Shown here: piece after piece, positions 1 through 64,000 of the stretch | How the letters are laid out: the number at the start of each line of letters is the position of its first letter | Numbering within the stretch: the first letter of the stretch is position 1 | IMG/VR virus record: IMGVR_UViG_3300042908_000811 | Location: 1-64,000 of that record | Source: a virus | Lineage: Duplodnaviria > Heunggongvirae > Uroviricota > Caudoviricetes | Reading direction: 5' to 3' (one strand) | DNA: 64,000 nucleotides | The notes under the pieces: generated by a model | Database searches by the model: none | Seen by the model: the letters and a program-made list of their open reading frames with translations, nothing else | What the model was told of the DNA's origin: nothing | Position numbers and translations under genes: made by a program

Positions 1-87
1 ATGTCGATAATATGGTAAGTTATAATCGGTACCACCGGCACAAGATTCAATCCGTGCGTCAATGGAAGGTCAAATGGATCACCAAAA
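1..87. repeat. Left copy of an 87-bp perfect inverted repeat (partner 39405-39491); truncated by window edge
   Basis: reverse complement of 1-87 is identical to 39405-39491 base by base. Confidence 0.8.
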
Positions 88-245
88 ACGTCCCAGTGAT
101 ATAGAGATTTCACGCCAGAAGGAGAAATTACATACCCGCAAATTGGATATTCTATATCTTTATTGATATAACAAATTTGAAATTCCCAACCAGCGGCAGT
201 TATACATTTTCCCCCAGCATTGACAAAATCAAGAATTGTGAGCAT
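1..245 (-). CDS. partial ORF (N-terminus MLTILDFVNAGGKC... at 245, runs off left edge through the inverted repeat)
   Basis: ATG at 245-243 minus strand, open to window edge. Confidence 0.3.
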   Translation of the reverse strand, partial: MLTILDFVNAGGKCITAAGWEFQICYINKDIEYPICGYVISPSGVKSLYHWDVFGDPFDLPLTHGLNLVPVVPIITYHIID

Positions 246-540
246 TCAATTTCTCCATAGCAAATTTAAGAGATTCATTTAACCTATCAATAAAAGTAGT
301 ATCTTTAGAGCGAATAAGGTTTTCTTTCAATTCAACTATATTTTTATCACAAGGATCTTCTAATACCTTATTCAAAAGAGTATTATTCATTTAGATACGA
401 TCTCAAAAATTTTAGTTCCTATAGCAATGAATAACCAAACCCAACCAATAATAAATTTATAATTAGTTTCATTATTAGCAGAAGCAATCCAAACTTGAGA
501 AATGATTATACAAGTATAAAAGAATAATTTACTTTCCATT

Positions 541-1158
541 CTAAGTCCAATTTTCCCAAGATTCTAAATTGAAACTAAGGCGAAGATAAATCTTAGGATC
601 ACCTTCATACTTATTACATTCTACCCTAAAACCACCACATTCTGTAGTATAATCCGTTTCTTTAGATTTAAGACATTCGGTTACAGCAGTATTCATTAGT
701 TTTCTAGCGTGTTGGCGAAGTTCATAAATTTCAGGAACTCCATTAGAACCAAACCATTTCCAATTAAGAAAATCCATTACCTTCTTAACTTTTTCGAAGT
801 TGAAGTTATCAAGAATTTCATTAATATCATTGGTTGAATCATTATAGACCGTCTTCTTCGGTTCAATACTCCATCTATAATTTAATTGATCAAATTTTGA
901 GGTTTCGATATCTTCTGGATTTGTCAATAATAAATCATACCAAGGAGTAACATAATCCACATTTAGTCGATATCTAACCTTATCACCTCGTTTATACGCA
1001 TCAATCAATGATTGAGTAAACTCGTCCGGTTTAACCCGATATTCGATATTTTCAAACCAATGCGGGGTTGGAGTATCTACCCAACCAAAATGTTCTTTTA
1101 CTTGAATAGTTTTTCCGTCTGCCCATTGCTTAATCAAATCTTTATGTTTATGCGCCAT
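541..1158 (-). CDS. hypothetical protein 205 aa
   Basis: ORF track; long ORF in minus-strand gene train. Confidence 0.5.
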   Translation of the reverse strand: MAHKHKDLIKQWADGKTIQVKEHFGWVDTPTPHWFENIEYRVKPDEFTQSLIDAYKRGDKVRYRLNVDYVTPWYDLLLTNPEDIETSKFDQLNYRWSIEPKKTVYNDSTNDINEILDNFNFEKVKKVMDFLNWKWFGSNGVPEIYELRQHARKLMNTAVTECLKSKETDYTTECGGFRVECNKYEGDPKIYLRLSFNLESWENWT

Positions 1159-2121
1159 TACTTATTCTCCAATGTTTCAATTTTATGTTTAATACTATCC
1201 ATTATCTCTAGGATTTTATCAACCTCTTGATTGGTCTTTTGAATCAACAGAAGTTGTTCAGTTTCTTTCTGTTTAGCAAAATAAATCTTTTGCCCAATCC
1301 AAACAGCATTGGTAATCATAGCAAGACTTAGTACAAAATAGAAAAGCTTTTCGTTCATATACACCTCAAAAATTCAACAACAAGTATAGTCTACCGTAGA
1401 ACGAAGAAAAAGTCAAGCGATTAGCAACCTTCTGAATTATCTTCTGGAGAAATTGCTGGAGTACATTCTTGAAATGTTGTTTCTCCATAACGTCTTGAAT
1501 AATACCATTTCTTATTACAAGTAGTACAAGTCGTTTCTCCAGAGGTAGTATTACCGTCAGGATTGGTATTATTCCCATGCTTATCGTAAATTGGAGGATA
1601 ATACATGGAAGTAGTCATTCCAATACCGTATTGAAATCTGCAATCTTCTCTTGGGCAATTTGGGTTTGGATTATTCATTGTTAAACCTCGTCAAAATGTC
1701 TTTCTAGTTTATGTTCTTGAATATAAGAACAATAATCAAAAGTATGAGATTCTCTAACTGTAGCAGCAAAATAAAACAATAACAATAAACGACTTACTTC
1801 ATAGGCAGTAATATCTTCTTTGGGATTATACTCATATCGTTTATCTCCATTAGGAAATACAATATGCCCAACAGAAATTTTACCGAAAAAGACGCCAATA
1901 TCTGCGTAGGCACTATCAATTTTATTTTCCATCATCAACAACTCCAATTATCTTACAATGTTTGTCTCTAGGTAATGCTTTTTCACATTCTTTTATTGAA
2001 TCATGGTACTCCGTGAGAGGAGATGAAACCATTCCAACAGAAACCACTATACCCAATAAAAACGCTAAAACTATATTTACGACGGAAATAACAAAACTAA
2101 AATCATTCATCTTTGTTAAAC

Positions 2122-2601
2122 CTAAAACTTTTCTTCAGTCGTTATCAGAAGTTGGTTAGTTTCTTCGTCAAAAGAAACATTAACCCAGTCATCCTTTGAA
2201 ATAGGAAATCTATGAATGATATCGCCAGAGCGGAATTCTACTTCTTCTGCCGATCTAAATTTAGAAAATTCTATTCCACCGTAAATATAGTTGTGGAGAT
2301 TTAGATATCCGCAGTTCATGCCAATACCATATGAATCCATGTAGAAATTAAATACGTCGTACAAAACGTGACGATAACTACCCTGTTCTTCTACATCGCC
2401 TTTATGAATCTTAGAACATACATAAAAGAATGCTTTTAGTTTATCATCATAGGATAGATTATCCCAGAACGATTCGGCATCCTTCTTATATTGTTCGTCA
2501 GATGCTTCTATTTCTTGGCGCAACTTTTCCATTTCTGGAGAATCAAGCATTTCTTTGAAATTTTTCTTTTCGACTTCGTATATTCCTTTTTCTTCAGACA
2601 T
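2122..2601 (-). CDS. hypothetical protein 159 aa
   Basis: ORF track. Confidence 0.5.
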   Translation of the reverse strand: MSEEKGIYEVEKKNFKEMLDSPEMEKLRQEIEASDEQYKKDAESFWDNLSYDDKLKAFFYVCSKIHKGDVEEQGSYRHVLYDVFNFYMDSYGIGMNCGYLNLHNYIYGGIEFSKFRSAEEVEFRSGDIIHRFPISKDDWVNVSFDEETNQLLITTEEKF

Positions 2602-2604
2602 AAG

Positions 2605-3003
2605 TTAATCTCCTAAAACATTCCAAAATCTAAATTGTTCAGACAGTTTTTCTATTACGATATATTTCTCATCACTAGTAAGATTTTTCATTCGATTTTC
2701 TACTACCTTGGTAATATCATCACAAATATCATCATATACTTCATAGGGATCAAAAGTATTAAGATCATCTTCTGATATGTTAAAAATCCTAAAAAATTCT
2801 TCATTATCTATATTTTTTAGAAATGATTCTTTTATTGGTTTTACTTCTTCTTTCTCTAGTAGATCATAAAGATATGTTAAATATGTTACAGATAACCCAA
2901 TATAATATGTATCTGTTTGAATGCTTCCGTGAATCGCTTTTAGATTATTGATTAGATCAGGAATCTGGTTTCTAAATTCGCTCATTTTCCAACCTTTTTC
3001 CAA
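2605..3003 (-). CDS. hypothetical protein 132 aa
   Basis: ORF track. Confidence 0.5.
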   Translation of the reverse strand: MEKGWKMSEFRNQIPDLINNLKAIHGSIQTDTYYIGLSVTYLTYLYDLLEKEEVKPIKESFLKNIDNEEFFRIFNISEDDLNTFDPYEVYDDICDDITKVVENRMKNLTSDEKYIVIEKLSEQFRFWNVLGD

Positions 3004-4059
3004 GAATCATTACGAATATCCAAATCTACAACCTCTCCCCAGATACGCCAGTAGTTGGGGATTTTATCTGGATGGCATCCACGAAAATGTTTCTTATCAA
3101 TTCCCATCGCATCTGATAGAAACTGTTCCACATCATCCCAATTATAATATTCTAAGGTTTGAGGTTTCATAATTTAATGCCCCAAGATTCTATAAATTTT
3201 TTGTTAATAAAAAGTTCAAGGAAATCCGTATAATACATGTCTGTTACGTATCCTCCTGCAAATGTAAATAGAAAGTAGTCTCCTCTTATTCCCTTCACCA
3301 CTAATTCTTGTCTCAAGGTATCTTCGGAATCAAAGGGGTAAAATACCAATGTATCTCCAATTTGAGGACAAGGAGCAAGTCGGAATAACCACCAGCGTTT
3401 AATCCTCCACCACATAAATTTCTATCTTACTTTTTTTGTAGGCAAACAAACTTATATTCTTTCACGGTTCCTCCAACCAATGGATTCCCCTCTTGTCCTG
3501 CTTTTTGACAAGATTCTAATGTAGAAAACCCATCAACAGAATTAAGAGCAACACTATCTCCTTTAGAGAAGGCTCCAGCATAAATAAACATCACTAATAC
3601 ATAACTCATTCATCATCTCCATAAATAAACATCTCAGGAACAGCATCACCCTTTTTCATTGAAATTTCATACTTATTAAGAATTCTATCAAACTCAACGA
3701 TTCCAACCGTCTTACATTTGAGAGCGTGTTGCCTAAATCCACAACCTTCTGATAATACTAGAGGATAATCCTTAAAACGTCTCCAAGATTCATACCAACC
3801 TTCGCTCACAAACATAGCACACCAAAGTTTTTCAAGATGCGTAATCATTATTTTCCTCAATAAAAGAATAATCTTCTTTATCATTGCCATTAACATAAAC
3901 AGGAATTATGTCATATCCTCTATTCTTCCAATATTGATGGTCAAATTCAGTTTCTATGAATACTGGTCCGACAGGTTCAGATTTTTGATTACCAAAAAGA
4001 TAAGGACCAAAATTACCATCACCAACAACAAACCAACCTATTTGTTCCATATTATTTAC

Positions 4060-4509
4060 CTAAGAAAAATATCTTGAAGAAAAGGAGTACCCATCTTCAT
4101 CGTGCCAATAAACATCCTCGTCCCGATATTCTCTCCAAATGTCAGCATACCTTTGTTCTTTTAGAATTTCATCAATGTGATCTAAATTCCTATGCCCATC
4201 GTCACGAACAAAACCAGGAGATTTATAGGTTTCTACCATTTCTACAAATTCTTCATACGAAACAGCCTCGCCGTATTCATCAATGATAGGATTATCCTTG
4301 AGATATTCTTTCCATTGCTTCCAAGACTTTAGTTGAAAGTCTTCTGGAACTTCTAAAGTCTTGTCATCGCTGTCTTCAATATACCCATATTGTCCATCAT
4401 ATCCTCTGAAGTGGAAAGCCCAACCCCAAGAACTTTTGCCGATGTGAATTTTATTGGAACGATTACAACATTCGCATTTGTTGAATTCTGCGTAAAAGTT
4501 AGTGCCCAT
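4060..4509 (-). CDS. hypothetical protein 149 aa
   Basis: ORF track. Confidence 0.5.
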   Translation of the reverse strand: MGTNFYAEFNKCECCNRSNKIHIGKSSWGWAFHFRGYDGQYGYIEDSDDKTLEVPEDFQLKSWKQWKEYLKDNPIIDEYGEAVSYEEFVEMVETYKSPGFVRDDGHRNLDHIDEILKEQRYADIWREYRDEDVYWHDEDGYSFSSRYFS

Positions 4510-4639
4510 ATTTCACCTCTAAATTTCACTTTATATAAATAGTATATACCCATCGGGTAAAAAAGTCAAGTCATAAAAAATGTCCTTCGCGGATCACCAC
4601 AATCCCAAGGACTCTAACGCTTAATAGGAGCATCAGCAT

Positions 4640-5554
4640 ATGTATTTATTTGTCTATAAAACTACACACATCAATGGAAAATATTATATTGGTCGCCATC
4701 AAACCAATGATATAAACGACGGGTATCTAGGATCTGGTAAATGGGTTTCTGGAATAAAAGATAAATTAACTTTATCAAGAGAAATCATCGCAGAAACGAA
4801 TTCAATTAAGGAATTATACGAATTAGAAGAATATTATATAGAAAAATATTGGAATGATCCCTTATGTATGAATATGATTAAAGGATCTAATGGTTATACT
4901 TCAGAGGACAATTTTAGAAAAATCGTAAAAGGAACTCATCCTTTTCAGTCGAGAGAAGATGGAACTTCCTTACAAACGGATCGTGTGAATGCTGGAACTC
5001 ATCATTTGTTAAAAAGAGAAGATGGTTCTTCTTTAACACAAGACAGAGTGAAAGAAGGAACTAATCCTTTTCAGTCGAGAGAAGATGGAACTTCCTTACA
5101 AACTGACCGTGTGAATGCTAGAACTCATCATTTGTTAAAAAGAGAAGATGGAAGTTCTGTTGCATCCGATAGAGTGAAAGAGGGAACTAATCCTTTTCAG
5201 ACGAGAGAAGATGGAACTTCCTTACAACAAGATAGAGTCAATTCTGGAACTCACAATTTTTTAAAAAGAGAAGATGGAACTTCTGTTTCATCAGATAACA
5301 ATCTTAAAAGAGTTGCAAATGGAACTCATAATTTTCTAACAAGATCGGATGGAACGAATTTACAAACCGATAAAGTTGCAAATGGAACTCATCTTTTCCT
5401 ACAAAATAAGGGTTTGGTTCCGTGTTATAATAAACAAGGAGAATACAAACGAATTCCAAAAGAAAAATATCATTCCCAAGTCGGGCTAAAGGAAGATTGG
5501 GAATGGGTGCATAATTTGAGCAAAGAAGGCAAGAGAAGAAAACCTTCGTTTTAA
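4640..5554 (+). CDS. GIY-YIG homing endonuclease (Seg/I-TevI-like) with about 8 tandem 21-aa C-terminal repeats
   Basis: N-terminal VYKTTHINGKYYIGRH...GYLGSGKW GIY-YIG motif; repeated GTHxFxxREDGTSLQTDRV units; lone plus-strand gene in minus block. Confidence 0.7.
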   Translation: MYLFVYKTTHINGKYYIGRHQTNDINDGYLGSGKWVSGIKDKLTLSREIIAETNSIKELYELEEYYIEKYWNDPLCMNMIKGSNGYTSEDNFRKIVKGTHPFQSREDGTSLQTDRVNAGTHHLLKREDGSSLTQDRVKEGTNPFQSREDGTSLQTDRVNARTHHLLKREDGSSVASDRVKEGTNPFQTREDGTSLQQDRVNSGTHNFLKREDGTSVSSDNNLKRVANGTHNFLTRSDGTNLQTDKVANGTHLFLQNKGLVPCYNKQGEYKRIPKEKYHSQVGLKEDWEWVHNLSKEGKRRKPSF

Positions 5555-5929
5555 AGGATTATTCAAAACTCCAATAGTTTATTAGAAATTTCTTCAAGAT
5601 CAGTTGCATTCACTGTCAATACATCTGTTCCGATAACCAAACGAAATTCTAAAAACGCAGGAACACTAATCAGGACAATAGGAGCGAGGCCATGACACAT
5701 GAAGGTATCGACTTTTCCCTGATCGTATTTTGATTTTGATTCCTTATCATCGTGATATGTGTCACGGATATGATTCGCATATTGTACATTCTTTTTGATG
5801 AATTCTGCGAAAGAGTTATACATAGAAGAATCCATTCTAAATTGAGAGCAAGTAGGAATAGATTCCGCTCTATCATTGAATACACCAATCTGTAGAAATG
5901 CGTAACTAACTTGTTTTACAATAATCATT

Positions 5930-6184
5930 TTATTCACATTGTCCTAATAGCATTGCTTCTATTTCTGTAAACTTCTCTTGTACAGGAAATACTTTACCAG
6001 AAGTCAGATGTACGATAGCATTTCCTCTGTAGATTTTATTCTTAAACCGTTCTCCTGTTTCTGGATTGAAGTTGAATGCCATTGGTCCAGTGACCGCAGC
6101 AACTTGATCCTTGTGGAACATTATCTTTCCACAAACTTCTTCACCATACTCGGTAATACGAATTGCTGTCAATTTTATAAACAT
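5930..6184 (-). CDS. small early protein 84 aa
   Basis: ORF track; own conserved promoter upstream. Confidence 0.5.
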   Translation of the reverse strand: MFIKLTAIRITEYGEEVCGKIMFHKDQVAAVTGPMAFNFNPETGERFKNKIYRGNAIVHLTSGKVFPVQEKFTEIEAMLLGQCE

Positions 6185-6230
6185 TTTAGCTTCCTCATTT
6201 CAATCTACTGTAAAGTTCCAACCACAAGAC

Positions 6231-6258
6231 TATTTTACTACAATTTATAGAAAAGTCA
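6231..6258 (-). promoter_or_regulatory. early promoter TTGACT-16-TAAAAT plus conserved leader AGTCTTGTGGTTGG
   Basis: minus strand reads GATTGACTTTTCTATAAATTGTAGTAAAATAGTCTTGTGGTTGGAAC..GAGGAAGCTAAATG. Confidence 0.6.
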
Positions 6259-6444
6259 ATCGTCCTTGTCCAAGTCCCATGCGTATTTTTCTGCATAATT
6301 CAACCGATCCATATGGTCTACAAATTTTTCGCAAAGAGCATACACATTTTTCAGCGAATGAAAATCGTCTCCAGCAAGTTGAGCTTCGAGGTCTGACATC
6401 CTATCGGCATTTGCCACGTAATTTACATAATCCTCAAGCGTCAT
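6256..6444 (-). CDS. small protein 62 aa; near-identical inverted paralog of 49305-49502
   Basis: MTLEDYVNYVANADRMSDLEAQL... vs MTKMTLEDYVNYMANADNMSDLEAQL...; same CAACTGGAGAAACGAAATG leader. Confidence 0.6.
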   Translation of the reverse strand: MTLEDYVNYVANADRMSDLEAQLAGDDFHSLKNVYALCEKFVDHMDRLNYAEKYAWDLDKDD

Positions 6445-6539
6445 TTCGTTTCTCCAGTTGATTTCTAACTATGGGACTATTGTATCTGAACTGACAGGGA
6501 AAGACAAGGTTTTTCTTTCGGGGTTGCCGTAATCATTTT

Positions 6540-6740
6540 TCAAAAAATATCTTTTGAAGATGTTTCCAAAGCTTGAAGTCCATCTTCTTCTGAATCGAAA
6601 TACCCATCCACATAATAATACATTGGTTCTCCATTTTGATGTGTCAAAAACGGTCCGTATGCCCCAATCCAATACTTGCCGTCGGACTCAAACAGCGCAA
6701 CTTCGTTAGTTTCGTTGTGGTATTTTACGAATCTTGACAT
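6540..6740 (-). CDS. small protein 66 aa with cassette-type promoter/leader
   Basis: upstream minus strand CCTTGACTTTCCC..GATACTATAGTCCCATAGTTAGAAATCAACTGGAGAAATCAAATG. Confidence 0.5.
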   Translation of the reverse strand: MSRFVKYHNETNEVALFESDGKYWIGAYGPFLTHQNGEPMYYYVDGYFDSEEDGLQALETSSKDIF

Positions 6741-6974
6741 TTGATTTCTCCAGTTGATTTCTAACTATGGGACTATAGTATCTGAACTGACAGGGAAAGT
6801 CAAGGATTTTCTTTCGGGGTTGCCGTAATTTCGCAATGTTGATTTCTTGGAAGCGTTGATTCGCATTCTTCGATTGCTTTTTGTGTTTTTGAAACAACGG
6901 TGAATGGTAAACTAACAAAAAGATCAATCAATATTATTGCAAAAGACATACCAAATAAAAATGTTGGAGTATCT

Positions 6975-7241
6975 TTATTCATCATTGACCTTTTCATATG
7001 TCATTTCAAAAATATCTCTACGACAAGGATAGATTTCTTCTTTCACCCCTTTGATAATATAATCTCCCGATTGAGCTATCATTCGTCCTTCAAGAGTTTC
7101 AATGAACAAAGTTCCACCCACATTTGGAACAACTTTCTCTTCAACAACGGCATCAACAAACCATTCTGGAAAAGAAATTGCTGCCATTTCGTAATACCAA
7201 ATAAAGGCATCAATTTCAACTGGTTTCTTGCGATATTTCAT
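6975..7241 (-). CDS. hypothetical 88 aa; paralog of 11689-12042
   Basis: shared MKYxKKPxEIDAxxW...TLEG...GDxIIxGVKxExYxCxxDIFxMTYEK pattern. Confidence 0.55.
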   Translation of the reverse strand: MKYRKKPVEIDAFIWYYEMAAISFPEWFVDAVVEEKVVPNVGGTLFIETLEGRMIAQSGDYIIKGVKEEIYPCRRDIFEMTYEKVNDE

Positions 7242-7738
7242 TTTGTGATTCTCTTTAATCTTTCTTCAAAAGTTAAATCTTCATCAAGACTTAATTTAGT
7301 TAAGTCGTATTTTGTATTTTCTTGGATTCTATCGAATATTGGTTCTTGTGGTTCTTGTTTTCTTTTTAGAATACACCAAATATCAGAACCATAAATTGGA
7401 TCATCAATCCAAAGATCATATAACTGTCGTAGTTCTTTTACTTCGATTTCTTCATCATCAGAACATCCCCGAGCGAATAAATCATTACAGTTTACGAACA
7501 ATCCAGTTGTTTTCTTTGCTTCTTCGCACCAATCATCTTCCCACCAATGATTGGTTACAAATATTACCCCATTGATCAATAAATGAGCAAGACCAAATTC
7601 TTCTTCGAAGTTTAATTCTTTTTCTGGTTTGTTTGGATATGTTTGAGAACCGTCTTCATTTTTATATTTTCCCCAATCCAGTTCCCAGAAAATGCGTTTT
7701 GGGTCAATTTCATATTTTAAATCTGGATTGTATTTCAT
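7238..7738 (-). CDS. hypothetical protein 166 aa
   Basis: ORF track; ATGA overlap with downstream gene. Confidence 0.5.
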   Translation of the reverse strand: MKYNPDLKYEIDPKRIFWELDWGKYKNEDGSQTYPNKPEKELNFEEEFGLAHLLINGVIFVTNHWWEDDWCEEAKKTTGLFVNCNDLFARGCSDDEEIEVKELRQLYDLWIDDPIYGSDIWCILKRKQEPQEPIFDRIQENTKYDLTKLSLDEDLTFEERLKRITK

Positions 7739-7920
7739 TTTACAAAATCTCTGGATTGTTTGGAGTATCCAAAATCAAACTAGCAATTATTTCTTTTCTA
7801 ACTTGAGTTTCAAGCACCCTAGCAAACGTATATACATAAGGATTCAAATCCATCGAACCATCTGGCTGTTCTTTGAGTTTGAATCCTTGTTCCAAAGCCA
7901 TTCGTTTAATAGTTGATCTG

Positions 7921-8436
7921 TCAATCATTTACTTTCTCCACAAATTCAATATCAGTTTTCTTGTATCTAAGATGGGTGTGTAATGCCAAACTATCATCCA
8001 TTCGTTGTAGTAATACAGTTTTTTCTGTTACTTCAATAATTTTTTGTTCTGTTAAACAACTTGCTCCTTGTAGTTTAACAAACCATTTGTCACCAACCTT
8101 CAATTCTGGAGGAACAACAAAAGGCGTTGGAATATATGCCGTTTTACTTGATGTAGTTGGTGGAATTCCTGCAAAAGTATGATCTGTAATAGGAGTTCCA
8201 TTCCAAGGAGCAGTCATTGAATCTGGTAAAGGTTTAATATATGTCATTTGTTCATTGTCTTTAGATTTTAAATATTCTTGAAATTCTTTTTCCATTCCTT
8301 CCGAATAATAGACTGGATACCACTCTCCCCCATTCTCCATTTGTTCCCAATCATCTTCAAAATTTCTTCTATATAGACTACCATCATCATCTTCGATGAT
8401 ATGAGATTGTATTGGTTGTATTTTTTTAAATTCCAT
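7921..8436 (-). CDS. hypothetical protein 171 aa
   Basis: ORF track. Confidence 0.5.
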   Translation of the reverse strand: MEFKKIQPIQSHIIEDDDGSLYRRNFEDDWEQMENGGEWYPVYYSEGMEKEFQEYLKSKDNEQMTYIKPLPDSMTAPWNGTPITDHTFAGIPPTTSSKTAYIPTPFVVPPELKVGDKWFVKLQGASCLTEQKIIEVTEKTVLLQRMDDSLALHTHLRYKKTDIEFVEKVND

Positions 8437-8483
8437 AATTCTTTTTCATCCTTTAGCAATAACTGCAACATTTACAGAAAAAG

Positions 8484-8915
8484 TCAAGGTTTATCATTTC
8501 GGGTTTCTATTTCTTTTATGGCATCCTTGAGTGTTTCTGAAAAATTCAATGCAGTCTGCTTTGTAAGAATAGTAGTAGTTTGTAGAGAAATGTATCCATT
8601 CCACCAAATTTCTTTGGTTAGTTTAATTCGTTGATGTAATCCATTGATTAGCGATTGAACGGAATTTACAATGAGATATAAGAACGGATTGTCAATCTTA
8701 TGAGTTTCCCAATTCGCTAAAGTTTTCCACCAATGAGTTTTTGCAGTGGTATGAAAATATACTACGATTTCTCCATACTCGTCGGCTTCTATTTCAAGGT
8801 CAATCTTATCATCTGGATTAGTACACGAACAATTTACTGAATAAAACTTAGCATCCTTGAAATCGTGAGTTAGCATTATACCTTCTGCTGGTTTTTGATA
8901 TTTTGATTTAGTCAT
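8484..8915 (-). CDS. hypothetical protein 143 aa
   Basis: ORF track. Confidence 0.5.
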   Translation of the reverse strand: MTKSKYQKPAEGIMLTHDFKDAKFYSVNCSCTNPDDKIDLEIEADEYGEIVVYFHTTAKTHWWKTLANWETHKIDNPFLYLIVNSVQSLINGLHQRIKLTKEIWWNGYISLQTTTILTKQTALNFSETLKDAIKEIETRNDKP

Positions 8916-9123
8916 TAAATTCTTTCTTCCACATATCAGGATAAACTTCTGAGGTCAAGTCCATTACCCATTGGCAAGGATAATGGCGCAAACACGATAT
9001 TGCTTGTTGTCTAATGTGTTTAGGAACTTTTGGAGTCTTTTTTGGATCAAGTAAATCTAACAGAAACTTTTCTGTTTGAACAACTGACCTGTATCTTTCT
9101 GAACTTATAGTCATGATCTTTTC

Positions 9124-9786
9124 CTATTTTCTCATGGCAGGTCTGAATGAGTATTTCTTATCAAACCCAGCATATTCAATTTTAAATTTATCATCCAACA
9201 CTACTGGCGGATCAATATCGGGGCTACCATTAATTTGGTTTAACATAAAGTAAGAGATATCCTGATAGATTTGTTCAGCGGGATACATTGATACAAAGTT
9301 AATAATATCACCTAGAATCGGAGTATCTGTAGTAAATCTGCCACCCTCAATCACAACTACAGGAGATTTGTGTTTAATGCAGAAATCAAGATTCTTTTGA
9401 GAAAACTCGCCCATATAGTATTCAGGAGTTTTCCTAGGATAAACCTCCCATCTACTACGTTTTCCTTTGAGAAGATTTAGATGTTTTTCTACTTCTGTAG
9501 AATTTTTATAAGCAGTCCATATTTGAGTTTTTGGATATTCGCTTTTTCTGAATAGAAGAAATTTCTTCCCGCAAACAATCAACCAACGGAAATCGTAATC
9601 ATATATAGTATTAGCGAGCCTAAGAACAAGATCAACTTCATCATTTTTAATCTTAGAATCATCATTAAAATATATTTGAGAAAGATCGTTTAATAGATGG
9701 CGCTCATAGACTACTTTTGGATCAGGACCACCAAAATTTGTAGAATAGAAATCGTAATAATCTTTAAACTTCGTTATAATTTTCAT
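9124..9786 (-). CDS. hypothetical protein 220 aa
   Basis: ORF track. Confidence 0.5.
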   Translation of the reverse strand: MKIITKFKDYYDFYSTNFGGPDPKVVYERHLLNDLSQIYFNDDSKIKNDEVDLVLRLANTIYDYDFRWLIVCGKKFLLFRKSEYPKTQIWTAYKNSTEVEKHLNLLKGKRSRWEVYPRKTPEYYMGEFSQKNLDFCIKHKSPVVVIEGGRFTTDTPILGDIINFVSMYPAEQIYQDISYFMLNQINGSPDIDPPVVLDDKFKIEYAGFDKKYSFRPAMRK

Positions 9787-10004
9787 CTTCGGTAATTTCT
9801 ATATCAGAAGCACCAATATCCCAACCATCCACCTTAATCCAATCTTCGGTTTTGTAGGTGTTTGGGATAGTGTGATAGACAATCATCTTCTCTCCAGATA
9901 AACCATGAGTATCAGAACACTCAGAAACTTGGAAACCAATGGATACATTATACTTTTCTAATAACGCTTTGAATTCTTGCTGAAAAGTTTCTTTGTTGTT
10001 CATT

Positions 10005-10199
10005 TTATACCTCAATTTCGTTTACATACGAAACGTCAATAAAATATCTTGAAGATTCAAGACACAATTTTTCTGCCTTTTCTTTATCAGAAAAGACACC
10101 TTGAACGGAAGCACCCATTCCACGATCTTCTTCCAGAACAACATACAAAACATCAGGTTCTTTTACAATTTTCATTTCAGTCTCCATTTTTCCAACCAC
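10005..10199 (-). CDS. small protein, member of the MKV..V.Y../GVF.SxEKA family
   Basis: MKIVKEPDVLYVVLEEDRGMGASVQGVFSDKEKAEKL resembles 17547-17866 and 51149-51854 ORFs. Confidence 0.5.
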   Translation of the reverse strand: MVGKMETEMKIVKEPDVLYVVLEEDRGMGASVQGVFSDKEKAEKLCLESSRYFIDVSYVNEIEV

Positions 10200-10205
10200 A
10201 AGACT

Positions 10206-10233
10206 ATTTTACTACAATCCACAGAAAAGTCAA
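10206..10233 (-). promoter_or_regulatory. early promoter TTGACT-16-TAAAAT plus AGTCTTGTGGTTGG leader
   Basis: minus strand CGCTTGACTTTTCTGTGGATTGTAGTAAAATAGTCTTGTGGTTGGAAAAATGGAGACTGAAATG. Confidence 0.6.
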
Positions 10234-11456
10234 GCGTTGAGAGGATGATAGGAAAAATGTCTTCCTAAGTTGTGTTCTTGCAAGAATTCTTCTACCTTAA
10301 GAGATCCATATAACGTAATGGTAGTTACAAAAAACAGTTGCATTAAGCGAGATAATTCGTAAGGCGTTATATCTTGTTTTGGTTCGTATACAATCCGAAA
10401 ATTCTTTGTATAGATATTCAAATCACTGATAGGAATATCAGCGGCAGATAGTCTATCACCATCATATTTTTCTTTTACTGTTTCAATCATTGTATGTGAT
10501 ACCTGTCAATAAGTTTATGATAAAAGTCCAATAAAGGACCACAAAGTTCTAACGGAGTTTCTTGGTAATGTTCTTGAAGTAATTCGTGAACATCTGTTAT
10601 GATTAGTTCAGCAAACTTTTCTTCATTGAATTCTGGATGAATACCTCCCCAACCATCATCAACAATAACAGTTGCTTTTTGTTTCAATTCTTCGAATATA
10701 TCAATCATAATCTATATTACTTAGTATTCGAAGTGTAATTCATTTTAAACAAAATAGAAAACAAAAAACTAATTCCCCACATTTGCAACCAACCAACTTC
10801 TTTCAAAATAGTTACCGCAGGAACCAAACAAGAATTCCAAAGTATCATTATAGGATAAGAAAGCAGAAAACTAAAAAATATAGCAACAACAAAAATTCCA
10901 ATTATATTTCCAATTATATTATGTATCATATATTTACCTAATTTAATTATAATCAACGTTCCAATGAAATTTACCCAAAATAAAACAAAATCGTGGAGAA
11001 TCGTACCAGAAAAATTCACAAGCAAAAAATGGTTTGCCTTTCCAAGTATTCCATCCGAAATAATGATTACCATCTTTCATAAGATAAAACATATCTTTCA
11101 ATGATATATTATCAGGATTAAGAATCAGTCTTGTCCATTACTCAATCGACTTTAAGATCATTCAACATATTTAATGACATAATCACATAAACATCATTCA
11201 ACCTTTTCAAGAAGTTTTTTTAATCTTTCATTTTCTTTTTTCAAATCAGTAAGATAATTGCCATATCCATTGGTTACGTGTCTACAAGATTCATTCAAAC
11301 AAATAAAATCTGCTGTTTCCCACAGAACTCCCAAAATTTGAAATTCTTTAGATTGCATGTTCTTTTTAGAAAATTTGTGCATCATTTCTGAAGGAGCAGA
11401 TACTTCCATTAATACCATTGCATTGGTAGAACCACCACATTTTTCACAATTAAACA

Positions 11457-11705
11457 TTATTCAACTCCAAAATGTTCTTTAATCTTTTCGCCTAACCATT
11501 CTCCGTGATAATCATTCTCAACCATTACAGATATACATTCTTGAATAATAAGGTTAGTGAATCTTTCGGAAAATGCAAATGGAATGTACATTCTATCTAA
11601 ATCGCCATATCTGTCTAACTGATCATCAAAACATTCAGTAATAGCAGATATGGTAAGTTTTTTAATTCTTTCGTTCACGGTAAGTTCTTTAATTCTTTCG
11701 TTCAT
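11457..11705 (-). CDS. small protein 82 aa, ...HFGVE family (paralogs 13301-13579, 18162-18386)
   Basis: shared IIQEC/VVQEC/IIEEC core and C-terminal FG(V/I)E/FGVDQ. Confidence 0.5.
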   Translation of the reverse strand: MNERIKELTVNERIKKLTISAITECFDDQLDRYGDLDRMYIPFAFSERFTNLIIQECISVMVENDYHGEWLGEKIKEHFGVE

Positions 11706-12042
11706 TCTTTAACCTATATCTATATGGAATTTCCTTATCAGACATTTTCTTTTCCTTTTCATAAGTCATATTGAATATGTCCTCTTTACAAAGATAATGC
11801 TCTCCTTTAACTCCTGTGATAATAAAATCTCCTTGGCTTACTTCACACCAACCTTCAAGAGTTTTTATTAACCCTTTCCCTTTATAGGAGTTTAAGCAGG
11901 TCGCCAATCCTGCATCAGTTGGATCAGAATATATTCGGTATCCTTCATCATACGCTTCGTGATAGTCAAGTACAGCATTGTGATCTCCGAACGAGAACCA
12001 TTGAACTGCGTCGATTTCTATAGGTTTCTTTATATATTTCAT
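11689..12042 (-). CDS. hypothetical 117 aa; paralog of 6975-7241
   Basis: MKYIKKPIEIDAVQW...TLEG..GDFIITGVKGEHYLCKEDIFNMTYEK. Confidence 0.55.
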   Translation of the reverse strand: MKYIKKPIEIDAVQWFSFGDHNAVLDYHEAYDEGYRIYSDPTDAGLATCLNSYKGKGLIKTLEGWCEVSQGDFIITGVKGEHYLCKEDIFNMTYEKEKKMSDKEIPYRYRLKNERKN

Positions 12043-12384
12043 AATATTACTCGAAAAAAGGGGAATTTATTCCCAAAGAAAACAAATTTGCTTGTTCATT
12101 TGTTTTCCAAATTTCTAACACAAGACTATTGTAAACGAACTCGCAGAAAAAGTCAAGTAGGAGCATCAACCTCAATTGCCCAATGTACTACTTTCCAATC
12201 GCCTAAACAATCTTCAAAAGTATAATTCTCGTCTACGTGGGCTTTTCCAAATTTAGCACACATCTTTTCATACCAAAACGGAAAATAATCTCTACGAATA
12301 TCTTCTTCCGATAAAACCTCTACGATATCAGTATTATTACTTTCATCAAACCAATTTATTTGAAAATACCGCATCTAATTTCCT

Positions 12385-12801
12385 TCAGTATCTATTGGTA
12401 AGTTGATTGCGAATATTACTCTCAAGAGTGAACATCTGATTCTGAAACATAGAGTTAATTGCCTTAACAAGACACGTTCCAATACCTTCTTGGACAGTAT
12501 TATGAATGATTTCATTTATTTCGCTTTCGTGTTCATAGATATATTGCTTGATGATTTCATCAACATTTGGTTGAAGCAATTCCTGAATCATCTGATGGAT
12601 CAACGGCGGTGTGATTTGTTTATTGTTATTATAATGTCCGGTGATGGTAACTTTCTCAGTGAAGAAAACTTCTTCTAGTCCACGATCAATTATCTTCTTT
12701 AGGTCATCGTCTGAAAGAAGATCACCTATAGACTCACGAATCCGAGTCTTTAATTTTTCTTCAAAAGTTTCATTAGTTTGAATTTCATTGCTCATTGTCA
12801 T
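12385..12801 (-). CDS. hypothetical protein 138 aa
   Basis: ORF track. Confidence 0.5.
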   Translation of the reverse strand: MTMSNEIQTNETFEEKLKTRIRESIGDLLSDDDLKKIIDRGLEEVFFTEKVTITGHYNNNKQITPPLIHQMIQELLQPNVDEIIKQYIYEHESEINEIIHNTVQEGIGTCLVKAINSMFQNQMFTLESNIRNQLTNRY

Positions 12802-12847
12802 TCATCTTCCTCATAATTATCATCATATTCAAAAATGTAATTTTTAT

Positions 12848-12918
12848 CTACATATATGTAGAGGTCTCGCGTACTATTAATAGTACGTTTAGAGGTCTCG
12901 CGTACTATTAATAGTACG
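12848..12918. promoter_or_regulatory. palindrome CTACATATATGTAG followed by 2 x 28-bp direct repeat AGAGGTCTCGCGTACTATTAATAGTACG, each with a perfect 16-bp palindrome GTACTATTAATAGTAC (operator-like)
   Basis: read directly in the 140-bp intergenic gap between two minus-strand genes. Confidence 0.5.
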
Positions 12919-12941
12919 AATTGTAGACCATCTACACCAAC

Positions 12942-13304
12942 TCATTTCTCAAACCACCGTATTTTTGAATTGGTTTTTTCGTATTCTTCTACGATTTGGT
13001 CAAGAGTCCATACTTCAGTCGTCTCAAACGTATCTAACCATTTTGAAAAAGTATACCAATCTTCTCCTCTCATAACTGGTAAACTTAATTCTTCACCATA
13101 GGGATAATCAGTGCCTCTAATATCAATTCTACCACCAAACCAATACACTTTTATCTTTTCGTAAGTATATTCATCACCTTTTTTTAAGTGTGGGAATACA
13201 ATAGAATCGCGTTCAAGAATTTTAGTAACAGTTTCTGTGAATCCATTATTTCTGAACCAATCCATAGAAAGCGGACCCATCATATTTGTACTATAAGTTA
13301 TCAT
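12942..13304 (-). CDS. hypothetical protein 120 aa
   Basis: ORF track. Confidence 0.5.
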   Translation of the reverse strand: MITYSTNMMGPLSMDWFRNNGFTETVTKILERDSIVFPHLKKGDEYTYEKIKVYWFGGRIDIRGTDYPYGEELSLPVMRGEDWYTFSKWLDTFETTEVWTLDQIVEEYEKTNSKIRWFEK

Positions 13305-13579
13305 TCAATACCAAAAGTTTCTTTGATGTCATCACGAATAGATTTCAGGGCATCATAGGTCCATTCACACGCCATTTCTCCTGCTGCACTATTGCCGCAA
13401 GGTATTCTATAGGTTTCAATCTTATCTATACATTCCTGTACGACAAGGTCGGTGAATTTTTCTAATTCTGAATCATACTGTGTGCTCCAATCAATAACGG
13501 CATCTTGCGGTTTCCATTCCTCGTCCCGCCAGAAAATGAAACCTGCCTTTTCTGCTAATTCTCTAGCTTTAGGATTCAT
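13301..13579 (-). CDS. small protein 92 aa, ...FGIE family
   Basis: MNPKARELAEKAGF...VVQECIDKI...ETFGIE. Confidence 0.5.
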   Translation of the reverse strand: MNPKARELAEKAGFIFWRDEEWKPQDAVIDWSTQYDSELEKFTDLVVQECIDKIETYRIPCGNSAAGEMACEWTYDALKSIRDDIKETFGIE

Positions 13580-14019
13580 TTTACCACCTTTATTTGATAA
13601 CCTAACAAAGATTCAATCTCTGCTACTGTTAATTCTTTTACTTTAGTGGTCTTCTTGAGAAATTCTTCTTCTGTATATTCTACACCATTCAAATACCAAC
13701 AGCGAGTACCATCAGAATATTCAATAGCGGGGCCATCTTCCCGATGAAGATCGCCATTCAAGTACCAATAACGACTGCCTTCATATGATTCAACAGCAGG
13801 ACCATCTTCTCGATGACACTTGCCATTCAAATACCAAGAACGAGTACCATCAGCATGTTCAAAAGCAGGACCATCTATCCGATGACGCTTGCCATTCAAA
13901 TACCAAGCACTAAGACCATTTGCATATTCAATAGCAGGACCATCTTCTCGGTGGTATTTGCCATTCAAATACCAACCACGGTCGCCATTATCAAAGACTT
14001 TTACAGTGTATTCAATCAT
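13576..14019 (-). CDS. MORN-like (WYLNG..HREDGPA) repeat protein, paralog 1 of 4
   Basis: approx 23-aa repeats GxxRxWYLNGxxHREDGPAxEY; C-terminus KELTVAEIESLLGYQIKVVK shared by all four. Confidence 0.65.
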   Translation of the reverse strand: MIEYTVKVFDNGDRGWYLNGKYHREDGPAIEYANGLSAWYLNGKRHRIDGPAFEHADGTRSWYLNGKCHREDGPAVESYEGSRYWYLNGDLHREDGPAIEYSDGTRCWYLNGVEYTEEEFLKKTTKVKELTVAEIESLLGYQIKVVK

Positions 14020-14321
14020 TTTACCACCTTTATCTGATAACCCAATAATGCTTCAATCTCTGCTACTGTTAATTCTTTAGCTTTAAGGGTTTTCTTGTTG
14101 AATTCTTTTTCTGTATATTCTTCGTCGTTCAGATACCAACGACGAGTACCATTAGTAAATTCCATAGCAGGACCATCTTCTCGGTGAAGTTTGCCATTCA
14201 AATACCACCAACGACTACCATTTGAATATTCAATAGCGGGACCATCTTCTCGATGCCGCTTGTCATTCAGATACCACCAACGATCACCATTATCAAAGAC
14301 TTTTACTGTATATTCAATCAT
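14016..14321 (-). CDS. MORN-like repeat protein, paralog 2 of 4
   Basis: same repeats and shared C-terminus; ATGA overlaps. Confidence 0.65.
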   Translation of the reverse strand: MIEYTVKVFDNGDRWWYLNDKRHREDGPAIEYSNGSRWWYLNGKLHREDGPAMEFTNGTRRWYLNDEEYTEKEFNKKTLKAKELTVAEIEALLGYQIKVVK

Positions 14322-14761
14322 TTGACCACCTTTACTGGATACCCTAATAACTCTTCGATTTCTGCTATTGTAAGTTCTTTTGCTTTGAAAGCCAACTTGA
14401 GAAATTCTTCTTCTGTATATTCTTCATCATTCAGATACCAATAACGATCACCATTTGCATATTCAATAGCAGGTCCATCTATCCGATGACGCCTGCCATT
14501 CAAATACCAACAACGAGTGCCATCAATATACTCACAAGCAGGACCATCTTCTCTATGGAGATTGCCATTCAAATACCAACAACGACTACCATCAATGTAC
14601 TCACAAGCAGGACCATCTTCTCGGTGACGATTGCCATTCAAGTACCAATAACGACTACCATCAGCATCTTCAATAGCGGGTCCATCTTCACGATGTCGCT
14701 TGTCATTCAGCCACCAATAACGAGTGCGATTGTCATCAACTTTTACTGTATATTCTATCAC
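14318..14761 (-). CDS. MORN-like repeat protein, paralog 3 of 4
   Basis: same repeats and shared C-terminus. Confidence 0.65.
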   Translation of the reverse strand: MIEYTVKVDDNRTRYWWLNDKRHREDGPAIEDADGSRYWYLNGNRHREDGPACEYIDGSRCWYLNGNLHREDGPACEYIDGTRCWYLNGRRHRIDGPAIEYANGDRYWYLNDEEYTEEEFLKLAFKAKELTIAEIEELLGYPVKVVK

Positions 14762-15078
14762 TTTACCACCTTTACTGCATAGCCCAACAAAGATTCAATT
14801 TCTGCTACTGTTAGTTCTTTTACTTTAGTGGTCTTCTTGATGAATTCTTCTTCAGTATATTCTTCATCATTCAACCACCACTCACGAGTGCCATTAGTAA
14901 ATTCACAAGCGGGACCATCTTCCCGATGGAGATTGCCATTCAAATACCAACAACGAGAACCATTGGCATATTCAATAGCAGCGCCATCTTCTCTATGCAA
15001 TTGACCATTTAAATACCAATAACGATTACCATTATCATTGACTTTTACCGTGTATTCGATCACTTCACCACCTTTCAT
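14758..15078 (-). CDS. MORN-like repeat protein, paralog 4 of 4
   Basis: same repeats and shared C-terminus. Confidence 0.65.
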   Translation of the reverse strand: MKGGEVIEYTVKVNDNGNRYWYLNGQLHREDGAAIEYANGSRCWYLNGNLHREDGPACEFTNGTREWWLNDEEYTEEEFIKKTTKVKELTVAEIESLLGYAVKVVK

Positions 15079-15119
15079 AATATTACTCGAAAAAGGGGGA
15101 ATTTATCCCCCTTAATGAA

Positions 15120-15986
15120 TTACTTTAGATTCAACATTGGGATAGAACTTGATCCCATAGTTGTTTGAGGTAGTTTGCCATCCCATCCCCTTGCAATTTC
15201 ATATTGAACTAATTGAGGACTAGTATTCAACGCTTTAGATTTAGCTTCGATAGCAGTTGCTTCAGCCTCGCCCTTAATTCGTACAGATTCTGCCTCTGCC
15301 CTTGCTACTGCTAGTTTAGATTCTGCTTCACCCTTTGCTTCTTCAATTTTCTTTTGTGCTTCCGCTTTCGCAGTTTGAATTTCGTTTTCTCTCAATAGTG
15401 CCTTTTGAGTTGCTTCTACCTTAGCGTTAATAGCAGCCCTAACAGAATCAGGCAATCTCAATTCACCAATCCAGTAAATTTGAGAGATAGTGAACAATTC
15501 CTTATTTTGTTCTCGTACAATATTTTCAACTTCCTTCATCAATTCCGCCTTGCCTTCGCCATATACATATTCAATTGATTTTGTCGAAGCAACAGAAACC
15601 AGAGCATCTCTTACTTGATTTCTAATGAAAGTATCTGTAATTTCGTCAATACCTCTTCGATAGGTTTGAAAGATATTAGCAACCTTATCAGGAAGAACAG
15701 CATAAGAAATACCAATATCAGCATTGACCGTTAATCCTTCCTTTGTTTGGAAAGAAAACGATTCCTTTTCGTTCCAAGTATAATTTTGTAGATATGTAGG
15801 GAACTTATAAAGTTCTTCGCCAAATCCAATGTAATATCTACCAACTGGTAATACTTGTTCGCTTACACCTTTATCCGTTCCATAAAGATCAATCTTTACA
15901 CCAACCGATCCAGCAGGAACTGAGGAGCAGTTCGACAGAAGAAGAATACCAATAACAACAAAAACGCCAATAACAAACTTAATCAT
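15120..15986 (-). CDS. SPFH/band-7 (stomatin/prohibitin-like) membrane-anchored protein
   Basis: N-terminal hydrophobic anchor with Cys (LLLSNCSS); SPFH-like core; Ala/Glu-rich coiled-coil C-terminus. Confidence 0.7.
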   Translation of the reverse strand: MIKFVIGVFVVIGILLLSNCSSVPAGSVGVKIDLYGTDKGVSEQVLPVGRYYIGFGEELYKFPTYLQNYTWNEKESFSFQTKEGLTVNADIGISYAVLPDKVANIFQTYRRGIDEITDTFIRNQVRDALVSVASTKSIEYVYGEGKAELMKEVENIVREQNKELFTISQIYWIGELRLPDSVRAAINAKVEATQKALLRENEIQTAKAEAQKKIEEAKGEAESKLAVARAEAESVRIKGEAEATAIEAKSKALNTSPQLVQYEIARGWDGKLPQTTMGSSSIPMLNLK

Positions 15987-16192
15987 TTTTCACCTTTTTC
16001 TTTAAAATAAACCCAAGCAACAAAAACAACGTGTCCTACAACAAGGAGAAACGCCCAAGTCATACCTAAAACAACATTAATAGTATTAGCAGAAGAAATC
16101 AAATCTGGTAGAGTGACCCTAAATGAGAAAAAATCTACCAACAAAATCAAAATACTAATGCCAAACCAACGCACAAACTTTTCAAAATTCAT
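15983..16192 (-). CDS. small two-helix membrane protein, possible SPFH partner
   Basis: 69 aa with two hydrophobic segments; ATGA-coupled upstream of the SPFH gene. Confidence 0.45.
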   Translation of the reverse strand: MNFEKFVRWFGISILILLVDFFSFRVTLPDLISSANTINVVLGMTWAFLLVVGHVVFVAWVYFKEKGEK

Positions 16193-16193
16193 C

Positions 16194-16868
16194 TTATTTC
16201 TCCTTTATCAAAAATTTGTTTGAGATCGCCTTAAAGGAAATGCTAGGGTTTTGAATACATTTAAATACCAATCCTTCTCGTTCAGTAATACTATTCAATT
16301 CAGATTTACCTTCGGCATATTTCAACAAGGACTCAATAGAATCAGATATGCCAACTTGTTCAAGAACTGGAACGTGTTTTAATTCTAACGACTCACACAA
16401 ATGCAATCTCTCAATAGAATTATAGTATTCTTGCTTATCAATATCATAGACATCAAAAACATAGAAATCCTGCCCAGAAATCTTGTATGGATTGCCTTGA
16501 ATCGAAGTTCCAATAACTTCTCCTTGAATAGCAATATTCTTTCCAAGTAACTTCAATTTAGATTCCAAATCATACTTCTGACACATTTTCCAGAAAGTGT
16601 TATCATCATTTGGTTTCAGATCCAAATTTCTTGAGCAGACACCGAAATCTCCATCATTATAATAGATGGTACAAGACGATCCGTCCAGCTTTTCTGAAAC
16701 TTCAAAATCATATTCTTTGAAAGATTCAAATTCGTCAACTAGATTTTGAATCCGAGGTTGATCGGTCTTACGAATGAAAGACGGAAACAATCCTTTTATT
16801 TCACCAGCAAGACAAGCAGGAATGGGTGGTTCGTATTTAATAATACCTAGAGGATAAGAAACATCCAA
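16194..16868 (-). CDS. RNA ligase nucleotidyltransferase domain (KxDG motif EKLDGSS); same frame as 16869-17207 across one TGA
   Basis: FEVSEKLDGSSCTIYY motif I; track start is TTG directly after the TGA with no RBS. Confidence 0.6.
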   Translation of the reverse strand: MDVSYPLGIIKYEPPIPACLAGEIKGLFPSFIRKTDQPRIQNLVDEFESFKEYDFEVSEKLDGSSCTIYYNDGDFGVCSRNLDLKPNDDNTFWKMCQKYDLESKLKLLGKNIAIQGEVIGTSIQGNPYKISGQDFYVFDVYDIDKQEYYNSIERLHLCESLELKHVPVLEQVGISDSIESLLKYAEGKSELNSITEREGLVFKCIQNPSISFKAISNKFLIKEK

Positions 16869-17207
16869 TCATTCAAATAACATACTATCTACATTATCTA
16901 ACAGACTTAACGGAAGTAGAAGACCTTGGGATAGAGTACCTCTCAAGCGAACGGTACGCAATCTTTCTCCCTTGATTCCCTCGTATTCTCTTGGTTCATT
17001 ACCTTTTGATAAGAAGGGAGCAATCTCAGTAGGAATAAAACTATCTATCTCGCAATAGATAACAAGATCACCGACGGCATATTTACCCACAGAATCTACA
17101 ACATTCCAACCTTGGATTTTATAAGAACAAATCCTATCAGCACCCTCAATAGGAACAACGTCAAGAACTTTTTGAATCGAAGCAAGTTTTCTCATTTTAG
17201 TCTCCAC
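16869..17207 (-). CDS. N-terminal OB-fold (PheRS/EMAP tRNA-binding-like) module of a DraRnl/Rnl5-type RNA ligase, ending in an in-frame TGA
   Basis: RKLASIQKVLDVVPIEGADRI...GDLVIYCEIDSFIP...LRGTLSQGLLL pattern; stop TGA at 16869-16871. Confidence 0.55.
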   Translation of the reverse strand: METKMRKLASIQKVLDVVPIEGADRICSYKIQGWNVVDSVGKYAVGDLVIYCEIDSFIPTEIAPFLSKGNEPREYEGIKGERLRTVRLRGTLSQGLLLPLSLLDNVDSMLFE

Positions 17208-17225
17208 TTTTTTAACTACAAGACT

Positions 17226-17254
17226 ATTGTAACTGAAGTTTAGAAAAAAGTCAA
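17226..17254 (-). promoter_or_regulatory. early promoter TTGACT-17-TACAAT plus AGTCTTGTAGTT leader
   Basis: minus strand GCTTGACTTTTTTCTAAACTTCAGTTACAATAGTCTTGTAGTTAAAAAAGTGGAGACTAAAATG. Confidence 0.6.
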
Positions 17255-17325
17255 GCGGTCATATTGCTGAATCTCAGCGCCTTCTGCCCAAGCGTGGATA
17301 GGGTCTGCATGTTTGGGTATTGTCA

Positions 17326-17547
17326 TTATTCTCTCTCAATTCTAATTTTCTTTCTTAACTCTAATGAAAAATTATACCCAGATTTTGGCGAGAAATCCTT
17401 TTCAAACATTTCCCCAAGTTTTCTCATAGCATCTAAAGCAAGTTCTTCTGATTCAAAATCTTCTAGGATAAACCTATAGCGTTCGTTATTTCGCAACAAC
17501 ACATTATATGGATCAACCTCAAAATAATATTCAGTATGAATTTTCAT
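17326..17547 (-). CDS. hypothetical protein (likely start MKIHTEYYF at 17547, TAATG overlap)
   Basis: ORF track 17326-17562; internal ATG overlaps upstream stop. Confidence 0.45.
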   Translation of the reverse strand: MKIHTEYYFEVDPYNVLLRNNERYRFILEDFESEELALDAMRKLGEMFEKDFSPKSGYNFSLELRKKIRIERE

Positions 17548-17708
17548 TATTCCACTTCCCATTCTTTAATAATAAATTGACCAGAATCATTTTTCTTTTC
17601 TTCTGGTAATTCATCGATATACTTTTGGGCTTTTTCTCTCGAATCAAAGACTCTATCATAAAAATCTTCAACAGAAAAATCTACATATACTACAACATAT
17701 ACTTTCAT
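17547..17708 (-). CDS. small protein 53 aa, MKVYVVVY.../RVFDSREKAQKYIDE family
   Basis: manual translation; below the 60-aa track cut-off; ATGA overlap with next copy. Confidence 0.45.
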   Translation of the reverse strand: MKVYVVVYVDFSVEDFYDRVFDSREKAQKYIDELPEEKKNDSGQFIIKEWEVE

Positions 17709-17866
17709 TCTACATCCTGTTCTTCAATGACAAAAGCATTCCAATCTTTAAAAAATTCTGGCATTTCGTCGATACATCTCTGAGCTTTTTCCCTTGAATC
17801 AAAAACGCCATAGACGCAATCCTCGTCCTCTATCCACTCCTCATAAACTACGGCATAGACTTTCAT
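17705..17866 (-). CDS. small protein 53 aa, MKVYAVVY.../GVFDSREKAQRCIDE family
   Basis: manual translation; tandem paralog of 17547-17708. Confidence 0.45.
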   Translation of the reverse strand: MKVYAVVYEEWIEDEDCVYGVFDSREKAQRCIDEMPEFFKDWNAFVIEEQDVE

Positions 17867-17910
17867 TGGTCATCGCCAAAATAATCAAACTCCATTTTTA
17901 ATCTTTTCGT

Positions 17911-18165
17911 TCATTTTTCAATACAAAAATGCTGTATAATCTCATCATCTGTTAGTTCGACTGCTTCCATTTCTAAAAATAGAGAAACGTCGTTACCAAT
18001 AAAGCGTTCTTGGCCAACTTCTGAATACTTTTTGGCGGAATAGAGCATACCTGCTCTAAACGCTTCTGCCACAATCAATTCAGCAATCTCAAAATATTCT
18101 TCTTCTGGAAGAATGCCAGTATCGTCACAAATCTTTTTTACAATATTAACGAGTTCGCTGTTCAT
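17911..18165 (-). CDS. hypothetical protein 84 aa
   Basis: ORF track. Confidence 0.5.
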   Translation of the reverse strand: MNSELVNIVKKICDDTGILPEEEYFEIAELIVAEAFRAGMLYSAKKYSEVGQERFIGNDVSLFLEMEAVELTDDEIIQHFCIEK

Positions 18166-18386
18166 TGGTCAACTCCAAAACGTAGTTTGATTTCTTCAGC
18201 AAATCCACGACCAACGAGGTCAATCATCCCTTTTCCTGCTGTGGCATTACTACACACACCAGCACATTCCTCAATAATCAATTCAGCAAATCTTTTAAAT
18301 TCCGGCATGTCCCAGTGACCAACACCGAACATATCAGGAAGATAACCTGCTTGTTTAGCAAGTTCTTTAATCTTTTCTTGATTCAT
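18162..18386 (-). CDS. small protein 74 aa, ...FGVDQ family
   Basis: MNQEKIKELAKQAGY...IIEECAG...RFGVDQ. Confidence 0.5.
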   Translation of the reverse strand: MNQEKIKELAKQAGYLPDMFGVGHWDMPEFKRFAELIIEECAGVCSNATAGKGMIDLVGRGFAEEIKLRFGVDQ

Positions 18387-18842
18387 CTTTTACTTCCCAA
18401 CACCAATGTACAGCAATTTTTCGTTCATTTTTGAACCCTCGGAATATCCTCTATTTCGTTTTTTCTGTTAGTTCGTCGAACACCTCGGATGCAAGAAGAT
18501 TTACTCTCCTGACAATGTCCTCGTAGGATTGCATATTCCCTTTTGGGAGACTGGTCCAGTTACGAATAACCCACAATGCGTGAAGAGCAGGATCTTTCGG
18601 TGGTTTGAACTCTGACATTTTGTACCTCGATTCCAACAGTTAAGTAGAAATATATTCTACTACAAAAAAAGAAAAAAGTCAAGGGGAACGGACACTAATC
18701 CATACTCCAATCCCAATGTACAACAATGAAATCATTTAAACAGTCCTCAAAACAGTAATGCGAATGTCTTCTTCGGATACAGTGGAAATCCATCCAGATT
18801 CACCATCAAATTCGTCGAAGGAATAATATCTCATTAGGTATT

Positions 18843-19157
18843 CTAAGTCAATCCCATTCCAGTAGCATCATATAATTGAGCGTAAATGGGAGAAGCATAT
18901 ACATCATTCTGATTGAATACATTGAAGAATTCTTGTGCTTCTTCCATTGTATCAAAAAAGAATAAACCTCCATTAAGATATTCATCTTTATCAATTTTTG
19001 GTTTCAATGATTCCAAAACAGACTCCCCGATATATGAATCATTGTCATCAAAAGTTAATCCATTATTAATGTAAACAGCAGGTTTGCCTTTTTGAGCAAC
19101 TGCTAGAGAATTGATAGCATTCCAATCAACGTATTCCGGTTTCATCTTTGTCTCCAC
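18843..19157 (-). CDS. hypothetical protein 104 aa
   Basis: ORF track. Confidence 0.5.
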   Translation of the reverse strand: METKMKPEYVDWNAINSLAVAQKGKPAVYINNGLTFDDNDSYIGESVLESLKPKIDKDEYLNGGLFFFDTMEEAQEFFNVFNQNDVYASPIYAQLYDATGMGLT

Positions 19158-19206
19158 GTTTTTTGAACCACAAGACTATTTTACTACAATTTCAGAAAAA
19201 GTCAAG

Positions 19207-19362
19207 TCAAAGAGAACTAACAAACTGACCAATATGGACTTCGTATTCCCTCGATTTCGGTATTTTGTTAAAATATTTTTGCGCTTCCTCAAGCGTCAAA
19301 AAATACTCTAACACCTGTTCAATTTTTTGACCACGCCAAAGTTTGTATACACAATATTCCAT
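19207..19362 (-). CDS. small protein 51 aa (MEYCVYKLWRGQKIEQVLEYF...) with own promoter at about 19380-19425
   Basis: manual translation; TTGACT-16-TACAAT and GGAGACAAAGATG upstream. Confidence 0.4.
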   Translation of the reverse strand: MEYCVYKLWRGQKIEQVLEYFLTLEEAQKYFNKIPKSREYEVHIGQFVSSL

Positions 19363-19626
19363 CTTTGTCTCCACGTTTTTTGAACCACAAGACTATTGTA
19401 ACTGATCTTCAGAAAAAGTCAAGCGTCCCATATTACTTGAGCAGTTGCTTCGTGAGTTTTCTTTTTCTTGGTATCAAAGTAGACAACTTTTCTTAGAACA
19501 GCGGTATGCCCACAACCATCATCAAAATCTTCGTAATAGTATTCAACGACTTTATTTGGTGATCGAGCATAGAAAGGTAAACAGGGTTCAATAGTGTGTT
19601 CAATAACGGTATCTGCAAATTTTAGA

Positions 19627-20025
19627 TTATTCATTATTTAAGTATCTATTTTCGTTGTATTGACGCAAATCATACAACAACTGATCAGAAAAAGGTTTTT
19701 CAAAAGGTTCTAGATAGGAAAGAACCTTCTTTACCTTACGCCAAAGAATATGACGATCAAGCGATCCAATATGAGGAACCTTGGTTTCAAACGTCTCCCC
19801 ATGCATATCAAGACTGCCATCCTCGCGTCGAGGGAAGATAGTGGTATTATATCCGTCTAAAAAACATCCCCCATTGGCAACCCATAAACAAACGTGTGTT
19901 TCTTTATGAACTATATTATAAGGTTTTCCTTGTTCACCGTAGAAATTACCATGACGCCAATCTTCTGGATTATCTAACATCTTCCAGATTTCATAACACA
20001 CTGGCGATAGAATTTTCTCAATCAT
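19627..20025 (-). CDS. hypothetical protein 132 aa
   Basis: ORF track. Confidence 0.5.
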   Translation of the reverse strand: MIEKILSPVCYEIWKMLDNPEDWRHGNFYGEQGKPYNIVHKETHVCLWVANGGCFLDGYNTTIFPRREDGSLDMHGETFETKVPHIGSLDRHILWRKVKKVLSYLEPFEKPFSDQLLYDLRQYNENRYLNNE

Positions 20026-20295
20026 TTTTAAACTCCTTCAATTCTGCCCAAGAGAAGACAACATTGGCTATGTCTTTACGCTTAGATTCACCGAATACCA
20101 ATTTTCTTATCTTTCCGAGAAAAGTGTTATTTCTCACGTAGGTTACGATCAAAGATGATGTTATTTCTTCCATATCCTCTTCTGAAATATATCCCTTTTC
20201 GTGCAACATTAACGCCGTTCTGTGGGCTATGTTGGTGCAATGTTCCTGATACTCAAGTCCTGTGAGCGTCAATGTAATAAATTCATTGCTCATTT

Positions 20296-20805
20296 TTAAT
20301 CACCATACAAATTATTAACATAACGCTTTACTTGATCCTCAACTCTATCTCCCCAGAAATCGTAATGGTTACGAAAGAAATCAATTAATGATGATTCAAT
20401 GTTATCCTTAATAGGATAATCATATTCTTCTGATTCTTTTCCTTCAAGGAGTTCCAGTGTCTTCTCCCTCCATTCTTCTAAGGTTTCGCAAATATGAAAT
20501 TCTACGTCATCGTAAATCTCATTTGGGCTAATAACGCCTTTCGCAATTGCTTCAAGGCGATAAGCCTCTCTATGGAATGGATCAATCCAATGATATCCAA
20601 TACTTTCTCTTTCATTGACAGATTCTAATTGATAGATGAACTTCGTATCGGTATCAAATATAGCCAATGCATGTATAGGACCATTACCAGAATCAACTTC
20701 ATCTGATTCAATATATCTAGTATTCTTTCCAAAACAATTCCAATAGTATTTCTCACCAGACGTTACCCTATAACCGATAAAATCCAAAAACTCTTCAAGA
20801 AACAT
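20296..20805 (-). CDS. hypothetical protein 169 aa
   Basis: ORF track. Confidence 0.5.
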   Translation of the reverse strand: MFLEEFLDFIGYRVTSGEKYYWNCFGKNTRYIESDEVDSGNGPIHALAIFDTDTKFIYQLESVNERESIGYHWIDPFHREAYRLEAIAKGVISPNEIYDDVEFHICETLEEWREKTLELLEGKESEEYDYPIKDNIESSLIDFFRNHYDFWGDRVEDQVKRYVNNLYGD

Positions 20806-20818
20806 AATTTACTCCTTA

Positions 20819-21244
20819 CTATCCTGCTGCATCGACAATGTTTTCATTATTTGCCGCAATGATTTTCTCGGCAAATTCTACTATATCATTCATACGCTCT
20901 GCAACGCTGTCATGCCCGTATGCGTGACCACGATCATATGCTTCGGAATAACAAATATCAAAGACTTTACTAGGAATACCGAACTCTTTACGCATTTCAG
21001 AAATCCAGTAATCTACTACCTTTTGTTCATTTTCGTAATATAGTTTTAGTTTTTCTTCATATATTTCTTTGTTTACTTCTGACCTTTCAACATTTTCGGA
21101 AAATGTGAGGGCGTCGTTACGATTCTCGAATGTCTGACATTCACCATTCTTATAGGCATACCAAACGTATTCTTTTGCTGGATATTTGGGGAAAGAACTT
21201 ACGGCATTTTCGCATTCTTTATAAGTGAGCATTTTTATCACCAA
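20819..21244 (-). CDS. hypothetical protein 141 aa
   Basis: ORF track. Confidence 0.5.
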   Translation of the reverse strand: MVIKMLTYKECENAVSSFPKYPAKEYVWYAYKNGECQTFENRNDALTFSENVERSEVNKEIYEEKLKLYYENEQKVVDYWISEMRKEFGIPSKVFDICYSEAYDRGHAYGHDSVAERMNDIVEFAEKIIAANNENIVDAAG

Positions 21245-21639
21245 GAGCTATTATAATAAACATCCATACCATCTTTAATCGCTTCCAATGCTTCCTCGAC
21301 GAATTTCAAATCTCTGTCACTGCCGTATTCTTCGCCGTAGTAATTGTAATCCCCACCGAAGAAAAACCCAAAAGTCCTAGTTAGAGTTTTATTCTTGATA
21401 GCTGTTCTGAGATTCTTCAAATCTTCTTCAGTTAGTTTAACAGTGTTACCATTGAAATCAGGGTCTTTACCACCTTTTGCGCGATAGAGTTCATCCATCC
21501 AACCGTGAAGATAATTGTTCTTACGCCAATACCAACCCTCTTCGACGTATTCTTCTTTTTCCGGAAGATAAAAATCAACCTCAACTCCTTCTGGAATCAG
21601 ACCTTTCCCAACCTTGTAAGCATACATATCAAGACCCAT
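21238..21639 (-). CDS. hypothetical protein 133 aa
   Basis: ORF track. Confidence 0.5.
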   Translation of the reverse strand: MGLDMYAYKVGKGLIPEGVEVDFYLPEKEEYVEEGWYWRKNNYLHGWMDELYRAKGGKDPDFNGNTVKLTEEDLKNLRTAIKNKTLTRTFGFFFGGDYNYYGEEYGSDRDLKFVEEALEAIKDGMDVYYNSSW

Positions 21640-21695
21640 TTTTTTCTCCGGTAAATTTCAACAACAAGACTATCATACCTGATCAGGCGAAAAAG

Positions 21696-22241
21696 TCAAG
21701 CGTAGATTTTATTTTCATCTTCCGGTAGGGATTCAAGGATTGATGGAATTTCTTCTATTGCTAATGGAGTAAGATTCCACAAATCCATTCCAACATTTAA
21801 TTGTTGACGATTTCCTTTCCATTTACTGTGGAGGTGTCCAAATAGGTTTATCGATCCGTAATGTGATTTGTTCCATGCTCTTAATGGATAATGACACATA
21901 ACATAGTGTTTACCATTAATCTTATGATCTAACAAATCAAATACCCTACCATCAAAACAATCAATAAAATCTTGATGCTTTGTTAAATGTACATCGTGAT
22001 TTCCAGATACGAGACAAAGTTTACCATTAAGGCGTCCTAGGAAATCTACAGTTTCTTTAAGTTTTCCAAAAGAAACATCTCCAAGAATAAAAATTTCATC
22101 GTTCTTAGAAACTTTAGAATTCCAACGCTCAACAATGGTATCATTCATCAATTCTACTGAAGAAAATTGACGAGCATCAGGTTCATATTCTAATATTTTT
22201 TTATGAAACGCATGAATGTCGCTTGTAAAGAATATGCTCAT
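21696..22241 (-). CDS. calcineurin-like metallophosphoesterase (protein phosphatase or polynucleotide 2',3'/3'-phosphatase)
   Basis: SDIH, LGD, GNHD, CHYP, FGHLH motif series; ATGA-coupled to kinase and RNA ligase 1. Confidence 0.7.
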   Translation of the reverse strand: MSIFFTSDIHAFHKKILEYEPDARQFSSVELMNDTIVERWNSKVSKNDEIFILGDVSFGKLKETVDFLGRLNGKLCLVSGNHDVHLTKHQDFIDCFDGRVFDLLDHKINGKHYVMCHYPLRAWNKSHYGSINLFGHLHSKWKGNRQQLNVGMDLWNLTPLAIEEIPSILESLPEDENKIYA

Positions 22242-22654
22242 AGTACCTCGAATAATTCTGAAATATCGTATTGAAATCTTTGCTTCATTTTTTCTACAGT
22301 TTCTTCTGGAACATTATGGATTGATCCAAAATTGTTCTGACAAAGAATTACAGTTGGAATGATATTATACTTCTTAGCAAGTTCAAAATAAGGTTTTAGT
22401 TCTTTCTTGGTTGTGAAGGTATTGGATACAACTACCATTTCACCTTCAGCTAACACTCTATCAGTTTGTTCTTGACACCACTTATGAGCTTGTCTAAGTT
22501 TTGAAGCATCAAAATTATAATTACCATCCGAATCTATAAAATACATATCTGCTTCAAAATGTTCAGAAAAAGGATATGCAAAACTCATATCGCCAGCAAG
22601 TGTACTTTTGGACGAACCTGGCAATCCTCGAATTAAAATCATTCTTTTAGTCAA
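22238..22654 (-). CDS. P-loop polynucleotide 5'-kinase-like protein (T4 Pnk kinase-domain-like)
   Basis: LIRGLPGSSKSTLA Walker A resembles T4 Pnk ILTIGCPGSGKSTWA; sits between phosphoesterase and Rnl1. Confidence 0.6.
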   Translation of the reverse strand: MTKRMILIRGLPGSSKSTLAGDMSFAYPFSEHFEADMYFIDSDGNYNFDASKLRQAHKWCQEQTDRVLAEGEMVVVSNTFTTKKELKPYFELAKKYNIIPTVILCQNNFGSIHNVPEETVEKMKQRFQYDISELFEVL

Positions 22655-23582
22655 GATAGTTCTCCAAAAAAGTACGAGTAAAGTTTAATCGAGATTGTTC
22701 ATCCATTTCAGAAAATACTTCTCTGTTTTCTTTAATATGTCCGACCAAGGGATAGTATTCTTCATCAATCTTACTCAAGTCACCATTTAACAAAGAATCA
22801 ATATTTTGCTTACGAGCAAACAATTTGTTAATCAAGTAATATGGAGATTTTAATTTAAACGATTCCCCATCTTTTGTGTATGCAACATAACCTTCATGTT
22901 TTACCTTCTTAACTCTTTCCTTTAATTCGCCTAGAGTAGTATAAGTTGGAACTGGAACATTCCACAATCCCAACATATAATATTCACGATCAAATTCAGA
23001 ACTACAATACCAATCCAATCCATAGTCAACCATCTGAGAAATTGACGTGGAATGGGATATTTTATCATTATAACCATTATCTCTTTGACCCAAGAAATAC
23101 ACTCCTTCTTTTTCTGGAATAATATGAGGATCAGAAGAATGACAAATTTCAAACATAAAAGTAGTATTATGAATGAAATTCTTCTCAGGAATTGCTTTTA
23201 ATATCATTTCCCTTGCTAACTTAGCATAATCAGAATCCAAAGATCCAGTAGTTGCAACTACAACACCATCTTTATACTTTGATGCCGTTGCCATAAATCC
23301 ATTATACTTCTTGATTGCTAAGACCTTTTCATCATCAGATAATACTGGAGAGTTCTTTTCTATTCCGTAATTATAGATTTTATCGAAAGGATGAACAATA
23401 ATGTTGAAATCTTTATCTACTACCAGACCACGACACTTTTCAAGATAACGATTCCAAAGCCCATCAAAAAAGACTTTTCTTTTATATTTTAATACAAATA
23501 AATCAGTATAGGATTCAGATTTTTTCATCTGAACAAGATTAGAATTGTTTTCTACATATTCTTTGAGTTGTGACTGTAACAT
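22647..23582 (-). CDS. rnlA: RNA ligase 1 (T4 RnlA/gp63-like)
   Basis: KCRGLVV, KKYNG (motif I), HEGYVAYTKDGESFKLKS match T4 Rnl1 ECRGIMF, KEDG, IEGYVAVMKDGSHFKIKS as recalled from memory. Confidence 0.75.
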   Translation of the reverse strand: MLQSQLKEYVENNSNLVQMKKSESYTDLFVLKYKRKVFFDGLWNRYLEKCRGLVVDKDFNIIVHPFDKIYNYGIEKNSPVLSDDEKVLAIKKYNGFMATASKYKDGVVVATTGSLDSDYAKLAREMILKAIPEKNFIHNTTFMFEICHSSDPHIIPEKEGVYFLGQRDNGYNDKISHSTSISQMVDYGLDWYCSSEFDREYYMLGLWNVPVPTYTTLGELKERVKKVKHEGYVAYTKDGESFKLKSPYYLINKLFARKQNIDSLLNGDLSKIDEEYYPLVGHIKENREVFSEMDEQSRLNFTRTFLENYLD

Positions 23583-23633
23583 ATTTACGCTCCTTAAACA
23601 GAAAGTAAATCATACTACAGTCTTGAGAAAAAG

Positions 23634-24464
23634 TCAAGTCCAGAGGGATCTACGCAGACGAATAAGTTTTATCAACATTTCTTCATCTTCTTGAAAATAA
23701 TCCTCCTCGATTTTATTCATAAGATCATGAATCCTTCTGGTTTCTAATTTTTCTTCTTCGGTTTCTGGTGTACACATATAATCCCAAAGGCTATCGCCGC
23801 TATTGGTTTTTGTTTCGTAACGGGCGTTCCACCCAGAAACTTCATAAGGGTCGGGTCTATTAGGTCTGGTGAATTTCCACCAATGGTAGAGTTCAGAGAT
23901 TTCTTGAGCTTTCAGAGATTGTTCAGTAGGTTGACCATATTCTGGATCATCTTTACTTAATCCCCAAGATTCGTCTTTGATAAGAGTAGTTTCCCAATCA
24001 AGATAATCTAGACCAGATTGAGCATTTCTCCAAGTTCTGCTCTTAAACCAACCTTTTGAATGCCAAGGCGCATTATATTTTACTGCAGAAGCTTCATCGC
24101 AAATGATATTTTTCCATGCAACTTCCACCTCGACAAAATTCACAAGCTCATCAAATAAACAATGAAGAATTCTTTCATCTAGTTCGTGCCATTCACCTTT
24201 TTTCAAATTGGACGTGAGTTGATGAGTTTTGGTTACAAATCTATTAACTAACCAATATTTCACAGAATAGAGTTTATCAATAGGATACATAATAAAGTCT
24301 TGAATCTTATCAAGAGCAGTTTCAGCAAGCCAATATCGAAATGGATGTTTCGTTTTAGCAGTTTGCTTCCAATCTCGCCATTCTTTAGAAGTTCCGCATT
24401 CTGGTTGAGGAGTACCTCTTACCCAATTAGCGAATTTCCCGTTTGACCAATATCTGTTTCTCAT
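23634..24464 (-). CDS. hypothetical protein 276 aa
   Basis: ORF track. Confidence 0.5.
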   Translation of the reverse strand: MRNRYWSNGKFANWVRGTPQPECGTSKEWRDWKQTAKTKHPFRYWLAETALDKIQDFIMYPIDKLYSVKYWLVNRFVTKTHQLTSNLKKGEWHELDERILHCLFDELVNFVEVEVAWKNIICDEASAVKYNAPWHSKGWFKSRTWRNAQSGLDYLDWETTLIKDESWGLSKDDPEYGQPTEQSLKAQEISELYHWWKFTRPNRPDPYEVSGWNARYETKTNSGDSLWDYMCTPETEEEKLETRRIHDLMNKIEEDYFQEDEEMLIKLIRLRRSLWT

Positions 24465-27400
24465 ATTATTCCGGTTTCATATAAACAAAATTACATAACA
24501 TCATACAAGACCTATCAATCTTGACAACGCAATTAGATTTCTCTATCGAGAGTATTTTACCTTTAAAAGAGTTATAACAAATAACTCTCATTCCTACTTT
24601 AAATTCCATTATTTCTTAGAATAATTTGAATATGGACTTAGAACAGAAAGCAGAAAGAACGCTGCGGCAATATTCTCAAAATCATATTCAATATTTAATT
24701 GAAATAATGTATTAATAGACCAAATAAATCCACAAGGTATAATTATAATATATACAGCAAGTAAAATACCAAAAACGCAAAGACCAAGTTTCATATCACA
24801 CCATTATAAAAGAAAAGTATCACACTGACGACCTTTGGGAAGATTTTTATGATGAGGGCAATTTTCTCTGTATATACAACCAGCAACAAGAGAAAATATC
24901 AATACAAAAAATAACGCTCTCATATATTACCACGTAATAGAAACATAATCTTCACCTTGACGGATTAGATAATATTTGACATTAAATCCTTGATCCTTGA
25001 TAACTTTCTCTACCTTTTGCCAATCCGAAGAATTGCTTCTAGGTCCAAGCAACCAAATATAAGGACTATAACTTTCTTTGGTACATCTATAATTATCAAT
25101 AATAAATTCTTTCTTACCATCTAATGCTGCATCTCTGATATCTTCAAATACATATCGGAGTTGCTCGTCAATATTATTAAAAATTGCTCGTTTTGTTAGT
25201 TCTTTCGCCTTTTCAGCTGTTATCATTATTATTCCTCATATTTCGCCATAGGTTGAATTATTAGATAATTTTCAGTTAAGAAAAAATTACCATAAGGTTG
25301 CCAACCTTCTTTGATATACTTATTTACGTCATCTTGCAATTCTGCAAAATTTTCAACCATAATAATTTTATATTCAACAATTTTAGACATATTACCTCAC
25401 GCAATCATAGGTCCATCATTAGTTTCTTCAATTTCTTCTTTACCTTCATTAACCAAAGTTCCACCAATTTCTTCTGTAATAATATAAATCTTATTACCAT
25501 CTTTGATTATATTATTGATAGGATAATGATTAAAAGATGTATAAACCAATACTTCGTATTCTTTATTGTTATTGGAATCATTGAAAATATTTTTCAAATC
25601 TTGGGAATTTAGAATCATATCTTTTCCATTACCTTAGTTCTTAGATATTCTATCAAAGTATCTGATAACTCATCGATACTTTCGAGAGGCAAAGTAGTTT
25701 TCCACTTATCTTGAGTTGCTGAAGGATTCTTAGCAGAACTCAACGTAGAATAAAAGTTAATATCTACATAATCAGGAATTGACGAATCTTTTATTTCAAA
25801 ATAAAGATTATAGTTATTACCAGTTCCATCAACAGTTGTGTTCAGTAAAGTATTTAATTCTTTATTCATTATCAGTTACCTTTCTATATTCAATACAAGT
25901 AACTTGATCAACATTATTATTGTCAAGTATCAAAGATTTAGTACAATTCCATTCAGATTTTATAATAATATAACTGTTATCGTTAATCAACAAAAAAGCA
26001 ACAAAAAGAGAAATGAAAAAACAAGCAATCGTAATAACAATAGTCTTAGCCATATCCATACTTACCTCGATATAATCACAGCATTTGCTTTTTCAAAAGA
26101 AAGACCTTCTTTTCCATAGGAAATATCAAAGGCATCTCCATGTTTTCCATAATACCATTCATCGTAAACATTTAAATAAATTTCTTTTTCAGATACACCA
26201 ATATCTTCAGTATATCCACCTTCATATCCATTAACAACAACTATCGCTTCAGGATCAAATCCTGATAATACTACAATCAACTCTTTTACATTCATACTTT
26301 TCTTCCTGCGTGTTGGATTTCAGAAGGCAATAATACTTGATAATTTCCTTTATTGTAGGCTAGTGCAACAGGATATTTCTTAGAAACTTCTTTCTTATAT
26401 TCTTCGTTTGGTTTTGTAGCGATATGATCCGAAGTAACCGAAACAATATTTCGGTGGTCGGTCGCCCAGTTTGGAATATCAAGAGATTTCAGCTTTTTCT
26501 TTTCTTTTTTTACCTGTAAATGTTTAAAACCCTTGCCGTACAGGTAAAAAAGGTATTCTTCAGGAGTTAGTTTAGGTTCACCAATTCGCTTTTGGTTTTT
26601 ATTGAATACCACCAGACTTTCTAGATCTTTTTTTGTCAATTTCATATTAAAAAATCTCACAAAATTCAACTACAAAAGTATTATACCGTAAGAGCGGTAC
26701 AAAGTAAAGTCATCGACAACCTAAAAGTTTCTTGACTCTTGTATTGATATCATTATAGATTTGGCGCTGATCTTTTGTTAATGAAATTGAATCATCAAGC
26801 CAATCCAAATCCCTTTTAATTTGATATAATTCATCATATATTTGTTCTAGAGTAAATTGCGAAACTTTATCTATCAAATACTTTTCCATAATGAACCTAC
26901 TTCTGTATACAGACAGATTTTTCTACCATATCAATCTTAGAGATTTCCGATATAGCAAATTGACATTTATTAAGAGAACTAAATTCTTGGAATAGAATTT
27001 GCTTTTGACCATACCCCAGAGATAATACTAGCATCAATACAAACATATCAACCTCTATGTTGTTTCAACAATCGTAAATTCAAAACGAAATTTTCTACTG
27101 TTAGCGTTGTTATAGCTGATAATAGAATCAATCTCTCATTATCCGTACCTTTTGTGGCGTTAAATTTCTCATAAATTTCGCTAGCCATTAATTTAAAAGC
27201 ATCAGATTCAGATATAGACAAATCAGCAAAATCTATAGGATATTCGTTAGAAGATTCTTTGGCCAATTCTGCTATGATATCAACACAATCTATATCTCTC
27301 ATCAGGAGAATTCCCAATCTTCTGGATAATCAACCTGATGAACAAATTGAAACTTTTGTTCATCAGACCAAGAAGTTAAATAGGAGTTTTCCTTATCAAA

Positions 27401-28893
27401 CAACTCTAGATATTCTTCATCAGAAATTCTTCTGGAAGAGACAATAGTTTCCCCAAGATGTAATTGAGAAAACTCCTGCTGAACCTCTTCCATAGAAACA
27501 GTATCTAAAGCGTGTTCTTCATTCTTACATTCCACAACGTAGTTCATTCGAAACTGCGAAATAGCAGTCACAATATATTTTGGCATAATACAACTCCTAA
27601 TATTCCAATCGCTTTCTCAAAATAACAGAATCCGCCTTAATTTCATAAACTAAAACATCTCCTAGATGTAAATCTAACTCTTCACAAATCTCTTCAGGAA
27701 TCTCTATTATAGCATAGCCCTCAAAATCATATTCGACTTTTCTTGTATAAATTTTATTCATTTTCTTTCAATATTTTCTGAACGTCTTTGTAGCATTTCC
27801 CACAATTACAGCAAAGTTGTAATTTATGGAATTCTCTGACAGACTTAATCTTATTACACTTAATAAGACTTCTCATTTTGGATTCATTTAGATTAGAACA
27901 AACGCAAATAATCATAAACGACTATTCAGAATATCCCATACTTTCTTGATAACTTTCGAACTCTTGATCTGAAACTCTACAAACATCACCATCTTCATCA
28001 ACATATAAAACGCCTGCGTCCTCAAGAGAATATATGGCATTATCCCAACCTTTTTTCAAACCCCTATTATAGACATAATATCCATAAACCCCACCAGCAA
28101 CACAAAGAGCAATAAAAAACTTAATTTCTTCCCAACTAATTTCTATTGTAACCATATTAGTCTCCTGGTTTATAAACTTCCTTAATATTTATTGTAGGTT
28201 GCTTATTGTATTGTTTACGAAAATGTTTAATGATATATTCTAATACCGGAAAATCCACACCAACAGATTTACAAATATAATAATCGTCAAACCCTGCTTG
28301 GACCAGTTGATCAACATCGTCAGAAATTGGCTTTAGAATTCCCATATTACCTCAATTTTGAAATTTCTAGTTTAACGTCTTCGATTGAAATATTATCAGT
28401 AGATACGGAATGTTCCGCATCAAGAATCATTTCTACCTTCGTTACTGTAGATTGTTTACCAATTTGGTAAGCAACCCAAGAATTAGCAAATATAAAAACT
28501 AACAGTAAAAAACCTTTCAATAAAGAATCAGTTTGTTGCATATTTTGCTCCTGTATATTGGGCTTTGATAGATCTTTCTATCGGATTAGAAGGAATTCCA
28601 TCTCTATGAGCCGATTCTACAGCAACTTTAGCATGATCTTCAGAGATAAACCATCCAATGAAAAGGTTATCTACCATTGCTTTATACTTATCGCCATAAA
28701 GAACGATAGACCCAAGAATTCTACCGGCAGGGTCGTGATAATATCCGTTGGTCCAAGAATCCATAAACGTCTCCGATTATTGTAAGAAATATTATTATAA
28801 ACTTGGAATGTGAAAAAGTAAAGTCGGATTTTCGTTGGAAGTCTAGGGTAATCCGCAACCTAGTTCACACATCCCAAGGCGCGAGAGGTGTGG

Positions 28894-29403
28894 TTATAAT
28901 AAACTATTTATTCTTTTAATAGTATCTTTCCAGGATAGGTGATGAATACCAATTCCACCCATACTGTTCCAATTATCAATAGTAGATTTGGTATCATCTA
29001 TCAAAATTCTTCCCGGTTTTGAATAATAATGCTTATACTTTTTTCCTGGAACGAATACCGGATGAAATGGTACATTATATTTCTTCAACCAAAACCCTTT
29101 TTGTGCTGACAATTCTTTTATGTATTCTTCTTTTGCGGTCGAAGTAAGAATACAAATAGGAATCTTGTGTTGTTTATGGACACCCTTTAGATACTCCAAG
29201 CCTTCTTTAAAATCCGGCATAGGTTCTAGAACAGCAAATTGTTTGTTTTCAATAAAATCATGAAATCGCTTTTTATGAAGTTTTTTACGTTTTGTATTAG
29301 AAGGATTATAATCTTCTTCCGGGTCCGCTTTATAGAGTTGAGCGTATCTTTTCTTGAAATCAGAAAGTACGCCATCTTGGTCAACAAAAATTTCACTTAT
29401 CAT
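28894..29403 (-). CDS. 5'(3')-deoxyribonucleotidase (NT5C/HAD-type, T5 dmp-like)
   Basis: N-terminal IFVDQDGVLSDF resembles the VLVDMDGVLADFE signature. Confidence 0.65.
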   Translation of the reverse strand: MISEIFVDQDGVLSDFKKRYAQLYKADPEEDYNPSNTKRKKLHKKRFHDFIENKQFAVLEPMPDFKEGLEYLKGVHKQHKIPICILTSTAKEEYIKELSAQKGFWLKKYNVPFHPVFVPGKKYKHYYSKPGRILIDDTKSTIDNWNSMGGIGIHHLSWKDTIKRINSLL

Positions 29404-29866
29404 TTTTGAGTAATTTTGATATTTTAAATAGATTTAATTCTGCGTAACTTAATTTCGATCTAAGTTCGCCATTAATAACAGTTCCACGGGAATCAAGAAC
29501 TTGAGTTATTTGTTTGAGCAGACATTCCGTAAGAATTATCATTTCTTCTTTTTCAAAGGATTTCATATATTCACACGTAAAAAAGGAGGGATATTTGGTA
29601 ATAAGGAATCCCTCCTGAACCTCACCTAACTCAAGCGGCTAGGGCAAATTTTGAATCATTTGCAATTATTGTATTTACTTCTTTGACCGGGATATCCCAA
29701 TCCTAACGACTTCAGTATTGCCGAGCGCATATAAACTATTTACTACCACGTCGAAACTGATCTTCCCCATCAAAAGCATACTATTCATTAGCTCTTACTA
29801 GATATAAACTTGATCAGTTATTATATCGTTCGCTTTCTCGGTTATAGTAACCTTCCTAGTATGCTT

Positions 29867-29898
29867 TTGGTGGAGAAGGCGGGAATCGCACCCGCGTC
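29867..29898 (-). other. isolated tRNA 3' fragment (T-arm plus acceptor 3' strand plus CCA) with no 5' half
   Basis: minus strand GGACGCGGGTGCGATTCCCGCCTTCTCCACCA; no complementary 5' acceptor upstream; inside a 650-bp ORF-free gap. Confidence 0.5.
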
Positions 29899-30079
29899 CG
29901 CAATAACTTTCGTTTATATGTTTACGCTGTTATAAACTTTCAACAATTAAACCAAACAAATATGCGACGGACCCAATCATACCAAGAAAAAATATCAAAA
30001 GAATAGTTAATAATACATTTTTTGTTAAATCTTCTAGCATAATTGAGTCCCCGCAATAGTTTATATTAAACTATTTATA

Positions 30080-30289
30080 TCAATTACCTTTTCGGAAGGC
30101 TCTATCAACTTTTGCTTCAAGTTCGCTCAGGCGAGCATCTTGAGTCGCATTCTTTTCAGCCATTGCAGTATGATCCGCTTCAACCGCACGCATATGATCT
30201 GTGAGTTGCTCTTGAACCGAAGGAGTAGTCGCCTTTGCTGCACAACCTACAAACATACCCATACTTAGCATTAGAATTACAAACTTCAT
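30080..30289 (-). CDS. Lpp (Braun lipoprotein)-like small coiled-coil lipoprotein
   Basis: signal peptide with lipobox FVGC, then 50-aa Ala/Glu-rich helix. Confidence 0.5.
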   Translation of the reverse strand: MKFVILMLSMGMFVGCAAKATTPSVQEQLTDHMRAVEADHTAMAEKNATQDARLSELEAKVDRAFRKGN

Positions 30290-32081
30290 AATATTACCTC
30301 ATTTACAGCTTAACAAAACATCACCATTATTGGTGAATTTGGGTTGGAGTATCGTCTCGTGTTTAAGATCAATATTGATCTCCTATCCTCCGATTTAATC
30401 TTGCTCCGCAACGACAAGAATTCTAAGCGAATCTTTTGATAGGATGGCATTTCCCCTTGACGATTAGGGTTTGCGGTTTCTTTCCCTCACACTCCAATAA
30501 TCTTAATGAATCCATTCTTCTCTTACAAATTCTACTGTTCCTCTTTGAATCAGTTCGTTTAAAATATCCAACTTCTCGTATTCTTCAAGCGCATTACTTT
30601 CTAATAATTGCCTAAGTTCTTTATCCGAAAGATTCTTGTATCCTATCATTATTATTTTCCAATATATTACCAAACAATGTATGTAATTTATTTATAGAAT
30701 TCTCTGAAACTAACCAGACATACCTTATATTAGAAGAATACTCCAGAAAATCCCATGCATCTTTGAATTCTTGAAATTCTCCAATATATTCAACGTCGTT
30801 CATAGGAGTCAAAACATAATACTTTTTCATGTGAAGAATATAAATTTAACACAAGCTGCAATGATTACGATTCTATATATCAATTCTATAATAGCATCAA
30901 ATAAATGCCCATAGAATTCGTAATCACTCATTCTCATGTTTAGGTTTCATTGGAAGTTTTAATCCATGTTGAGCAAAATCCATAAAAGATTGTAAATCTG
31001 TTACATTATATTCAACACCATCTACTGAACAATTCGGAACACTACCATCATTAAAAAAACAAGGAAGCTCGTACAAATACCAAGTGAGCCATCCGTATAA
31101 ATCTTCTCCAAGAAGTTTGGTCAGGAGGAATTGGTTTTGGAAATAAAGAGAATCGGTATACTTATTTTCGTTTATAAACTCGCACAAAGAAGTATCGACT
31201 TCTCTTAAAGAAGACAGATATTTTTCTGATTCCTTGTGATAATTTTCAATATTAGTTACAATTTCTTTAAAATCTTCAAGATAAACTGTCATAATACTCT
31301 CCTATAAATCCCTATCTTTCATTGCAGAATGAATAAAAACGCAAGCAAGTATCAAAGCAATTACATATATCGCTATGCCAAATTGGATTAAAGTAACCAA
31401 GATAACACCATATAAAACAATAAACCGCCAATAACAAGCCACTGACCCCAAACAAAAGTACCAATTTCCTCTCTAATTTCGCCAGAGTTAATTGCTACAA
31501 AAATACAAACGAAAAAAATTAGAAACCACATAACAATTCTCAAAAATCAAAACATTCCTTAGGAATAAAGGCGTAATATTTGTTGGTAATTTCGTCGTCG
31601 AAAATCTTTACCTTTTCTGCAAAAAGAGATCCGTTGTTTAAAATGATATTTCTACGGCGGCAGAAAATTTCTGTTCTCAACCTACTCGCTTTCTTACCAC
31701 CCTCATAGAACTTACGATAAGCATATTTTCGCATTTGGGTTTGAATATCCTTCTTTGGATTAAAGGTTACTATATCGAAAATTTCATATCGTGTACCACT
31801 AGTACCGGGAGTGGAATTTTGACCATGAAGAACAATAAACTTACACATAACATCCTCTTATCGTTGATTAGAATTATATTCTACCGTTGAAAATTAAAAA
31901 AGTAAAGTCCAACCAGATTTATGATCGCAATTCTTCACCCAAATATCTCTCCCTTTTGTATTACAAACAACAAATCCCTCGCGCTCAAACTTTCTCGTCC
32001 TTTCTTCTCCGAAATAATAAAAAATAAAAAATGTAATAATCAAGAGAATGTAAAACCTTACGAGGAATTTATCTTTCATAC

Positions 32082-32630
32082 CTACTCTCCATAAAGAAGC
32101 ATATAAACGTCCGAAGCAACGTCATGTTTAGGGTTATGTTTCCAAACGAGATTTTCAAAATCAAACCCTGGAATTTTACAATATCCTCCTCGAGAAGTTT
32201 CTTTAAGAATATCTATTGCAGTCCTAAAGTCCCGCCAAGAAGAATACCTAAACAAAGGTTCCTCTTTTAAAGAATATTTACAAAGGTGATCGCTAATGTA
32301 TTGGTCAAAAGAACCTCTGATAAAAACAACACTTTCAGAATTGTTTGTTTTATCTTTTATGTAGGATTTAAGAACATCTATCCCTTCTTTAGCAGACAAA
32401 TCAGAATCAGAAGGTTTGAATGAAATATCTCTAGTCAATTTTGGAACTTTGGTATTCCACCAATCCATGGTATCTTTGGATACTGTTCTTTTATATTTCT
32501 GAATTTGTTCTTTGACGTCAAACTTTACAAGCAAAGTATTTTCTACCAGGTCTTCATAAGAATATTTCTCGGTTTCATCAAACCAAAGTATTGCCGCAGA
32601 TAATACTACGGCAGTTTCTCTGGTATCCAA
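32082..32630 (-). CDS. hypothetical protein 182 aa
   Basis: ORF track. Confidence 0.5.
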   Translation of the reverse strand: MDTRETAVVLSAAILWFDETEKYSYEDLVENTLLVKFDVKEQIQKYKRTVSKDTMDWWNTKVPKLTRDISFKPSDSDLSAKEGIDVLKSYIKDKTNNSESVVFIRGSFDQYISDHLCKYSLKEEPLFRYSSWRDFRTAIDILKETSRGGYCKIPGFDFENLVWKHNPKHDVASDVYMLLYGE

Positions 32631-32726
32631 AGTTTCAATGTCGAACGCAAAAATAATACACCCCCAAAATAATTATATATAAAACAAAAAAGGACTTTTC
32701 AATAACAATTTGATTCATAATTATCC

Positions 32727-34883
32727 TCAAGAAATGAAGTCAATGAATTTTTTCAGGAATATTCTGGTATTCACTCTATTACTCATAACTTTATGAAACT
32801 CTTTTGACATAGTTGTAACAGTTTTACTATCAAAACCATCTGATAATGATTCTTCTTTATTCAATAGATTACCCTTAACAAAATAGAATTTATCAAACTC
32901 AGACGGAACTTCAATACAATTATCTCTATTAAATTCCCTAACTTTTGATGCTCCATCTGCACCAAAACCAAAATAAGAATAAACATTACGTTTTAGTTCT
33001 TTGGCGCTTGCTAACCTAAAGGCAAACATTCTAAAGTTAGAAATTTGTTTTGTAAACTTAACACAAGCATTAGTTTCTTGAATTCTGTTTCTCGGTTTAA
33101 TCAACAAGGTTTCTTTAGTTTGTTTGTCTCTAAAATAGATATTTAAAAATTCTGTTTCTATTGTATAATTGCGAGCATATCCATTCTGATTAACATAAAA
33201 ACAAATACCATGAGATTCGCCATCTGTAAGGTAAATACTATTTACAATCTGTACTTTAGTCCTAGTTTGGAACTCTTCAACAACTTTCTTTGATAGAAAA
33301 ATAGAATGATTCAATGGAGTATTACCAAGACTAAACCATTCTGGAGGATATACCTTTGGACCATGCGCACCTTCATAATGACCAAAACTGTATCCATCAA
33401 AATTCAAAAGACAATTACTAGCATATACAAATTCTGAATTAGACATTCTGGAAGAAAATACATTATACAACATTACTGGTTGCAAAATCAGTTCTTTTTC
33501 TTTGAATTTTTTATTCCTATTTGGATAATTAGTAGAAAACGCATACACTTCAAATGGAATATTTTGTTTTCTACAAAATATAAGCATAGTCAGCAATTGC
33601 TTAATGGTATCTTTCATCCAATCAACCATTGAACCAGACCAATCCAAAAAGAATACAAGTCCGTGACTTTGAGACTTTGGAATTGAAGTAGACCGTTTAA
33701 AGATATCTTCTGAAATCTTATATGAATACAATTTATTAAGATGAATATCTCCTGTTTTGGATACTTTTGCTTTCTTTCTGCCTTTGGCGTTCTTTTTAAG
33801 ATTAAATTCTTTAATCAAATAAGACACTACAGTAGAATTTTCAACTTTAAACTTATTATACGCCGTTTGATCTAATACAAACGGCATTTGTTTTCTATTA
33901 TACCAGTCGCTATAATAAGCTGTAGAGAAATAATTAGAAAGTTTTTTATACAAGACTTTATAATCTTCTACATATTCTGATATTTTAATATCAGGAATAT
34001 CTACATATACAGAATCTTTACTAGATTCAGAATATAATTCCTCTTTTCTAATTTCTGCTTCTTCTTGAGTAAATGATTTTAGGTTACTCTGAATAAATTC
34101 TTCCAAAGAGCCTAATTCATCACCACCAATAGAATTAGGTAATGTGCTATTATAGTTTCCAGAATCACTAGATTCTGAGTCTTGTTCACCCTCTTCTGTT
34201 TCTCCAGATAGCGGGGCGATATTGTTAGTTATGGAATCAAAAGGTTCATAATCACCATAAGAAGGTTTGTTTTCACCCAAACCGTCTGATTCTTCTTCAT
34301 ATCTTTTTTCTAATTGTTCTTTAATATAATTTTGAATTTCCAAAGAAACATTAATAGTTTCTTCAAAGGTTTCTGTAGTTTCTACTTTATTCAGAAGGAC
34401 TTTTTCTTCATCGTTGAATTCGATAAAAGAAAGGAATCCAATTTTACAGTAAAGGTTGATTTTATCAATCAAATTGAGCGAAGACAAGTCGTCTACTTTA
34501 GACAAACCAAAGAAATCAGAATTGGATAATTCTTTATATGCACGATAATAAATTGAACGCAAACCAGGATATTTCCGTTTAACCAACCTTTCAATACGAC
34601 TATCTTCTACAACATTAACGATTGTATGATTTAAAGATTTTTTTCTACAAATTTCAACCCAATCAACAGGCGAATTGATACTATGACCAACCTCATGCGA
34701 CAACATCAGGTCAAGGCAGTCTGTAGACAGGTCATCCTTAAACTTAGGCACAACAAGAAGTCTATTTTTGGTATCAAAAAACGCGCTTCTAACGCCAGAC
34801 CTCTGCTCAACAAGTAGGTTCTCTTCAGACATCAAGCGAGCAAGGTTGGATTTGGATTCTGTAAGGTTCATAATCTTCCTCAA
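32727..34883 (-). CDS. CobT-like protein with C-terminal von Willebrand factor A domain
   Basis: 718 aa; VFFLDWSGSMVD MIDAS-type DxSGS motif; phage CobT homologs usually pair with a CobS AAA ATPase (present at 36352). Confidence 0.55.
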   Translation of the reverse strand: MRKIMNLTESKSNLARLMSEENLLVEQRSGVRSAFFDTKNRLLVVPKFKDDLSTDCLDLMLSHEVGHSINSPVDWVEICRKKSLNHTIVNVVEDSRIERLVKRKYPGLRSIYYRAYKELSNSDFFGLSKVDDLSSLNLIDKINLYCKIGFLSFIEFNDEEKVLLNKVETTETFEETINVSLEIQNYIKEQLEKRYEEESDGLGENKPSYGDYEPFDSITNNIAPLSGETEEGEQDSESSDSGNYNSTLPNSIGGDELGSLEEFIQSNLKSFTQEEAEIRKEELYSESSKDSVYVDIPDIKISEYVEDYKVLYKKLSNYFSTAYYSDWYNRKQMPFVLDQTAYNKFKVENSTVVSYLIKEFNLKKNAKGRKKAKVSKTGDIHLNKLYSYKISEDIFKRSTSIPKSQSHGLVFFLDWSGSMVDWMKDTIKQLLTMLIFCRKQNIPFEVYAFSTNYPNRNKKFKEKELILQPVMLYNVFSSRMSNSEFVYASNCLLNFDGYSFGHYEGAHGPKVYPPEWFSLGNTPLNHSIFLSKKVVEEFQTRTKVQIVNSIYLTDGESHGICFYVNQNGYARNYTIETEFLNIYFRDKQTKETLLIKPRNRIQETNACVKFTKQISNFRMFAFRLASAKELKRNVYSYFGFGADGASKVREFNRDNCIEVPSEFDKFYFVKGNLLNKEESLSDGFDSKTVTTMSKEFHKVMSNRVNTRIFLKKFIDFIS

Positions 34884-34900
34884 ATTTACGTTACGAAATA

Positions 34901-34929
34901 ATCATAGCTCACAACAAGAAAAAAGTAAA
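34901..34929 (-). promoter_or_regulatory. promoter TTTACT-17-TATGAT for the CobT-like gene
   Basis: minus strand CTTTACTTTTT...TATGAT then GAGGAAGATTATG. Confidence 0.55.
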
Positions 34930-34944
34930 GTGAAAAATAAAGCT

Positions 34945-34972
34945 TTACTTTTTATTTTTTTAAAAATAGAAT
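34945..34972 (+). promoter_or_regulatory. divergent promoter TTTACT-16-TAGAAT for the plus-strand cluster; the two -35 regions form the inverted repeat AAAAAGTAAAG/CTTTACTTTTT
   Basis: read directly at the strand-switch point. Confidence 0.55.
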
Positions 34973-35035
34973 GAGTATGTACCCCGGTTGAACTATAGAA
35001 TTTAGATAAATATTCTATTTTAGAAGTTCTTATAA

Positions 35036-35374
35036 ATGTTAACTTATTCCATTCGTCATATTGATTTGAGCGATCAAGCATTTGTTGATGAATTTATTGC
35101 TTCTTTACATAAGGAGTTTTTTCGTTCTGATATTTTCGAAGCATCTACGCCTTTATCAATTCCTAATCATTATCATTTAGATCATGAGAGCAGGTTTATT
35201 CTAGAAGGAAATGCAACATTTATAATTGATGGTAATGTTTTTAATTGTTCTCCGGGAGATTATATTCAAATAGGACCAAAAGTGATCCATAAGTTTGAAT
35301 ATGACGGGGAATCTCCATTGAAGGTGATCAGATTTTTTTCTGAAGGAAATGTTTGGGAATCTTATTACGTTTAG
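35036..35374 (+). CDS. cupin-fold small protein
   Basis: GNATFIIDGNVFNCSPGDYIQIGPKVIHKF cupin-like motifs. Confidence 0.45.
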   Translation: MLTYSIRHIDLSDQAFVDEFIASLHKEFFRSDIFEASTPLSIPNHYHLDHESRFILEGNATFIIDGNVFNCSPGDYIQIGPKVIHKFEYDGESPLKVIRFFSEGNVWESYYV

Positions 35375-35383
35375 GAGAATAAC

Positions 35384-35596
35384 ATGTTACCCGTTTTAAT
35401 TATCGCTACATCGGTAGTATTTCTCATATTAATGGGAATATTAATGTTAACATTTTTTATCCCGTTTGTCAATAATATACTAGAAGAATTATTTAAAGGC
35501 GAATTTGCAGTATCCGTAATTGAAATGTTTTTGGTTGTATTTATATTCTTGACAATTATATTTGGCGGATTTGCTTTGTTAGTTAGTTTATTATAA
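35384..35596 (+). CDS. small membrane protein (two TM helices)
   Basis: hydrophobic 70-aa ORF. Confidence 0.45.
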   Translation: MLPVLIIATSVVFLILMGILMLTFFIPFVNNILEELFKGEFAVSVIEMFLVVFIFLTIIFGGFALLVSLL

Positions 35597-35606
35597 ATAA
35601 TTCTAT

Positions 35607-36245
35607 TTGGAGAATAATGTCATGACAGAATTAAACAGATTAAAAAGTGCATTAGGCAGTAAAGAAAACCTCGACGAAATTTCTAATTCTGTTAAATCTT
35701 CTTATGTCAAAAAAGCGATCAATAAAAACATAGAAGATTCAGGAAATCTTATCAAGAAAGGTAAGGATATGTCTAATAAAGAATATGCTGATGCAAATCA
35801 AAAACTTGATAAAAGAGATAAGAATATTAAAAAGGTAATTTCAAAATTGAGTAAGCCAGTACAAGAATCCAAAGACCCAAAAGAATACGATTATGAGGGT
35901 GAAATGGCGAAGAATGATCTGCATATCATTACGATGCACGCAGAAAGAATTGCTGAACTGTTGGATGATAACACTAATATGCCAGAATGGGTTCAATCAA
36001 AACTAACTCTAGCAAAAGATTATATGCAGACCATTTCTGATTATCTTTGTGCAGAAATGAGAGAAGATATGGATGAGGCTTGCTGGAAAGGTTATGTGCA
36101 ATTAGGTATGAAAGAAAAAGGTGGTAAAACGGTTCCAAATTGTATTCCTACAAGTAAGGTTCCAAGAAAAGCTAAGATTAAGTCTGAAGATGTAAGCGAA
36201 TCGTCTGATAAAACGCTTGTAAAAAAACGTATGCCAAAATGGTAG
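35607..36245 (+). CDS. hypothetical charged protein 212 aa
   Basis: ORF track. Confidence 0.5.
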   Translation: MENNVMTELNRLKSALGSKENLDEISNSVKSSYVKKAINKNIEDSGNLIKKGKDMSNKEYADANQKLDKRDKNIKKVISKLSKPVQESKDPKEYDYEGEMAKNDLHIITMHAERIAELLDDNTNMPEWVQSKLTLAKDYMQTISDYLCAEMREDMDEACWKGYVQLGMKEKGGKTVPNCIPTSKVPRKAKIKSEDVSESSDKTLVKKRMPKW

Positions 36246-36266
36246 TGTAGTTGATATTTTTTTAAC

Positions 36267-36301
36267 AAAAAAAGCGGAGTAAATCCCCGCTTTACTTTTT
36301 T
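36267..36301 (+). terminator. rho-independent terminator whose U-tract (CTTTACTTTTTT) doubles as the -35 of the next promoter
   Basis: AAAAAAGCGGAGTAAATCCCCGCTTTACTTTTTT. Confidence 0.6.
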
Positions 36302-36351
36302 GAAGTCTTGCGCTAGACTATAGTCTCTATTAAATTTTTGAGATTTTTATC

Positions 36352-37509
36352 ATGTTTACAGAAGCAGAAAAGTCGTTCGTTTCTATTATTGAATCCAAGT
36401 TCGGTAAAGATTATGTAATTTCTCGTAAAGAAATTGACGAACTTTATTCAGAAAACAAACCCAATGTTTCTTATCCTTATTGGTTAACCAAAGAACCGTA
36501 TAAGGTTGCTTGGGGTAAGTTTAAAGTTCCTTCTACTGATGATATCGCCGAAGTTATTATGCCAAACCTAAATCCAGTAATTGAAAATGTAGTACCAATG
36601 AAAAAACAAGTTCATGAAATGAAAGATTCTACTTCTTTAATACCTCAAAAAGATCCCAATTTTGAAAAGTTCGGTTTCTATACAGACCTGAAGAATATTA
36701 TTAAATCAAAAAAGTTCTTTCCTATCTTTATTTCTGGACTTTCTGGTATTGGGAAAACTTTCTTGGTTGAACAAATTTGTGCAGAACTAAAGCGTGAATG
36801 TGTTCGTGTAAATTTCTCTGTTGAAACTGATTCCGTAGACTTAATTGGCGGACCAAGTTTGGTTGATGGTAATATTGTTTATAATGATGGTCCCGTTATT
36901 GAATGTTTAGAAAACGGATATGTATTACTGCTTGACGAAATCGATCGTTCAAATCCAAATAATATTCTTATTTTGAATGGTATTCTTGAAGGTAGAGGAT
37001 TTTATAATCCAAAAACCAAAAAGTTCATTCAAGCGAAAGAAGGTTTCAATGTAATTGTTACAGCCAACTCAAAAGGCTATGGAGACGAAACTGGTAAATT
37101 CTTATCTCAGATTCTTGATTCTGCTTTTCTTGAACGGTTCGTTATTACTCTGGAACAACCTTTTCCTACTGAAAAAGTAGAAACAAAAATTCTCTCACAT
37201 CATTTAGAAGATTCTGACTTTATTGATAAGTTGGTACGTTGGGCGAATGTTATTCGTAAGACTTATCAGAACGGTGGTGTTGATGAAATTATTTCAACCA
37301 GACGTTTGGTACATATTGCAGAAACGTATAACATATTTAAGAATAAATTGAAGGCGATTGAACTGTGCTGTTCAAGGTATGAAACCCATGTCAAAGAAAG
37401 TTTTTTGGATCTGTATACAAAAATAGATTCTGGAGTGAGTTTTGACGCTGACGGTAATGTTGTTGGTGAAGAAAAAATTCACCCAATGCCAGATGATATA
37501 GCTTTTTAA
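36352..37509 (+). CDS. CobS/MoxR-like AAA+ ATPase
   Basis: Walker A ISGLSGIGKTF, Walker B YVLLLDEIDRS. Confidence 0.6.
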   Translation: MFTEAEKSFVSIIESKFGKDYVISRKEIDELYSENKPNVSYPYWLTKEPYKVAWGKFKVPSTDDIAEVIMPNLNPVIENVVPMKKQVHEMKDSTSLIPQKDPNFEKFGFYTDLKNIIKSKKFFPIFISGLSGIGKTFLVEQICAELKRECVRVNFSVETDSVDLIGGPSLVDGNIVYNDGPVIECLENGYVLLLDEIDRSNPNNILILNGILEGRGFYNPKTKKFIQAKEGFNVIVTANSKGYGDETGKFLSQILDSAFLERFVITLEQPFPTEKVETKILSHHLEDSDFIDKLVRWANVIRKTYQNGGVDEIISTRRLVHIAETYNIFKNKLKAIELCCSRYETHVKESFLDLYTKIDSGVSFDADGNVVGEEKIHPMPDDIAF

Positions 37510-37566
37510 TTTGATTAAACCCCTCGGAATTATAAATACTTAAAAATTATATTTTCCGAGGAGTTT

Positions 37567-38562
37567 ATGTTAAGATTTATTCAATACCTAGAAGAGAAAA
37601 AATCTTCTTATGAAGACAAAAAAGATACTGTAAATATAAGTGATATTAGGGGTAAAATGCACGAAAACCTAGTTCATCATATATTGAACGGTGGAAGTCA
37701 TTCATCCCCTGGATATGAAGCAGAACATGATATATTAAGGCAACATATTTCTGATGAAGAATATGAGCACGCTAAAAAAAGAGCTGCTCATGCAGCAGAA
37801 CATATTAAGAAACATATTATTCAACCACATTTAGATTCTGGTAGAAAACTTTCAAGTATTACTAGAACTTCAAAAGCCGGAGAAATAGGCGAACATCAAT
37901 CAGACAACCCGTCTGATTTGTTATTAAATTTTGACGACGAGAAAGGCGAAAAATCTCGTCATGGATTAAGTTTGAAGGCGTCAGCTAAAAAAGGGAAACA
38001 GGTTCCAGTATCAAACCCTGGTTTGGGTACTTTGAAGAGGTATAGTGGTGTAGATTCTGGTTCGGATTACTCAGAGTTTCATAATAATTTACATAATGCT
38101 TATGGTATTTCTGGAAAAAGTCAAGCGGAAAAAGAAAAGCTAATGAAATCTCACCCACAGTATAAAGACATACAAAAGCGTGGTGGGGAATTTTTAAAAA
38201 GTTCTGTTTCTGCTCACGCCGAAGGATTGCAAAAACATTTTGACGAAAATCCAGAAAACAAAACACATTTTCTCAGAAAAGAAGTATTAAGGTTGAATGC
38301 TTCTCATCCAGTATCAATGGTTACTAGTGGTGGAGAAGGAGAGAATGTTGGTACGGAACATAAAGATTCTTCGCATTTTGATCATTTATTAGGCGATCAT
38401 TCTAAAATATCGCACAGAGTTTCTGGTAATTCTATTATTTTTAATCATGCAGATCATGGCGATTTTGCTAAAATGCGGTTTAAGTATGCTTCTAGAGTAG
38501 GTTCTCCAATAAAAGGTTCTGGAGAAATTATCAAACCGAAAAAGAAGTTACCAAAAATGTAA
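37567..38562 (+). CDS. hypothetical His-rich protein 331 aa
   Basis: ORF track. Confidence 0.5.
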   Translation: MLRFIQYLEEKKSSYEDKKDTVNISDIRGKMHENLVHHILNGGSHSSPGYEAEHDILRQHISDEEYEHAKKRAAHAAEHIKKHIIQPHLDSGRKLSSITRTSKAGEIGEHQSDNPSDLLLNFDDEKGEKSRHGLSLKASAKKGKQVPVSNPGLGTLKRYSGVDSGSDYSEFHNNLHNAYGISGKSQAEKEKLMKSHPQYKDIQKRGGEFLKSSVSAHAEGLQKHFDENPENKTHFLRKEVLRLNASHPVSMVTSGGEGENVGTEHKDSSHFDHLLGDHSKISHRVSGNSIIFNHADHGDFAKMRFKYASRVGSPIKGSGEIIKPKKKLPKM

Positions 38563-38571
38563 CAAATACTG

Positions 38572-38599
38572 AAAAAGGGATGAAGCCATCCCTTTTTTA
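38572..38599 (+). terminator. rho-independent terminator
   Basis: AAAAAGGGATGAAGCCATCCCTTTTTT. Confidence 0.65.
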
Positions 38600-38619
38600 T
38601 TGTCTGGCGTAAAAAACCC

Positions 38620-38648
38620 TTTACTTTTTTTGAGTCTTGCGGTAAGAT
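38620..38648 (+). promoter_or_regulatory. promoter TTTACT-17-TAAGAT
   Basis: CCCTTTACTTTTTTTGAGTCTTGCGGTAAGATAT. Confidence 0.5.
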
Positions 38649-38681
38649 ATATTTTCTGCCCTAAATTATCGAGAGTTATAT

Positions 38682-39113
38682 ATGAAATATAAGAAAGTAA
38701 TTTGTGATGGTGAAGAACTAAATGATTATTATGTTAGTGAATCTGGAGATTTTCTTTCTAAGAAAAGAGGAACTTTAAAACCACTTAAAGTAAATTTTAC
38801 TGAAGATAAATATAACCCATACCCTAAGATTGGTTTGTCAATTAATGGAAAAAGTAAAACTAAGTCGGTGCATAGATTAGTTTGTGAAACTTGGAAAACC
38901 CCTCCTATACCGGAAGAATTACAGTCTGTAGATTGGGATAGTATTTCAGAAACAGATAGAAATATTTTGTTAAGGTTTGTCTCTCACGCAGAGAGATACC
39001 AAGTAAACCACATAGACCACGACATTATGAATTTTAATATTAACAATTTGGAATGGGTATCAACAAAAGAAAATCAGAATAAGTATCAAATTCATAAAGC
39101 TTCGCGTTTATAA
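38682..39113 (+). CDS. HNH homing endonuclease
   Basis: QVNHIDHDIMNFNINNLEWVSTKENQNKY HNH_3-type motif. Confidence 0.65.
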   Translation: MKYKKVICDGEELNDYYVSESGDFLSKKRGTLKPLKVNFTEDKYNPYPKIGLSINGKSKTKSVHRLVCETWKTPPIPEELQSVDWDSISETDRNILLRFVSHAERYQVNHIDHDIMNFNINNLEWVSTKENQNKYQIHKASRL

Positions 39114-39116
39114 TTA

Positions 39117-39413
39117 TTGAAATATCTCAGTGAGATTTATATTATGAAATTTTTTCGTACTTCAGTAGTTCCAGTAATTTGGCGTAAAACTGTAACTGAT
39201 AAACTTATTCCGAATTTATATTCGGGTTTATCTTTGGACGTTAAGTATTGCCCTTCTTGTAAACAATATCACCCTAAAGTGGATTTCTATTTTGAAAGTA
39301 GGTCGAAGAAAAAGTTTCCAGAACAATTGAGGAGTATTTGTATTCGTTGTTTTGATAAACCTAAACCTTCTAATGTTGAATCTTCTTCACTTACCCTTGA
39401 AGACTTTTGGTGA
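39117..39413 (+). CDS. Cys-rich zinc-finger protein 98 aa
   Basis: CPSCKQYH...CIRC. Confidence 0.4.
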   Translation: MKYLSEIYIMKFFRTSVVPVIWRKTVTDKLIPNLYSGLSLDVKYCPSCKQYHPKVDFYFESRSKKKFPEQLRSICIRCFDKPKPSNVESSSLTLEDFW

Positions 39414-39491
39414 TCCATTTGACCTTCCATTGACGCACGGATTGAATCTTGTGCCGGTGGTACCGATTATAACTTACCATATTATCGACAT
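39405..39491. repeat. Right copy of the 87-bp inverted repeat (partner 1-87)
   Basis: identical to reverse complement of 1-87. Confidence 0.8.
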
Positions 39492-39546
39492 TGCTCAATT
39501 ATCTAAATTCGCTAGGGTACAAGACCTGGTAAATTCGGAGATAAAA

Positions 39547-39642
39547 CGCATAAGTAATCGGGGAACTTTATGTTCCCCTTCTGAAAACGCATAAGTAATC
39601 GCATAAGTAATTTGAAAACGCATAAGTAATCGCATAAGTAAT
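39547..39642. repeat. 5 copies of 12-mer CGCATAAGTAAT (39547, 39588, 39600, 39619, 39631), arranged as 2 x 31-bp tandem unit plus one upstream copy; small terminator-like hairpin between
   Basis: read directly; region has no ORF. Confidence 0.6.
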
Positions 39643-39645
39643 TTG

Positions 39646-39714
39646 GGTCATACGACCCCATATGGCTATTCTATTCGGGGATGTTTTTACATCCCCTTGT
39701 ATGGTCATACGACC
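39646..39714. repeat. 12-bp direct repeats GGTCATACGACC flanking a perfect hairpin GGGGATGT-TTTT-ACATCCCC (39677-39696)
   Basis: read directly. Confidence 0.55.
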
Positions 39715-39777
39715 ATCCCATAGCACCAACCCATAACATCTATCAGGAAGTTTATAAAAAGGAAGTTCACCCTCCAG

Positions 39778-39843
39778 CTTTACTTCCTGCTCTCTTGAGG
39801 TAGACTATCCCTACTGAAAGCAAAAACACCTGGAGCAAAAATC
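39778..39843 (+). promoter_or_regulatory. promoter/leader cassette copy 1 (variant with TAGACTATCCC)
   Basis: CTTTACTTCCT...GTAGACTATCCCTA...CCTGGAGCAAAAATCATG. Confidence 0.55.
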
Positions 39844-40074
39844 ATGAACCTTACACCCGAACAGCGTATTGCCCTGACCCACCTGTACGTACAGCACAAG
39901 CTTGAGGTTCAGCAAGATTGGGCACCTAGTGAGCGTGATACACCCGAACAACTAGCAATTGATATCAATCACCGCCATCAGAATGAAAACAGCCCAAGAT
40001 TCACCGACGAGCAATTCCTTTCAATGTTAAAGGAATATGGCGCTCCAGTATACGAACGGTTCACGGCAGCATAG
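39844..40074 (+). CDS. small protein 76 aa
   Basis: ORF track. Confidence 0.5.
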   Translation: MNLTPEQRIALTHLYVQHKLEVQQDWAPSERDTPEQLAIDINHRHQNENSPRFTDEQFLSMLKEYGAPVYERFTAA

Positions 40075-40108
40075 GAAGTTTTTGACCATAGGAAATCACA
40101 GATTTCCG

Positions 40109-40185
40109 CTTTACTTCCTGATTCACTCCAAGTAGACTATCCCTATTGAACAAAAGGGCAATACCAGAAGCAACTGAGGTGATAT
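40109..40185 (+). promoter_or_regulatory. promoter/leader cassette copy 2 (variant)
   Basis: CTTTACTTCCT..GTAGACTATCCCTATTGAAC...GAGGTGATATATG. Confidence 0.55.
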
Positions 40186-41169
40186 ATGTTTGATTATAAT
40201 ATTCTTTCTCCAAATCGTCGTGCGTTCGTTGACACTGCGCTGGAAGTTTTCCCAGATTTGTCTACCACCATCACTTCAAAGCAAATCGACCAGGTTGTAG
40301 CGGCAAAAGGTATCTCATACCCACAATGGTTTATTGTAGAATCTAACAGGGAATCCCGTGGAGTATATCATTTCCCTACCAAAGTAGAAGTTCAAACCAT
40401 TACTGAAACTGATGAGGAAATCTCAATTCGTATTGCTGATACCTATGAATCTATGGAAGCGTTGGTATCTTCTGTGGCATCCAATACTGTAAACTCGTTG
40501 ATTATCGCTGGTGCTGCTGGTATTGGAAAGTCACATACTGTCAATAAGGTATTGACTGACATCAATTATGGATCGGAATATAACTTCACCATCCATAAAG
40601 GATACTTGCGTGCAACTCACTTATTCCGTATGCTTTGGGAAAATCGTCATTCTGGTATGACAATCGTTATTGATGATTGTGATGCTATATTTTCTGACGA
40701 AACTGCCTTAAATATTTTGAAAGCCGCATTGGAATTAAAGCCTGTCCGTAGGATTGGTTGGGGATCAGAAAAGGAATTTCTTGATGAAGACGGTGAAACT
40801 ATTCCGCGATATTTTGATTATGAAGGATCAATTATATTCCTGACAAATCTACCTATCCGCGAATTAATCGCTTCTGGCAATAAGAATGCTCCTCATTTGT
40901 CAGCATTAGAATCCCGTTCGTTAGTATTGGATATGAAGATCAAAACTCGCAGAGAATATTTGATCAAAATCAAACAAACTGTTAACGCTGGTATGTTGCG
41001 CGATAAAGGTTTCTCCAAGGCTGAAGAAACCCAAATCATGGATTATATTGAACAGCACAAGGAATCTTTTACTGAACTTTCATTAAGAATGGTAGAAAAG
41101 GTATCTGCGTTGTTCAAGGCAAATCCTTCTAATTGGGAAAAACTTGTTCGGGCAGTTTGTATGAAATAA
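40186..41169 (+). CDS. AAA/P-loop ATPase
   Basis: Walker A IIAGAAGIGKSHTV, Walker B MTIVIDDCDAIF. Confidence 0.55.
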   Translation: MFDYNILSPNRRAFVDTALEVFPDLSTTITSKQIDQVVAAKGISYPQWFIVESNRESRGVYHFPTKVEVQTITETDEEISIRIADTYESMEALVSSVASNTVNSLIIAGAAGIGKSHTVNKVLTDINYGSEYNFTIHKGYLRATHLFRMLWENRHSGMTIVIDDCDAIFSDETALNILKAALELKPVRRIGWGSEKEFLDEDGETIPRYFDYEGSIIFLTNLPIRELIASGNKNAPHLSALESRSLVLDMKIKTRREYLIKIKQTVNAGMLRDKGFSKAEETQIMDYIEQHKESFTELSLRMVEKVSALFKANPSNWEKLVRAVCMK

Positions 41170-41186
41170 ATACAAATTGTTTCTAT

Positions 41187-41212
41187 GGGGAATCTTTTGA
41201 TTCCCCTTTTTC
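41187..41212 (+). terminator. rho-independent terminator
   Basis: GGGGAATCTTTTGATTCCCCTTTTTC. Confidence 0.6.
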
Positions 41213-41222
41213 TGGAGGTGTC

Positions 41223-41417
41223 ATGTTTGTATCTATTAACAATATCAATTATTTCGTAATCCCCGATAACAAATCTCCAATTGAAATCTTCTATGAAGTC
41301 TTCAATAGAATGTCAGTCCAATCAATCTCTCCAGACCAAAAGCGTTCCATTATAAACCAAATCAGTGAACAATTACAAAATGAACAATTACAGAATAACG
41401 TATACCGATCTGTTTGA
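41223..41417 (+). CDS. small protein about 64 aa
   Basis: ATG after GGAGGTG RBS. Confidence 0.45.
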   Translation: MFVSINNINYFVIPDNKSPIEIFYEVFNRMSVQSISPDQKRSIINQISEQLQNEQLQNNVYRSV

Positions 41418-41682
41418 AGGTACATTCACTTCTAATGTATATGCTTCAACAGAAAGCTCTGCATTAAGTATATTATTCAATGACTTAGGTTTCGTCACAA
41501 TTCATAATATAGAAATGTTATGACAAGGTTATTCGCTGCTGTATTGGTACTAGGTTCTTGTTGGAATCCTCATATCACCATCAATGTGCTGGAGAAAATG
41601 GTATATGGTATCAATGGATTCTACTCCACCATGATACTTGCTGCAGAGGAATCTGCAAGGAAGCAGAGGTAGGAAGTTCAGG

Positions 41683-41748
41683 CTTTACTTCCTACCAGAT
41701 TGAGGTATCCTATCCTTGTAGTCAGAAAAAACCAACTGGAGAATGAAA
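41683..41748 (+). promoter_or_regulatory. promoter/leader cassette copy (preceded by AGGAAGT forming a hairpin with ACTTCCT)
   Basis: GGCTTTACTTCCTACCAGATTGAGGTATCCTATCCTTGTAGTCAGAAAAAACCAACTGGAGAATGAAAATG. Confidence 0.6.
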
Positions 41749-41958
41749 ATGGCGAATATGTCCTACTGCAGATTTCAAAACACTTCTAATGATCTTCTGG
41801 ATTGCGTCAATACAATGCAGGACGAGGAAACTCTTCAGGACCTGGATTTGAGCGAGGAAGAATTGCGAGCAATGGTGCGCATGGTTAAGTTGTGCGGAAG
41901 GTTTGTTGAGGAGTACGAACGCCTGCAAAGTGCAGAAGTGTATGAGGAAGAGGAGTAA
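41749..41958 (+). CDS. small acidic protein about 69 aa
   Basis: ORF track 41743; consensus spacing favours the second ATG. Confidence 0.5.
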   Translation: MANMSYCRFQNTSNDLLDCVNTMQDEETLQDLDLSEEELRAMVRMVKLCGRFVEEYERLQSAEVYEEEE

Positions 41959-41959
41959 C

Positions 41960-42015
41960 CTTTACTTCCTGAACGAATCAGGTATCCTATAGTTGTAGTC
42001 AACAATATCTGGAGA
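41960..42015 (+). promoter_or_regulatory. promoter/leader cassette copy
   Basis: CCTTTACTTCCTGAACGAATCAGGTATCCTATAGTTGTAGTCAACAATATCTGGAGATTGATGATG. Confidence 0.6.
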
Positions 42016-42213
42016 TTGATGATGAACGAAATTCAAGACCTTTTGATTCGACTCTGGCATCGCGAAATCAGCGCAGATGATGTAGCAGATGAACTTTGCT
42101 ACAATGGACCTCAAGTTGATGAGTTCGAAGAAACCTTGCGGAAGGTTTGGAGGCGCGAAATCAGCGCCGACGATGGTTACGATGCCCTGCTTGAAGTCGA
42201 ACCAAACCTTTAG
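42016..42213 (+). CDS. small protein with internal duplication (WHREISADD / WRREISADD)
   Basis: ORF track. Confidence 0.5.
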   Translation: MMMNEIQDLLIRLWHREISADDVADELCYNGPQVDEFEETLRKVWRREISADDGYDALLEVEPNL

Positions 42214-42214
42214 A

Positions 42215-42276
42215 CTTTACTTCCTGTCTGATTGTAGTATCCTATCCTTGTAGTCAACAATATCTGGAGAACAACC
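42215..42276 (+). promoter_or_regulatory. promoter/leader cassette copy
   Basis: GACTTTACTTCCTGTCTGATTGTAGTATCCTATCCTTGTAGTCAACAATATCTGGAGAACAACCATG. Confidence 0.6.
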
Positions 42277-42516
42277 ATGAGCATTTCACTTTTCAAAACC
42301 CGCGAATTCACCAACAAACTTCTTGAAGCAGTTGATGAGGGGTACATTGATCCGCGTGATGCGCTTACTGCTGCCCTATCGTATATGTCAGAAGCAGAAG
42401 TCAAGGATATGTGCGCTGTCAATGAATTCTTTGCTTATGAGGAAGACGAGGAGGAAGAGGATGAAAGCGATCCCCTGGACGATTTCAACTATGTAGGATC
42501 CCGGCATCATTATTGA
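42277..42516 (+). CDS. small acidic protein (C-terminal EEDEEEEDESD)
   Basis: ORF track. Confidence 0.5.
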   Translation: MSISLFKTREFTNKLLEAVDEGYIDPRDALTAALSYMSEAEVKDMCAVNEFFAYEEDEEEEDESDPLDDFNYVGSRHHY

Positions 42517-42530
42517 TAGGAAGTCAGAGA

Positions 42531-42589
42531 CTTTACTTCCTGTCTGATTGTAGTATCCTATCCTTGTAGTCAATAACTGGAGAACGAAA
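42531..42589 (+). promoter_or_regulatory. promoter/leader cassette copy (AGGAAGT...ACTTCCT hairpin upstream)
   Basis: GACTTTACTTCCTGTCTGATTGTAGTATCCTATCCTTGTAGTCAATAACTGGAGAACGAAAATG. Confidence 0.6.
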
Positions 42590-42790
42590 ATGGACAAGGT
42601 TGAGCTTCGCAATCAATTGACGGCTGATATTGAACAGTTTCTTGCTAATGGAGGAGTAGTTGTAACTCAAACAGCACAGAAAGTAAAGGTGCGTCATCCT
42701 GTTACTGGACATCAAAAACTATTCTTTGGTCCAAAAGCGCCGCATAGATACCCTGCCTCTTCTTGGTCTTTTATTGATATGAAGAAATAA
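42590..42790 (+). CDS. small protein 66 aa; paralog of 49560-49820 (EQFLAxGG motif)
   Basis: LTADIEQFLANGGVVVTQTAQKVKV vs LSQSLEQFLAAGGTITTLPTKKVRT. Confidence 0.5.
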   Translation: MDKVELRNQLTADIEQFLANGGVVVTQTAQKVKVRHPVTGHQKLFFGPKAPHRYPASSWSFIDMKK

Positions 42791-42791
42791 T

Positions 42792-43118
42792 ATGAAAACC
42801 TTATTTGAACGCAAAGAAAATTGTCTGTTACTGATTGCTTATGCTTCATTAAAGAATTGGGAGGAATCAACTGATAAGGAGAATTTGTCTGCAGAGAAAG
42901 CCAGGATTGAACGTGTTATTGCCGATATCTTTACAAAGAACAAACTTGATGTAGATTATAATCAATTCGTTCTAGAGTTTGTAAAGGAACATGGTCGCGA
43001 GATTGTATATGGGAACGAATATACATATGACGTTTCTATCCCAGACGAATATACAGAATTGGATGTTAATGTGATGATTGACAAATATATTCGCAAGCAG
43101 AATGGCTCAAAGTATTGA
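42792..43118 (+). CDS. hypothetical protein 108 aa
   Basis: ORF track. Confidence 0.5.
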   Translation: MKTLFERKENCLLLIAYASLKNWEESTDKENLSAEKARIERVIADIFTKNKLDVDYNQFVLEFVKEHGREIVYGNEYTYDVSIPDEYTELDVNVMIDKYIRKQNGSKY

Positions 43119-43332
43119 TAGGAAGATAAATAATGGATGCGATATATTCTATTCTTATTCTTATCTGGATGCTCCTTCCATGAATGTTCCCTGAATCCAG
43201 GATTGAATTCTTTATTGGCAAACCCAGCAAAGAAGGTAACAAGCGTTGATGTTGGAGAGGTGGTATCTGATCCGTTGCATAATGTGTCAGCAGTTTTAAA
43301 GTGTCCACTGTAGGAAGTCAATAACAAAACCA

Positions 43333-43394
43333 CTTTACTTCCTATCCGATTGCGGTATCCTATCCTTGTAGTCAGACAAAACTGGAGAAAAACG
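43333..43394 (+). promoter_or_regulatory. promoter/leader cassette copy
   Basis: CACTTTACTTCCTATCCGATTGCGGTATCCTATCCTTGTAGTCAGACAAAACTGGAGAAAAACGATG. Confidence 0.6.
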
Positions 43395-43709
43395 ATGACC
43401 GAATATAGCATTGGCGCTGCCACACGTGCGAACGATCCTTGCGCTTATAACGTCCAGGGTGTTACCATCACCGCTGAGGAACGCGAAGCATTGCTGGATG
43501 CTTACGTTGCCCAACAACTCGAGATCCAACGCAAGTGGGGTAATCGGGAGACTGCTGAGGAAATCCGCGCTAACCTTGAGTTCCCACACGGCAACCCTGC
43601 CAAACCGAAGTGGGATGACGAAACTCTTCTCCGCGAAATGGTTCAGTACGGACTCGAAGTCCTGTTGAAGTTTATGGACGAAAGGGGAACTCCTTTACTT
43701 CCTGCTTGA
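43395..43709 (+). CDS. hypothetical protein 104 aa, GC-rich
   Basis: ATG at consensus spacing after GGAGAA; within track ORF 43350-43709. Confidence 0.5.
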   Translation: MTEYSIGAATRANDPCAYNVQGVTITAEEREALLDAYVAQQLEIQRKWGNRETAEEIRANLEFPHGNPAKPKWDDETLLREMVQYGLEVLLKFMDERGTPLLPA

Positions 43710-43754
43710 ATGTAGTATCCTAGAGTTGTAGTCAGACAAAACTGGAGAACTGAA
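43693..43754 (+). promoter_or_regulatory. promoter/leader cassette copy
   Basis: CCTTTACTTCCTGCTTGAATGTAGTATCCTAGAGTTGTAGTCAGACAAAACTGGAGAACTGAAATG. Confidence 0.6.
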
Positions 43755-44483
43755 ATGACAAAGAAACCTTCTGGATACATCATCTATCGCGGTCCTTCTC
43801 TTCTGGATGGCAAACCGATCGTTGTTGTAGCAATCACCAAGGAATCCAAGAACTCCAAGACTGGCAACATGATCCAGACCTACATCCTGGTTGACAACGG
43901 TGAAATGCCGGTTGCCAACTACCAGTCCCTTGCAGACGAATCTATCTGCGGTGAATGTAAGCATCGTCGTGGTAAGGGTGGTGCTTGCTACGTGAATGTT
44001 GGTCAGGGTCCAACGATTGTCACCAAAGGCATTGCTCGCGGAATCTATCCTTATGATCCTTCCGCTGCTGCCCGTGCTTGCGATAATCGCGCTGTTCGTC
44101 TTGGTACTTATGGCGATCCTGCTGCTGTTCCTGGGTATGTATGGGCAACTCTTCTATATGGTTCTAAATCCCACACGGGATATACCCATCAATGGAAGTC
44201 TGGCAAAGCCAACCACGTTCAGGAATGGTGTATGGCATCTGCTGACTCTGAGCAGGAACGTGCTGAAGCCAAGGCATTAGGCTGGCGCACCTTCCGCGTC
44301 CGTACTACTGAGGAAGACATTCTGAAGGGTGAATTCGTCTGCCCTGCTTCTGATGAGGGCAAGAAACGTATGCTTTGCGTTGATTGTACTGCTTGCTCTG
44401 GTGGGTTTAATGCTCGCAAAGGAGACCCTTGCATAATCGTGCACGGCACCCTCAAACGTCGTTTTCGCCTCGCGATTGCTTGA
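43755..44483 (+). CDS. Cys-rich hypothetical protein 242 aa with clearly higher GC and E. coli-like codon usage
   Basis: ORF track; ICGECKHRRGKGGACY and CVDCTACSGG cysteine clusters. Confidence 0.55.
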   Translation: MTKKPSGYIIYRGPSLLDGKPIVVVAITKESKNSKTGNMIQTYILVDNGEMPVANYQSLADESICGECKHRRGKGGACYVNVGQGPTIVTKGIARGIYPYDPSAAARACDNRAVRLGTYGDPAAVPGYVWATLLYGSKSHTGYTHQWKSGKANHVQEWCMASADSEQERAEAKALGWRTFRVRTTEEDILKGEFVCPASDEGKKRMLCVDCTACSGGFNARKGDPCIIVHGTLKRRFRLAIA

Positions 44484-44556
44484 TAAAATGTTGTAGGAGG
44501 TTAACTAAATCTAAATTGACTAAGTTTGTTTGATTCTTTTTTAATTAACATTTGAG

Positions 44557-44760
44557 GTGTATATGACTTATTCTGTAGTTCTTGATTCTTCTAATTCTTA
44601 CCTTGTTCCTTCTGATAATGGTATGTCTTTCACCAATGCTTGTATGGAAGTCATTAATTATACAATTGAGGCTGGTTACGATATTCAGCAAGAATTGTTT
44701 GAGACTTTGCTAAGCGAAGGTGAAGATTCAAGAGACACGTTTGGTCTGATTAAAGCATAA
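44557..44760 (+). CDS. small protein 67 aa (AT-rich; own TTGACT-type promoter at about 44500)
   Basis: ORF track. Confidence 0.45.
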   Translation: MYMTYSVVLDSSNSYLVPSDNGMSFTNACMEVINYTIEAGYDIQQELFETLLSEGEDSRDTFGLIKA

Positions 44761-44804
44761 TAATCTCCCGAATACATATTTCTATTTCTATCCAAGGAAA
44801 TAAT

Positions 44805-44999
44805 ATGTATTCAATCAAAGTCAACAATATGTTTGTGTCAAGGTATCTTTCTGCTTCTCAAAAGGTACAATTGACAACTGTAATGGATTACATCAAAATG
44901 TTCAAAACAGAGCAAGAGGCAATACAATTCAAGGATGAATTTTGTATACCAAAATACGGCATTGAGGTGGGAAGTGCAGAAGTTGTTACTGCTCCATAG
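44805..44999 (+). CDS. small protein 64 aa
   Basis: ORF track. Confidence 0.45.
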   Translation: MYSIKVNNMFVSRYLSASQKVQLTTVMDYIKMFKTEQEAIQFKDEFCIPKYGIEVGSAEVVTAP

Positions 45000-45002
45000 C
45001 AG

Positions 45003-45060
45003 CTTTACTTCCTACCCAATTGCGGTATCCTATTCTTGTAGTCGCTAATTGAGAACAAAG
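45003..45060 (+). promoter_or_regulatory. promoter/leader cassette copy
   Basis: GCTTTACTTCCTACCCAATTGCGGTATCCTATTCTTGTAGTCGCTAATTGAGAACAAAGATG. Confidence 0.55.
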
Positions 45061-45198
45061 ATGACAAAACAAGATCTCATTGATGAACTGTACCTTCAGC
45101 GTGATTGCGCCGTTTCCATTGAGGAATGGCAACATCTTACCTTACAGATCATGCGACTGGAACAGGAAGTTGAACTGGAAAACAGCTTTACTTCCTAA
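45061..45198 (+). CDS. small protein 45 aa
   Basis: manual ORF below track cut-off. Confidence 0.4.
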   Translation: MTKQDLIDELYLQRDCAVSIEEWQHLTLQIMRLEQEVELENSFTS

Positions 45199-45247
45199 CT
45201 GATTGTAGTATCCTATAGTTGTAGTCAATTTTAACTGGAGAATGAAA
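45186..45247 (+). promoter_or_regulatory. promoter/leader cassette copy (hairpin AGGAAGT..ACTTCCT)
   Basis: GCTTTACTTCCTAACTGATTGTAGTATCCTATAGTTGTAGTCAATTTTAACTGGAGAATGAAAATG. Confidence 0.6.
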
Positions 45248-45562
45248 ATGGGTTATCGTTCTGAAATCGTTATCGCCATCGATCCTACTGTATATAACGA
45301 ATGCCCTCCTGATGTAAAGGAAGCATTCGCGGAAATCTGGAGTGAACCTAGTCTTAATGAAGCAGAAAGGATTGTTTTTCATCACGATTGCATCAAATGG
45401 TATGATGTTTACCCTGTCGTTGCCACTATTGATAATTGGTTAAACTCGCTGGATGAAACTGAATATGGTTTGGTTGAATTGGGTGAAGACCTTGGTGATG
45501 TGAGAATGGAAGGTGAATATTGGACTTATGGGCTTGATTTCGTACGCAAGATTGACTTTTGA
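45248..45562 (+). CDS. hypothetical protein about 104 aa
   Basis: track ORF 45242; second ATG matches cassette spacing. Confidence 0.5.
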   Translation: MGYRSEIVIAIDPTVYNECPPDVKEAFAEIWSEPSLNEAERIVFHHDCIKWYDVYPVVATIDNWLNSLDETEYGLVELGEDLGDVRMEGEYWTYGLDFVRKIDF

Positions 45563-45570
45563 GGTATAAC

Positions 45571-45726
45571 ATGGGCAATTATCCAGACGTTGACGAACCA
45601 AACGAAGATTATGAAGATGAACCATATGATTATGATGACTCCATGGATGGGGAATTTGATTCAGCAATGACCTCAGTGGGGTGGGGTGAGGATGAATCAT
45701 ATAATCATTGGGCAGAGGAATTTTAA
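45571..45726 (+). CDS. very acidic 51-aa protein (MGNYPDVDEPNEDYEDEPYDYDD...)
   Basis: manual ORF; Asp/Glu/Tyr rich. Confidence 0.4.
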   Translation: MGNYPDVDEPNEDYEDEPYDYDDSMDGEFDSAMTSVGWGEDESYNHWAEEF

Positions 45727-45743
45727 GCACTGAGTTCTCCATG

Positions 45744-45798
45744 GGCAGGGTGTTCCACTCCAGGGAAACGACTACACCACCCTGCCCACTTTACTTCC
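45744..45798 (+). terminator. GC-rich hairpin (GGGCAGGGTG / CACCCTGCCC) running into the CTTTACTT -35 of the next cassette
   Basis: 10-bp inverted repeat followed by a T-rich tract. Confidence 0.5.
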
Positions 45799-45849
45799 TG
45801 CTTGAATGTAGTATCCTATAGTTGTAGTCAAAACCAACAGGAGATCATC
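45789..45849 (+). promoter_or_regulatory. promoter/leader cassette copy
   Basis: CACTTTACTTCCTGCTTGAATGTAGTATCCTATAGTTGTAGTCAAAACCAACAGGAGATCATCATG. Confidence 0.6.
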
Positions 45850-46062
45850 ATGAAACTGTTCAAAGTCAATGCCAACTCAGAGTATACCTTCGTCAAAGAA
45901 GTGTTTTCCTTTGTGGGAGCAACCAATGCGGTATATGCTGATGACTTCAAAGGCTTCTGGCTCCTGGAAGCTGGAGACAAGAAATTTGTCTTCACCGCAG
46001 CAGTAGAGGATGAGTGGTTGGAAGTTCATCGGGACACTTTACTTCCGCGTCCATTCAGGTAG
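45850..46062 (+). CDS. small protein 70 aa
   Basis: within track ORF 45802-46062. Confidence 0.5.
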   Translation: MKLFKVNANSEYTFVKEVFSFVGATNAVYADDFKGFWLLEAGDKKFVFTAAVEDEWLEVHRDTLLPRPFR

Positions 46063-46098
46063 AATAAACCTATCAAAGCAACTAACAGGAGAACAAAA
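46037..46098 (+). promoter_or_regulatory. degenerate cassette copy inside the 3' end of the previous ORF
   Basis: CACTTTACTTCCGCGTCCATTCAGGTAGAATAAACCTATCAAAGCAACTAACAGGAGAACAAAAATG. Confidence 0.45.
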
Positions 46099-46311
46099 AT
46101 GACCTCGATGTCTTATTGCATGATGGAGAACTCTTCTCTCGAAATGGCGCAGGTTGTAAACTACATGATCGAAGCAGACTCCTGGGAGGATATGGATTTC
46201 AATCAGTACGAAGAATCAGCAAAGTCTCATCTGTATGATCTGTGTAAGAAGTTTATCAAGCACTATGATCGCTTGGAAGAAAACGTCGAAGAGTTTGAAT
46301 TGGAGACTTGA
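46099..46311 (+). CDS. small acidic protein 70 aa
   Basis: ORF track. Confidence 0.5.
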   Translation: MTSMSYCMMENSSLEMAQVVNYMIEADSWEDMDFNQYEESAKSHLYDLCKKFIKHYDRLEENVEEFELET

Positions 46312-46370
46312 CTTCCGTCCTCGTCCAGGTATAATAACTCTGTAGTCAACAAACAACTGGAGAAACGAAC
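46307..46370 (+). promoter_or_regulatory. cassette copy with full consensus TTGACT-16-TATAAT
   Basis: CTTGACTTCCGTCCTCGTCCAGGTATAATAACTCTGTAGTCAACAAACAACTGGAGAAACGAACATG. Confidence 0.65.
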
Positions 46371-46823
46371 ATGATGCAAGCAGGAACTTATTACATCGGC
46401 GATCTAGCATACGTGATGCACCCTGAGTGGGAAGAATTCTGTTCAATCACTATCGACGGACATGATTGCCTGGATGGAGAATTCAATCTCTCTGATGGTC
46501 GCCGATTCGCTACCTACGGAACTGCATACGGTGACGGATCTTATCAATCCAGCACCAATGATACGCTATACGTTGACGCTGGACTAATCGGTTGCATTCG
46601 CATCGAGGATATCAGCGAAGATCTTACCGAAGACCAGATCCGTGATCTTGGTATGATCCACAATTTTGAGAAGGCATTCCACACCTCTGGCGGTCGCGGA
46701 GAAGCAAACTGGGATGGCGTGATCAAGTTTGGCGAAGTATCTGTAGAGACCGATCCCTATGTGGAAGAAGAGGAAGACGAATATGATTACGAAGAAGATT
46801 ATGACTATGATGGTCCAGCATAA
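46371..46823 (+). CDS. hypothetical 150 aa with extremely acidic C-terminal tail (YVEEEEDEYDYEEDYDYDGPA)
   Basis: ORF track. Confidence 0.5.
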   Translation: MMQAGTYYIGDLAYVMHPEWEEFCSITIDGHDCLDGEFNLSDGRRFATYGTAYGDGSYQSSTNDTLYVDAGLIGCIRIEDISEDLTEDQIRDLGMIHNFEKAFHTSGGRGEANWDGVIKFGEVSVETDPYVEEEEDEYDYEEDYDYDGPA

Positions 46824-46900
46824 CTGAGTTCACGGCAACGGCGAATGCTCTCCAGGCAGAGGACTCGTTCCTCGTTCGACTACACCCTTCGCCGTTGCCA

Positions 46901-46953
46901 CTTTACTTCCTGCTTGAATGTAGTATCCTATAGTTGTCAATTGGAGAACAACA
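46901..46953 (+). promoter_or_regulatory. cassette copy, preceded by 12-bp-stem inverted repeat GGCAACGGCGAA/TTCGCCGTTGCC
   Basis: CACTTTACTTCCTGCTTGAATGTAGTATCCTATAGTTGTCAATTGGAGAACAACAATG. Confidence 0.55.
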
Positions 46954-47088
46954 ATGGGTTACATCTTCTGCCTTGCTCTTATCTTCACTCTGAATCATCT
47001 TATCGTTGGTTCTGGGAAACGCTCCCCTCGCATCCCGAGGATTGTCAAATCTGGTCGGAAGTCTCATCACGGACTTCCGATTCTTTAG
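46954..47088 (+). CDS. 44-aa membrane/basic peptide (MGYIFCLALIFTLNHLIVGSGKRSPRIPR...)
   Basis: manual ORF below track cut-off. Confidence 0.4.
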   Translation: MGYIFCLALIFTLNHLIVGSGKRSPRIPRIVKSGRKSHHGLPIL

Positions 47089-47090
47089 GA

Positions 47091-47152
47091 CTTTACTTCC
47101 TCCCCCGCTGTAGTATCCTATACCTGTAGTCAACAATAACTGGAGAACAACA
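47091..47152 (+). promoter_or_regulatory. promoter/leader cassette copy
   Basis: GACTTTACTTCCTCCCCCGCTGTAGTATCCTATACCTGTAGTCAACAATAACTGGAGAACAACAATG. Confidence 0.6.
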
Positions 47153-47335
47153 ATGTATCCAACCCACAGAACTATATTCGGTCCATTCGTTTCTGACCTG
47201 AAGAAATACAACATCCCATACGTCTTGGTTGGGAAGAATGCTCATGGTCAAGGAATGTACGAAGTTCCGATTGATGTCATAGATATACTGAAAGACAAAT
47301 GCCCTCTCTATGTTGTAGGGAAAGGTTGGGTTTGA
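47153..47335 (+). CDS. small protein 60 aa
   Basis: ORF track. Confidence 0.5.
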   Translation: MYPTHRTIFGPFVSDLKKYNIPYVLVGKNAHGQGMYEVPIDVIDILKDKCPLYVVGKGWV

Positions 47336-47354
47336 CTTAACAGGATAAAAAACC

Positions 47355-47615
47355 ATGACCATAATTGATGACCTGATCAGTGTCACTACCTCCAACCAAG
47401 ATGGTTGGGCTTTGGCCGATGCCTACGAATACGAGAGGTCAGGACACGTAAACTCAGACCTGCAGCCATACCTTGATTGGTGGTATGGAGACAGGGACGA
47501 CCTTCCCACACCGAGCTTGGGTTCTTTGAAATACTTTGAAGAACTAACAAAGTCCGCGGAAGGCACTAAAACGAACGCTCTTTCAACAGGAGAACATCAT
47601 GAAAAAAGTATATGA
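47355..47615 (+). CDS. small protein 86 aa
   Basis: ORF track. Confidence 0.45.
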   Translation: MTIIDDLISVTTSNQDGWALADAYEYERSGHVNSDLQPYLDWWYGDRDDLPTPSLGSLKYFEELTKSAEGTKTNALSTGEHHEKSI

Positions 47616-47853
47616 TTTCTATGCTGATCCGGGACACGGTTGGCTCAAGGTTAAGTTAAGCGAATTAGTTAAACTCAATATCCTACATGAAATCAGCCAA
47701 TATTCATATATCAGAAAAGATGATGTATATCTGGAAGAGGATTGTGATTTAAGTGTTTTCATGAAAGCAAAAGGTATTGATATTAAATTTAGAGAACATC
47801 ATTCTAATAAAAGTTCTAAAATAAGAAATTATAATCGTCTGATGTTTGTATAA
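47599..47853 (+). CDS. small protein 84 aa (AT-rich)
   Basis: ORF track. Confidence 0.45.
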   Translation: MKKVYDFYADPGHGWLKVKLSELVKLNILHEISQYSYIRKDDVYLEEDCDLSVFMKAKGIDIKFREHHSNKSSKIRNYNRLMFV

Positions 47854-47944
47854 AAATTGTCTCGAAGTGCTTGACAAGGAGCAAAGATGCCCCTATGTGG
47901 TGGTACAGGATATTTCGGTCATCAAGCGCAGATCAATATCATTC

Positions 47945-48011
47945 TTTGACTTTACTTCCTTCCAATATATAGTATCCTATACCTGTAGTCAACAATAACT
48001 GGAGAAACGAA
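47945..48011 (+). promoter_or_regulatory. cassette copy (TTTGACTTTACTTCC: both -35 variants fused)
   Basis: CTTTGACTTTACTTCCTTCCAATATATAGTATCCTATACCTGTAGTCAACAATAACTGGAGAAACGAAATG. Confidence 0.6.
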
Positions 48012-48203
48012 ATGTCTTGGATCCTAGCCGTTGTATTCCTGAATGGTGAAGTTCTTGCAAATGACTTCAAAACCGAAGCAGAATGCACTCGCGAAATGCG
48101 ACTGACCATCCGTGCAATGGAAGCAGAAGGTGAGAAGTTCACTGAAGTAACCTGCACTCCTGGTATCGTTATCAGCGCGATTGATGATGAAGAAGAAGAA
48201 TGA
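48012..48203 (+). CDS. small protein 63 aa, hydrophobic N-terminus and acidic tail
   Basis: ORF track. Confidence 0.5.
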   Translation: MSWILAVVFLNGEVLANDFKTEAECTREMRLTIRAMEAEGEKFTEVTCTPGIVISAIDDEEEE

Positions 48204-48278
48204 TCTACCCTGCCGAAGCATAATGGATGTTCTGGAGATTGTCAACAAGGAAGAAAGGAATGCGACTGCTGATAGAGG

Positions 48279-48337
48279 CTTTACTTCCTATCAGATTGTA
48301 GTATCCTATAGTTGTAGTCACTAACTGGAGAAACGAA
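48279..48337 (+). promoter_or_regulatory. promoter/leader cassette copy
   Basis: GCTTTACTTCCTATCAGATTGTAGTATCCTATAGTTGTAGTCACTAACTGGAGAAACGAAATG. Confidence 0.6.
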
Positions 48338-48553
48338 ATGAACGTATACGAAATGCTTGATACTCTCTCTGGTCTCGCTTTGGAAAAGTCCAAACAAAGA
48401 ATGGGTGAACACAATTATGCATATGCCTTTGGAATGGTTGTTGCTGAACTCCAGACAGACCTTGACGAAATGGGGCTGACCAAGAAACAAATGAAAGTCC
48501 TTCATGATCGTATCGCCAAACTCCAATTACATGTAAACCAGGGGAGCAAATGA
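48338..48553 (+). CDS. small protein 71 aa
   Basis: ORF track. Confidence 0.5.
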   Translation: MNVYEMLDTLSGLALEKSKQRMGEHNYAYAFGMVVAELQTDLDEMGLTKKQMKVLHDRIAKLQLHVNQGSK

Positions 48554-48762
48554 TGGCATATTACAGCAATGATTTCTATACTAAAACCAATCCAAACTTT
48601 CAGGAGTTCATTACACAATTAGAGAATTTGTCGCGCAAGTTTGGTGTGGTAGTATACGGACACTTTGATCTTACAGACAACCCTGATGAGTTCAAGAATG
48701 TCGTGTATGACAGAGACATTAGTTCTAGCGATATCTGCGCAAGAGGTTACTGGAGCGAATAA
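48550..48762 (+). CDS. small protein 70 aa
   Basis: ORF track; ATGA overlap. Confidence 0.5.
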   Translation: MMAYYSNDFYTKTNPNFQEFITQLENLSRKFGVVVYGHFDLTDNPDEFKNVVYDRDISSSDICARGYWSE

Positions 48763-49040
48763 ATGCGATACACAAACGAAATTGTATACTTTTCATTTCT
48801 CTTAACAGTAACTGCATTTCTTTTCTTCGTATTACAATGAAATACTTTCTACTTCTAATCTCAATGGGAGCTTACTCTTATGTCTCAACGCAAGATTTCA
48901 ACGACCAATCCCGTAGCAAAGAATATGAGCAAGTTCAATCAATCGAAAGTGTATCGCGATAAGAAAAAGGATTATCAACGAAAGGAGAAGTATTCTTACT
49001 CCACCTCTATTGTTCAAGAATCTTACAAGTTTCCCGATAT

Positions 49041-49265
49041 ATGAAAATCTTAGAATGGGTGGCAACTCTGGTGACAATCATAGGAGCATTCCTCACTGCA
49101 TTTGATTATCACCCATTCAACCTCATATTCCTTAACCTTGGCAGTGTATTGTGGTTAACCTGGGCGATCCTGGATCATAAACTGTCTATTGCTCTAGTCA
49201 ATGGGGTAATGCTCCTCATCTACATAGCAGGAATGCTTCACCCTTTACTTCCTACTCTCCTGTAG
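49041..49265 (+). CDS. small integral membrane protein 74 aa
   Basis: ORF track; two hydrophobic helices. Confidence 0.5.
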   Translation: MKILEWVATLVTIIGAFLTAFDYHPFNLIFLNLGSVLWLTWAILDHKLSIALVNGVMLLIYIAGMLHPLLPTLL

Positions 49266-49304
49266 TATCCTATAGTTGTAGTCAAAACCAACTGGAGAAA
49301 CGAA
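49243..49304 (+). promoter_or_regulatory. promoter/leader cassette copy
   Basis: CCTTTACTTCCTACTCTCCTGTAGTATCCTATAGTTGTAGTCAAAACCAACTGGAGAAACGAAATG. Confidence 0.6.
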
Positions 49305-49502
49305 ATGACGAAAATGACGCTTGAGGATTATGTAAATTACATGGCAAATGCCGATAACATGTCAGATCTCGAAGCTCAACTTCCTGGCGACGATTTTCAT
49401 TCGCTGAAAAATGTGTATGCTCTTTGCGAAAAATTTTTAGACCATATGGATCGGTTGGATTATGCAGAAAAACACCCATGGGACTGGGACAAGGACGCTT
49501 GA
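49305..49502 (+). CDS. small protein 65 aa; near-identical inverted paralog of 6256-6444
   Basis: protein identity about 85 percent over 60 aa. Confidence 0.6.
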   Translation: MTKMTLEDYVNYMANADNMSDLEAQLPGDDFHSLKNVYALCEKFLDHMDRLDYAEKHPWDWDKDA

Positions 49503-49559
49503 CTTTTTCTGAGATTGTAGTATCCTATAGTTGTAGTCAAAACCAACTGGAGAACGAAA
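49498..49559 (+). promoter_or_regulatory. cassette copy with TTGACTTTTTCTGAG -35 (minus-block subtype)
   Basis: CTTGACTTTTTCTGAGATTGTAGTATCCTATAGTTGTAGTCAAAACCAACTGGAGAACGAAAATG. Confidence 0.6.
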
Positions 49560-49820
49560 ATGAACAAACAAGAAGTTCGTGAGTCCTTGTCTCAATCGCT
49601 TGAACAATTCCTTGCTGCTGGTGGTACAATCACCACTCTTCCAACAAAGAAAGTCAGAACCAAGAACACTGTGTCTTGTCGTTATCGTCGAGGGGTTGGC
49701 TCCAAGTCTGAACAATTCAAGGGTGCTGAACCACAACCTCTTCATTCCTGGTGCGTTTGGTCTCCCGATAGATTGAACAACGTCAACTATCGTCCAATGT
49801 ACTTCAGCAAGAAGCACTAA
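49560..49820 (+). CDS. small protein 86 aa; paralog of 42590-42790
   Basis: ORF track. Confidence 0.5.
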   Translation: MNKQEVRESLSQSLEQFLAAGGTITTLPTKKVRTKNTVSCRYRRGVGSKSEQFKGAEPQPLHSWCVWSPDRLNNVNYRPMYFSKKH

Positions 49821-49835
49821 TAAAGGAGAACAATC

Positions 49836-50159
49836 ATGGCTATCATCACTGTACACTTCGCTCCACTCTCAATGCGTCGCACTCTCTGCACCTCAGAGGC
49901 AGTAGAGAAGTTGGTCCAAGACACCTTTGGAGAATATACCTCACATGAACCATTCTACTCTCCATTGATTGGAGAGGAAGCAGCAGAGGATGTATTCGAC
50001 CTATCAAACAATCCGTCGCGAGAATTTGATCGCAAATTCGTCTTCAAAGACGCTCGCACAGTCAATGTTGGAGACGTCGTTGAGGTAGACTACATGGGTG
50101 TACCATCATTCTTCCTTTGTAAAGGAATTGGTTGGGCGAAGTTGGACTTTACTTCCTGA
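49836..50159 (+). CDS. hypothetical protein 107 aa
   Basis: ORF track; AGGAGAACAATCATG RBS. Confidence 0.5.
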   Translation: MAIITVHFAPLSMRRTLCTSEAVEKLVQDTFGEYTSHEPFYSPLIGEEAAEDVFDLSNNPSREFDRKFVFKDARTVNVGDVVEVDYMGVPSFFLCKGIGWAKLDFTS

Positions 50160-50208
50160 AGAGTTGCGGTATCCTATAGTTGTAGTCAAAACCAACCTGA
50201 GAACAACT
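50147..50208 (+). promoter_or_regulatory. cassette copy (SD variant ACCTGAGAA)
   Basis: GACTTTACTTCCTGAAGAGTTGCGGTATCCTATAGTTGTAGTCAAAACCAACCTGAGAACAACTATG. Confidence 0.55.
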
Positions 50209-50559
50209 ATGACCAAACAAGCCCTCAAAAGGCTCCTCAATAGCAACCTCGAAGTTAAGTTGTACAATGGTTGCTTCAACGTAGTCACTGCTAAAGCGGA
50301 ATTCTCCCGTTACTCTTGGGAACTCCGAGTCGAAGTGACCAATCAAGCACTTGCCTGGCAGTGTGGTGATAAGAGCGAAGTATCTCTTTGGTTGTGGCAA
50401 GGTAGCAGCGGCGTTCGAGTTGATCTTCCCGCAGAACTCAATGAACTTGTTGAGCAAATGAAGAAGGCTGGTCAAATGACTGATGAAGCTGCTCTCGAGC
50501 TATCTCGAAGCAACGCCAGACTCTTTGAAGAAGCAATGACCGAACTTGGTATGCGCTAA
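50209..50559 (+). CDS. hypothetical protein 116 aa
   Basis: within track ORF 50098-50559. Confidence 0.5.
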   Translation: MTKQALKRLLNSNLEVKLYNGCFNVVTAKAEFSRYSWELRVEVTNQALAWQCGDKSEVSLWLWQGSSGVRVDLPAELNELVEQMKKAGQMTDEAALELSRSNARLFEEAMTELGMR

Positions 50560-50622
50560 TTTACTTCCTGACGAATTGCGGTATCCTAGAGTTGTAGTCA
50601 AAACAAAAATGTAGAGGCGGAA
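50559..50622 (+). promoter_or_regulatory. cassette copy (variant leader)
   Basis: AATTTACTTCCTGACGAATTGCGGTATCCTAGAGTTGTAGTCAAAACAAAAATGTAGAGGCGGAAATG. Confidence 0.5.
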
Positions 50623-50892
50623 ATGTTAGACGAAACTTATATAGAAGCAATCAAAACCGTTAGCAAACCAGATTTTTCTGTCAGCATAGATCATAAGTTC
50701 TCCTATGACCTTGACAAGGACATAGGAGAACTACTGTGGACAATTATCGCAGATAACACTGATGAATTTAGCCTTGTCGCATTCCCAACCAAGGAGGAAG
50801 CTCTCGCATTCTGCGAAGAATGTGGTTGGAAGATTACCAGTGTGTCTCAGGATCGCACCCATTACTATCAGGAATGGTTTTTTGGAAAATGA
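50623..50892 (+). CDS. hypothetical protein 89 aa
   Basis: ORF track. Confidence 0.5.
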   Translation: MLDETYIEAIKTVSKPDFSVSIDHKFSYDLDKDIGELLWTIIADNTDEFSLVAFPTKEEALAFCEECGWKITSVSQDRTHYYQEWFFGK

Positions 50893-50904
50893 AAAAGCCG
50901 CTGA

Positions 50905-50966
50905 CTTTACTTCCTTCCAGATTGTAGTATCCTATAGTTGTAGTCAAAACCAACTCGAGAATGAAA
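50905..50966 (+). promoter_or_regulatory. promoter/leader cassette copy
   Basis: GACTTTACTTCCTTCCAGATTGTAGTATCCTATAGTTGTAGTCAAAACCAACTCGAGAATGAAAATG. Confidence 0.6.
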
Positions 50967-51143
50967 ATGACTTATGAAGTATATACTTGGAAGCTATCAG
51001 CGGATACTGATCCGGTATTAGTAGAACGGAAGAAGTTTACCAAATTTTTTGATGCTTGTGATTATCGGGAGTTGATGGAAGAAAAAGGGTATGAATGTCA
51101 TTTGTTCGATAATGAATCATTGAAAAATCTATATAAGAAGTAA
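50967..51143 (+). CDS. small protein about 58 aa
   Basis: track ORF 50961; second ATG fits cassette spacing. Confidence 0.45.
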   Translation: MTYEVYTWKLSADTDPVLVERKKFTKFFDACDYRELMEEKGYECHLFDNESLKNLYKK

Positions 51144-51148
51144 ATATT

Positions 51149-51304
51149 ATGAAAGTTTATGCTGTCTTCTACGTTGAATACATCGAACCCACAATGGATT
51201 GTTTCAATCACCTCGAGAAAATCTTTGATTCTGAAACAAAGGCAAAAGAGTATGTGGAACGCAAAGGTGGTGACTACATAATGAAAGAAATCACTGTAGA
51301 ATAG
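51149..51304 (+). CDS. MKVY-family small protein 51 aa (copy 1 of 4 in tandem)
   Basis: MKVYAVFYVEYIEPTMDCFNHLEKIFDSETKAKEYVERKGG; manual ORF. Confidence 0.45.
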   Translation: MKVYAVFYVEYIEPTMDCFNHLEKIFDSETKAKEYVERKGGDYIMKEITVE

Positions 51305-51314
51305 GAAAACAAAA

Positions 51315-51476
51315 ATGAAAGTCTTCATCGTAACAAAACAAGGATATGAAGAAACATTACTCCTTGGAGTATTTGCAACAAAAGAATTAGCACAAGAACA
51401 TATTGATTGGTGCTGCGAAGTATTTGATCACAAATCCCACTATGATATCGTTGAAGAAACTGTAATAGGAATATAA
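51315..51476 (+). CDS. MKVY-family small protein 53 aa (copy 2)
   Basis: MKVFIVTKQGYEETLLLGVFATKELAQEHI... Confidence 0.45.
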   Translation: MKVFIVTKQGYEETLLLGVFATKELAQEHIDWCCEVFDHKSHYDIVEETVIGI

Positions 51477-51649
51477 TGAAACAGAAATTTGTTGTTAATT
51501 GTTTCTACCGCGAATGCTTTGGTCCGCATACTGTATTCGAATTTGACACTATGGAAGAAGCCCTTGAATGCGAGATGCAGGAGGATCGCTCGACGAATAA
51601 CTGGGATAGCGTCCAACTTGATGTTGTTGACGTAGAATGCGGAGACTAA
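51476..51649 (+). CDS. small Cys-containing acidic protein 57 aa
   Basis: manual ORF, TAATG coupling. Confidence 0.4.
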   Translation: MKQKFVVNCFYRECFGPHTVFEFDTMEEALECEMQEDRSTNNWDSVQLDVVDVECGD

Positions 51650-51650
51650 A

Positions 51651-51854
51651 ATGAAAGTTTATCTGGTAAAGTATTTCGAAAGCGGTGAACCCGAAATTAT
51701 GGGTGTATATGCTTCAAAAGAATTAGCAGAAACCTATATTGATTTTCGTATGAATGATATGTTATTCTGGAAATCATTTGAAGAAAGGGAAGCAGAGAAA
51801 AAGTTTTTACGTCCTGATTTTTCAATCACTGAAATGGAATTGATATCAGAGTAA
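51651..51854 (+). CDS. MKVY-family small protein 67 aa (copy 3)
   Basis: MKVYLVKYFESGEPEIMGVYASKELAETYIDF... Confidence 0.5.
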   Translation: MKVYLVKYFESGEPEIMGVYASKELAETYIDFRMNDMLFWKSFEEREAEKKFLRPDFSITEMELISE

Positions 51855-51897
51855 CAGTTGAGGAGGAACTGAAATGAAATTCACTAATCTATAGAGA

Positions 51898-52308
51898 ATG
51901 AAAATGGCAGAAGTAACAAGAAATCGGTTAGGCAACGTAACCAACCCATATCAAGGTGACTTCAAGAAAGTCCTTTGTGTATGCAGTGCTGGGCTACTCA
52001 GATCACCAACGGCAGCTTGGGTATTATCGCGTGACCCTTGGAACTTCAATACCAGAGCAGTGGGTTACAGCGAAGAATATGCGTTGGTGGTTCTTGATGC
52101 TGTACAACTTGCTTGGGCAGATGAGGTAGTTGTGTTTGACAAAAGTCACCATAAAGCAGTCAAAAGATTACTTGAAGAGCATGGGTGGGAAAAGCCAGTT
52201 CACAACTTAAACGTACCCGATGAGTTCAGTTACCGTGAACAACCACTGGTAGATATGCTAACCGAGCGATTCAAGGAGCTTTATCCACCGAACAAACTAT
52301 CACAATGA
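51898..52308 (+). CDS. low-molecular-weight protein-tyrosine phosphatase / ArsC-like (CxxxxxR P-loop)
   Basis: KVLCVCSAGLLRSP matches the LMW-PTP V-C-x-G-x-x-x-R-S-P signature; the start may instead be the second ATG at 51904. Confidence 0.55.
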   Translation: MKMAEVTRNRLGNVTNPYQGDFKKVLCVCSAGLLRSPTAAWVLSRDPWNFNTRAVGYSEEYALVVLDAVQLAWADEVVVFDKSHHKAVKRLLEEHGWEKPVHNLNVPDEFSYREQPLVDMLTERFKELYPPNKLSQ

Positions 52309-52496
52309 TGTACCTTCTACTCCAAGAAACAACCAAATGGGACTTTCCAAGTAACATATACGTCGTAACCGAAAACAAACAACGCTGCGTTGGTTACTTC
52401 AAAAATGGATACGACATACCAGATATGTTCAAAAAACCAGTGTCGTTTGATACCAGATATAGAACGTTCAAAACTCTAGGGAAAATAGAAGGGTAA
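52305..52496 (+). CDS. small protein 63 aa
   Basis: ORF track. Confidence 0.45.
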   Translation: MMYLLLQETTKWDFPSNIYVVTENKQRCVGYFKNGYDIPDMFKKPVSFDTRYRTFKTLGKIEG

Positions 52497-52610
52497 TGGC
52501 TGAATGATGTATGTTGTAAGGTGGTAATGCACCCCCCCACCCCCTTTCGTAGATTGCTTAGCAAATTTCTCCAAAGAGATCTTCTTGTGCGGGTTCCCAT
52601 ATGCCAACTA

Positions 52611-52700
52611 GCTGCGAGATAGATTAACGAAGATATTTGAGTTGCGAGATAGATTAACGAAGATATTTGAGTTGCGAGATAGATTAACGAAGATATTTGG
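52611..52700. repeat. 3 tandem copies of a 30-bp unit GTTGCGAGATAGATTAACGAAGATATTTGA (iteron-like)
   Basis: read directly. Confidence 0.8.
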
Positions 52701-52837
52701 ACACCCCCCTTTTTACAGTGATTGAAAATTATTCATCAATCGCAAAAATTTTTTCGCGAGGAGAAATACACGAAAAACCTTTGATTTTTCTATCGGAAGT
52801 CAAAGACTTCCTATTGCGAAAAGGGTTGATACATTTT

Positions 52838-53040
52838 AGAGATTTCTTTGAGAATCTTTTGGAGAATCTTTTGGAGAATCTTTTGGAGAATCTTTTGGAG
52901 AATCTTTTGGAGAATCTTTTAGAGATTTCTTTGAGAATCTTTTGGAGATTTCTTTGAGAATCTTTTAGAGAATCTTTTAGAGATTTCTTGGAGAATCTTT
53001 TGGAGAATCTTTTAGAGATTTCTTTGAGAATCTTTTGGAA
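52838..53040. repeat. about 17 tandem 12-bp units GAGAATCTTTTG / GAGATTTCTTTG
   Basis: read directly; the ORF-track product ENLLENLL... is just this repeat translated. Confidence 0.8.
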
Positions 53041-53287
53041 TAGGTTTATATGCGAGAGCCGAGAACCGCGAGATCTTAAAGAGAAAAAGAATTAAAAATA
53101 TTTTAAGAAAATCAGAAAATTGGTATAAATTTTATATAAATAGGGTTATGAATAAATTACTCACATCATTTATACCCCGTTTAGTGTCATTAGAATGGCA
53201 TATGGATTATTGCGCGAAAAATATTGATCGCAATCAATCCAGGGAAAGAGGGTTTTTTGATTAGTTTGTAGTTTAACAAAAGAATTC

Positions 53288-53321
53288 AAAAAACCCGGAA
53301 TCGAAAGAAACCGGGTTTTTT
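53288..53321. terminator. bidirectional rho-independent terminator
   Basis: AAAAAACCCGGAATCGAAAGAAACCGGGTTTTTT. Confidence 0.65.
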
Positions 53322-53354
53322 ATTGGGGGTGAAAAACTTCCTATTGGGAAAGGC

Positions 53355-53383
53355 TTTACTTTCCTAGACTATGAGGTAGAATA
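53355..53383 (+). promoter_or_regulatory. promoter TTTACT-17-TAGAAT at the head of the tRNA cluster
   Basis: GGCTTTACTTTCCTAGACTATGAGGTAGAATATC. Confidence 0.55.
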
Positions 53384-53420
53384 TCTTATAGTTCGCTCTT
53401 TAACAAAAAGGATAAATTGA

Positions 53421-53495
53421 TTCGGGATCGTCTAATTGGTAGGACACCAGCCTTTGAAGTTGTGAATCGTGGTTCGAGTCCACGTCCCGAAACCA
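53421..53495 (+). tRNA. tRNA-Gln (anticodon TTG; one mismatch in anticodon stem)
   Basis: acceptor TTCGGGA/TCCCGAA, T-arm CGTGGTTCGAGTCCACG, CCA encoded; manual fold. Confidence 0.5.
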
Positions 53496-53503
53496 AATTT
53501 TAT

Positions 53504-53578
53504 GGTGGTTATGATGTAATGGTAGCACCCCTCTCTGTGAAAGAGGAAGCACGGGGTCAGAACCCGTTGCTCACCCCA
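53504..53578 (+). tRNA. tRNA-His (anticodon GTG) with extra G(-1) opposite discriminator C
   Basis: CCTCT-CTGTGAA-AGAGG anticodon arm; CCA encoded; weak D-stem. Confidence 0.5.
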
Positions 53579-53580
53579 AA

Positions 53581-53656
53581 GCATCTGTGACAGTGATGGT
53601 TCATGTACCGGACTGAAAATCCGAGGATGTTGGTTCGATTCCAACCGGATGCACCA
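53581..53656 (+). tRNA. tRNA-Phe (anticodon GAA)
   Basis: acceptor GCATCTG/CGGATGC, loop CTGAAAA, T-arm GTTGGTTCGATTCCAAC, CCA. Confidence 0.65.
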
Positions 53657-53768
53657 ATTTAGGTCTAACCGAAAGGCGACCTTTGATACATAACCTTGTT
53701 GGCATTATGCCTAAGCAATAACAAGTGTCCTAAAACGACCGGCGAGCGTTCACTGTATCAAGAATTTT

Positions 53769-53843
53769 AGTCGGGTAACTCAGAGGCAGAGTGACGCATT
53801 TACACTGCGTAAGTCGAGATATCGTAATTCTCCCCGACTACCA
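53769..53843 (+). tRNA. tRNA-Val (anticodon TAC)
   Basis: acceptor AGTCGGG/CCCGACT, D ACTC/GAGT, ACGCA-TTTACAC-TGCGT, CCA. Confidence 0.65.
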
Positions 53844-54060
53844 TTTATGCCCCTGTAGTGTAATGAATAGCACGCAATGCTACGGACATTGTAGAGAGGG
53901 TTTGAATCCTTCTGGGGGTGCATATTTTATGGAGGGTTATCTAGCCGGGGATGCTAGCACTGCCTTGAAAGCAGTTGGAACCGAAAGGTCAGGGGATCAA
54001 TACCACCAACCCTCCGCAGTTTTAATTCCTTATAAATATTTCCTTTATGAGGAGTCATAT

Positions 54061-54762
54061 ATGTTTAAACCAACTTATCTTTATGTTAAGACCCATAATA
54101 AAACAGGGTTGAAGTATTTTGGAAAAACCGTTTCGAAAGATCCGCAAAAATATCAAGGTTCTGGAAGTTATTGGAAAAAACATATTAAAAAACACGGTTA
54201 CGATGTAACTACGGAAATAATTGGGCTCTTTAATGATGAAAAAGAATGTAAAAAAGTTTCTACGAAGTTTAGTTCAGAAAACGATATTGTTAAATCTAAA
54301 AAATGGGCAAATCTAAAAGAAGAAACATTAGATGGCGGTTGGGACCATATAGGTAAAGATCATTTTACGCATCAATATCCGCATTTAAAAGATATGAATT
54401 CAAAACTTTTAGAAAAAAGAAAAAGCGATGAAAATTTTGATGCGGAATATAAAAAAGCAATATCAAGAGGGATAAACAATAAATCTGAAGAAGAAAGACG
54501 AGATTGGAATAAAAAAATATACGAGAGTAAAGTAAAGAATAATTCTTTTAGTGCAGATCATCTACAATCGCAAGAAGTTATACAAAAACGAAATACAACA
54601 TTTAAATTGATTGGACACCAAAAGGGCGAAAAAAATTCTCAATATGGAACTTGTTGGGTTTGGTGTGAAAAAGAAGGTAATAAAAAAATAAAGAAAGAAT
54701 TATTACAAGAATACTTGAATAAAGGTTGGGAAAAGAAATATATTCCAGGATATAACAAATAG
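54061..54762 (+). CDS. GIY-YIG homing endonuclease (Seg-like) inside the tRNA cluster
   Basis: MFKPTYLYVKTHNKTGLKYFGKT...YQGSGSYWKKH; GAGGAG RBS; track ORF 53791 starts upstream across tRNA-Val. Confidence 0.6.
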   Translation: MFKPTYLYVKTHNKTGLKYFGKTVSKDPQKYQGSGSYWKKHIKKHGYDVTTEIIGLFNDEKECKKVSTKFSSENDIVKSKKWANLKEETLDGGWDHIGKDHFTHQYPHLKDMNSKLLEKRKSDENFDAEYKKAISRGINNKSEEERRDWNKKIYESKVKNNSFSADHLQSQEVIQKRNTTFKLIGHQKGEKNSQYGTCWVWCEKEGNKKIKKELLQEYLNKGWEKKYIPGYNK

Positions 54763-54847
54763 AAGATAATATCAGATGGTTCTGATACCTGCTTGGAAAG
54801 CAGTGTGATCCGAAAGGGTTGCAGTTCAATTCTGCTGTCTTCTGCCA
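54761..54847 (+). tRNA. tRNA-Ser (anticodon GGA), long variable arm
   Basis: acceptor AGAAGAT/GTCTTCT, loop TTGGAAA, variable arm GTGATCCGAAAGGGTTGC, CCA. Confidence 0.6.
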
Positions 54848-54893
54848 AATTTATATTTAAATAAATAAATATTTATTTTTACGGAACAAATAA

Positions 54894-55130
54894 ATGAAAA
54901 CGTATAAAGAGTTTATAGAAAATATTTTTGAATCCAAAAATAGTATTCCAGTTGATAAAGGAGTTCTCCACACTAGAGATAGTTTATCTAATAAAGTACA
55001 AAAATTTGCCCCGGAAACCACCGACGATGAAAAATGGAACAAAGTTAAAGCAATAGAACATTTGAGAAAAGGGAATATGTTAACAGCAAAATATTATTTA
55101 CATAAAATTGGAATCAAAGATAAAATTTGA
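54894..55130 (+). CDS. hypothetical protein 78 aa
   Basis: ORF track. Confidence 0.45.
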   Translation: MKTYKEFIENIFESKNSIPVDKGVLHTRDSLSNKVQKFAPETTDDEKWNKVKAIEHLRKGNMLTAKYYLHKIGIKDKI

Positions 55131-55160
55131 CTTTACTTTTTGTAAAAACGTAGTAAGATA
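55127..55160 (+). promoter_or_regulatory. promoter TTGACT..TAAGAT inside the tRNA cluster
   Basis: TTGACTTTACTTTTTGTAAAAACGTAGTAAGATATAAAAATAGTC. Confidence 0.5.
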
Positions 55161-55174
55161 TAAAAATAGTCAAT

Positions 55175-55260
55175 GGAAAGTGAACCAGTCGGGGTGCTGG
55201 GACTACCTGCTAAGTAGATCGTACCTGCCAAGGTATTTGGATCGAGACCAACGCTTTCCG
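55175..55260 (+). tRNA. tRNA-Ser (anticodon GCT), long variable arm, no encoded CCA
   Basis: acceptor GGAAAGT/GCTTTCC, D CCAG/CTGG, loop CTGCTAA, variable arm TACC-TGCCAA-GGTA. Confidence 0.55.
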
Positions 55261-55269
55261 AAATTTAAC

Positions 55270-55352
55270 AGCGATGTGGTGGAATGCATACACGTTAGTC
55301 TTAGAAACTAATGCCTTCGGGATTGAGAGTTCAAGTCTCTCCATCGCTACCA
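55270..55352 (+). tRNA. tRNA-Leu (anticodon TAG), long variable arm
   Basis: TTAGT-CTTAGAA-ACTAA, T-arm GAGAGTTCAAGTCTCTC, CCA. Confidence 0.65.
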
Positions 55353-55359
55353 ATTTATT

Positions 55360-55431
55360 GCTCCTATAGTAGAAATGGTAGAACACATTCTTGGTAAGAA
55401 TGAGGCGCAGGATCGTAACCTGCTAGGAGCT
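55360..55431 (+). tRNA. tRNA-Thr (anticodon GGT), no encoded CCA
   Basis: acceptor GCTCCTA/TAGGAGC, CATTC-TTGGTAA-GAATG. Confidence 0.6.
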
Positions 55432-55442
55432 AAAAATTTAAT

Positions 55443-55516
55443 GTGCGCGTGACCGAATGATTAGGTAGTTGGCTGCAACCCTTCTTATGCAGGTTTGAGT
55501 CCTGTCGCGCACTCCA
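55443..55516 (+). tRNA. tRNA, anticodon uncertain (possibly Cys GCA), irregular anticodon stem
   Basis: acceptor GTGCGCG/CGCGCAC, T-arm GCAGGTTTGAGTCCTGT, CCA. Confidence 0.45.
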
Positions 55517-55522
55517 AGTTAT

Positions 55523-55600
55523 CTGGATGTAGCTCAGTTTGGTCAGAGTTCTCGGTTTGGAACCGAGTTGTCGCAGGTTCGAATCCTGCCATCCAGACCA
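55523..55600 (+). tRNA. tRNA-Pro (anticodon TGG)
   Basis: GCTCAGTTTGGTCAGAGT D-arm, CTCGG-TTTGGAA-CCGAG, GCAGGTTCGAATCCTGC, CCA. Confidence 0.7.
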
Positions 55601-55816
55601 ATTTTAAATCTGAAGAAGATAGCACAACCGATAGACCTTGAAGGTTAGTGTATAAGCAGTGGGTGGGGTCAATAAATACCACCTTGATCGTGGTTCTCGT
55701 ATGAGATAGGATAAAATCCTCTGGCGACGATCCTCAAAAAAGTGCTTTACTTTTTAAATTAAGTAAGTATAATAGTTCTATAGTTTGGAACTGCTCTTTA
55801 AAAAGTTGAAAAATAA

Positions 55817-55901
55817 TGGTTGCGTGGTGGAACTGGTATACACAAGTGCCTTAAGAGCATTTGCCTTCGGGATTGAGAGTTCGAGTCTCTCCGCAACTAC
55901 C
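55817..55901 (+). tRNA. tRNA-Leu (anticodon TAA), long variable arm
   Basis: AGTGC-CTTAAGA-GCATT, variable TGCCTTCGGGATTGA, CCA. Confidence 0.6.
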
Positions 55902-55909
55902 AATTTTAA

Positions 55910-55985
55910 TGCACCGTTCGTCTAGTGGTTTAGGATTCCAGATTTTCACTCTGGGGAGAAGGTTTCGAATACCTTACGGTGTACC
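55910..55985 (+). tRNA. tRNA-Glu (anticodon TTC)
   Basis: CCAGA-TTTTCAC-TCTGG, T-arm AAGGTTTCGAATACCTT, CCA. Confidence 0.65.
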
Positions 55986-55991
55986 AATTTA

Positions 55992-56067
55992 TAGCGGGAT
56001 AGTTCAGAGGTAGAATGCGAGTCTCATAAGCTCGTGGTCGGTGCGTTCGAATCCACCTCCCGCTACC
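55992..56067 (+). tRNA. tRNA with anticodon CAT (Met or Ile-lysidine), copy 1
   Basis: acceptor AGCGGGA/TCCCGCT, CGAGT-CTCATAA-GCTCG, CCA. Confidence 0.55.
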
Positions 56068-56197
56068 AAACATAATGATAGGAAATATCATTTGACTGAT
56101 GGAAAGACATCTAGGTGTTACCCCGAAATTGGTAAACAATGTGTTGAACCGAGCATTGCTCCTACTTGTATAAGTATCGGTTCAATTATATAAAAAC

Positions 56198-56276
56198 GCA
56201 TTTTGCGACTGATCATCGAGTAGTTTGGATAACAGTCTGTATTACGGACGAGTTGGTTCGATTCCAATTAAATGCG
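56198..56276 (+). tRNA. tRNA-like element: good acceptor and T-arm (GTTGGTTCGATTCCAAT), body not resolved
   Basis: GCATTTT...TAAATGC acceptor pairing; internal 8-bp hairpin GACTGATC/GATAACAGTC. Confidence 0.3.
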
Positions 56277-56284
56277 TTTCTATA

Positions 56285-56375
56285 TAATGAGATAAGACGA
56301 CTAATAAGCATTTTAGCACGTGGTTCTCCATTGTGAAGTGGATAAAGGATACAATCTAGGATTGTTATCTCATTA
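56285..56375 (+). ncRNA. structured RNA candidate 1: 11-bp closing stem TAATGAGATAA/TTATCTCATTA around an approx 70-nt interior
   Basis: read directly; no ORF; inside tRNA operon. Confidence 0.35.
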
Positions 56376-56383
56376 TACGATTT

Positions 56384-56479
56384 ATAAGATAGGATATTCA
56401 ACGGGACCGTAACTCCCGGTTATCTGACAATAGCGAGTATCTTGTGTCAGCAAGTTTAGGATTGAATGTTCTATCTTAT
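56384..56479 (+). ncRNA. structured RNA candidate 2: nested stems ATAAGATAG/CTATCTTAT, ATTCAA/TTGAAT, CGGGA/TCCCG, CTGACA/TGTCAG
   Basis: read directly; no ORF. Confidence 0.35.
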
Positions 56480-56602
56480 ATAAAAATATACTATAGAAGC
56501 GACTCATTGATAGTGCATCTATGTTACTGAGGAACCAGACCGTGCTAGGAGGCTTGAAAAAGTCGAGGATCTGTGATAGTATATTTTTATATAAAGAGTT
56601 TT

Positions 56603-56684
56603 GGATGAGATGCTCTAATGGTAGGGCAGCGGACTGTAACCCCGTGGCTTCGGCAAGTTGGTTCGATTCCAACCTCATCCACCA
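56603..56684 (+). tRNA. tRNA-Tyr (anticodon GTA), class II, imperfect anticodon stem
   Basis: acceptor GGATGAG/CTCATCC, loop CTGTAAC, variable GGCTTCGGCA, T-arm GTTGGTTCGATTCCAAC, CCA. Confidence 0.5.
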
Positions 56685-56690
56685 AATTCT

Positions 56691-56767
56691 GCCCGTCAAG
56701 CATAAGTGGTATATGCGTCCGACTCATAATCGGGGGAAAGTTGGTTCGAATCCAATGGCGGGCACCA
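56691..56767 (+). tRNA. tRNA with anticodon CAT (Met or Ile-lysidine), copy 2
   Basis: acceptor GCCCGTC/GGCGGGC, D GCAT/ATGC, TCCGA-CTCATAA-TCGGG, CCA. Confidence 0.65.
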
Positions 56768-56786
56768 GAAAGTTTAAGAATATATT

Positions 56787-56869
56787 GCGGGGATGTATCT
56801 CAACGGTCTTCTAAACCGTCGTTAACCGAGTAATTGGAGTATGCAGGTTCGAGTCCTGTCTTCCCCGCA
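56787..56869 (+). tRNA. irregular tRNA-like gene (acceptor GCGGGGA/TCCCCGC; candidate anticodon arm ACGGT-CTTCTAA-ACCGT = TCT) with no resolvable D-arm
   Basis: T-loop GGTTCGAGTCC present; no CCA. Confidence 0.35.
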
Positions 56870-56892
56870 ATATATTTTTGGTAGAGAAAAAA

Positions 56893-57672
56893 ATGTCTAG
56901 GAAATTAAAAAATGCTATTCCGTCATCAAAAAGTTTAGTTTGTTGTTTGAAATGTAAATCAACAGTTACTTCTATAAATTTTTCAAAACATTATGATAGT
57001 AAATTATGTAATGGTGGTGGAAAATTTAAAATAGAAAATCTTATTAACTGTAAGTATTGTGATTTATCGTTTGTTGGATTTTCCGCCACCAAAAAAGCGA
57101 GTCATTCAAGATGGTGTGAATTTAACCCAAGATCAAAAATTGATAAAGAAAATCTAGCAAAGAGAAAGAATCTTTATCCAATAAAAGATAAAGATTCTTG
57201 GAAAAATTCTATTTCTGATGCCCATAAGCGAGGTTGCTATTCTAATTCCACAGAAAAAGGGTTACAAACTAAAATAAAGAACGGAACTTTATACCCAACA
57301 GAAGAAACAAAGAAAAAGATAAGCATTGCTGCACAAAATTCTGAACACCAAAGGGTTTGTAAAAAATCGCATAAATTTGTTGATAAAATAGGAAGAGAAT
57401 TTATATTTGATTCTTCTTGGGAAGATGCCTTAGCAATAAGGTTGGACGAATTAAGTATTGATTGGATAAGACCACCTCCAATCAAATATACGTTAAACGG
57501 AAAAAGTAAAAATTATTTTCCTGATTTTTATCTTCCTGGATTTAATCTTTATCTTGATCCTAAGAATTCTTATTGTATAAAAGTTCAGAAAGAAAAAATA
57601 GAAATAGTATCTAAACAAATAAATTTATTGATATTGGAGTCTCTACAAGATTGTAAAAATTTTACAATATAA
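56893..57672 (+). CDS. putative endonuclease (N-terminal Cys zinc-finger clusters; C-terminal FDSSWE...YFPDFYL motif, PD-(D/E)xK-like)
   Basis: track ORF 56878; ATG at 56893. Confidence 0.4.
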   Translation: MSRKLKNAIPSSKSLVCCLKCKSTVTSINFSKHYDSKLCNGGGKFKIENLINCKYCDLSFVGFSATKKASHSRWCEFNPRSKIDKENLAKRKNLYPIKDKDSWKNSISDAHKRGCYSNSTEKGLQTKIKNGTLYPTEETKKKISIAAQNSEHQRVCKKSHKFVDKIGREFIFDSSWEDALAIRLDELSIDWIRPPPIKYTLNGKSKNYFPDFYLPGFNLYLDPKNSYCIKVQKEKIEIVSKQINLLILESLQDCKNFTI

Positions 57673-57713
57673 TAAAAGAATATTGGATATAATCGTAAAG
57701 TCTAGAAATATAA

Positions 57714-57798
57714 GGGGCGGACGCCGAATTGGTTGCGGCACTAGACTTTTAATCTAGCGATTATATCCGAGTGGGTTCGAATCCCACTCGCCCCACCA
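57714..57798 (+). tRNA. class-II-shaped tRNA (13-nt variable arm) with anticodon loop CTTTTAA (anticodon TTT by standard numbering)
   Basis: acceptor GGGGCGG/TCGCCCC, D GCCG/CGGC, CTAGA-CTTTTAA-TCTAG, T-arm GTGGGTTCGAATCCCAC extendable to 8 bp, CCA. Confidence 0.5.
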
Positions 57799-57930
57799 AT
57801 TTGTGTTGCAACTAATGTCGGTAACGCCCTTCCTCCGACTTAAAATGACTGATAAGTATGTTAAATAATTGCCTCGACGCAACGAGGTGGATGGTTGACC
57901 AATGCTTAAAGGTAATAGGGTAACAAATTT

Positions 57931-58004
57931 GCTTCTATAATTCAAAGGTAGAATACCGAACTGATAATTCGGAAACGATGGATCGATACCATCTAGGAGC
58001 ACCA
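57931..58004 (+). tRNA. tRNA-Ile (anticodon GAT)
   Basis: CCGAA-CTGATAA-TTCGG, T-arm GATGGATCGATACCATC, CCA. Confidence 0.7.
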
Positions 58005-58029
58005 AATAAAAATCGCCCCGAAGGGCGAT
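58004..58029 (-). terminator. rho-independent terminator for the minus-strand tail-collar gene
   Basis: minus strand ATCGCCCTTCGGGGCGAT followed by TTTTTATTT. Confidence 0.6.
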
Positions 58030-58034
58030 GGGTA

Positions 58035-58292
58035 TTAGAAGAAGTCTGGATATAAACCGTTGATACAAATCAAGTATCTTGGATTATTTCCCCAATCTGG
58101 AATTGTGTTGTTTTTTGGACGTAAATCTGGGAGCTTAAAGTTATGAATACCGTCTCCCCCATAAACAGATCCGATAATAGAATATAATGCTTGATGATCG
58201 TTTATTGATAATGTTTGACCTTCGCAAAACATAAAATTGTTTGGGCAACGATAACCAGCGAACATTTTAATAACGCCAATAAATTCTTCCAT
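58035..58292 (-). CDS. phage tail-collar domain (MdpB-like) protein 85 aa
   Basis: MFAGYRCPNNFMFCEGQTLSINDHQALYSIIGSVYGGDG...FKLPDLR matches the tail-collar domain consensus. Confidence 0.6.
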   Translation of the reverse strand: MEEFIGVIKMFAGYRCPNNFMFCEGQTLSINDHQALYSIIGSVYGGDGIHNFKLPDLRPKNNTIPDWGNNPRYLICINGLYPDFF

Positions 58293-58322
58293 AGTAACCT
58301 CAATGTTAAAAAAATGTATTTA

Positions 58323-58396
58323 GGCGATATAGTTTAGTGATAGAACAAGAGATTCATATCCTCTGAGCAGAAGTTTGATTCTTCTTATCGCCACCA
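58323..58396 (+). tRNA. tRNA with anticodon CAT, copy 3 (loop-closing mismatch)
   Basis: acceptor GGCGATA/TATCGCC, loop TTCATAT, T-arm AGAAGTTTGATTCTTCT, CCA. Confidence 0.5.
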
Positions 58397-58405
58397 AAGA
58401 GTTAT

Positions 58406-58480
58406 GGTTCCATAGTGTAGTGGTCTGCACGATGCCCTGTCAAGGCATAAGTCCGGGATCGTTCCCCGGTGGAACCGCCA
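58406..58480 (+). tRNA. tRNA-Asp (anticodon GTC)
   Basis: ATGCC-CTGTCAA-GGCAT, T-arm CCGGGATCGTTCCCCGG, CCA. Confidence 0.7.
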
Positions 58481-58493
58481 ATTTAAAAACTAC

Positions 58494-58521
58494 TTTACAT
58501 TTATTAGGTTGTGTAGTAAAA
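58494..58521 (+). promoter_or_regulatory. promoter TTTACA-16-TAAAAT
   Basis: CTTTACATTTATTAGGTTGTGTAGTAAAATA. Confidence 0.55.
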
Positions 58522-58531
58522 TAAAAAAACT

Positions 58532-58606
58532 GCCTCTAAAACATTGTTAGTGATGTACCTGATTTGTACTCAGGATAACTCGGCGCAACTCCGGGTGGAG
58601 GCTCCA
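58532..58606 (+). tRNA. tRNA-Thr (anticodon TGT)
   Basis: acceptor GCCTCTA/TGGAGGC, D ACAT/ATGT, CCTGA-TTTGTAC-TCAGG, CCA. Confidence 0.65.
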
Positions 58607-58623
58607 TTTTAAATAAAAATATT

Positions 58624-59193
58624 ATGAAAATTACACATCAAAATATAATGTTAATTGAAAATTGGTTGACCCGAAATAATAAACAAATAAATTTGGGTGA
58701 TGATTTTGTTAGAGAAGTTTATCAAGAAGTTTTAGAAAAAATATTTAAAATTAAAGATACCGAATCGTTAAAAACTAGAAAAAGAGCGTATAGGTTACAA
58801 TATGATTATGTCAGAAGAGACTTACTAAAGATTAAGTATAAATGGAACAATAATTCTTCAACTGGTATAAAAGAGGGATTTGTTTATGCAATTGGTAATC
58901 CTGCTTGGAAAGATTATGTAAAGATTGGATCTGCTATTGATGTAATGGATAGATTAAAATCTTACCAAACAAGTTCGCCTCATAGAGATTATTATTTAAT
59001 AGATTATTATTTTTCTCATAATAGATTGTTAGAAGAATCTAATCTACATAAAACTTTTGATGAAAGAAATTCTGAGTGGTGTAAAGTTTCCGAAAAAGAA
59101 ATAAAAGAAAAATTCAAAAATTTGAAAAATATTAATGGGATAGAAGTTCTACAAGAAAAACTTACAGAACAAAAGAAAAGAAAAGAATATTGA
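58624..59193 (+). CDS. T5orf172 / GIY-YIG-superfamily domain protein (MUG113-like)
   Basis: GFVYAIGNPAWKDYVKIGSAIDVMDRLKSYQTSSP...EWCKV. Confidence 0.55.
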   Translation: MKITHQNIMLIENWLTRNNKQINLGDDFVREVYQEVLEKIFKIKDTESLKTRKRAYRLQYDYVRRDLLKIKYKWNNNSSTGIKEGFVYAIGNPAWKDYVKIGSAIDVMDRLKSYQTSSPHRDYYLIDYYFSHNRLLEESNLHKTFDERNSEWCKVSEKEIKEKFKNLKNINGIEVLQEKLTEQKKRKEY

Positions 59194-59274
59194 TAGAACA
59201 CATACAAGAAGTAAAAATAAATAAACATAAAGTAGATTATAATAGATTTTCTTCTATATAAGTAAAAGTTTAAT

Positions 59275-59352
59275 TCCCAGTTAGCAATCATGGTGAATGC
59301 GCTCCGCTGTTAACGGAGAACGAGGCAGGATCGTTACCTGCACTGGGAGCCA
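59275..59352 (+). tRNA. tRNA-Asn (anticodon GTT)
   Basis: CTCCG-CTGTTAA-CGGAG, T-arm GCAGGATCGTTACCTGC, CCA. Confidence 0.65.
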
Positions 59353-59358
59353 ATTTAA

Positions 59359-59437
59359 GGGGAATGGGACTGCTAGTGGTGGTCGCCTCGCTTGCACCGA
59401 GGATAACAGATCGGTTAGAATCCGATATTCTCCACCA
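59359..59437 (+). tRNA. tRNA-Ala (anticodon TGC)
   Basis: CCTCG-CTTGCAC-CGAGG, T-arm ATCGGTTAGAATCCGAT, CCA. Confidence 0.65.
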
Positions 59438-59444
59438 ATTTATT

Positions 59445-59520
59445 CCGGGTTTAGCTGAGGTTGGTTTAGCACTGCGTTTGGGACGCAGGGACGGGAGTTC
59501 GAATCTCTCAATCCGGACCA
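59445..59520 (+). tRNA. second tRNA-Pro-like (loop TTTGGGA, anticodon TGG)
   Basis: CTGCG-TTTGGGA-CGCAG, T-arm GGGAGTTCGAATCTCTC, CCA. Confidence 0.5.
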
Positions 59521-59537
59521 ATTTATTAGAGTATATT

Positions 59538-59729
59538 ATGGATCAAAAAGAAGCTCAAGAAATATACAATTTATCAGAAAGAGCAATTAATAGGGTAAGA
59601 GATTGCGCCTATCAAGAACAATTTATCCTTAAAACAAAATCTATAGACGTTCTTTATAGTCAAGTATTAACTATATTAGAAAAGAAAAGATTAAGATCAG
59701 AAGCATTCTTGAATAGAAGTAAAGAATAA
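59538..59729 (+). CDS. small protein 63 aa (MDQKEAQEIYNLSERAINRVRDC...), possible HTH regulator
   Basis: internal ATG of track ORF 59364-59729, whose upstream part overlaps tRNAs. Confidence 0.4.
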   Translation: MDQKEAQEIYNLSERAINRVRDCAYQEQFILKTKSIDVLYSQVLTILEKKRLRSEAFLNRSKE

Positions 59730-59730
59730 T

Positions 59731-59804
59731 ACGTCACTGGTGTAATGGTAACATTTTCGGCTCCAACCCGAACGTTCAGGGTTCAAATCCTTGGTGGCGT
59801 GCCA
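59731..59804 (+). tRNA. tRNA-Trp (anticodon CCA)
   Basis: TTCGG-CTCCAAC-CCGAA, T-arm CAGGGTTCAAATCCTTG, CCA. Confidence 0.65.
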
Positions 59805-59809
59805 AATTT

Positions 59810-59884
59810 GCGGGTATAGTTTAATTGGGAAAATCAATGCTTGCCAAGCATTAGTCGTCGGATCGTAACCGATTACCCGCTCCA
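59810..59884 (+). tRNA. tRNA-Gly (anticodon GCC)
   Basis: AATGC-TTGCCAA-GCATT, T-arm TCGGATCGTAACCGA, CCA. Confidence 0.65.
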
Positions 59885-59916
59885 ATATAATAGAGGAAAA
59901 ATAATGTAGGTGAATT

Positions 59917-60390
59917 ATGAAACATACCATAAACATAAAAGAAGTTCAAACGTATATAGAATCGTTAAGTCCCCAAACTAAAATTTATATTGGTGGCGAT
60001 TCTGAACGATTCAAAATTAATGGTGTATGGTATGCGGATTATGCGACTGTAATTGTAGTCCATATTGATGGTAAACACGGTTGTAAAGTGTTTGGCGAAA
60101 TCGCCAGAGAAAGAGATTTCGACCAAAAGAAAGCAAAACCAAGAATGCGATTAATGACAGAAGTATACAAAATTGCAGAACTATATCTTAAATTGAAAGA
60201 TGTACTTGAAGATAGAGATGTTGAAGTTCATATAGACATAAATCCAGATGAACATTATGGTTCTTCTTGTGTTATATCTGAAGCAGTAGGTTATATTCGG
60301 GGTATGTGTAACGTTGTTCCCCTGGTTAAACCAAACGCCTGGGCAGCATCAACTTGTGCTGACAGATTAAAGAGTTTAAAAGTAGCATGA
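59917..60390 (+). CDS. hypothetical protein 157 aa
   Basis: ORF track. Confidence 0.5.
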   Translation: MKHTINIKEVQTYIESLSPQTKIYIGGDSERFKINGVWYADYATVIVVHIDGKHGCKVFGEIARERDFDQKKAKPRMRLMTEVYKIAELYLKLKDVLEDRDVEVHIDINPDEHYGSSCVISEAVGYIRGMCNVVPLVKPNAWAASTCADRLKSLKVA

Positions 60391-60602
60391 TATATCTAGT
60401 AGAAGGATATAATAAATCAGATTATATTACTGATATTGTTAATTGGGAACCTTTACGTTATTTTGAAACTTTACAGCAATCTTTTCTGTATATGGATAAT
60501 ATGAAAGAAAGAAATTATGAAACTAGAGTCCGGTTGACTGATTCTCCTGTTGAAGAGATAACTCAACCGGACGAACACTGGGAAATTTTCTTTGGAGTGT
60601 GA
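60387..60602 (+). CDS. hypothetical protein 71 aa
   Basis: ORF track; ATGA overlap. Confidence 0.5.
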   Translation: MIYLVEGYNKSDYITDIVNWEPLRYFETLQQSFLYMDNMKERNYETRVRLTDSPVEEITQPDEHWEIFFGV

Positions 60603-60620
60603 CTTTACTTTTTAGGTTGA

Positions 60621-61019
60621 TTGGGTTACGATATCTTTCGTAAAGTAAACAACATTGAGAATATTATGAAATCTGTTTTTATCTTGGGCTTTATTTTGGT
60701 TTCTTTTTCTGTTAATGCGGAAAGATATATTGAATATCACGAAAACCCTAATGCCCTCTTTGACGCTACAAAGAACTTTACTAATATGTCAAACATTACT
60801 TGGCGTACTGCAAAAAATGTAACCAAAGCGTGTAACGAAGAAAAGAAAAAACGTGGTAAAAAGCCATACGGATACGTTGTAGAAGCATGCGCGTTTTGGG
60901 ATAAAACTTTGGGGTTTGATACTTGTCTTGTAATAACAGAAAAGAAAACTTCAATGGCTACAATTGGGCATGAGGTTATGCACTGTTTTTCTGGGGCTTG
61001 GCATGAAGACTTTAAATAA
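60621..61019 (+). CDS. secreted small HExxH zinc-metallopeptidase-like protein
   Basis: signal peptide MKSVFILGFILVSFSVNA; GHEVMHCFSGAWHED, close to the metzincin HExxHxxGxxH motif. Confidence 0.45.
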   Translation: MGYDIFRKVNNIENIMKSVFILGFILVSFSVNAERYIEYHENPNALFDATKNFTNMSNITWRTAKNVTKACNEEKKKRGKKPYGYVVEACAFWDKTLGFDTCLVITEKKTSMATIGHEVMHCFSGAWHEDFK

Positions 61020-61112
61020 AAGTTTCTAATAAGAATAGAAAAAGTTAAACAAATTATAGTTTGTATTTGTTTAGTGATGTTGGTTGTGTTTATTATCTAA
61101 GGAGAATATATT

Positions 61113-61274
61113 ATGTCTGGAACTGTTATTAAGCGATGTGGTTGTAAGGGTAATCCTTCTCATGCGTCTGATTTTCAAGATGCCAAGTATGGTCAAGGAA
61201 ATCGCGTTATGTCTCTAGATCAAAAGAAATCTGAGGCAACATGTTCTGTATGTGGAAAGACTGTGAAGTTGTAA
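61113..61274 (+). CDS. 53-aa Cys4 zinc-ribbon protein
   Basis: AAGGAGAATATATTATG RBS; CGCKG...CSVCGK. Confidence 0.4.
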   Translation: MSGTVIKRCGCKGNPSHASDFQDAKYGQGNRVMSLDQKKSEATCSVCGKTVKL

Positions 61275-61614
61275 TCATGCTAAAATATGAACCCTATATA
61301 GTAGCAACAGGATTTCTAATAATTGTTTTTATTATAATGTTCTTTTAAAGTTTATGCGGGTGTGGTATAGATATATGTGCCTTGGATTTCCAATCCAAAG
61401 AGGCTGGAGAGTTACCAGTCGCCCGCTCAATTTATTTCCAATAATTCTTTTATTTCGTCCATTATAGATTTTAACCTATATTCTTTATAGGTTATTCTTA
61501 TTACATCAATCCCGTATTGAGTAGAGATAATTATATCTCTATATTCGTCTTGAATTTTCGTATCTTTATGTTGCGAACCATCTAATTCTATTATAAGGTT
61601 TTTATCTGGAAAAT

Positions 61615-61648
61615 AAAAAGGGGTCTAAACGGACCCCTTTACTTTTTC
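61615..61648 (+). terminator. rho-independent terminator fused to the next promoter's -35
   Basis: AAAAAGGGGTCTAAACGGACCCCTTTACTTTTTC. Confidence 0.6.
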
Positions 61649-61666
61649 TTGGCATAGGCTTAGAAT
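61638..61666 (+). promoter_or_regulatory. promoter TTTACT-17-TAGAAT
   Basis: CTTTACTTTTTCTTGGCATAGGCTTAGAATTTACC. Confidence 0.55.
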
Positions 61667-61699
61667 TTACCTTCCTTAAAAATAAAAACGTTTTTCGTT

Positions 61700-62398
61700 A
61701 TGAAGATTGTAATTGATACTGAAAACTTTACAACACCGTTCAAAAAATTGAACAATTCGATGAAAGAAACATCAAAACTCGTATGGAAGAATTCTGATGC
61801 GGGACATGTAGCTTTGTTTGGAGTTTCTTTAGTTTTGTGCGGGTATATTATTTCTAGTAAAATTGATAATTACCTCAATAGAAATAGTAATAGAGGTACT
61901 GTGGACGTTACTCTGGAAAAGCCCGATACGGAGGAGTACAAATTAAACGTTAAACAGCCAAAAACCAAATACTCTCAATTATATAATACCGGGAAGAAAA
62001 TTTCTTTATCAAATAAAGAATTTGATTGTCTCGCAAAAAATATTTATTGGGAAACTTCATTTGAACCGCTATTGGGACAAATGGCAGTCGCTAATGTAAC
62101 TTATAATAGGGTTTTGTCTGGTAAATGGGGTGATACGTTTTGTGATGTAGTATATGCCCCAAAACAATTTTCTTGGACGAACCACAAAAAACTTAGAAAC
62201 GCAAACCCCAAAAATAAAGCTCAATGGGAAAGAGCAAAACATTCAGCAAACCTTTTTACAAAGGGAGTTAGAGTAACAACTTTGGATAAATCGCAATTTT
62301 ATTTTGCGCAATATATTAAAGCGCCAAAATGGAGTAAAAGTATGTCAAAACAAGCGCACATTGGACAACACATCTTTTTTGCACAAAACGGAGACTAA
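61700..62398 (+). CDS. SleB/Hydrolase_2-family cell-wall hydrolase with N-terminal TM anchor (endolysin or virion lysin candidate)
   Basis: NIYWETSFEPLLGQMAVANVTYNRVLSGKWGDTFCDVVYAPKQFSW. Confidence 0.65.
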   Translation: MKIVIDTENFTTPFKKLNNSMKETSKLVWKNSDAGHVALFGVSLVLCGYIISSKIDNYLNRNSNRGTVDVTLEKPDTEEYKLNVKQPKTKYSQLYNTGKKISLSNKEFDCLAKNIYWETSFEPLLGQMAVANVTYNRVLSGKWGDTFCDVVYAPKQFSWTNHKKLRNANPKNKAQWERAKHSANLFTKGVRVTTLDKSQFYFAQYIKAPKWSKSMSKQAHIGQHIFFAQNGD

Positions 62399-62399
62399 T

Positions 62400-62588
62400 A
62401 TGAAAGGCGGAAAGGTAGCAAACCTTGTTGATTGGGATAATGAGGAAAATTACGATGAACTTCTCGAAAGAGAAAGAGAATACAGAGAACAAATCAAAGT
62501 TCGGAAAGCATTTAAGAGATTTGCTGAACCAACAAATCCTAAGAAAGGAAAGGTACAATATTCCAGAACAACTACAAGAGGAATTTAA
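62400..62588 (+). CDS. small basic protein about 62 aa
   Basis: internal ATG of track ORF 62304-62588 after an ACGGAG RBS. Confidence 0.4.
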   Translation: MKGGKVANLVDWDNEENYDELLEREREYREQIKVRKAFKRFAEPTNPKKGKVQYSRTTTRGI

Positions 62589-62946
62589 TTTTCTTCTTAA
62601 AAAAATAGAAAAAGCAAAAGATGCACCAAATTTCGAACTATATGATGGTTGTATTGTGGTTCTGAAAACCAACTACGGAAAATATTACAAAAAATGAGAC
62701 GCTTTACTTCCTGTTGCGATAAGGGTAAAATTATCTTGAAGTTGGGAATTTTAACCTTATTTTTTCACTCGGAGACTGCAATGAGCGACAAATATTTTTC
62801 AAAGGTGTACCGTGGCTTTCTGATTCAACAAACCAGCAAAGGTTACGTTGTCCCTATGCTTCCTAATTGGAGCAAGGGACCAGTACCACAAGGTCCGTTT
62901 TCAACGTTCGGGATTGCAGAACACATTATTGATAGGGTATTAAACA

Positions 62947-63186
62947 ATGGATGAACTATATACAGCATTAAAGAACGATTTGGTGGAAATAGTATTTACT
63001 AAATCTGATGGTAGCACTAGGGTAATGACTGCCACTTTACAAGAATCCCTATTACCAGAAAGGTCAGAAACAACCGCCACCAGCAAAAAGGTAAATCAAA
63101 ACGTTACTGCTGTATGGTCTATAGAAGATGAAGGTTGGCGGGCGTTTAAAAACGATTCAATCATTTCTTGGAAAACAATTAGTTGA
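62947..63186 (+). CDS. hypothetical protein 79 aa
   Basis: ORF track. Confidence 0.45.
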   Translation: MDELYTALKNDLVEIVFTKSDGSTRVMTATLQESLLPERSETTATSKKVNQNVTAVWSIEDEGWRAFKNDSIISWKTIS

Positions 63187-63352
63187 TATGAAGTTTGGGA
63201 TCTTTTTCGGTTTAATTCTTGGAGTTTGGTTTGGTTGGTTTTTCGCGATCAATTATACAATTTCTGTAATAGAAAGGAAACAAGGAGTTATGACCGTTGA
63301 AGATTGGTCAAGAATGAGAGAACTAACCCTACAACTAAGAAAAGATAAAATG

Positions 63353-63607
63353 TTATTTTTCTGACTTTGTAGAATTAATGATCGTTTCTAATTCAGAGAT
63401 GTAGTTTTTTATGGCTACATCTCTTTTTAGTAAAGCCCATTTAGTTTCATCATCAACACAAACCAAACTATCCGATCTAACTTTTTGTAATTCTGGTTTA
63501 GGGGGTAAAGTAAGAGGAGTAGTCACATAAACAATCCGTTCGGAAGGTTTTGGGGCGCACCCGGTTAATAACAATACAAGTATAATATATTTACCAATTC
63601 TCATCAT
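63353..63607 (-). CDS. lipoprotein (lipobox LTGC, Pro-rich), possible outer-membrane spanin subunit
   Basis: MMRIGKYIILVLLLTGCAPKP...PLTLPPKP. Confidence 0.4.
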   Translation of the reverse strand: MMRIGKYIILVLLLTGCAPKPSERIVYVTTPLTLPPKPELQKVRSDSLVCVDDETKWALLKRDVAIKNYISELETIINSTKSEK

Positions 63608-64000
63608 TGAAAAAATCTTCCTTTTTTGGTTTTTTAACGGTTTGTTTCTTACGTTCTTTTAGGTTTTTTTCAACCTTTTCTTTTTGTTCTATTTGAACCT
63701 TTTCTACTTCTTGTTTTTCTACTTTACATGTTTTTCTTTGTTCTAGAAATTCGTAGATAATTTCAAGAAGCTTCCTTAGAATTTCCATTTTCACCACCCC
63801 AGGCAATAGGTTCTTTAGTGACAAATCTGAGACATATATTAATCAATGTTAACGCTTGCACTTGTAAATCTTCAGATACAACGAAACCATACTCTTTCTG
63901 AACCCAAAACGCCAAAAACGCTAAAAGGTTCACCCATATAGTTTTTGATTTAAGAATTCTTTTTACAGCAACGTTTGGAGATTCTTCAACAATAACGGTT

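What the first reader, a model, noticed from the sequence alone, without database searches (positions are those of the whole stretch)
1..87. 87-bp perfect inverted repeat pairing the left window edge with 39405-39491
The reverse complement of 1-87 is identical to 39405-39491, and the match breaks at position 88/39404. The left copy is cut by the window edge, so the repeat may be longer. The right copy lies just after the zinc-finger gene stop, next to the CGCATAAGTAAT iteron-like array. The left copy lies inside an apparently coding minus-strand ORF that runs off the window. The repeats bracket a 39.4-kb segment that holds the whole minus-strand early block plus the CobS cluster. Inverted repeats this long and perfect suggest recent recombination. 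Options are an invertible segment, a duplicated recombination hotspot or homing-endonuclease target, or an assembly artefact.
Basis: seen in the sequence. Interest (0 to 1): 0.7.

Follow-up and report, generated by a model that had tools for sequence, protein, structure and literature searches.

The report
Tip of a long inverted duplication
The 87-base inverted repeat is real, but it is only the visible tip of something larger: in many independent lake metagenomes both ends of a 39-kb block of this T4-like phage join the same downstream sequence, which points to a long inverted duplication, or a block that exists in two orientations.

Summary
Bases 1-87 are the exact reverse complement of 39405-39491, and the match breaks at 88/39404.

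The figure 87 is set by the window edge. In seven independent metagenome contigs, the sequence beyond window position 1 is the reverse complement of 39492 onward. One contig follows it for 7.4 kb at 99.99% identity. Other contigs carry the window's own join (zinc-finger gene, repeat, 39492 onward). So both ends of the 39,317-bp segment S (88-39404) run into the same sequence, Z. All contigs switch at the same base.

The left copy lies in an intact, conserved 115-aa gene. The right copy is a 3' fragment of that gene, fused to the zinc-finger gene's stop at a 9-nt microhomology. No other flank was found, and no second exit from Z was found out to about 72 kb.

Best reading (about 0.5): each genome carries two inverted copies of at least 7.4 kb flanking S, like a plastid or herpesvirus inverted repeat. 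Main rival (about 0.22): one copy of Z, with S in two orientations at a genome end. Read depth or long reads would decide.

A chimeric assembly and a homing-endonuclease target duplication are not supported. No comparable phage case turned up in three literature searches.

The parts
1..87 (-). Left copy of the repeat (R'). It covers the third base of codon 53, codons 54-81 and two bases of codon 82 of a 115-aa gene, and is cut by the window edge.
   Evidence: In L001-L005, L020 and L022 the sequence continues beyond window position 1 as the reverse complement of 39492 onward.
1..245 (-). The first 81 codons of the conserved 115-aa gene (MLTILDFVNAGG...). The complete gene is seen in L001:10914-11261.
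   Evidence: The family is P0121-P0131, 52-75% identical in related phages, aligned across the repeat.
88..39404 (.). Unique segment S (39,317 bp). It holds the minus-strand early block (about 88-35,000, including the 714-aa CobT-like peptidase, RnlA-like and Rnl2-like ligases, a Band-7 protein and a two-piece tmRNA). It also holds the plus-strand block of cupin, CobS, 331-aa, HNH and zinc-finger genes (about 35,600-39,404).
   Evidence: S is contiguous in the window and in L006, L007, L069 and L070. All 16 contigs read that carry the 714-aa gene have the same divergent neighbour, the cupin/CobS block.
38682..39113 (+). HNH_3 homing-endonuclease-like gene (143 aa), two genes upstream of the right junction.
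   Evidence: Precomputed Pfam PF13392; sequence.
39117..39413 (+). Zinc-finger ORF (called as 89 aa from 39144). Its last two codons and its stop (TTT TGG TGA) lie inside the repeat.
   Evidence: Homologues in relatives end in the same way (..LDSFF*..LDIFY*..LDNFY*) and directly precede the AAA gene.
39405..39491 (+). Right copy of the repeat (R).
39405..39594 (+). Promoterless 3' fragment of the 115-aa gene (codons 54-115 and the stop) fused behind the zinc-finger gene. This is the partial gene copy that marks the repeat border.
   Evidence: P0130 is the same fragment ORF in another strain.
39492..46795 (+). The minimum further extent of the shared sequence. Other assemblies show this stretch following the left end of S as well.
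   Evidence: L004 matches window 2728-1 at 100%, then 39405-46795 at 99.986%. L001 reaches 45334, L020 reaches 45602 and L022 reaches 45627.
39547..39642 (+). Five CGCATAAGTAAT units with flanking short G+C-rich hairpins. Copy number varies between strains. This may be an origin or a regulator-binding array; that is inferred only.
   Evidence: Strain variation is shown.
39777..41169 (+). Promoter-like site, a 76-aa gene (39844-40074) and a 327-aa AAA ATPase (40186-41169). These are the first genes of the shared arm.
   Evidence: family D8; phrog_1250.
39500..50975 (+). A compositionally distinct module (G+C about 0.42, against about 0.33 in S) made of small genes. Each carries a copy of one promoter-plus-ribosome-site family (about 18 copies, 41683-50975).
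   Evidence: (families D2, D5, D6).

Best explanation
The 87-bp repeat is the inner end of a much longer inverted duplication. The genome reads rc(Z1)-R'-S-R-Z1. Both ends of the 39.3-kb unique segment S abut inverted copies of one arm. The arm starts inside the 115-aa gene and continues through the iteron array, the 76-aa gene, the AAA ATPase and the promoter-rich small-gene module. It is at least 7.4 kb long.

The border sits inside a gene. The left arm therefore carries the intact 115-aa gene, and the right arm keeps only its 3' fragment. That fragment is fused at a 9-nt microhomology (TTTTGGTGA) to the native stop region of the zinc-finger gene.

The following steps are inferred, not shown. 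The arms are kept identical by recombination or gene conversion between them. The same recombination should flip S, giving two isomers as in plastid and herpesvirus genomes. The original event was a microhomology-mediated inverted duplication in this lineage, because relatives are collinear and lack it.
For: 1. Left junction. Contigs L001-L005 and L020 and L022 come from seven different JGI samples. All run from rc(window 88 onward) through R into 39492 onward. L004 is 100% identical on the S side and 99.986% identical over 7,391 nt of Z. L001 covers 5.9 kb of Z.
2. Right junction. L006, L007, L059, L069 and L070 carry the zinc-finger gene, then R, then Z. They come from NCBI, JGI (metaSPAdes-style) and ENA (MEGAHIT k141) assemblies.
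3. All contigs switch at the same nucleotide.
4. No third flank was found. All 15 contigs read that carry the S-left 205-aa gene have the same neighbour genes. The seven of these and of the contigs that reach past the repeat all continue into Z. The 12 of 15 contigs tabulated for the S-right 331-aa gene (two shown, ten listed as similar) all continue into Z.
5. All 16 contigs with the 714-aa gene keep S contiguous.
6. Among 5.8 billion proteins, none has the 115-aa gene's N-terminus with a different C-terminus.
7. No contig has more than about 6.4 kb beyond the 205-aa gene, although some contigs carrying it are 50-200 kb long. That is expected if assemblers stop when a path re-enters its own reverse complement.
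8. The 115-aa gene is a conserved family whose conservation runs through and beyond R. The left context is therefore native and the right copy is a fragment.
9. Strain-specific SNPs and iteron copy numbers appear on both junction types. L004 and L006 share one variant, L001, L003 and L007 share another, and L020, L022 and L059 share a third.
10. Relatives L057 and L060 have the 205-aa gene, the 115-like gene, cargo genes, the zinc-finger gene (found in L057 only) and the AAA gene all on one strand. The rearrangement is therefore lineage-specific.
Against: No single assembled molecule shows both arms. All contigs appear to be short-read assemblies, and read depth was not available.

No outer border was found. 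Contigs around proteins at 45.2, 49.8, 51.9, 58.6 and 61.7 kb are all collinear with the window, out to about 72 kb window-equivalent. All differences rejoin as cassette polymorphisms. So either the arm exceeds 33 kb, or the second copy ends at a physical DNA end.

An arm over 33 kb is large for this phage group, whose isolates are about 140-150 kb (record lengths). A fixed DNA end is unexpected for T4-like, circularly permuted relatives (PMC9004378).

Two MEGAHIT contigs cross the right junction unbroken (L069 at 40.8 kb, and L059). ENA contigs also carry the complete 115-aa gene across the left junction. A strict equal-depth fork should break such contigs, although thin k=141 coverage could explain the crossings.
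Confidence: 0.5

Rival explanations
1. There is one copy of Z and two orientations of S. The genome is linear, with S at one end. A short terminal inverted copy of R (87 nt or a little more) recombines with the internal R, so the population holds two isomers, S-R-Z and rc(S)-R-Z. Each isomer contributes one of the two observed junctions.
For: This gives the same assembly graph as the long-repeat model: two ways into R-Z, one way out, and no third flank. It needs no outer border. It fits a unique length of about 150 kb (S plus Z, including the 99.8-kb contig that starts near 51 kb), which is typical of the group. If the window starts at a contig end, 87 nt is shorter than the usual final k of the assemblers that made these contigs (ENA contigs are named k141; I take JGI's to be 127). 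That is easier to explain by a true DNA end. Unbroken MEGAHIT contigs across either junction fit samples dominated by one isomer.
Against: It puts a physical genome end inside a conserved gene. The isomer seen in the window would then carry that gene truncated after codon 81. It needs fixed ends with no concatemer or terminal-repeat junction reads, unlike T4-like relatives reported as circularly permuted (PMC9004378). It needs both isomers to be common across many samples. No invertase or integrase is on record among the called genes of 1-11,158 and 22,727 onward, nor among the six ORFs of 150 aa or more that I scanned in the stretch between.
Confidence: 0.22
2. It is an internal inversion polymorphism between two short inverted repeats in a circular or permuted genome (Y-R'-S-R-Z), where Y is an unrelated flank.
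For: Inversion between short inverted repeats is the simplest textbook reading of the window alone.
Against: It predicts R followed by rc(Y) in about half of the contigs that cross R. None of the 10 fetched loci that cross R's outer end does this, and the window's own right copy also continues into Z. No alternative C-terminus of the 115-aa protein exists in the protein collection. Long contigs stop just past the left end of S instead of running on into Y.
Confidence: 0.05
3. It is a technical artefact: a chimeric join in the source contig, or merely an assembler's contig-end overlap with no biological repeat.
For: The left copy sits exactly at the window edge. Contigs commonly end in repeats.
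Against: Both junctions are reproduced at the same base in at least 12 contigs from different samples, projects and assemblers, at 99.7-100% identity over kilobases. The contigs carry k=127-141 assembly signatures, so real reads must span S-left plus 87 nt plus Z. A contig-end overlap could explain why the left copy stops at 87 nt. It cannot explain the junctions themselves.
Confidence: 0.05
4. It is a short duplication left by homing-endonuclease activity (the HNH gene at 38682-39113). On this reading, a co-conversion tract carried a piece of the 115-aa gene next to the endonuclease cassette.
For: An HNH_3 gene lies two genes upstream of the right junction. Homing endonucleases are active in this genome, as the cassette polymorphism in the tRNA region shows.
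Against: The shared sequence does not stop after a short tract. It continues for at least 7.4 kb. The copies are inverted and 39 kb apart. The zinc-finger gene lies between the HNH gene and the junction and keeps its native C-terminus. An endonuclease cut may have triggered the original event, but that was not tested.
Confidence: 0.05

Closest known systems
Plastid large inverted repeat (quadripartite LSC-IR-SSC-IR genomes)
   Same: Two near-identical inverted copies flank a unique region. The border lies inside a gene, so one border has the intact gene and the other a truncated copy. Plastid copies pair for flip-flop recombination, undergo expansion and contraction (PMC5430533), and give two structural haplotypes (PMC7145664). 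Here the same strain-specific variants are found on both junction types.
   Different: This is a phage, not an organelle. The second border, a 2x read depth and the isomers are not shown here. The arm carries early small genes and perhaps the tRNA cluster, not rRNA operons.
Herpes simplex virus 1 terminal and internal inverted repeats (TRL/IRL) flanking the UL segment
   Same: In HSV-1, sequences flanked by inverted repeats invert very frequently (PMC3147054). From general knowledge, one repeat copy lies at the genome end and its inverted copy lies internally. That layout matches 'two entries, one exit' if the second arm ends at a DNA terminus.
   Different: HSV has defined termini with 'a' sequences and concatemer junctions. 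No terminus or junction was found here. The virus lineage and replication machinery are different.
Site-specific invertible segments of phages (Mu G, P1 C; Gin/Cin/Hin invertases). This comparison rests on general knowledge.
   Same: A segment of a phage genome is bracketed by inverted repeats and can exist in two orientations.
   Different: Those segments are 3-4 kb. They have crossover sites of tens of bp (P1 has 0.6-kb repeats), an adjacent serine invertase and tail-fibre cargo. Here the segment is 39.3 kb of early genes, the shared sequence runs for kilobases, and no invertase was seen.
Long terminal repeats carrying early genes or tRNA genes (XacN1, 66-kb direct terminal repeats with 56 tRNA genes, PMC5852040; T5 and SPO1 from general knowledge)
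   Same: A long duplicated arm is made of many small, individually promoted early genes, possibly with tRNA genes. This shows that tens of kb of duplication are tolerated in large myoviruses.
   Different: Those repeats are direct and terminal, so assemblies close into a circle. Here the two contexts are inverted relative to each other, which direct terminal repeats cannot produce.

Membership tests
Large inverted repeat with homologous flip-flop (plastid / HSV type) | Two inverted copies, kilobases long and near-identical, flank a unique segment. | tested here: inconclusive
   Both junctions of S to the same sequence are shown. The left context is followed for 7.4 kb (L004) and the right for 24.6 kb (the window). 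Both copies on one molecule were not shown, because only short-read contigs were available.
Large inverted repeat with homologous flip-flop (plastid / HSV type) | The repeat border lies inside a gene: an intact copy at one border and a truncated copy at the other. | tested here: met
   The 115-aa gene is intact across the left border. Only codons 54-115 are present at the right border.
Large inverted repeat with homologous flip-flop (plastid / HSV type) | The repeat has twice the read depth of the unique regions. | not testable with these tools
   No reads or coverage values were available.
Large inverted repeat with homologous flip-flop (plastid / HSV type) | There is an outer border where the two copies lead to different unique sequences, or to a terminus. 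| tested here: not met
   No second successor was found from 39.4 kb to about 72 kb. All variants rejoin the window sequence.
Large inverted repeat with homologous flip-flop (plastid / HSV type) | Both orientations of the unique segment are present. | not testable with these tools
   This needs reads longer than the arm.
Site-specific invertible segment (Gin/Cin/Hin type) | An adjacent serine invertase, or a tyrosine recombinase. | tested here: not met
   No resolvase or integrase family is on record for the called genes of window 1-11,158 and 22,727-50,000. None was found in my Pfam and PHROG scans of the larger ORFs, which cover six ORFs of 150 aa or more in 11.2-22.7 kb. Small ORFs in that stretch were not scanned.
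Site-specific invertible segment (Gin/Cin/Hin type) | Short crossover sites, with identity ending at the sites. | tested here: not met
   Identity continues for kilobases beyond the 87 bases in other contigs.
Direct terminal repeats (T5 / SPO1 / XacN1 type) | The copies are in direct orientation, giving one predecessor and one successor in a collapsed assembly. | tested here: not met
   The shared sequence has two predecessors that are the two ends of one contiguous segment in opposite orientation.
Assembly chimera | The junction is present in one assembly only and is not reproducible. | tested here: not met
   The same junction bases occur in at least 12 contigs from different samples and assemblers.
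Homing-endonuclease co-conversion duplicate | The duplicated tract is short and limited to the endonuclease's flank. | tested here: not met
   The shared tract is at least 7.4 kb and the copies are inverted, 39 kb apart.

The most novel reading that the evidence does not exclude
A freshwater T4-like phage, related by gene content to pelagimyophages and carrying a two-piece tmRNA, has a plastid-like or herpesvirus-like genome. Two inverted arms of tens of kilobases would carry the early small-gene module and perhaps the whole tRNA cluster. They would flank a 39-kb unique segment that flips by homologous recombination, so every population is a mix of genome isomers.
Probability: 0.2. Interest if true: 0.8.

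Novelty: new variant of a known kind. Interest (0 to 1): 0.55.

Why it matters
If each genome carries both arms, this would be a large tailed phage built like a plastid or herpesvirus genome. My three literature searches found no comparable case among tailed phages. Known phage inversions are small and enzyme-driven, and known long phage repeats are direct. Three consequences would follow.
- The early small-gene module, which resembles a host-takeover module, would be present at double dose.
- Recombination would constantly homogenise the arms and isomerise the genome.
- Short-read assemblies of such phages would systematically end in hairpin-shaped graphs. Completeness tools that look for direct or terminal repeats would misjudge them.

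If instead the segment simply exists in two orientations at a genome end, it is still an unusually large polymorphic inversion in a phage. It would also be a caution for reading metagenomic phage contigs.

Tried and rejected
**Searches that found nothing**
- DNA searches of the window ends against 50,697 phage records, in near and distant modes, gave no match. No isolate is available for comparison.
- Exact-pattern scans for the repeat in viral contigs, metagenome contigs and genome contigs gave 0 hits. Those collections do not hold these contigs.
- Protein-guided scans of genome contigs found nothing. Scans of viral contigs with the 205-aa and 331-aa proteins also found nothing.

**Candidate outer borders, all rejected**
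- L012 diverges at 53766, just before tRNA-Val. This is a homing-endonuclease cassette polymorphism that rejoins the window at 54591.
- Contig ends near 45.2-45.3 kb, 50.17-50.2 kb and 51.0 kb are explained by cassette insertions or deletions, such as a 39-aa gene at 50205 and a deletion of 51484-52291.

**Models rejected**
- Two strains, one lacking the CobS block: every contig with the 714-aa gene has the CobS block next to it.
- Direct repeats flanking an insertion: the early block and the CobS block are divergent neighbours, not tandem ones.
- The 98%-identity variant arm with a 113-aa gene as the 'other copy': its marker variants occur on both junction types, so it is a strain.

**Checks that did not discriminate**
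- The G+C and promoter-module end near 50.9 kb is a natural candidate for the arm's end, but no fork is there.
- Folding the iteron region gave nothing significant (z = -1.4).

Full report
**1. The observation**

Bases 1-87 are the perfect reverse complement of 39405-39491, and the match stops at 88/39404. The left copy lies in a minus-strand ORF that starts at 245 and runs off the window after 81 codons. The right copy starts 9 nt before the end of the zinc-finger ORF 39117-39413. That ORF's last two codons and its stop (TTT TGG TGA) are therefore repeat sequence. Five exact CGCATAAGTAAT units follow at 39547-39642, against 0.28 expected by chance. Only the inner end of the repeat is a real boundary. 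The outer end is the window edge.

**2. What lies beyond the window edge**

The window has no DNA-level relative among 50,697 phage records. Its proteins, however, occur on many metagenome contigs.

- Contigs carrying the 205-aa protein of 541-1158 (L001-L005, five JGI samples) match window 11158-1 at 99.95-100%. They then continue, through the repeat, into window 39492 onward. L004 is 100% identical over 2,728 nt of S and 99.986% identical over 39405-46795. L001 reaches 45334.
- L020 and L022, from a strain about 98-99% identical, do the same.
- In these contigs the left ORF is a complete 115-aa gene: the 81 codons seen in the window plus the 34 codons encoded at 39492-39594.

**3. The window's own join is equally reproducible**

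Contigs carrying the 331-aa or 714-aa proteins (L006, L007, L069, L070) and L059 have CobS, the 331-aa gene, HNH, the zinc-finger gene, the repeat, the 76-aa gene and the AAA ATPase in that order. They are 99.7-99.99% identical to the window. They come from NCBI and JGI deposits and from ENA MEGAHIT assemblies. An alignment of ten junction-bearing loci with the two window copies shows two upstream contexts...GGGACGT| and ...TTGAAGAC|. Both switch to the common sequence TTTTGGTGATCC... at the same base. A chimeric join in one assembly is therefore excluded.

**4. The shape of the evidence**

Call the unique 39,317-bp segment S (88-39404) and the sequence from 39492 onward Z.

- S is contiguous wherever it is seen. 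All 16 contigs read that carry the 714-aa gene have the divergent cupin/CobS block next to it.
- Both ends of S lead into R-Z.
- No other flank appeared in any of the loci fetched, neither next to S-left nor next to S-right.
- A search of 5.8 billion proteins found the 115-aa protein, its strain variants and more distant homologues. It found no protein with the same N-terminus and a different C-terminus.
- Some contigs carrying the 205-aa gene are 50-200 kb long, yet none has more than about 6.4 kb beyond that gene. An assembler would behave this way if its path re-entered its own reverse complement.

This rejects an ordinary internal inversion with a distinct flank. It also rejects a two-strain deletion model.

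**5. The missing outer border**

I looked for a point where Z leads to two different continuations. I used contigs around proteins at 45.2, 49.8, 51.9, 58.6 and 61.7 kb, with 17-23 contigs read for each of the first four. All are collinear with the window and with its extension to about 72 kb.

Every difference rejoins the window sequence, so each is a cassette polymorphism:
- a homing-endonuclease cassette replacing 53766-54591;
- a 39-aa gene inserted at 50205;
- a replacement at 46932-47983;
- a deletion of 51484-52291.

One 99.8-kb contig starts near 51.0 kb and runs rightward. The shared sequence therefore has two entries and, as far as I could see, one exit.

**6. The border itself**

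The 115-aa gene belongs to a conserved family, 52-75% identical in related phages. Conservation runs through the repeat (residues 54-81) and on to about residue 103. The left context is therefore native, and the right copy is a promoterless 3' fragment.

The zinc-finger protein keeps a C-terminus like its homologues..LEDFW* here, against ..LDSFF*..LDIFY* and ..LDNFY* in relatives. The two contexts share TTTTGGTGA at the switch point. This looks like a microhomology-mediated join that left the zinc-finger gene intact.

Relatives place these genes on one strand:
- L057 (AAA protein 72% identical) has the 205-aa gene, the 115-like gene, two cargo genes, the zinc-finger gene, the AAA gene and Z-like genes in that order.
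- L060 has the 205-aa and 115-like genes, then about 3 kb, then the AAA gene.
- L056 and L063 have the zinc-finger gene directly before the AAA gene.

The arrangement seen here is therefore specific to this lineage.

**7. Which genome structure?**

Two structures give this same assembly graph.

(a) Two inverted copies of the arm in every genome, rc(Z1)-R'-S-R-Z1. This is like a plastid inverted repeat or the HSV-1 repeats around UL. It explains the following without extra assumptions:
- the intact and truncated gene pair at the borders;
- the perfect identity;
- the same strain variants turning up on both junction types;
- the absence of any third flank.

Its weakness is the missing outer border. 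Either the arm exceeds 33 kb, or the second copy ends at a DNA terminus.

(b) One copy of Z, with S at a genome end in two orientations. This needs no outer border and fits a unique length near 150 kb. However, it puts a DNA end inside a conserved gene. It needs fixed ends without junction reads. It also needs both isomers to be common everywhere.

Gene content is T4-like:
- an RnlA/gp63-like ligase and a CobT-like peptidase;
- an Rnl2-like RNA ligase;
- CobS, closest to that of Pelagibacter phage HTVC008M;
- a two-piece alpha-type tmRNA.

Related isolates are reported as circularly permuted (PMC9004378). That argues against fixed ends. Unbroken MEGAHIT contigs across either junction argue mildly against an equal-depth fork. 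I put (a) at about 0.5 and (b) at about 0.22. Only read depth or long reads can decide.

**8. What it is not**

- It is not a Gin/Cin-type invertible segment. No recombinase was found, the identity runs for kilobases, and the segment is 39 kb of early genes.
- It is not a direct terminal repeat of the T5, SPO1 or XacN1 kind, because the two contexts are inverted.
- It is not a short homing-endonuclease co-conversion tract. The neighbouring HNH gene could still have supplied the initiating break.

**9. Comparison and novelty**

Large inverted repeats that homogenise, shift their borders into genes and flip the enclosed unique region are well known in plastids (PMC5430533, PMC7145664). HSV-1 sequences flanked by inverted repeats invert in the same way (PMC3147054). 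Very long direct repeats carrying tRNA genes exist in phage XacN1 (PMC5852040). Three literature searches found no tailed phage with kilobase-scale inverted repeats around a unique segment of tens of kb. The absence of a hit is weak evidence. I rate this a new variant of a known kind. Interest is moderate to high, limited by the unresolved global structure.

Noticed in passing
window 29584-29989 (-): A two-piece (permuted) alphaproteobacterial-type tmRNA gene sits inside the early block. Rfam tmRNA_permuted scores 104.8 bits and alpha_tmRNA 68 bits. ARAGORN gives the tag ANDSKFALAA. This suggests an alphaproteobacterial host. Such genes are known in Melnitz-like and pelagimyophage-like phages (PMC9004378).
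   Followed up: partly
window 53421-59884 (+); L012, L033-L041: A cluster of 23 tRNA genes by ARAGORN (Rfam adds two weak extra matches) is interleaved with homing-endonuclease-like ORFs (53930-54762, 56878-57672, and the T5orf172-type ORF at 58624-59193). In other strains a 227-aa NUMOD-like endonuclease cassette replaces 53766-54591, which removes tRNA-Val and tRNA-Arg.
   Followed up: partly
window 41683-50975 (+): About 18 copies of one promoter-plus-ribosome-site unit (CTTTACTTCCT..GTAGTATCCTATAGTTGTAGTC..GGAGA..ATG) each precede a small gene. A related family lies on the minus strand in S (for example 19140-19206). The region 39.5-50.9 kb has G+C of about 0.42, against about 0.33 elsewhere in the window.
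   Followed up: partly
window 52610-52699 and 52831-53051: There are three copies of a 30-nt tandem repeat and about 18 copies of a 12-nt tandem repeat (GGAGAATCTTTT-like), just upstream of the tRNA cluster. Their length differs between strains, and many contigs break or overlap there.
   Followed up: no
window 6221-6446 vs 49312-49537: A second inverted repeat of 226 nt at 89% identity. It is a paralogous small gene with its promoter, present once in S and once in Z. In the alternative junction context the two would be direct repeats about 16 kb apart.
   Followed up: no
window 13576-15169 (-): A series of 300-440-nt direct repeats at 60-79% identity, corresponding to tandem paralogous genes of 101-147 aa. 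At least one contig (L001's) starts near here.
   Followed up: no
window 4640-5554 (+), repeats at 4929-5306: This is the only sizeable plus-strand ORF inside the minus-strand block (304 aa). It contains six copies of a 63-nt tandem repeat.
   Followed up: no
window 39547-39730; L001-L007, L020, L022, L059; protein P0137: The iteron array and its flanking G+C-rich hairpins vary in copy number between strains, by extra 19-nt or roughly 46-nt units. In one ENA strain a deletion there fuses the 115-aa ORF to a 134-aa product.
   Followed up: partly
L052 (ENA k141_1116105) and L057 (JGI 3300043338): In one relative the 115-like gene is followed directly by the Hydrolase_2 gene that sits at 61700 in this window. 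In another it is followed by a collagen-like/Peptidase_S74 gene and a 2OG-Fe(II) oxygenase. The site downstream of this gene is therefore a hotspot for gene-order change in the group.
   Followed up: partly

Follow-up and report, generated by a model that had tools for sequence, protein, structure and literature searches.

A private in-frame TGA in an Rnl5-type RNA ligase gene of a Caudoviricetes phage points to a nonsense change or a sequence error, not to recoding

A predicted Rnl5-type RNA ligase gene of a virus of the class Caudoviricetes (Duplodnaviria; Heunggongvirae; Uroviricota) is interrupted by a single in-frame TGA, and this interruption is a private nonsense change, or an error, in a known kind of gene and not a case of recoding. 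The gene lies on the minus strand of the 64,000-nucleotide stretch of DNA analyzed here (positions 1 to 64,000 of IMG/VR record IMGVR_UViG_3300042908_000811), hereafter referred to as the window. We consider it probable, though well short of certain, that the TGA is real and represents a very recent loss-of-function allele of the ligase gene.

The two open reading frames concerned, 16869-17207 and 16194-16868 (both minus strand), share one frame and their sole break is the TGA at 16869-16871, as the preliminary description had stated and as the window sequence confirms. Their arrangement is not a chance juxtaposition. In-frame TGAs with 70 or more open codons to either side occur only twice in the 64-kb window, and the other one, at 7573 (plus strand), sits opposite a minus-strand gene. 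The likely start codon of the ligase is the ATG at 17193-17195 and not the GTG at 17207, because this GTG falls inside the Shine-Dalgarno stretch GTGGAG and an intact orthologue (P0001) begins with MRKL; the joined product therefore comprises 333 aa, which corrects the 337 aa given earlier. The Shine-Dalgarno GGAG itself is found at 17202-17205, 6 nt 5' of the ATG. Based on PF21189 and on the alignment with the Naegleria gruberi enzyme NgrRnl, codons 1-108 (16872-17195) encode most of the N-terminal OB module, including R2 and D51, and this 108-aa fragment is the product if the TGA, which is codon 109, terminates translation. Reading resumes after the TGA with TTG and continues in the same frame to the natural stop TAA at 16194-16196. 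Codons 110-333 (16197-16868), delimited by PF09414 and the same alignment, encode the last part of the N module, with K120, and the nucleotidyltransferase domain in full, and carry R148, motif I K169 (16689-16691), D171, E226, motif IV E307 and motif V K322. Inspection of the sequence revealed no GGAG-type ribosome-binding site 5' of the TTG that follows the stop, which agrees with the earlier view that the downstream frame is not an independent gene. On the other hand, the TGA does not mark the boundary of two domains, as had been implied, since it is located inside the N module (NgrRnl residues 1-126) and 5' of K120.

The family of the interrupted gene was determined by searches with the joined protein carrying an X at the stop position. 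Pfam matches comprised PF21189 (PHA02142 OB fold; residues 4-96, E=1.4e-25) and PF09414 (RNA_ligase; residues 164-323, E=1.6e-32). The NCBIfam equivalog TIGR02306 (RNA_lig_DRB0094) scored 201.4 bits, above its cutoff of 151.15, and was covered over profile positions 2-341 of 341. Similarly, NgrRnl (5COT) aligned end to end (ligase residues 1-333 with NgrRnl 4-338, E=1.4e-84), with the N-terminal OB module of the ligase colinear with the NgrRnl N module. The motifs K169-L-D-G, E226, E307-G-L-V and F-K322 are all present, and the C-terminus lies 11 residues past motif V with no further C-terminal domain. Judging from these matches, the joined 333-aa protein is a full-length Rnl5-type RNA ligase, and the Pfam, TIGR02306 and NgrRnl results fully support the initial assignment to the DraRnl/Rnl5 type, which had been based on an OB module followed by a nucleotidyltransferase with the motif I sequence EKLDGSS. 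The Rnl5 family is defined by an N-terminal OB module joined to a C-terminal nucleotidyltransferase domain and has phages among its hosts (PMC7261155, PMC1807946).

The nine NgrRnl active-site residues that contact ATP or metal, with roles as described previously (PMC7261155), are all kept in the ligase: Arg4 (R2 in the ligase), Asp53 (D51), Lys121 (K120), Arg149 (R148), Lys170 (K169), Asp172 (D171), Glu227 (E226), Glu312 (E307) and Lys326 (K322). Among them, Arg4, Asp53 and Lys121 are N-module residues that position the pyrophosphate leaving group of ATP (PMC7261155), and the TGA of the window allele parts R2 and D51 from K120. By homology with Rnl5 ligases of known sealing biochemistry (PMC1807946, PMC7261155), the ligase is predicted to be an ATP-dependent enzyme that requires Mn and seals 3'-OH/5'-PO4 nicks whose 3'-OH strand is RNA, via a lysyl-AMP intermediate. 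A single uninterrupted chain of about 330-390 aa, as expected of an Rnl5 member, is encoded in near-identical contigs but not in the window, where codon 109 is TGA. Because the same gene is uninterrupted in those contigs, we regard the window copy as a disrupted allele of an Rnl5 member.

How codon 109 reads in near-identical genomes was established by an exact-sequence protein look-up and three fetched loci (L001, L002 and L003), on which the allele counts rest. The 333-aa protein P0001, recovered by homology search, is identical to the window product except for a glycine in place of the stop. In all three loci, which lie on contigs from JGI metagenomes 3300042292 and 3300043775, codon 109 is GGA (Gly). 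Window position 16871, the first base of this codon, is T on the coding strand of the window and G in the near-identical contigs, and throughout the 1,002-nt ligase gene this base is the sole difference between the window and the contigs encoding P0001. The intact 333-aa protein was found in 23 contigs, while the 108-aa (P0121) and 224-aa pieces were found in exactly one contig of 74,599 bp, presumably the one from which the window comes. The preliminary description had named reads with a sense codon at 16869-16871 as evidence against its reading, and this is in effect what we found, as the contigs carrying GGA are 99.95-99.97% identical to the window over 14-17 kb. It had likewise named orthologues arranged as two separate genes, each with its own ribosome-binding site, and no such arrangement occurs among the 120 best homologues: all of them are single polypeptides of 332-388 aa with a sense residue at column 109 of the alignment, and 108 of the 120 have glycine there. 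Taken together, the aligned sequences indicate that the TGA is a one-step G-to-T derivative of a conserved glycine codon and is private to this sequence.

The quality of the assembly around the gene can be judged from the same relatives. The window differs from L003 at 5 positions over 14,125 bp and from L002 by 8 substitutions and 1 indel (9 differences) over 17,127 bp. Over 21 kb compared with the two relatives there are only substitutions and one intergenic indel, with 0 frameshifts. Where both relatives can be compared with the window (roughly 10 kb), it shows two further private differences, and both are neutral: at 14169 CCC has become the synonymous CCT, and the change at 21650 is intergenic. 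Neutral private differences and the lack of frameshifts are the pattern of a distinct natural haplotype and not of a noisy assembly. In the comparison with L002, four substitutions and one indel cluster within 29 nt at 12031-12059, at the start of ORF 11689-12042, while only four other positions differ in 17 kb; this cluster points either to local hypervariability or to a fault in one of the two assemblies. Matches to the ligase were found in 354 cultured-phage records, in 325 of which a single aligned stretch spans at least 80% of the protein. The nearest cultured-phage homologue, from Limnohabitans phage DC31, is only 52% identical, and a megablast search of the cultured-phage collection with 4 kb of the window gave no match, so that this collection holds no close sequenced relative.

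Several lines of evidence speak to how TGA is read in this genome. Among the 133 coding-strand ORFs that reach 60 aa or more, TGA is the commonest stop (61/133), in many cases within ATGA overlaps, and gene lengths agree with standard-code gene calls in relatives. No tRNA with a UCA anticodon was found in the 64-kb window among the 23 genes reported by ARAGORN and two extra Rfam hits. Global recoding was thus rejected, as TGA is a normal stop and only one credible in-frame TGA occurs in 64 kb; the preliminary description had reached the same view of a global reassignment. A downstream RNA structure that might promote readthrough, proposed there as something to look for, was not found: the 90 nt 3' of the stop have a minimum free energy of -12.3 kcal/mol against a shuffle mean of -13.45 (z=+0.37), that is, they fold no better than shuffled sequences, and a permissive Rfam scan (E<=1) of 15000-18500 gave no match, SECIS included. 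Selenocysteine insertion is unsupported, with no SECIS or other Rfam match near the stop. Nor is the stop codon kept in the related genomes. As these near-identical genomes hold a sense codon in the same context, selection cannot have built a readthrough signal here. Of the three options initially put forward, programmed readthrough or recoding is therefore left unsupported (the relatives have GGA, and neither an RNA structure nor a suppressor tRNA was found), while recent pseudogenisation and sequence error are both still standing.

The most likely reading is a genuine nonsense allele. A single G-to-T transversion would have turned the conserved Gly109 codon GGA into TGA in one genome, translation would end after 108 residues with the OB module incomplete, and useful quantities of the catalytic domain would not be produced. 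The phage would persist because the Rnl5 ligase would be accessory, with a second, Rnl1-like ligase and end-healing enzymes also encoded. Three points here are inferences: the T is a true base, the shortened protein is inactive and the phage tolerates the loss. The event appears to be very recent, since there is no secondary decay and the nine active-site residues are intact, and loss of the Rnl5 ligase is plausibly tolerated because the Rnl1-like ligase, a kinase and a phosphoesterase are encoded 5 kb upstream. Should reinitiation at the TTG yield the downstream part, the product would lack most of the N module and would probably be a poor enzyme. DraRnl with its N module deleted (NΔ126) keeps about 10% activity (PMC1807946) and the corresponding NgrRnl-ΔN keeps 4% (PMC7261155); the deletion abolishes lysine adenylylation while a nick that is already adenylylated can still be sealed (PMC1807946, PMC7261155), and it is because lysine adenylylation fails that the N-less enzyme is poor. 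There is a slim chance that the TGA allele is real without being null, with low-level decoding of UGA by tRNA-Trp or TTG reinitiation supplying enough ligase; if true, the window would hold a natural down-tuned or two-chain Rnl5 variant.

Less likely than a real nonsense allele, and on balance doubtful, is a consensus error from sequencing or assembly, in which case the true codon in the phage would be GGA and the gene would be undamaged. The allele is known from one assembly only, a singleton set against 23 contigs with the intact protein, nothing but this one substitution mars the gene, and oxidative damage during library preparation is known to leave G-to-T changes. However, the assembly is otherwise clean over the 21 kb compared with the two relatives, its other private differences are neutral as real SNPs should be, and substitution errors are rare in a consensus at normal coverage. 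Functional readthrough of the UGA, programmed or tolerated, by which full-length ligase would still be made, for example via the phage tRNA-Trp(CCA), is very unlikely. UGA is the leakiest stop in bacteria and the phage does carry its own tRNA-Trp (59731-59804, plus strand), in which manual reading reveals a U11-A24 Watson-Crick pair, the same state that the Hirsh mutation, a UGA suppressor, produces in E. coli tRNA-Trp. This feature is not diagnostic, as Watson-Crick 11-24 pairs are common in tRNAs, and in the phage tRNA-Trp it is probably one of these common pairs and no evidence of suppression. Against readthrough stand the sense codon found in the same context in near-identical genomes, the unremarkable folding of the downstream 90 nt with no Rfam match, and the base after the stop, a U, which in E. 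coli makes a strong termination context. Moreover, tryptophan would be placed where 108 of 120 homologues have glycine, and with 61 of 133 ORFs ending in TGA efficient suppression would be harmful.

A functional split gene, in which the 108-aa OB fragment and a 224-aa catalytic fragment produced by TTG re-initiation (UGA-UUG) would form a two-chain ligase, has an even smaller probability. Termination-reinitiation is conceivable where the stop adjoins the TTG, and both annotators of the contig encoding the 108-aa and 224-aa pieces called two genes. Yet the TTG is a weak start that lacks a ribosome-binding site, the allele is one base away from an intact gene, and no split at this point occurs among the 120 closest homologues or in the 325 of 354 phage records mentioned above. 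In addition, the break would separate R2 and D51 from K120 within the N module, residues whose NgrRnl equivalents act jointly on the ATP gamma-phosphate (PMC7261155). Reassignment of TGA to glycine (code 25) or tryptophan (code 4) in the phage or its host is so improbable as to be nearly negligible. The alignment of the TGA with a conserved glycine does match the code 25 meaning, but glycine is one of the few residues with codons a single step from TGA. The stop usage, ATGA overlaps and standard-code gene lengths described above, the single credible in-frame TGA in 64 kb, the lack of a UCA tRNA and the GGA of the relatives all argue against it.

The ligase is the first gene of a three-gene unit, the rest of which spans 15096-16192 on the minus strand. 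A sigma-70-like promoter is located at 17226-17254 (minus strand), with the -35 element TTGACT at 17254-17249, a 17-nt spacer and the -10 element TACAAT at 17231-17226; it matches at 10 of 12 positions and is the best in the region. The ligase gene is followed by an ORF for a 69-aa hydrophobic protein (15983-16192, minus strand), by a gene for a Band_7/SPFH protein (15120-15986, minus strand; PF01145, E=2.8e-25) and by a terminator-like hairpin with a subsequent T run (15111-15096, minus strand). The ligase promoter lies in one of four minus-strand copies of a promoter/leader cassette of about 60 nt, at 10173-10262, 17193-17282, 19143-19232 and 19360-19449, which precede ORFs starting near 10187, 17207, 19157 and 19374, respectively. 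The cassette elements follow the order TTGACT...TA(A/C)AAT...AGTCTTGT(A/G)GTT...GGAGAC...ATG, where the element ahead of TA(A/C)AAT reads GCTTGACTTTTT... and an A-run stands between AGTCTTGT(A/G)GTT and GGAGAC. These cassettes probably mark co-regulated and likely early transcription units. Just upstream of the ligase promoter are two tandem 53-aa paralogues (MKVY.VVY...FDSREKAQ; 17547-17866, minus strand), for which a weak DUF7336 assignment exists in related contigs. On the other side of the unit, at least 4 tandem paralogous genes of 101-147 aa with MORN-like YWYLNG..HREDGPA repeats occupy 13576-15078 (minus strand), adjacent copies being about 80% identical in DNA.

A second RNA-repair set of overlapping reading frames is found 5 kb upstream of the Rnl5 ligase (21696-23582, minus strand). 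It consists of an Rnl1-like RNA ligase (22647-23582; PHROG 562, E=1.2e-45) with KYNG, EGYV and FKLK motifs, a 138-aa P-loop polynucleotide-kinase-like protein (22238-22654; AAA_33; PHROG 2071/505, of which 505 is polynucleotide kinase) and a 181-aa metallophosphoesterase (21696-22241; PHROG 547, E=1.3e-53; Metallophos_2). The Rnl1-like ligase has no Pfam hit and its direct match to T4 Rnl1 (2c5u) is weak. The window also contains a tRNA array at 53421-59884 (plus strand) with 23 genes identified by ARAGORN and two more Rfam tRNA hits. One of these, at 53505-53575, reads manually as tRNA-His (GUG), and the other (56789-56867) is tRNA-like but unusual: the D arm is nearly missing, the variable region measures 20 nt and the anticodon loop carries UCU. 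Together, the second repair set and more than 23 tRNA genes make a tRNA-repair context with an accessory Rnl5 ligase plausible, by analogy with T4. A permuted two-piece tmRNA of alphaproteobacterial type is present at 29540-29989 (minus strand; RF04321, 104.8 bits; RF01849, 68 bits), with the tag peptide ANDSKFALAA according to ARAGORN, and hints at an alphaproteobacterial host.

Other observations concern the wider window and a related ligase locus. A 304-aa homing-endonuclease-like ORF (4640-5554, plus strand; PHROG 314 / 12324) lies on the strand opposite to its neighbors. Two repeats were inferred indirectly from the comparison with L002: a segment of about 215 bp of which two copies lie far apart and in opposite orientation (6237-6450 and 49308-49522, about 92% identity) and a 92-bp direct repeat (6442-6533 and 6738-6829, 296 bp apart, about 95% identity). 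In a 2,529-bp contig from JGI 3300059473, a related Rnl5 gene seems to be intein-fractured at the conserved KTDQxRIQNL motif. The predicted protein (P0122) opens with the C-terminal half of an intein (...ILVHN|C) fused to the C-extein, and a 336-aa ORF without Pfam hit lies between P0122 and a 186-aa upstream piece. It is possible that this locus combines a split intein with a homing endonuclease.

Rnl5 ligases, their occurrence in phages and spontaneous nonsense alleles have all been described before; phage members of the DraRnl clade were noted when the clade was first defined (PMC1807946). For annotation, the two ORFs should carry a single label, that of a disrupted gene for an Rnl5 ligase (a pseudogene, or possibly a sequence error), instead of being called two genes or a recoding event, and stop-codon recoding in this phage lineage should not be argued from the window. 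What may merit attention is a phage rich in RNA-repair functions and tRNAs, with two ligase families, a kinase, a phosphoesterase, more than 23 tRNAs and a permuted tmRNA, together with the intein-fractured Rnl5 gene of a relative.

Among known systems, NgrRnl (PDB 5COT and the 6VT series) is the structural exemplar of Rnl5, and the ligase shares its order of OB module followed by nucleotidyltransferase domain with nothing past motif V. In contrast to the eukaryal NgrRnl, the window ligase is phage-encoded and its activity is predicted only, and where NgrRnl has a glycine in a linker segment aligned with codon 109, the window copy has TGA. Similarly, the window gene matches the model TIGR02306, to which Deinococcus radiodurans DraRnl (DRB0094) belongs, over its full length and above the curated cutoff, and no feature beyond the nonsense codon sets it apart, as a member of this type, from DraRnl or from phage homologues such as that of Aeromonas phage 44RR2.8t. 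The RNA-repair functions of T4, Rnl1 and Pnkp, counter host anticodon nucleases and are accessory, being dispensable on permissive hosts. Like T4, the window encodes an Rnl1-like ligase; a P-loop kinase and a metallophosphoesterase come after it, but both are separate small proteins with folds different from Pnkp, and the Rnl5 ligase is placed in a transcription unit apart from the Rnl1-like set, in a putative tRNA-repair context. With programmed UGA readthrough, as in the A1 protein of Q-beta, the window shares a UGA inside a frame with a clearly coding downstream part. However, programmed sites are conserved and extend a complete protein, whereas the TGA of the window is a sense codon in relatives and breaks a conserved domain. 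It is the natural amber and opal nonsense alleles of phage populations that the window case resembles, behaving as a spontaneous opal mutant.

Follow-up and report, generated by a model that had tools for sequence, protein, structure and literature searches.

The window, i.e. the whole stretch of 64,000 nucleotides analyzed here, carries on its minus strand the genes for an Rnl1-type RNA ligase, a polynucleotide kinase-like protein and a metallophosphoesterase, which probably form one transcription unit for an RNA end-healing and end-sealing pathway made of three polypeptides. We infer that this trio most likely repairs RNA cut by the host; the individual activities, the substrate (tRNA or another RNA) and a counter-defence role are predicted in the same way from the sequences. 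In the mechanism that we propose, the aq_1665-type metallophosphoesterase would take off the cyclic or 3' phosphate to leave a 3'-OH, the small P-loop kinase would add a phosphate to the 5'-OH, and the short Rnl1-type ligase would seal the break via a lysyl-AMP formed on K92. The logic would thus be that of the Pnkp and Rnl1 proteins of phage T4, with the HAD phosphatase swapped for an unrelated metallophosphoesterase and one activity per protein. The first-pass annotation had already put forward a T4-like repair logic; the protein families, the catalytic residues and the gene linkage speak for it, the function itself being a prediction. As hundreds of phages already sequenced carry this gene set, there is nothing unusual about the arrangement, and our result is a sound annotation, not a discovery.

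Organization of the three-gene locus

Three translationally coupled minus-strand genes had been proposed at this locus, and they were confirmed (Table 1). The ORFs are separate and co-directional, in the order ligase, kinase, phosphoesterase, and adjacent ones overlap: the ligase stop and the kinase start share 8 nt, and an ATGA holds both the stop codon of the kinase gene and the start codon of the phosphoesterase gene. The TTG start of the kinase is located 7 nt downstream of a GGAG; an alternative start, the ATG at 22642, would give a protein of 134 aa. Promoter-like sites bracket the stretch from the ligase to the phosphoesterase, which suggests that the trio is transcribed as one unit. 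The -35 element of the upstream site includes the TGA stop of the preceding gene, which encodes 276 aa. We counted 25 copies of the extended promoter motif, CTTGACTTTTT, across the window, for about 4 expected. All three genes are under purifying selection, with dN/dS values of 0.11-0.21 against the relative that is 90% identical.

Table 1. Positions in the window of the genes and sites discussed in the text.
Feature	Position	Strand	Remarks
Second ligase, Rnl5 (DraRnl) family	16194-17207	-	PF21189 + PF09414; split by in-frame TGA
In-frame TGA of the second ligase	16869-16871		at the linker between the OB and nucleotidyltransferase domains
Promoter-like site of the second ligase	17226-17254	-	its own
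Promoter-like site TTGACT-N16-TATGAT	21672-21699	-	overlaps phosphoesterase stop; 3' boundary of the unit
Phosphoesterase gene	21696-22241	-	181 aa ORF
Kinase gene	22238-22654	-	138 aa ORF from TTG start
Ligase gene	22647-23582	-	311 aa ORF
Promoter-like site TTGACT-N17-TATGAT	23609-23637	-	just upstream of ligase
NT5C-type deoxyribonucleotidase	28894-29403		sole HAD protein in the window
tRNA cluster	53421-59884	+	about 25 genes; 23 by ARAGORN, 2 by Rfam
tRNA added by Rfam	53505-53575		
tRNA added by Rfam	56789-56867		

Predicted ligase, kinase and phosphoesterase

The ligase can be assigned as a short and distant ATP-dependent RNA ligase of the T4 Rnl1 type, with its catalytic residues all conserved. 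As Pfam is silent (no match at E <= 0.01, and thus no PF09511, a domain carried by many close homologs), this assignment rests on PHROGs, NCBIfam, sequence matches to the PDB and fold comparison. The protein matches phrog_562 at 1e-45 and T4 Rnl1 itself, by sequence, at an E of about 1e-3. It scores 27.6 bits against the RnlA equivalog TIGR02308, whose cut-off (242 bits) lies far above, and is to be classified as a distant relative of RnlA and not as an equivalog. An AlphaFold2 model was obtained with a pLDDT of 90.4. When this model was compared with known structures using Foldseek, T4 Rnl1 came first (top three matches 5tt6, 2c5u and 9do4, E 3e-11 to 8e-11, TM 0.58-0.60), and the next neighbours were the ligase domains of fungal Trl1. 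The identity with T4 Rnl1 in the structural match is about 18%. The earlier description of this protein as RnlA-like thus agrees, as far as the Rnl1 type is concerned, with both its phrog_562 match and its best structural match.

The predicted nucleophile, K92, lies in a KxNG motif I (K92-x-N94-G95). Motif IV corresponds to E230-G231 and motif V to K243-x-K245, which aligns with that of T4 Rnl1. Further upstream, C50-R51-G52 aligns with the T4 segment 'eCRG' and provides the equivalent of T4 Arg54, and P65-F66-x-K68-x-Y70 aligns with 'PMEKFFN', which holds T4 Lys75 and Phe77. Across 41 homologs, there is no variation at R51, K68, K92, N94, G95, E145, E230, G231, K243 and K245, and all the residues essential in the T4 Rnl1 nucleotidyltransferase have invariant counterparts in the family. 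The protein is very likely an active RNA ligase. The region of T4 Rnl1 past motif V is its tRNA-specificity domain. This C-terminal helical domain of about 120 aa is absent from the window's ligase, for which the model shows about 60 helical residues past motif V versus about 120 in T4 Rnl1; since most of the T4 C-terminal region is missing, tRNA specificity is not to be assumed.

The second gene encodes a likely stand-alone polynucleotide 5'-kinase. Its 138 aa correspond to the kinase domain alone (Pfam AAA_33, 3.6e-10), and no C-terminal HAD (DxDxT) 3'-phosphatase is fused to it. The Walker A motif reads GLPGSSKST and the catalytic residue is predicted to be Asp36. The protein matches two families annotated as polynucleotide kinase (phrog_2071 and phrog_505). 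With the profile of its family, matches were obtained to T4 Pnk (1ly1/1ltq; about 100 positions, at about 5e-7), to the kinase domain of CthPnkp (3e-5) and also to Pnkp1, mammalian PNKP and the fungal RNA kinase RazKIN; most of the long matches of this profile to solved structures are polynucleotide kinases. Used as a single sequence, the kinase has its best PDB match with 9d8a (E 0.003), a stand-alone tRNA-splicing RNA 5'-OH kinase. In addition, homologs at 46-53% identity are found as kinase-Rnl1, Rnl1-kinase and kinase-HAD_PNKP fusions. We thus rejected an unrelated nucleotide kinase on the basis of the family-profile matches and of these natural fusions to Rnl1 or HAD_PNKP; the protein groups with polynucleotide kinases, in line with the Pnk-like 5'-kinase first suggested. 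Residues G10, G13, K16 and D36 are invariant in the family. Ser15, just before the P-loop lysine, is a glycine in 140 of the 141 homologs. This Gly-to-Ser change is limited to the window's own kinase clade; NTP binding may be weaker or different as a result.

The third protein can be described as an intact small binuclear metallophosphoesterase of the uncharacterised aq_1665 family. It matches the aq_1665-like small metallophosphoesterases (phrog_547) over its full length, in sequence as well as in fold, and all the metal motifs are present (DxH, GD, GNH[DE], H and GHxH), as anticipated for the calcineurin-like phosphoesterase of the initial reading. In an alignment of 56 sequences, D8, H10, G54, D55, H117, G135, H136 and H138 are invariant, and G80, N81, H82 and D83 are conserved in at least 90%. 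A phosphoesterase of the lambda-phosphatase or Pnkp type was rejected: the protein belongs to the aq_1665 family and does not cluster with lambda-type Ser/Thr protein phosphatases. The solved structure nearest to it is that of a protein with no assigned function.

Conservation of the gene set and other RNA-related genes of the window

No match to the INPHARED phage collection was obtained in a nucleotide search with a 24-kb stretch, and a more distant nucleotide search gave short patches at most. As there is no close cultured relative, the genomic context was taken from protein-level and metagenome searches. The best protein matches of the window are with phages of Burkholderiales hosts, and its GC content is about 33%. 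In metagenome relatives with 90% and 51% ligase identity, the order of the trio is kept while the flanking genes differ. Genes that are shuffled in order but still linked are seen in rV5-like phages, in Aeromonas phiA009 and in Ralstonia RSP15. Over 600 phage records contain a relative of the ligase, and over 600 one of the kinase, with nearly identical counts per host genus in INPHARED; either the trio or the ligase-kinase pair is thus carried by over 600 sequenced phages. A second, different type of P-loop kinase was found in 58 of 80 Rnl1 loci from IMG/VR. Similar gene neighbourhoods have already been described (PMC9503650, PMC7824862, PMC12846349), and an RNA-repair role has been predicted for them by comparative genomics (PMC9503650, section 3.7.3; PMC7824862, section 3.4.9). 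The literature that we found on the ligase clade, the kinase clade and the aq_1665 phosphoesterase family consists of such predictions and of genome reports, with no biochemical work.

The role of the phosphoesterase is the weakest step of the RNA-repair reading. We lean slightly towards a 3'-end healing enzyme, predicted to act on RNA ends with a 2',3'-cyclic phosphate or a 3'-phosphate. According to another and rather unlikely reading, RNA repair would be a matter of the ligase and the kinase only, and the phosphoesterase would merely be co-transcribed with them and have another job, for instance the breakdown of cyclic or linear nucleotides that signal in host immunity, the dephosphorylation of proteins or the processing of DNA ends. 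Such a job would fit a weak NCBIfam match of the protein to the ligase-associated nuclease PdeM, as well as the wider distribution of its family compared with the ligase (1610 vs 723 phage records). In a reciprocal sample of 80 phosphoesterase loci, for which a shallower alignment was used, neither a ligase nor a kinase was detected within 6 kb in 35 cases, and the authors of the Pakpunavirus study list a kinase and two ligases and name no phosphatase (PMC12846349). However, the phosphoesterase lies within 6 kb and on the same strand in 75 of the 80 IMG/VR Rnl1 loci, usually directly upstream; its gene shows the start/stop overlap with the kinase gene in the window's clade, and the linkage survives the shuffling of gene order in distant phages. 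Furthermore, an Rnl1-type ligase requires a 3'-OH, and no member of the other recognised RNA 3'-end-healing families (2H, cRec, HD, Tpt1) was seen in the window, in a Pfam scan which covered its 81 ORFs of at least 75 aa at E <= 1e-4 and which small or divergent proteins could escape; the sole HAD protein is the NT5C-type deoxyribonucleotidase of Table 1.

Building on the 3'-end healing role, one could tentatively go further and regard the aq_1665-type phosphoesterases as an uncharacterised class of RNA 3'-end healing enzymes, with 2',3'-cyclic phosphodiesterase and 3'-phosphatase activities, that would have taken the place of the T4 Pnkp HAD phosphatase across a large and mostly uncultured group of phages; we hold this to be quite possible, although not the better bet. 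They would work there as free subunits, next to kinases of interchangeable types and to a short Rnl1 without most of the T4 C-terminal domain. Given these three features, the range of RNA substrates could be broader than in T4.

The window had also been credited with a second ligase of the Rnl5 type. The family assignment holds, with an N-terminal OB domain (PF21189, 1.4e-26) followed by a nucleotidyltransferase domain (PF09414, 6.4e-33), but the gene is not a single ORF since an in-frame TGA separates the two domains (Table 1). The two halves score 73.8 and 121.8 bits against TIGR02306, i.e. 195.6 bits together for a cut-off of 151 bits. A global recoding of TGA was rejected: TGA is the ordinary stop codon of the kinase and phosphoesterase genes and also ends the upstream 276-aa gene, and two nearly identical metagenome contigs (99.95-99.97%) have GGA at this position, where homologs have Gly or Asp. 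The intact protein, of 333 aa, is encoded on at least 23 contigs, and the allele is thus intact in the wider population. For the sequence as given, the claim of two ligases fails because of this nonsense codon.

The tRNA genes, first estimated at about 27, number about 25. Their cluster is about 30 kb from the trio and on the opposite strand, with no physical linkage between them. The window also encodes a permuted, two-piece tmRNA, an Rv2179c-like exoribonuclease and an RNase H-like protein. On this basis, one would wonder whether the module could be a housekeeping one, which would process or recycle RNAs of the phage such as its tRNAs and its tmRNA, the latter having to be cut in two, or mend RNA that the phage nucleases themselves break during host takeover; in the window, one sees neither a host defence gene nor a target, which would suit this idea. 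We nevertheless find it improbable. The maturation of tRNAs and of a two-piece tmRNA proceeds by cleavage and trimming, not ligation, and would not call for a ligase, and the same module is found in phages with few tRNAs and without tmRNA, such as the rV5-like phages. Moreover, the only experimentally established role of a phage kinase/phosphatase and Rnl1 pair is that of T4, which counters the anticodon nuclease PrrC (PMC3592404, PMC1484252).

Finally, the PHROG and GenBank label 'RNA ligase and tail fiber protein attachment catalyst' would make the ligase mainly a tail-fibre attachment factor, as in the second activity of T4 gp63, with neighbour genes unrelated to it; this is most improbable, since the label is inherited from T4 Rnl1, to which the identity is so low, natural fusions of such ligases with the kinase exist, and the gene adjoins the kinase and the phosphoesterase among small genes, mostly with no assigned function and behind sigma-70-like promoter sites, profile searches of the neighbouring ORFs having recognised no structural genes nearby.

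Significance and comparison with known systems

For this window, our analysis chiefly provides a correct annotation of an arrangement which is already in published comparative genomics. If the repair of host-cut RNA by the trio were true, this widespread gene set would represent a second, non-homologous way for phages to heal broken RNA ends, and a function would be given to an orphan metallophosphoesterase family for which a crystal structure (1xm7) has existed since 2004. Defences that cleave tRNAs are now known to be common, including PrrC, RloC, PARIS, some retron effectors, Cas13 and OLD. Knowing which phages are able to repair such damage, beyond replacing tRNAs, would aid host-range prediction.

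One of the closest parallels is T4, whose Pnkp (pseT) and Rnl1 (gene 63) are likewise phage-encoded and combine a 5'-kinase, 3'-end healing and Rnl1-type sealing. The two ligases share the motif I lysine, the equivalents of Arg54 and Lys75, the EG of motif IV and the KxK of motif V. However, kinase and HAD phosphatase form a single protein in T4, whereas the phosphatase of the window would be a separate binuclear metallophosphoesterase beside a stand-alone kinase of 138 aa; the window's ligase is shorter (311 aa vs 374-375 aa), and its three genes are contiguous and overlapping, unlike those of T4. As for the phosphoesterase, the Aquifex aeolicus protein aq_1665 (PDB 1xm7) is a cellular protein with no assigned function, whereas its relative in the window is phage-encoded.

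A likeness to the bacterial Pnkp/Hen1 systems had also been suggested. Bacterial Pnkp unites three activities (PMC3675462, PMC2190708): 5'-kinase, of the P-loop type, 2',3'-phosphatase, provided by a binuclear metallophosphoesterase, and ATP-dependent ligase. The likeness holds for this triad of activities, predicted here for the window, but not for the architecture: in bacteria, the three are fused in one polypeptide instead of three ORFs, and come with a Hen1 2'-O-methyltransferase partner and a lambda-phosphatase-like module. Neither of the latter two was found in the window, where none of the 81 ORFs of at least 75 aa matched a methyltransferase family.

Among phages, those of the rV5-like group encode homologs of the three proteins, all adjacent (34% identity for the ligase, 44% for the kinase and 36% for the phosphoesterase). 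Their ligase gene and the kinase-phosphoesterase pair run in divergent directions, whereas the window's trio is collinear and overlapping, and their locus contains sirtuin, cRec and MazG genes, none of which was found by Pfam among the window's ORFs of at least 75 aa. Pakpunaviruses, such as the Pseudomonas phage Adele, encode a 5'-kinase without phosphatase domain and two distinct RNA ligases (PMC12846349). They share with the window a stand-alone kinase, an Rnl1-like ligase, a second ligase of the Rnl5 type and a tRNA cluster, and Pseudomonas phages dominate the matches to the kinase and to both ligases. The window is nevertheless unrelated to them at the nucleotide level, its phosphoesterase is translationally linked and its second ligase is interrupted. 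The latter has the same N-terminal OB and then nucleotidyltransferase domains as the Rnl5 ligases of Deinococcus (DraRnl) and Naegleria (NgrRnl), from which it differs by the TGA that splits its reading frame at the domain linker.

A last comparison concerns the stand-alone RNA 5'-OH kinases MciKIN and RazKIN from Mucorales, in which Asp36 is essential (PMC11571804). Like the predicted kinase of the window, they are stand-alone proteins with an RNA ligase as a distinct partner, and the aspartate that they require is invariant in the window's family. On the other hand, these enzymes are eukaryotic, prefer GTP and take part in tRNA splicing, and their similarity to the phage protein is low and mostly found around the P-loop.

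Gene organisation of the module and features of the window

The first-pass annotation placed a ligase, a kinase and a phosphoesterase in three minus-strand ORFs, and their coordinates match exactly. The ligase ATG is preceded by AGGAG at 7 nt, and the kinase TTG, which overlaps the ligase stop by 8 nt, is preceded by GGAG at 7 nt; an alternative kinase ATG lies 4 nt past the ligase stop. A single ATGA holds both the end of the kinase gene and the beginning of the phosphoesterase gene. An extended -35-like motif, CTTGACTTTTT (variant CTTTACTTTTT), occurs at 25 sites in the window for about 4 expected. It is mostly intergenic and on the coding strand, often includes the TGA that ends the gene before it, and is probably the early-promoter consensus of the phage. 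Given the overrepresentation of this motif and the promoter-like sites around the trio, the three genes appear to form a transcription unit of their own, which the main sigma factor of the host probably reads.

Coordinates of the features discussed (window positions)
Feature	Position	Strand	Details
Ligase	22647-23582	-	311 aa
Kinase	22238-22654	-	138 aa, TTG start
Phosphoesterase	21696-22241	-	181 aa
Promoter-like TTGACT-N17-TATGAT	23637-23609	-	directly upstream of ligase; -35 element includes stop of preceding gene
Second promoter-like site	21699-21672	-	overlaps phosphoesterase stop
CTTGACTTTTT example sites	23628-23638, 21690-21700, 19413-19423, 19196-19206, 18673-18683, 17245-17255
Second ligase	16194-17207	-	DraRnl (Rnl5) family: OB domain PF21189, nucleotidyltransferase domain PF09414
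Identical leaders	17193-17207, 19143-19157, 19360-19374	-	V-E-T-K-M if translated from GTG
Tandem paralogous ORFs	13576-15078	-	four ORFs, 101-147 aa
Homing-endonuclease-like ORFs	4640-5554, 56878-57672	+	GIY-YIG/T5orf172-type and HNH-type matches; one within tRNA cluster
Two-piece (permuted) tmRNA	29584-29989	-	Rfam RF04321, 104.8 bits; tag peptide ANDSKFALAA
Exoribonuclease/RNase H-like region	~32082-32630	-	tentative position, via synteny with metagenome relative L004
CobT-like gene	32727-34883	-	phrog_459
CobS/MoxR-like AAA gene	36352-37509	+	phrog_249
tRNA cluster	53.4-59.9 kb	+	~25 genes, ARAGORN + Rfam
Rfam-only tRNA-like sequences	53505-53575, 56789-56867	+	37.1 and 35.2 bits; no ARAGORN call

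The window does carry a large tRNA set, of about 25 genes (23 from ARAGORN and 2 from Rfam), below the roughly 27 initially counted; four ARAGORN tRNAs (Tyr, Thr-tgt, Asn, Ala) are absent in the Rfam list. Two-piece tmRNAs are already known from aquatic phages such as Melnitz, and a glutamine riboswitch has been described there (PMC9004378). The window also encodes a Rv2179c-like 3'-5' exoribonuclease domain (PF16473) as well as a protein resembling RNase H, both of which could be relevant to RNA processing. The large CobT-like and CobS-like genes are divergent, on either side of a strand switch at ~34.9-35.0 kb. The four tandem paralogs start with IEYTVKV.DNG.R.WYLNG..HRE, their repeats having ~80% nucleotide identity. 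Finally, three minus-strand genes have an identical leader, GTGGAGACTAAAATG at the second ligase; they probably start at the ATG instead, in which case the leader would be a conserved ribosome-binding one.

Families and active sites of the three proteins

The kinase matches AAA_33 in Pfam (3.6e-10) as well as phrog_2071 and phrog_505, 'polynucleotide kinase'. Against PDB sequences, its family profile matches T4 Pnk (5e-7), the CthPnkp kinase domain (3e-5) and Capnocytophaga Pnkp1 (7e-5), each over ~100 positions, whereas mammalian PNKP is matched more weakly (~1e-3) over a shorter stretch and the other matches mostly cover the P-loop only. Its relatives, 8255 at E 1e-3 or better among 1.84 billion representatives, are mostly stand-alone proteins of 125-145 aa. 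Three longer ones (46-53% identity) are fusions, namely kinase-Rnl1 (P0335), Rnl1-kinase (P0441) and kinase-HAD_PNKP (P0436), the last with the same architecture as T4 Pnkp. These fusions and the long profile matches support the proposed Pnk-like assignment of the kinase. The residues G10, G13, K16, E34, D36, T79 and H113 are invariant in the family. The top single-sequence PDB match, RazKIN, is a stand-alone RNA 5'-OH kinase of tRNA splicing, and its family has an essential Asp36 (PMC11571804). The Walker A motif, GLPGSSKST, has a Ser before the lysine (codons 15-16, 22607-22612) where 140 of the 141 matched homologs have Gly. The variant is limited to the window and to relatives that are at least 90% identical; it is fixed in that clade, where a dN/dS of 0.15 indicates purifying selection.

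The ligase has no match in Pfam and falls into phrog_562 (PHROGs) at 1e-45. T4 Rnl1 structures are matched at E ~1e-3 (phmmer), the motif V, 'CRG' and 'PxxKxxN' segments being aligned. Residues invariant in an alignment of 41 homologs include R51, K68, K92-x-N94-G95, E145, E230-G231 and K243-x-K245, the counterparts of known essential residues of T4 Rnl1. The three best PDB matches of an AlphaFold2 model (pLDDT 90.4) are T4 Rnl1 (E ~3e-11, TM ~0.6), with fungal Trl1 ligase domains next. Only ~60 helical residues are found past motif V, so the ~120-residue C-terminal domain of T4 Rnl1, the domain implicated in tRNA specificity, is largely absent. The protein scores only 27.6 bits against the NCBIfam T4 RnlA model, whose cut-off is 242 bits, and is not a T4 RnlA equivalog. 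At E 1e-5 or better the family counts 2358 cluster representatives, whose usual length is 290-310 aa and whose contigs often measure 100-370 kb. What stands of the T4 RnlA-like label is thus membership of the Rnl1 clade, given the phrog_562 match, the catalytic residues and the fold: sequence and model point to a distant Rnl1-clade enzyme, presumably active.

The phosphoesterase scores 27.9 bits against Metallophos_2, barely over the Pfam threshold, and falls into phrog_547 at 1e-53. All five binuclear-metal motifs are kept in its family (56 homologs), as expected of the metallophosphoesterase first proposed. Structural (model pLDDT 96.5) and profile comparisons rejected both a lambda-type protein phosphatase and a Pnkp-type phosphatase, and place the protein in a separate, biochemically uncharacterised family, named after aq_1665 of Aquifex aeolicus.

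Linkage across phages and the second ligase

Two JGI metagenome contigs, L012 and L013, match the window at 99.95-99.97% identity; a search of 50,697 phage records gave no nucleotide-level relative. Relatives at 90% (L004, L005) and 51% (L006-L008) ligase identity keep the gene order (ligase, kinase, phosphoesterase) and the overlapping ends, but have different flanking genes. The three genes are also together, but reordered, in cultured phages: phosphoesterase, ligase, kinase in Aeromonas phiA009; HD hydrolase, kinase, ligase, two small ORFs, phosphoesterase in Ralstonia RSP15; and, in the rV5-like HMD-6, a ligase divergent from a kinase-phosphoesterase pair and adjoining cRec, SIR2 and pyrophosphohydrolase genes. 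A Pfam scan of the 81 window ORFs of at least 75 aa found no sirtuin, cRec, MazG, 2H, Tpt1, HD, RtcB or methyltransferase; the window thus has a minimal version of the rV5-like neighbourhoods. In INPHARED, 723 records have the ligase and 626 the kinase, with near-identical counts per host genus, and 1610 have the phosphoesterase.

In IMG/VR, the phosphoesterase lies within 6 kb of the ligase and shares its strand in 75 of 80 ligase-picked loci, most often immediately upstream, so the association is strong from the ligase side. In 80 loci picked by the phosphoesterase, Rnl1 was present within 6 kb in 24 cases, Rnl5 in 14, a kinase in 30 and none of these in 35; from this side it is frequent, not exclusive. 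The kinase type of the window occurs in only 2 of the 80 ligase-picked loci (L014-L093), and 58 carry another type of P-loop kinase, of ~155 aa (LVGVPGSGKSTW...), with marginal likeness to it (blastp E 0.03). One kinase type looks displaced by a non-homologous one, which suggests that such kinases are interchangeable within the module.

The two halves of the second ligase score 73.8 and 121.8 bits with TIGR02306 and are divided at the domain linker by an in-frame TGA (16869-16871, minus strand), where homologs have Gly or Asp. Recoding was ruled out, TGA being a normal stop in this phage. Since L012 and L013 have GGA (Gly109) at this codon and the intact 333-aa protein (P0196) is found on at least 23 metagenome contigs, the stop in the window copy reflects a nonsense allele or else an error in sequencing. 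A TTG directly follows the TGA, so the protein may be re-initiated there or made as two polypeptides. The earlier claim of two ligases holds for the population and fails for the window sequence. Two ligase types beside one kinase are a known pattern, for example in Pakpunavirus (PMC12846349).

A proposed RNA repair pathway and known systems

These families, the intact active sites, the selection and the linkage are best explained by a pathway of three proteins that heals and seals RNA. In it, the 3'-OH would come from the phosphoesterase and the 5'-phosphate from the kinase, with the short Rnl1 as the sealing enzyme. The phosphoesterase is the weakest link: a substrate is known for none of its family, and many of its loci have no ligase close by.

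The closest descriptions of this gene set are computational, and calcineurin-like phosphatases have been noted in some jumbo-phage RNA-repair sets (PMC7824862, section 3.4.9); the trio thus belongs to a known kind, and the first-pass reading was correct in outline. The bacterial Pnkp/Hen1 system, to which the trio had been likened, is a functional analogue only. The proposed pathway would work like T4 Pnkp and Rnl1, the closest experimentally established system; the activities, the substrate and the counter-defence role are inferred.
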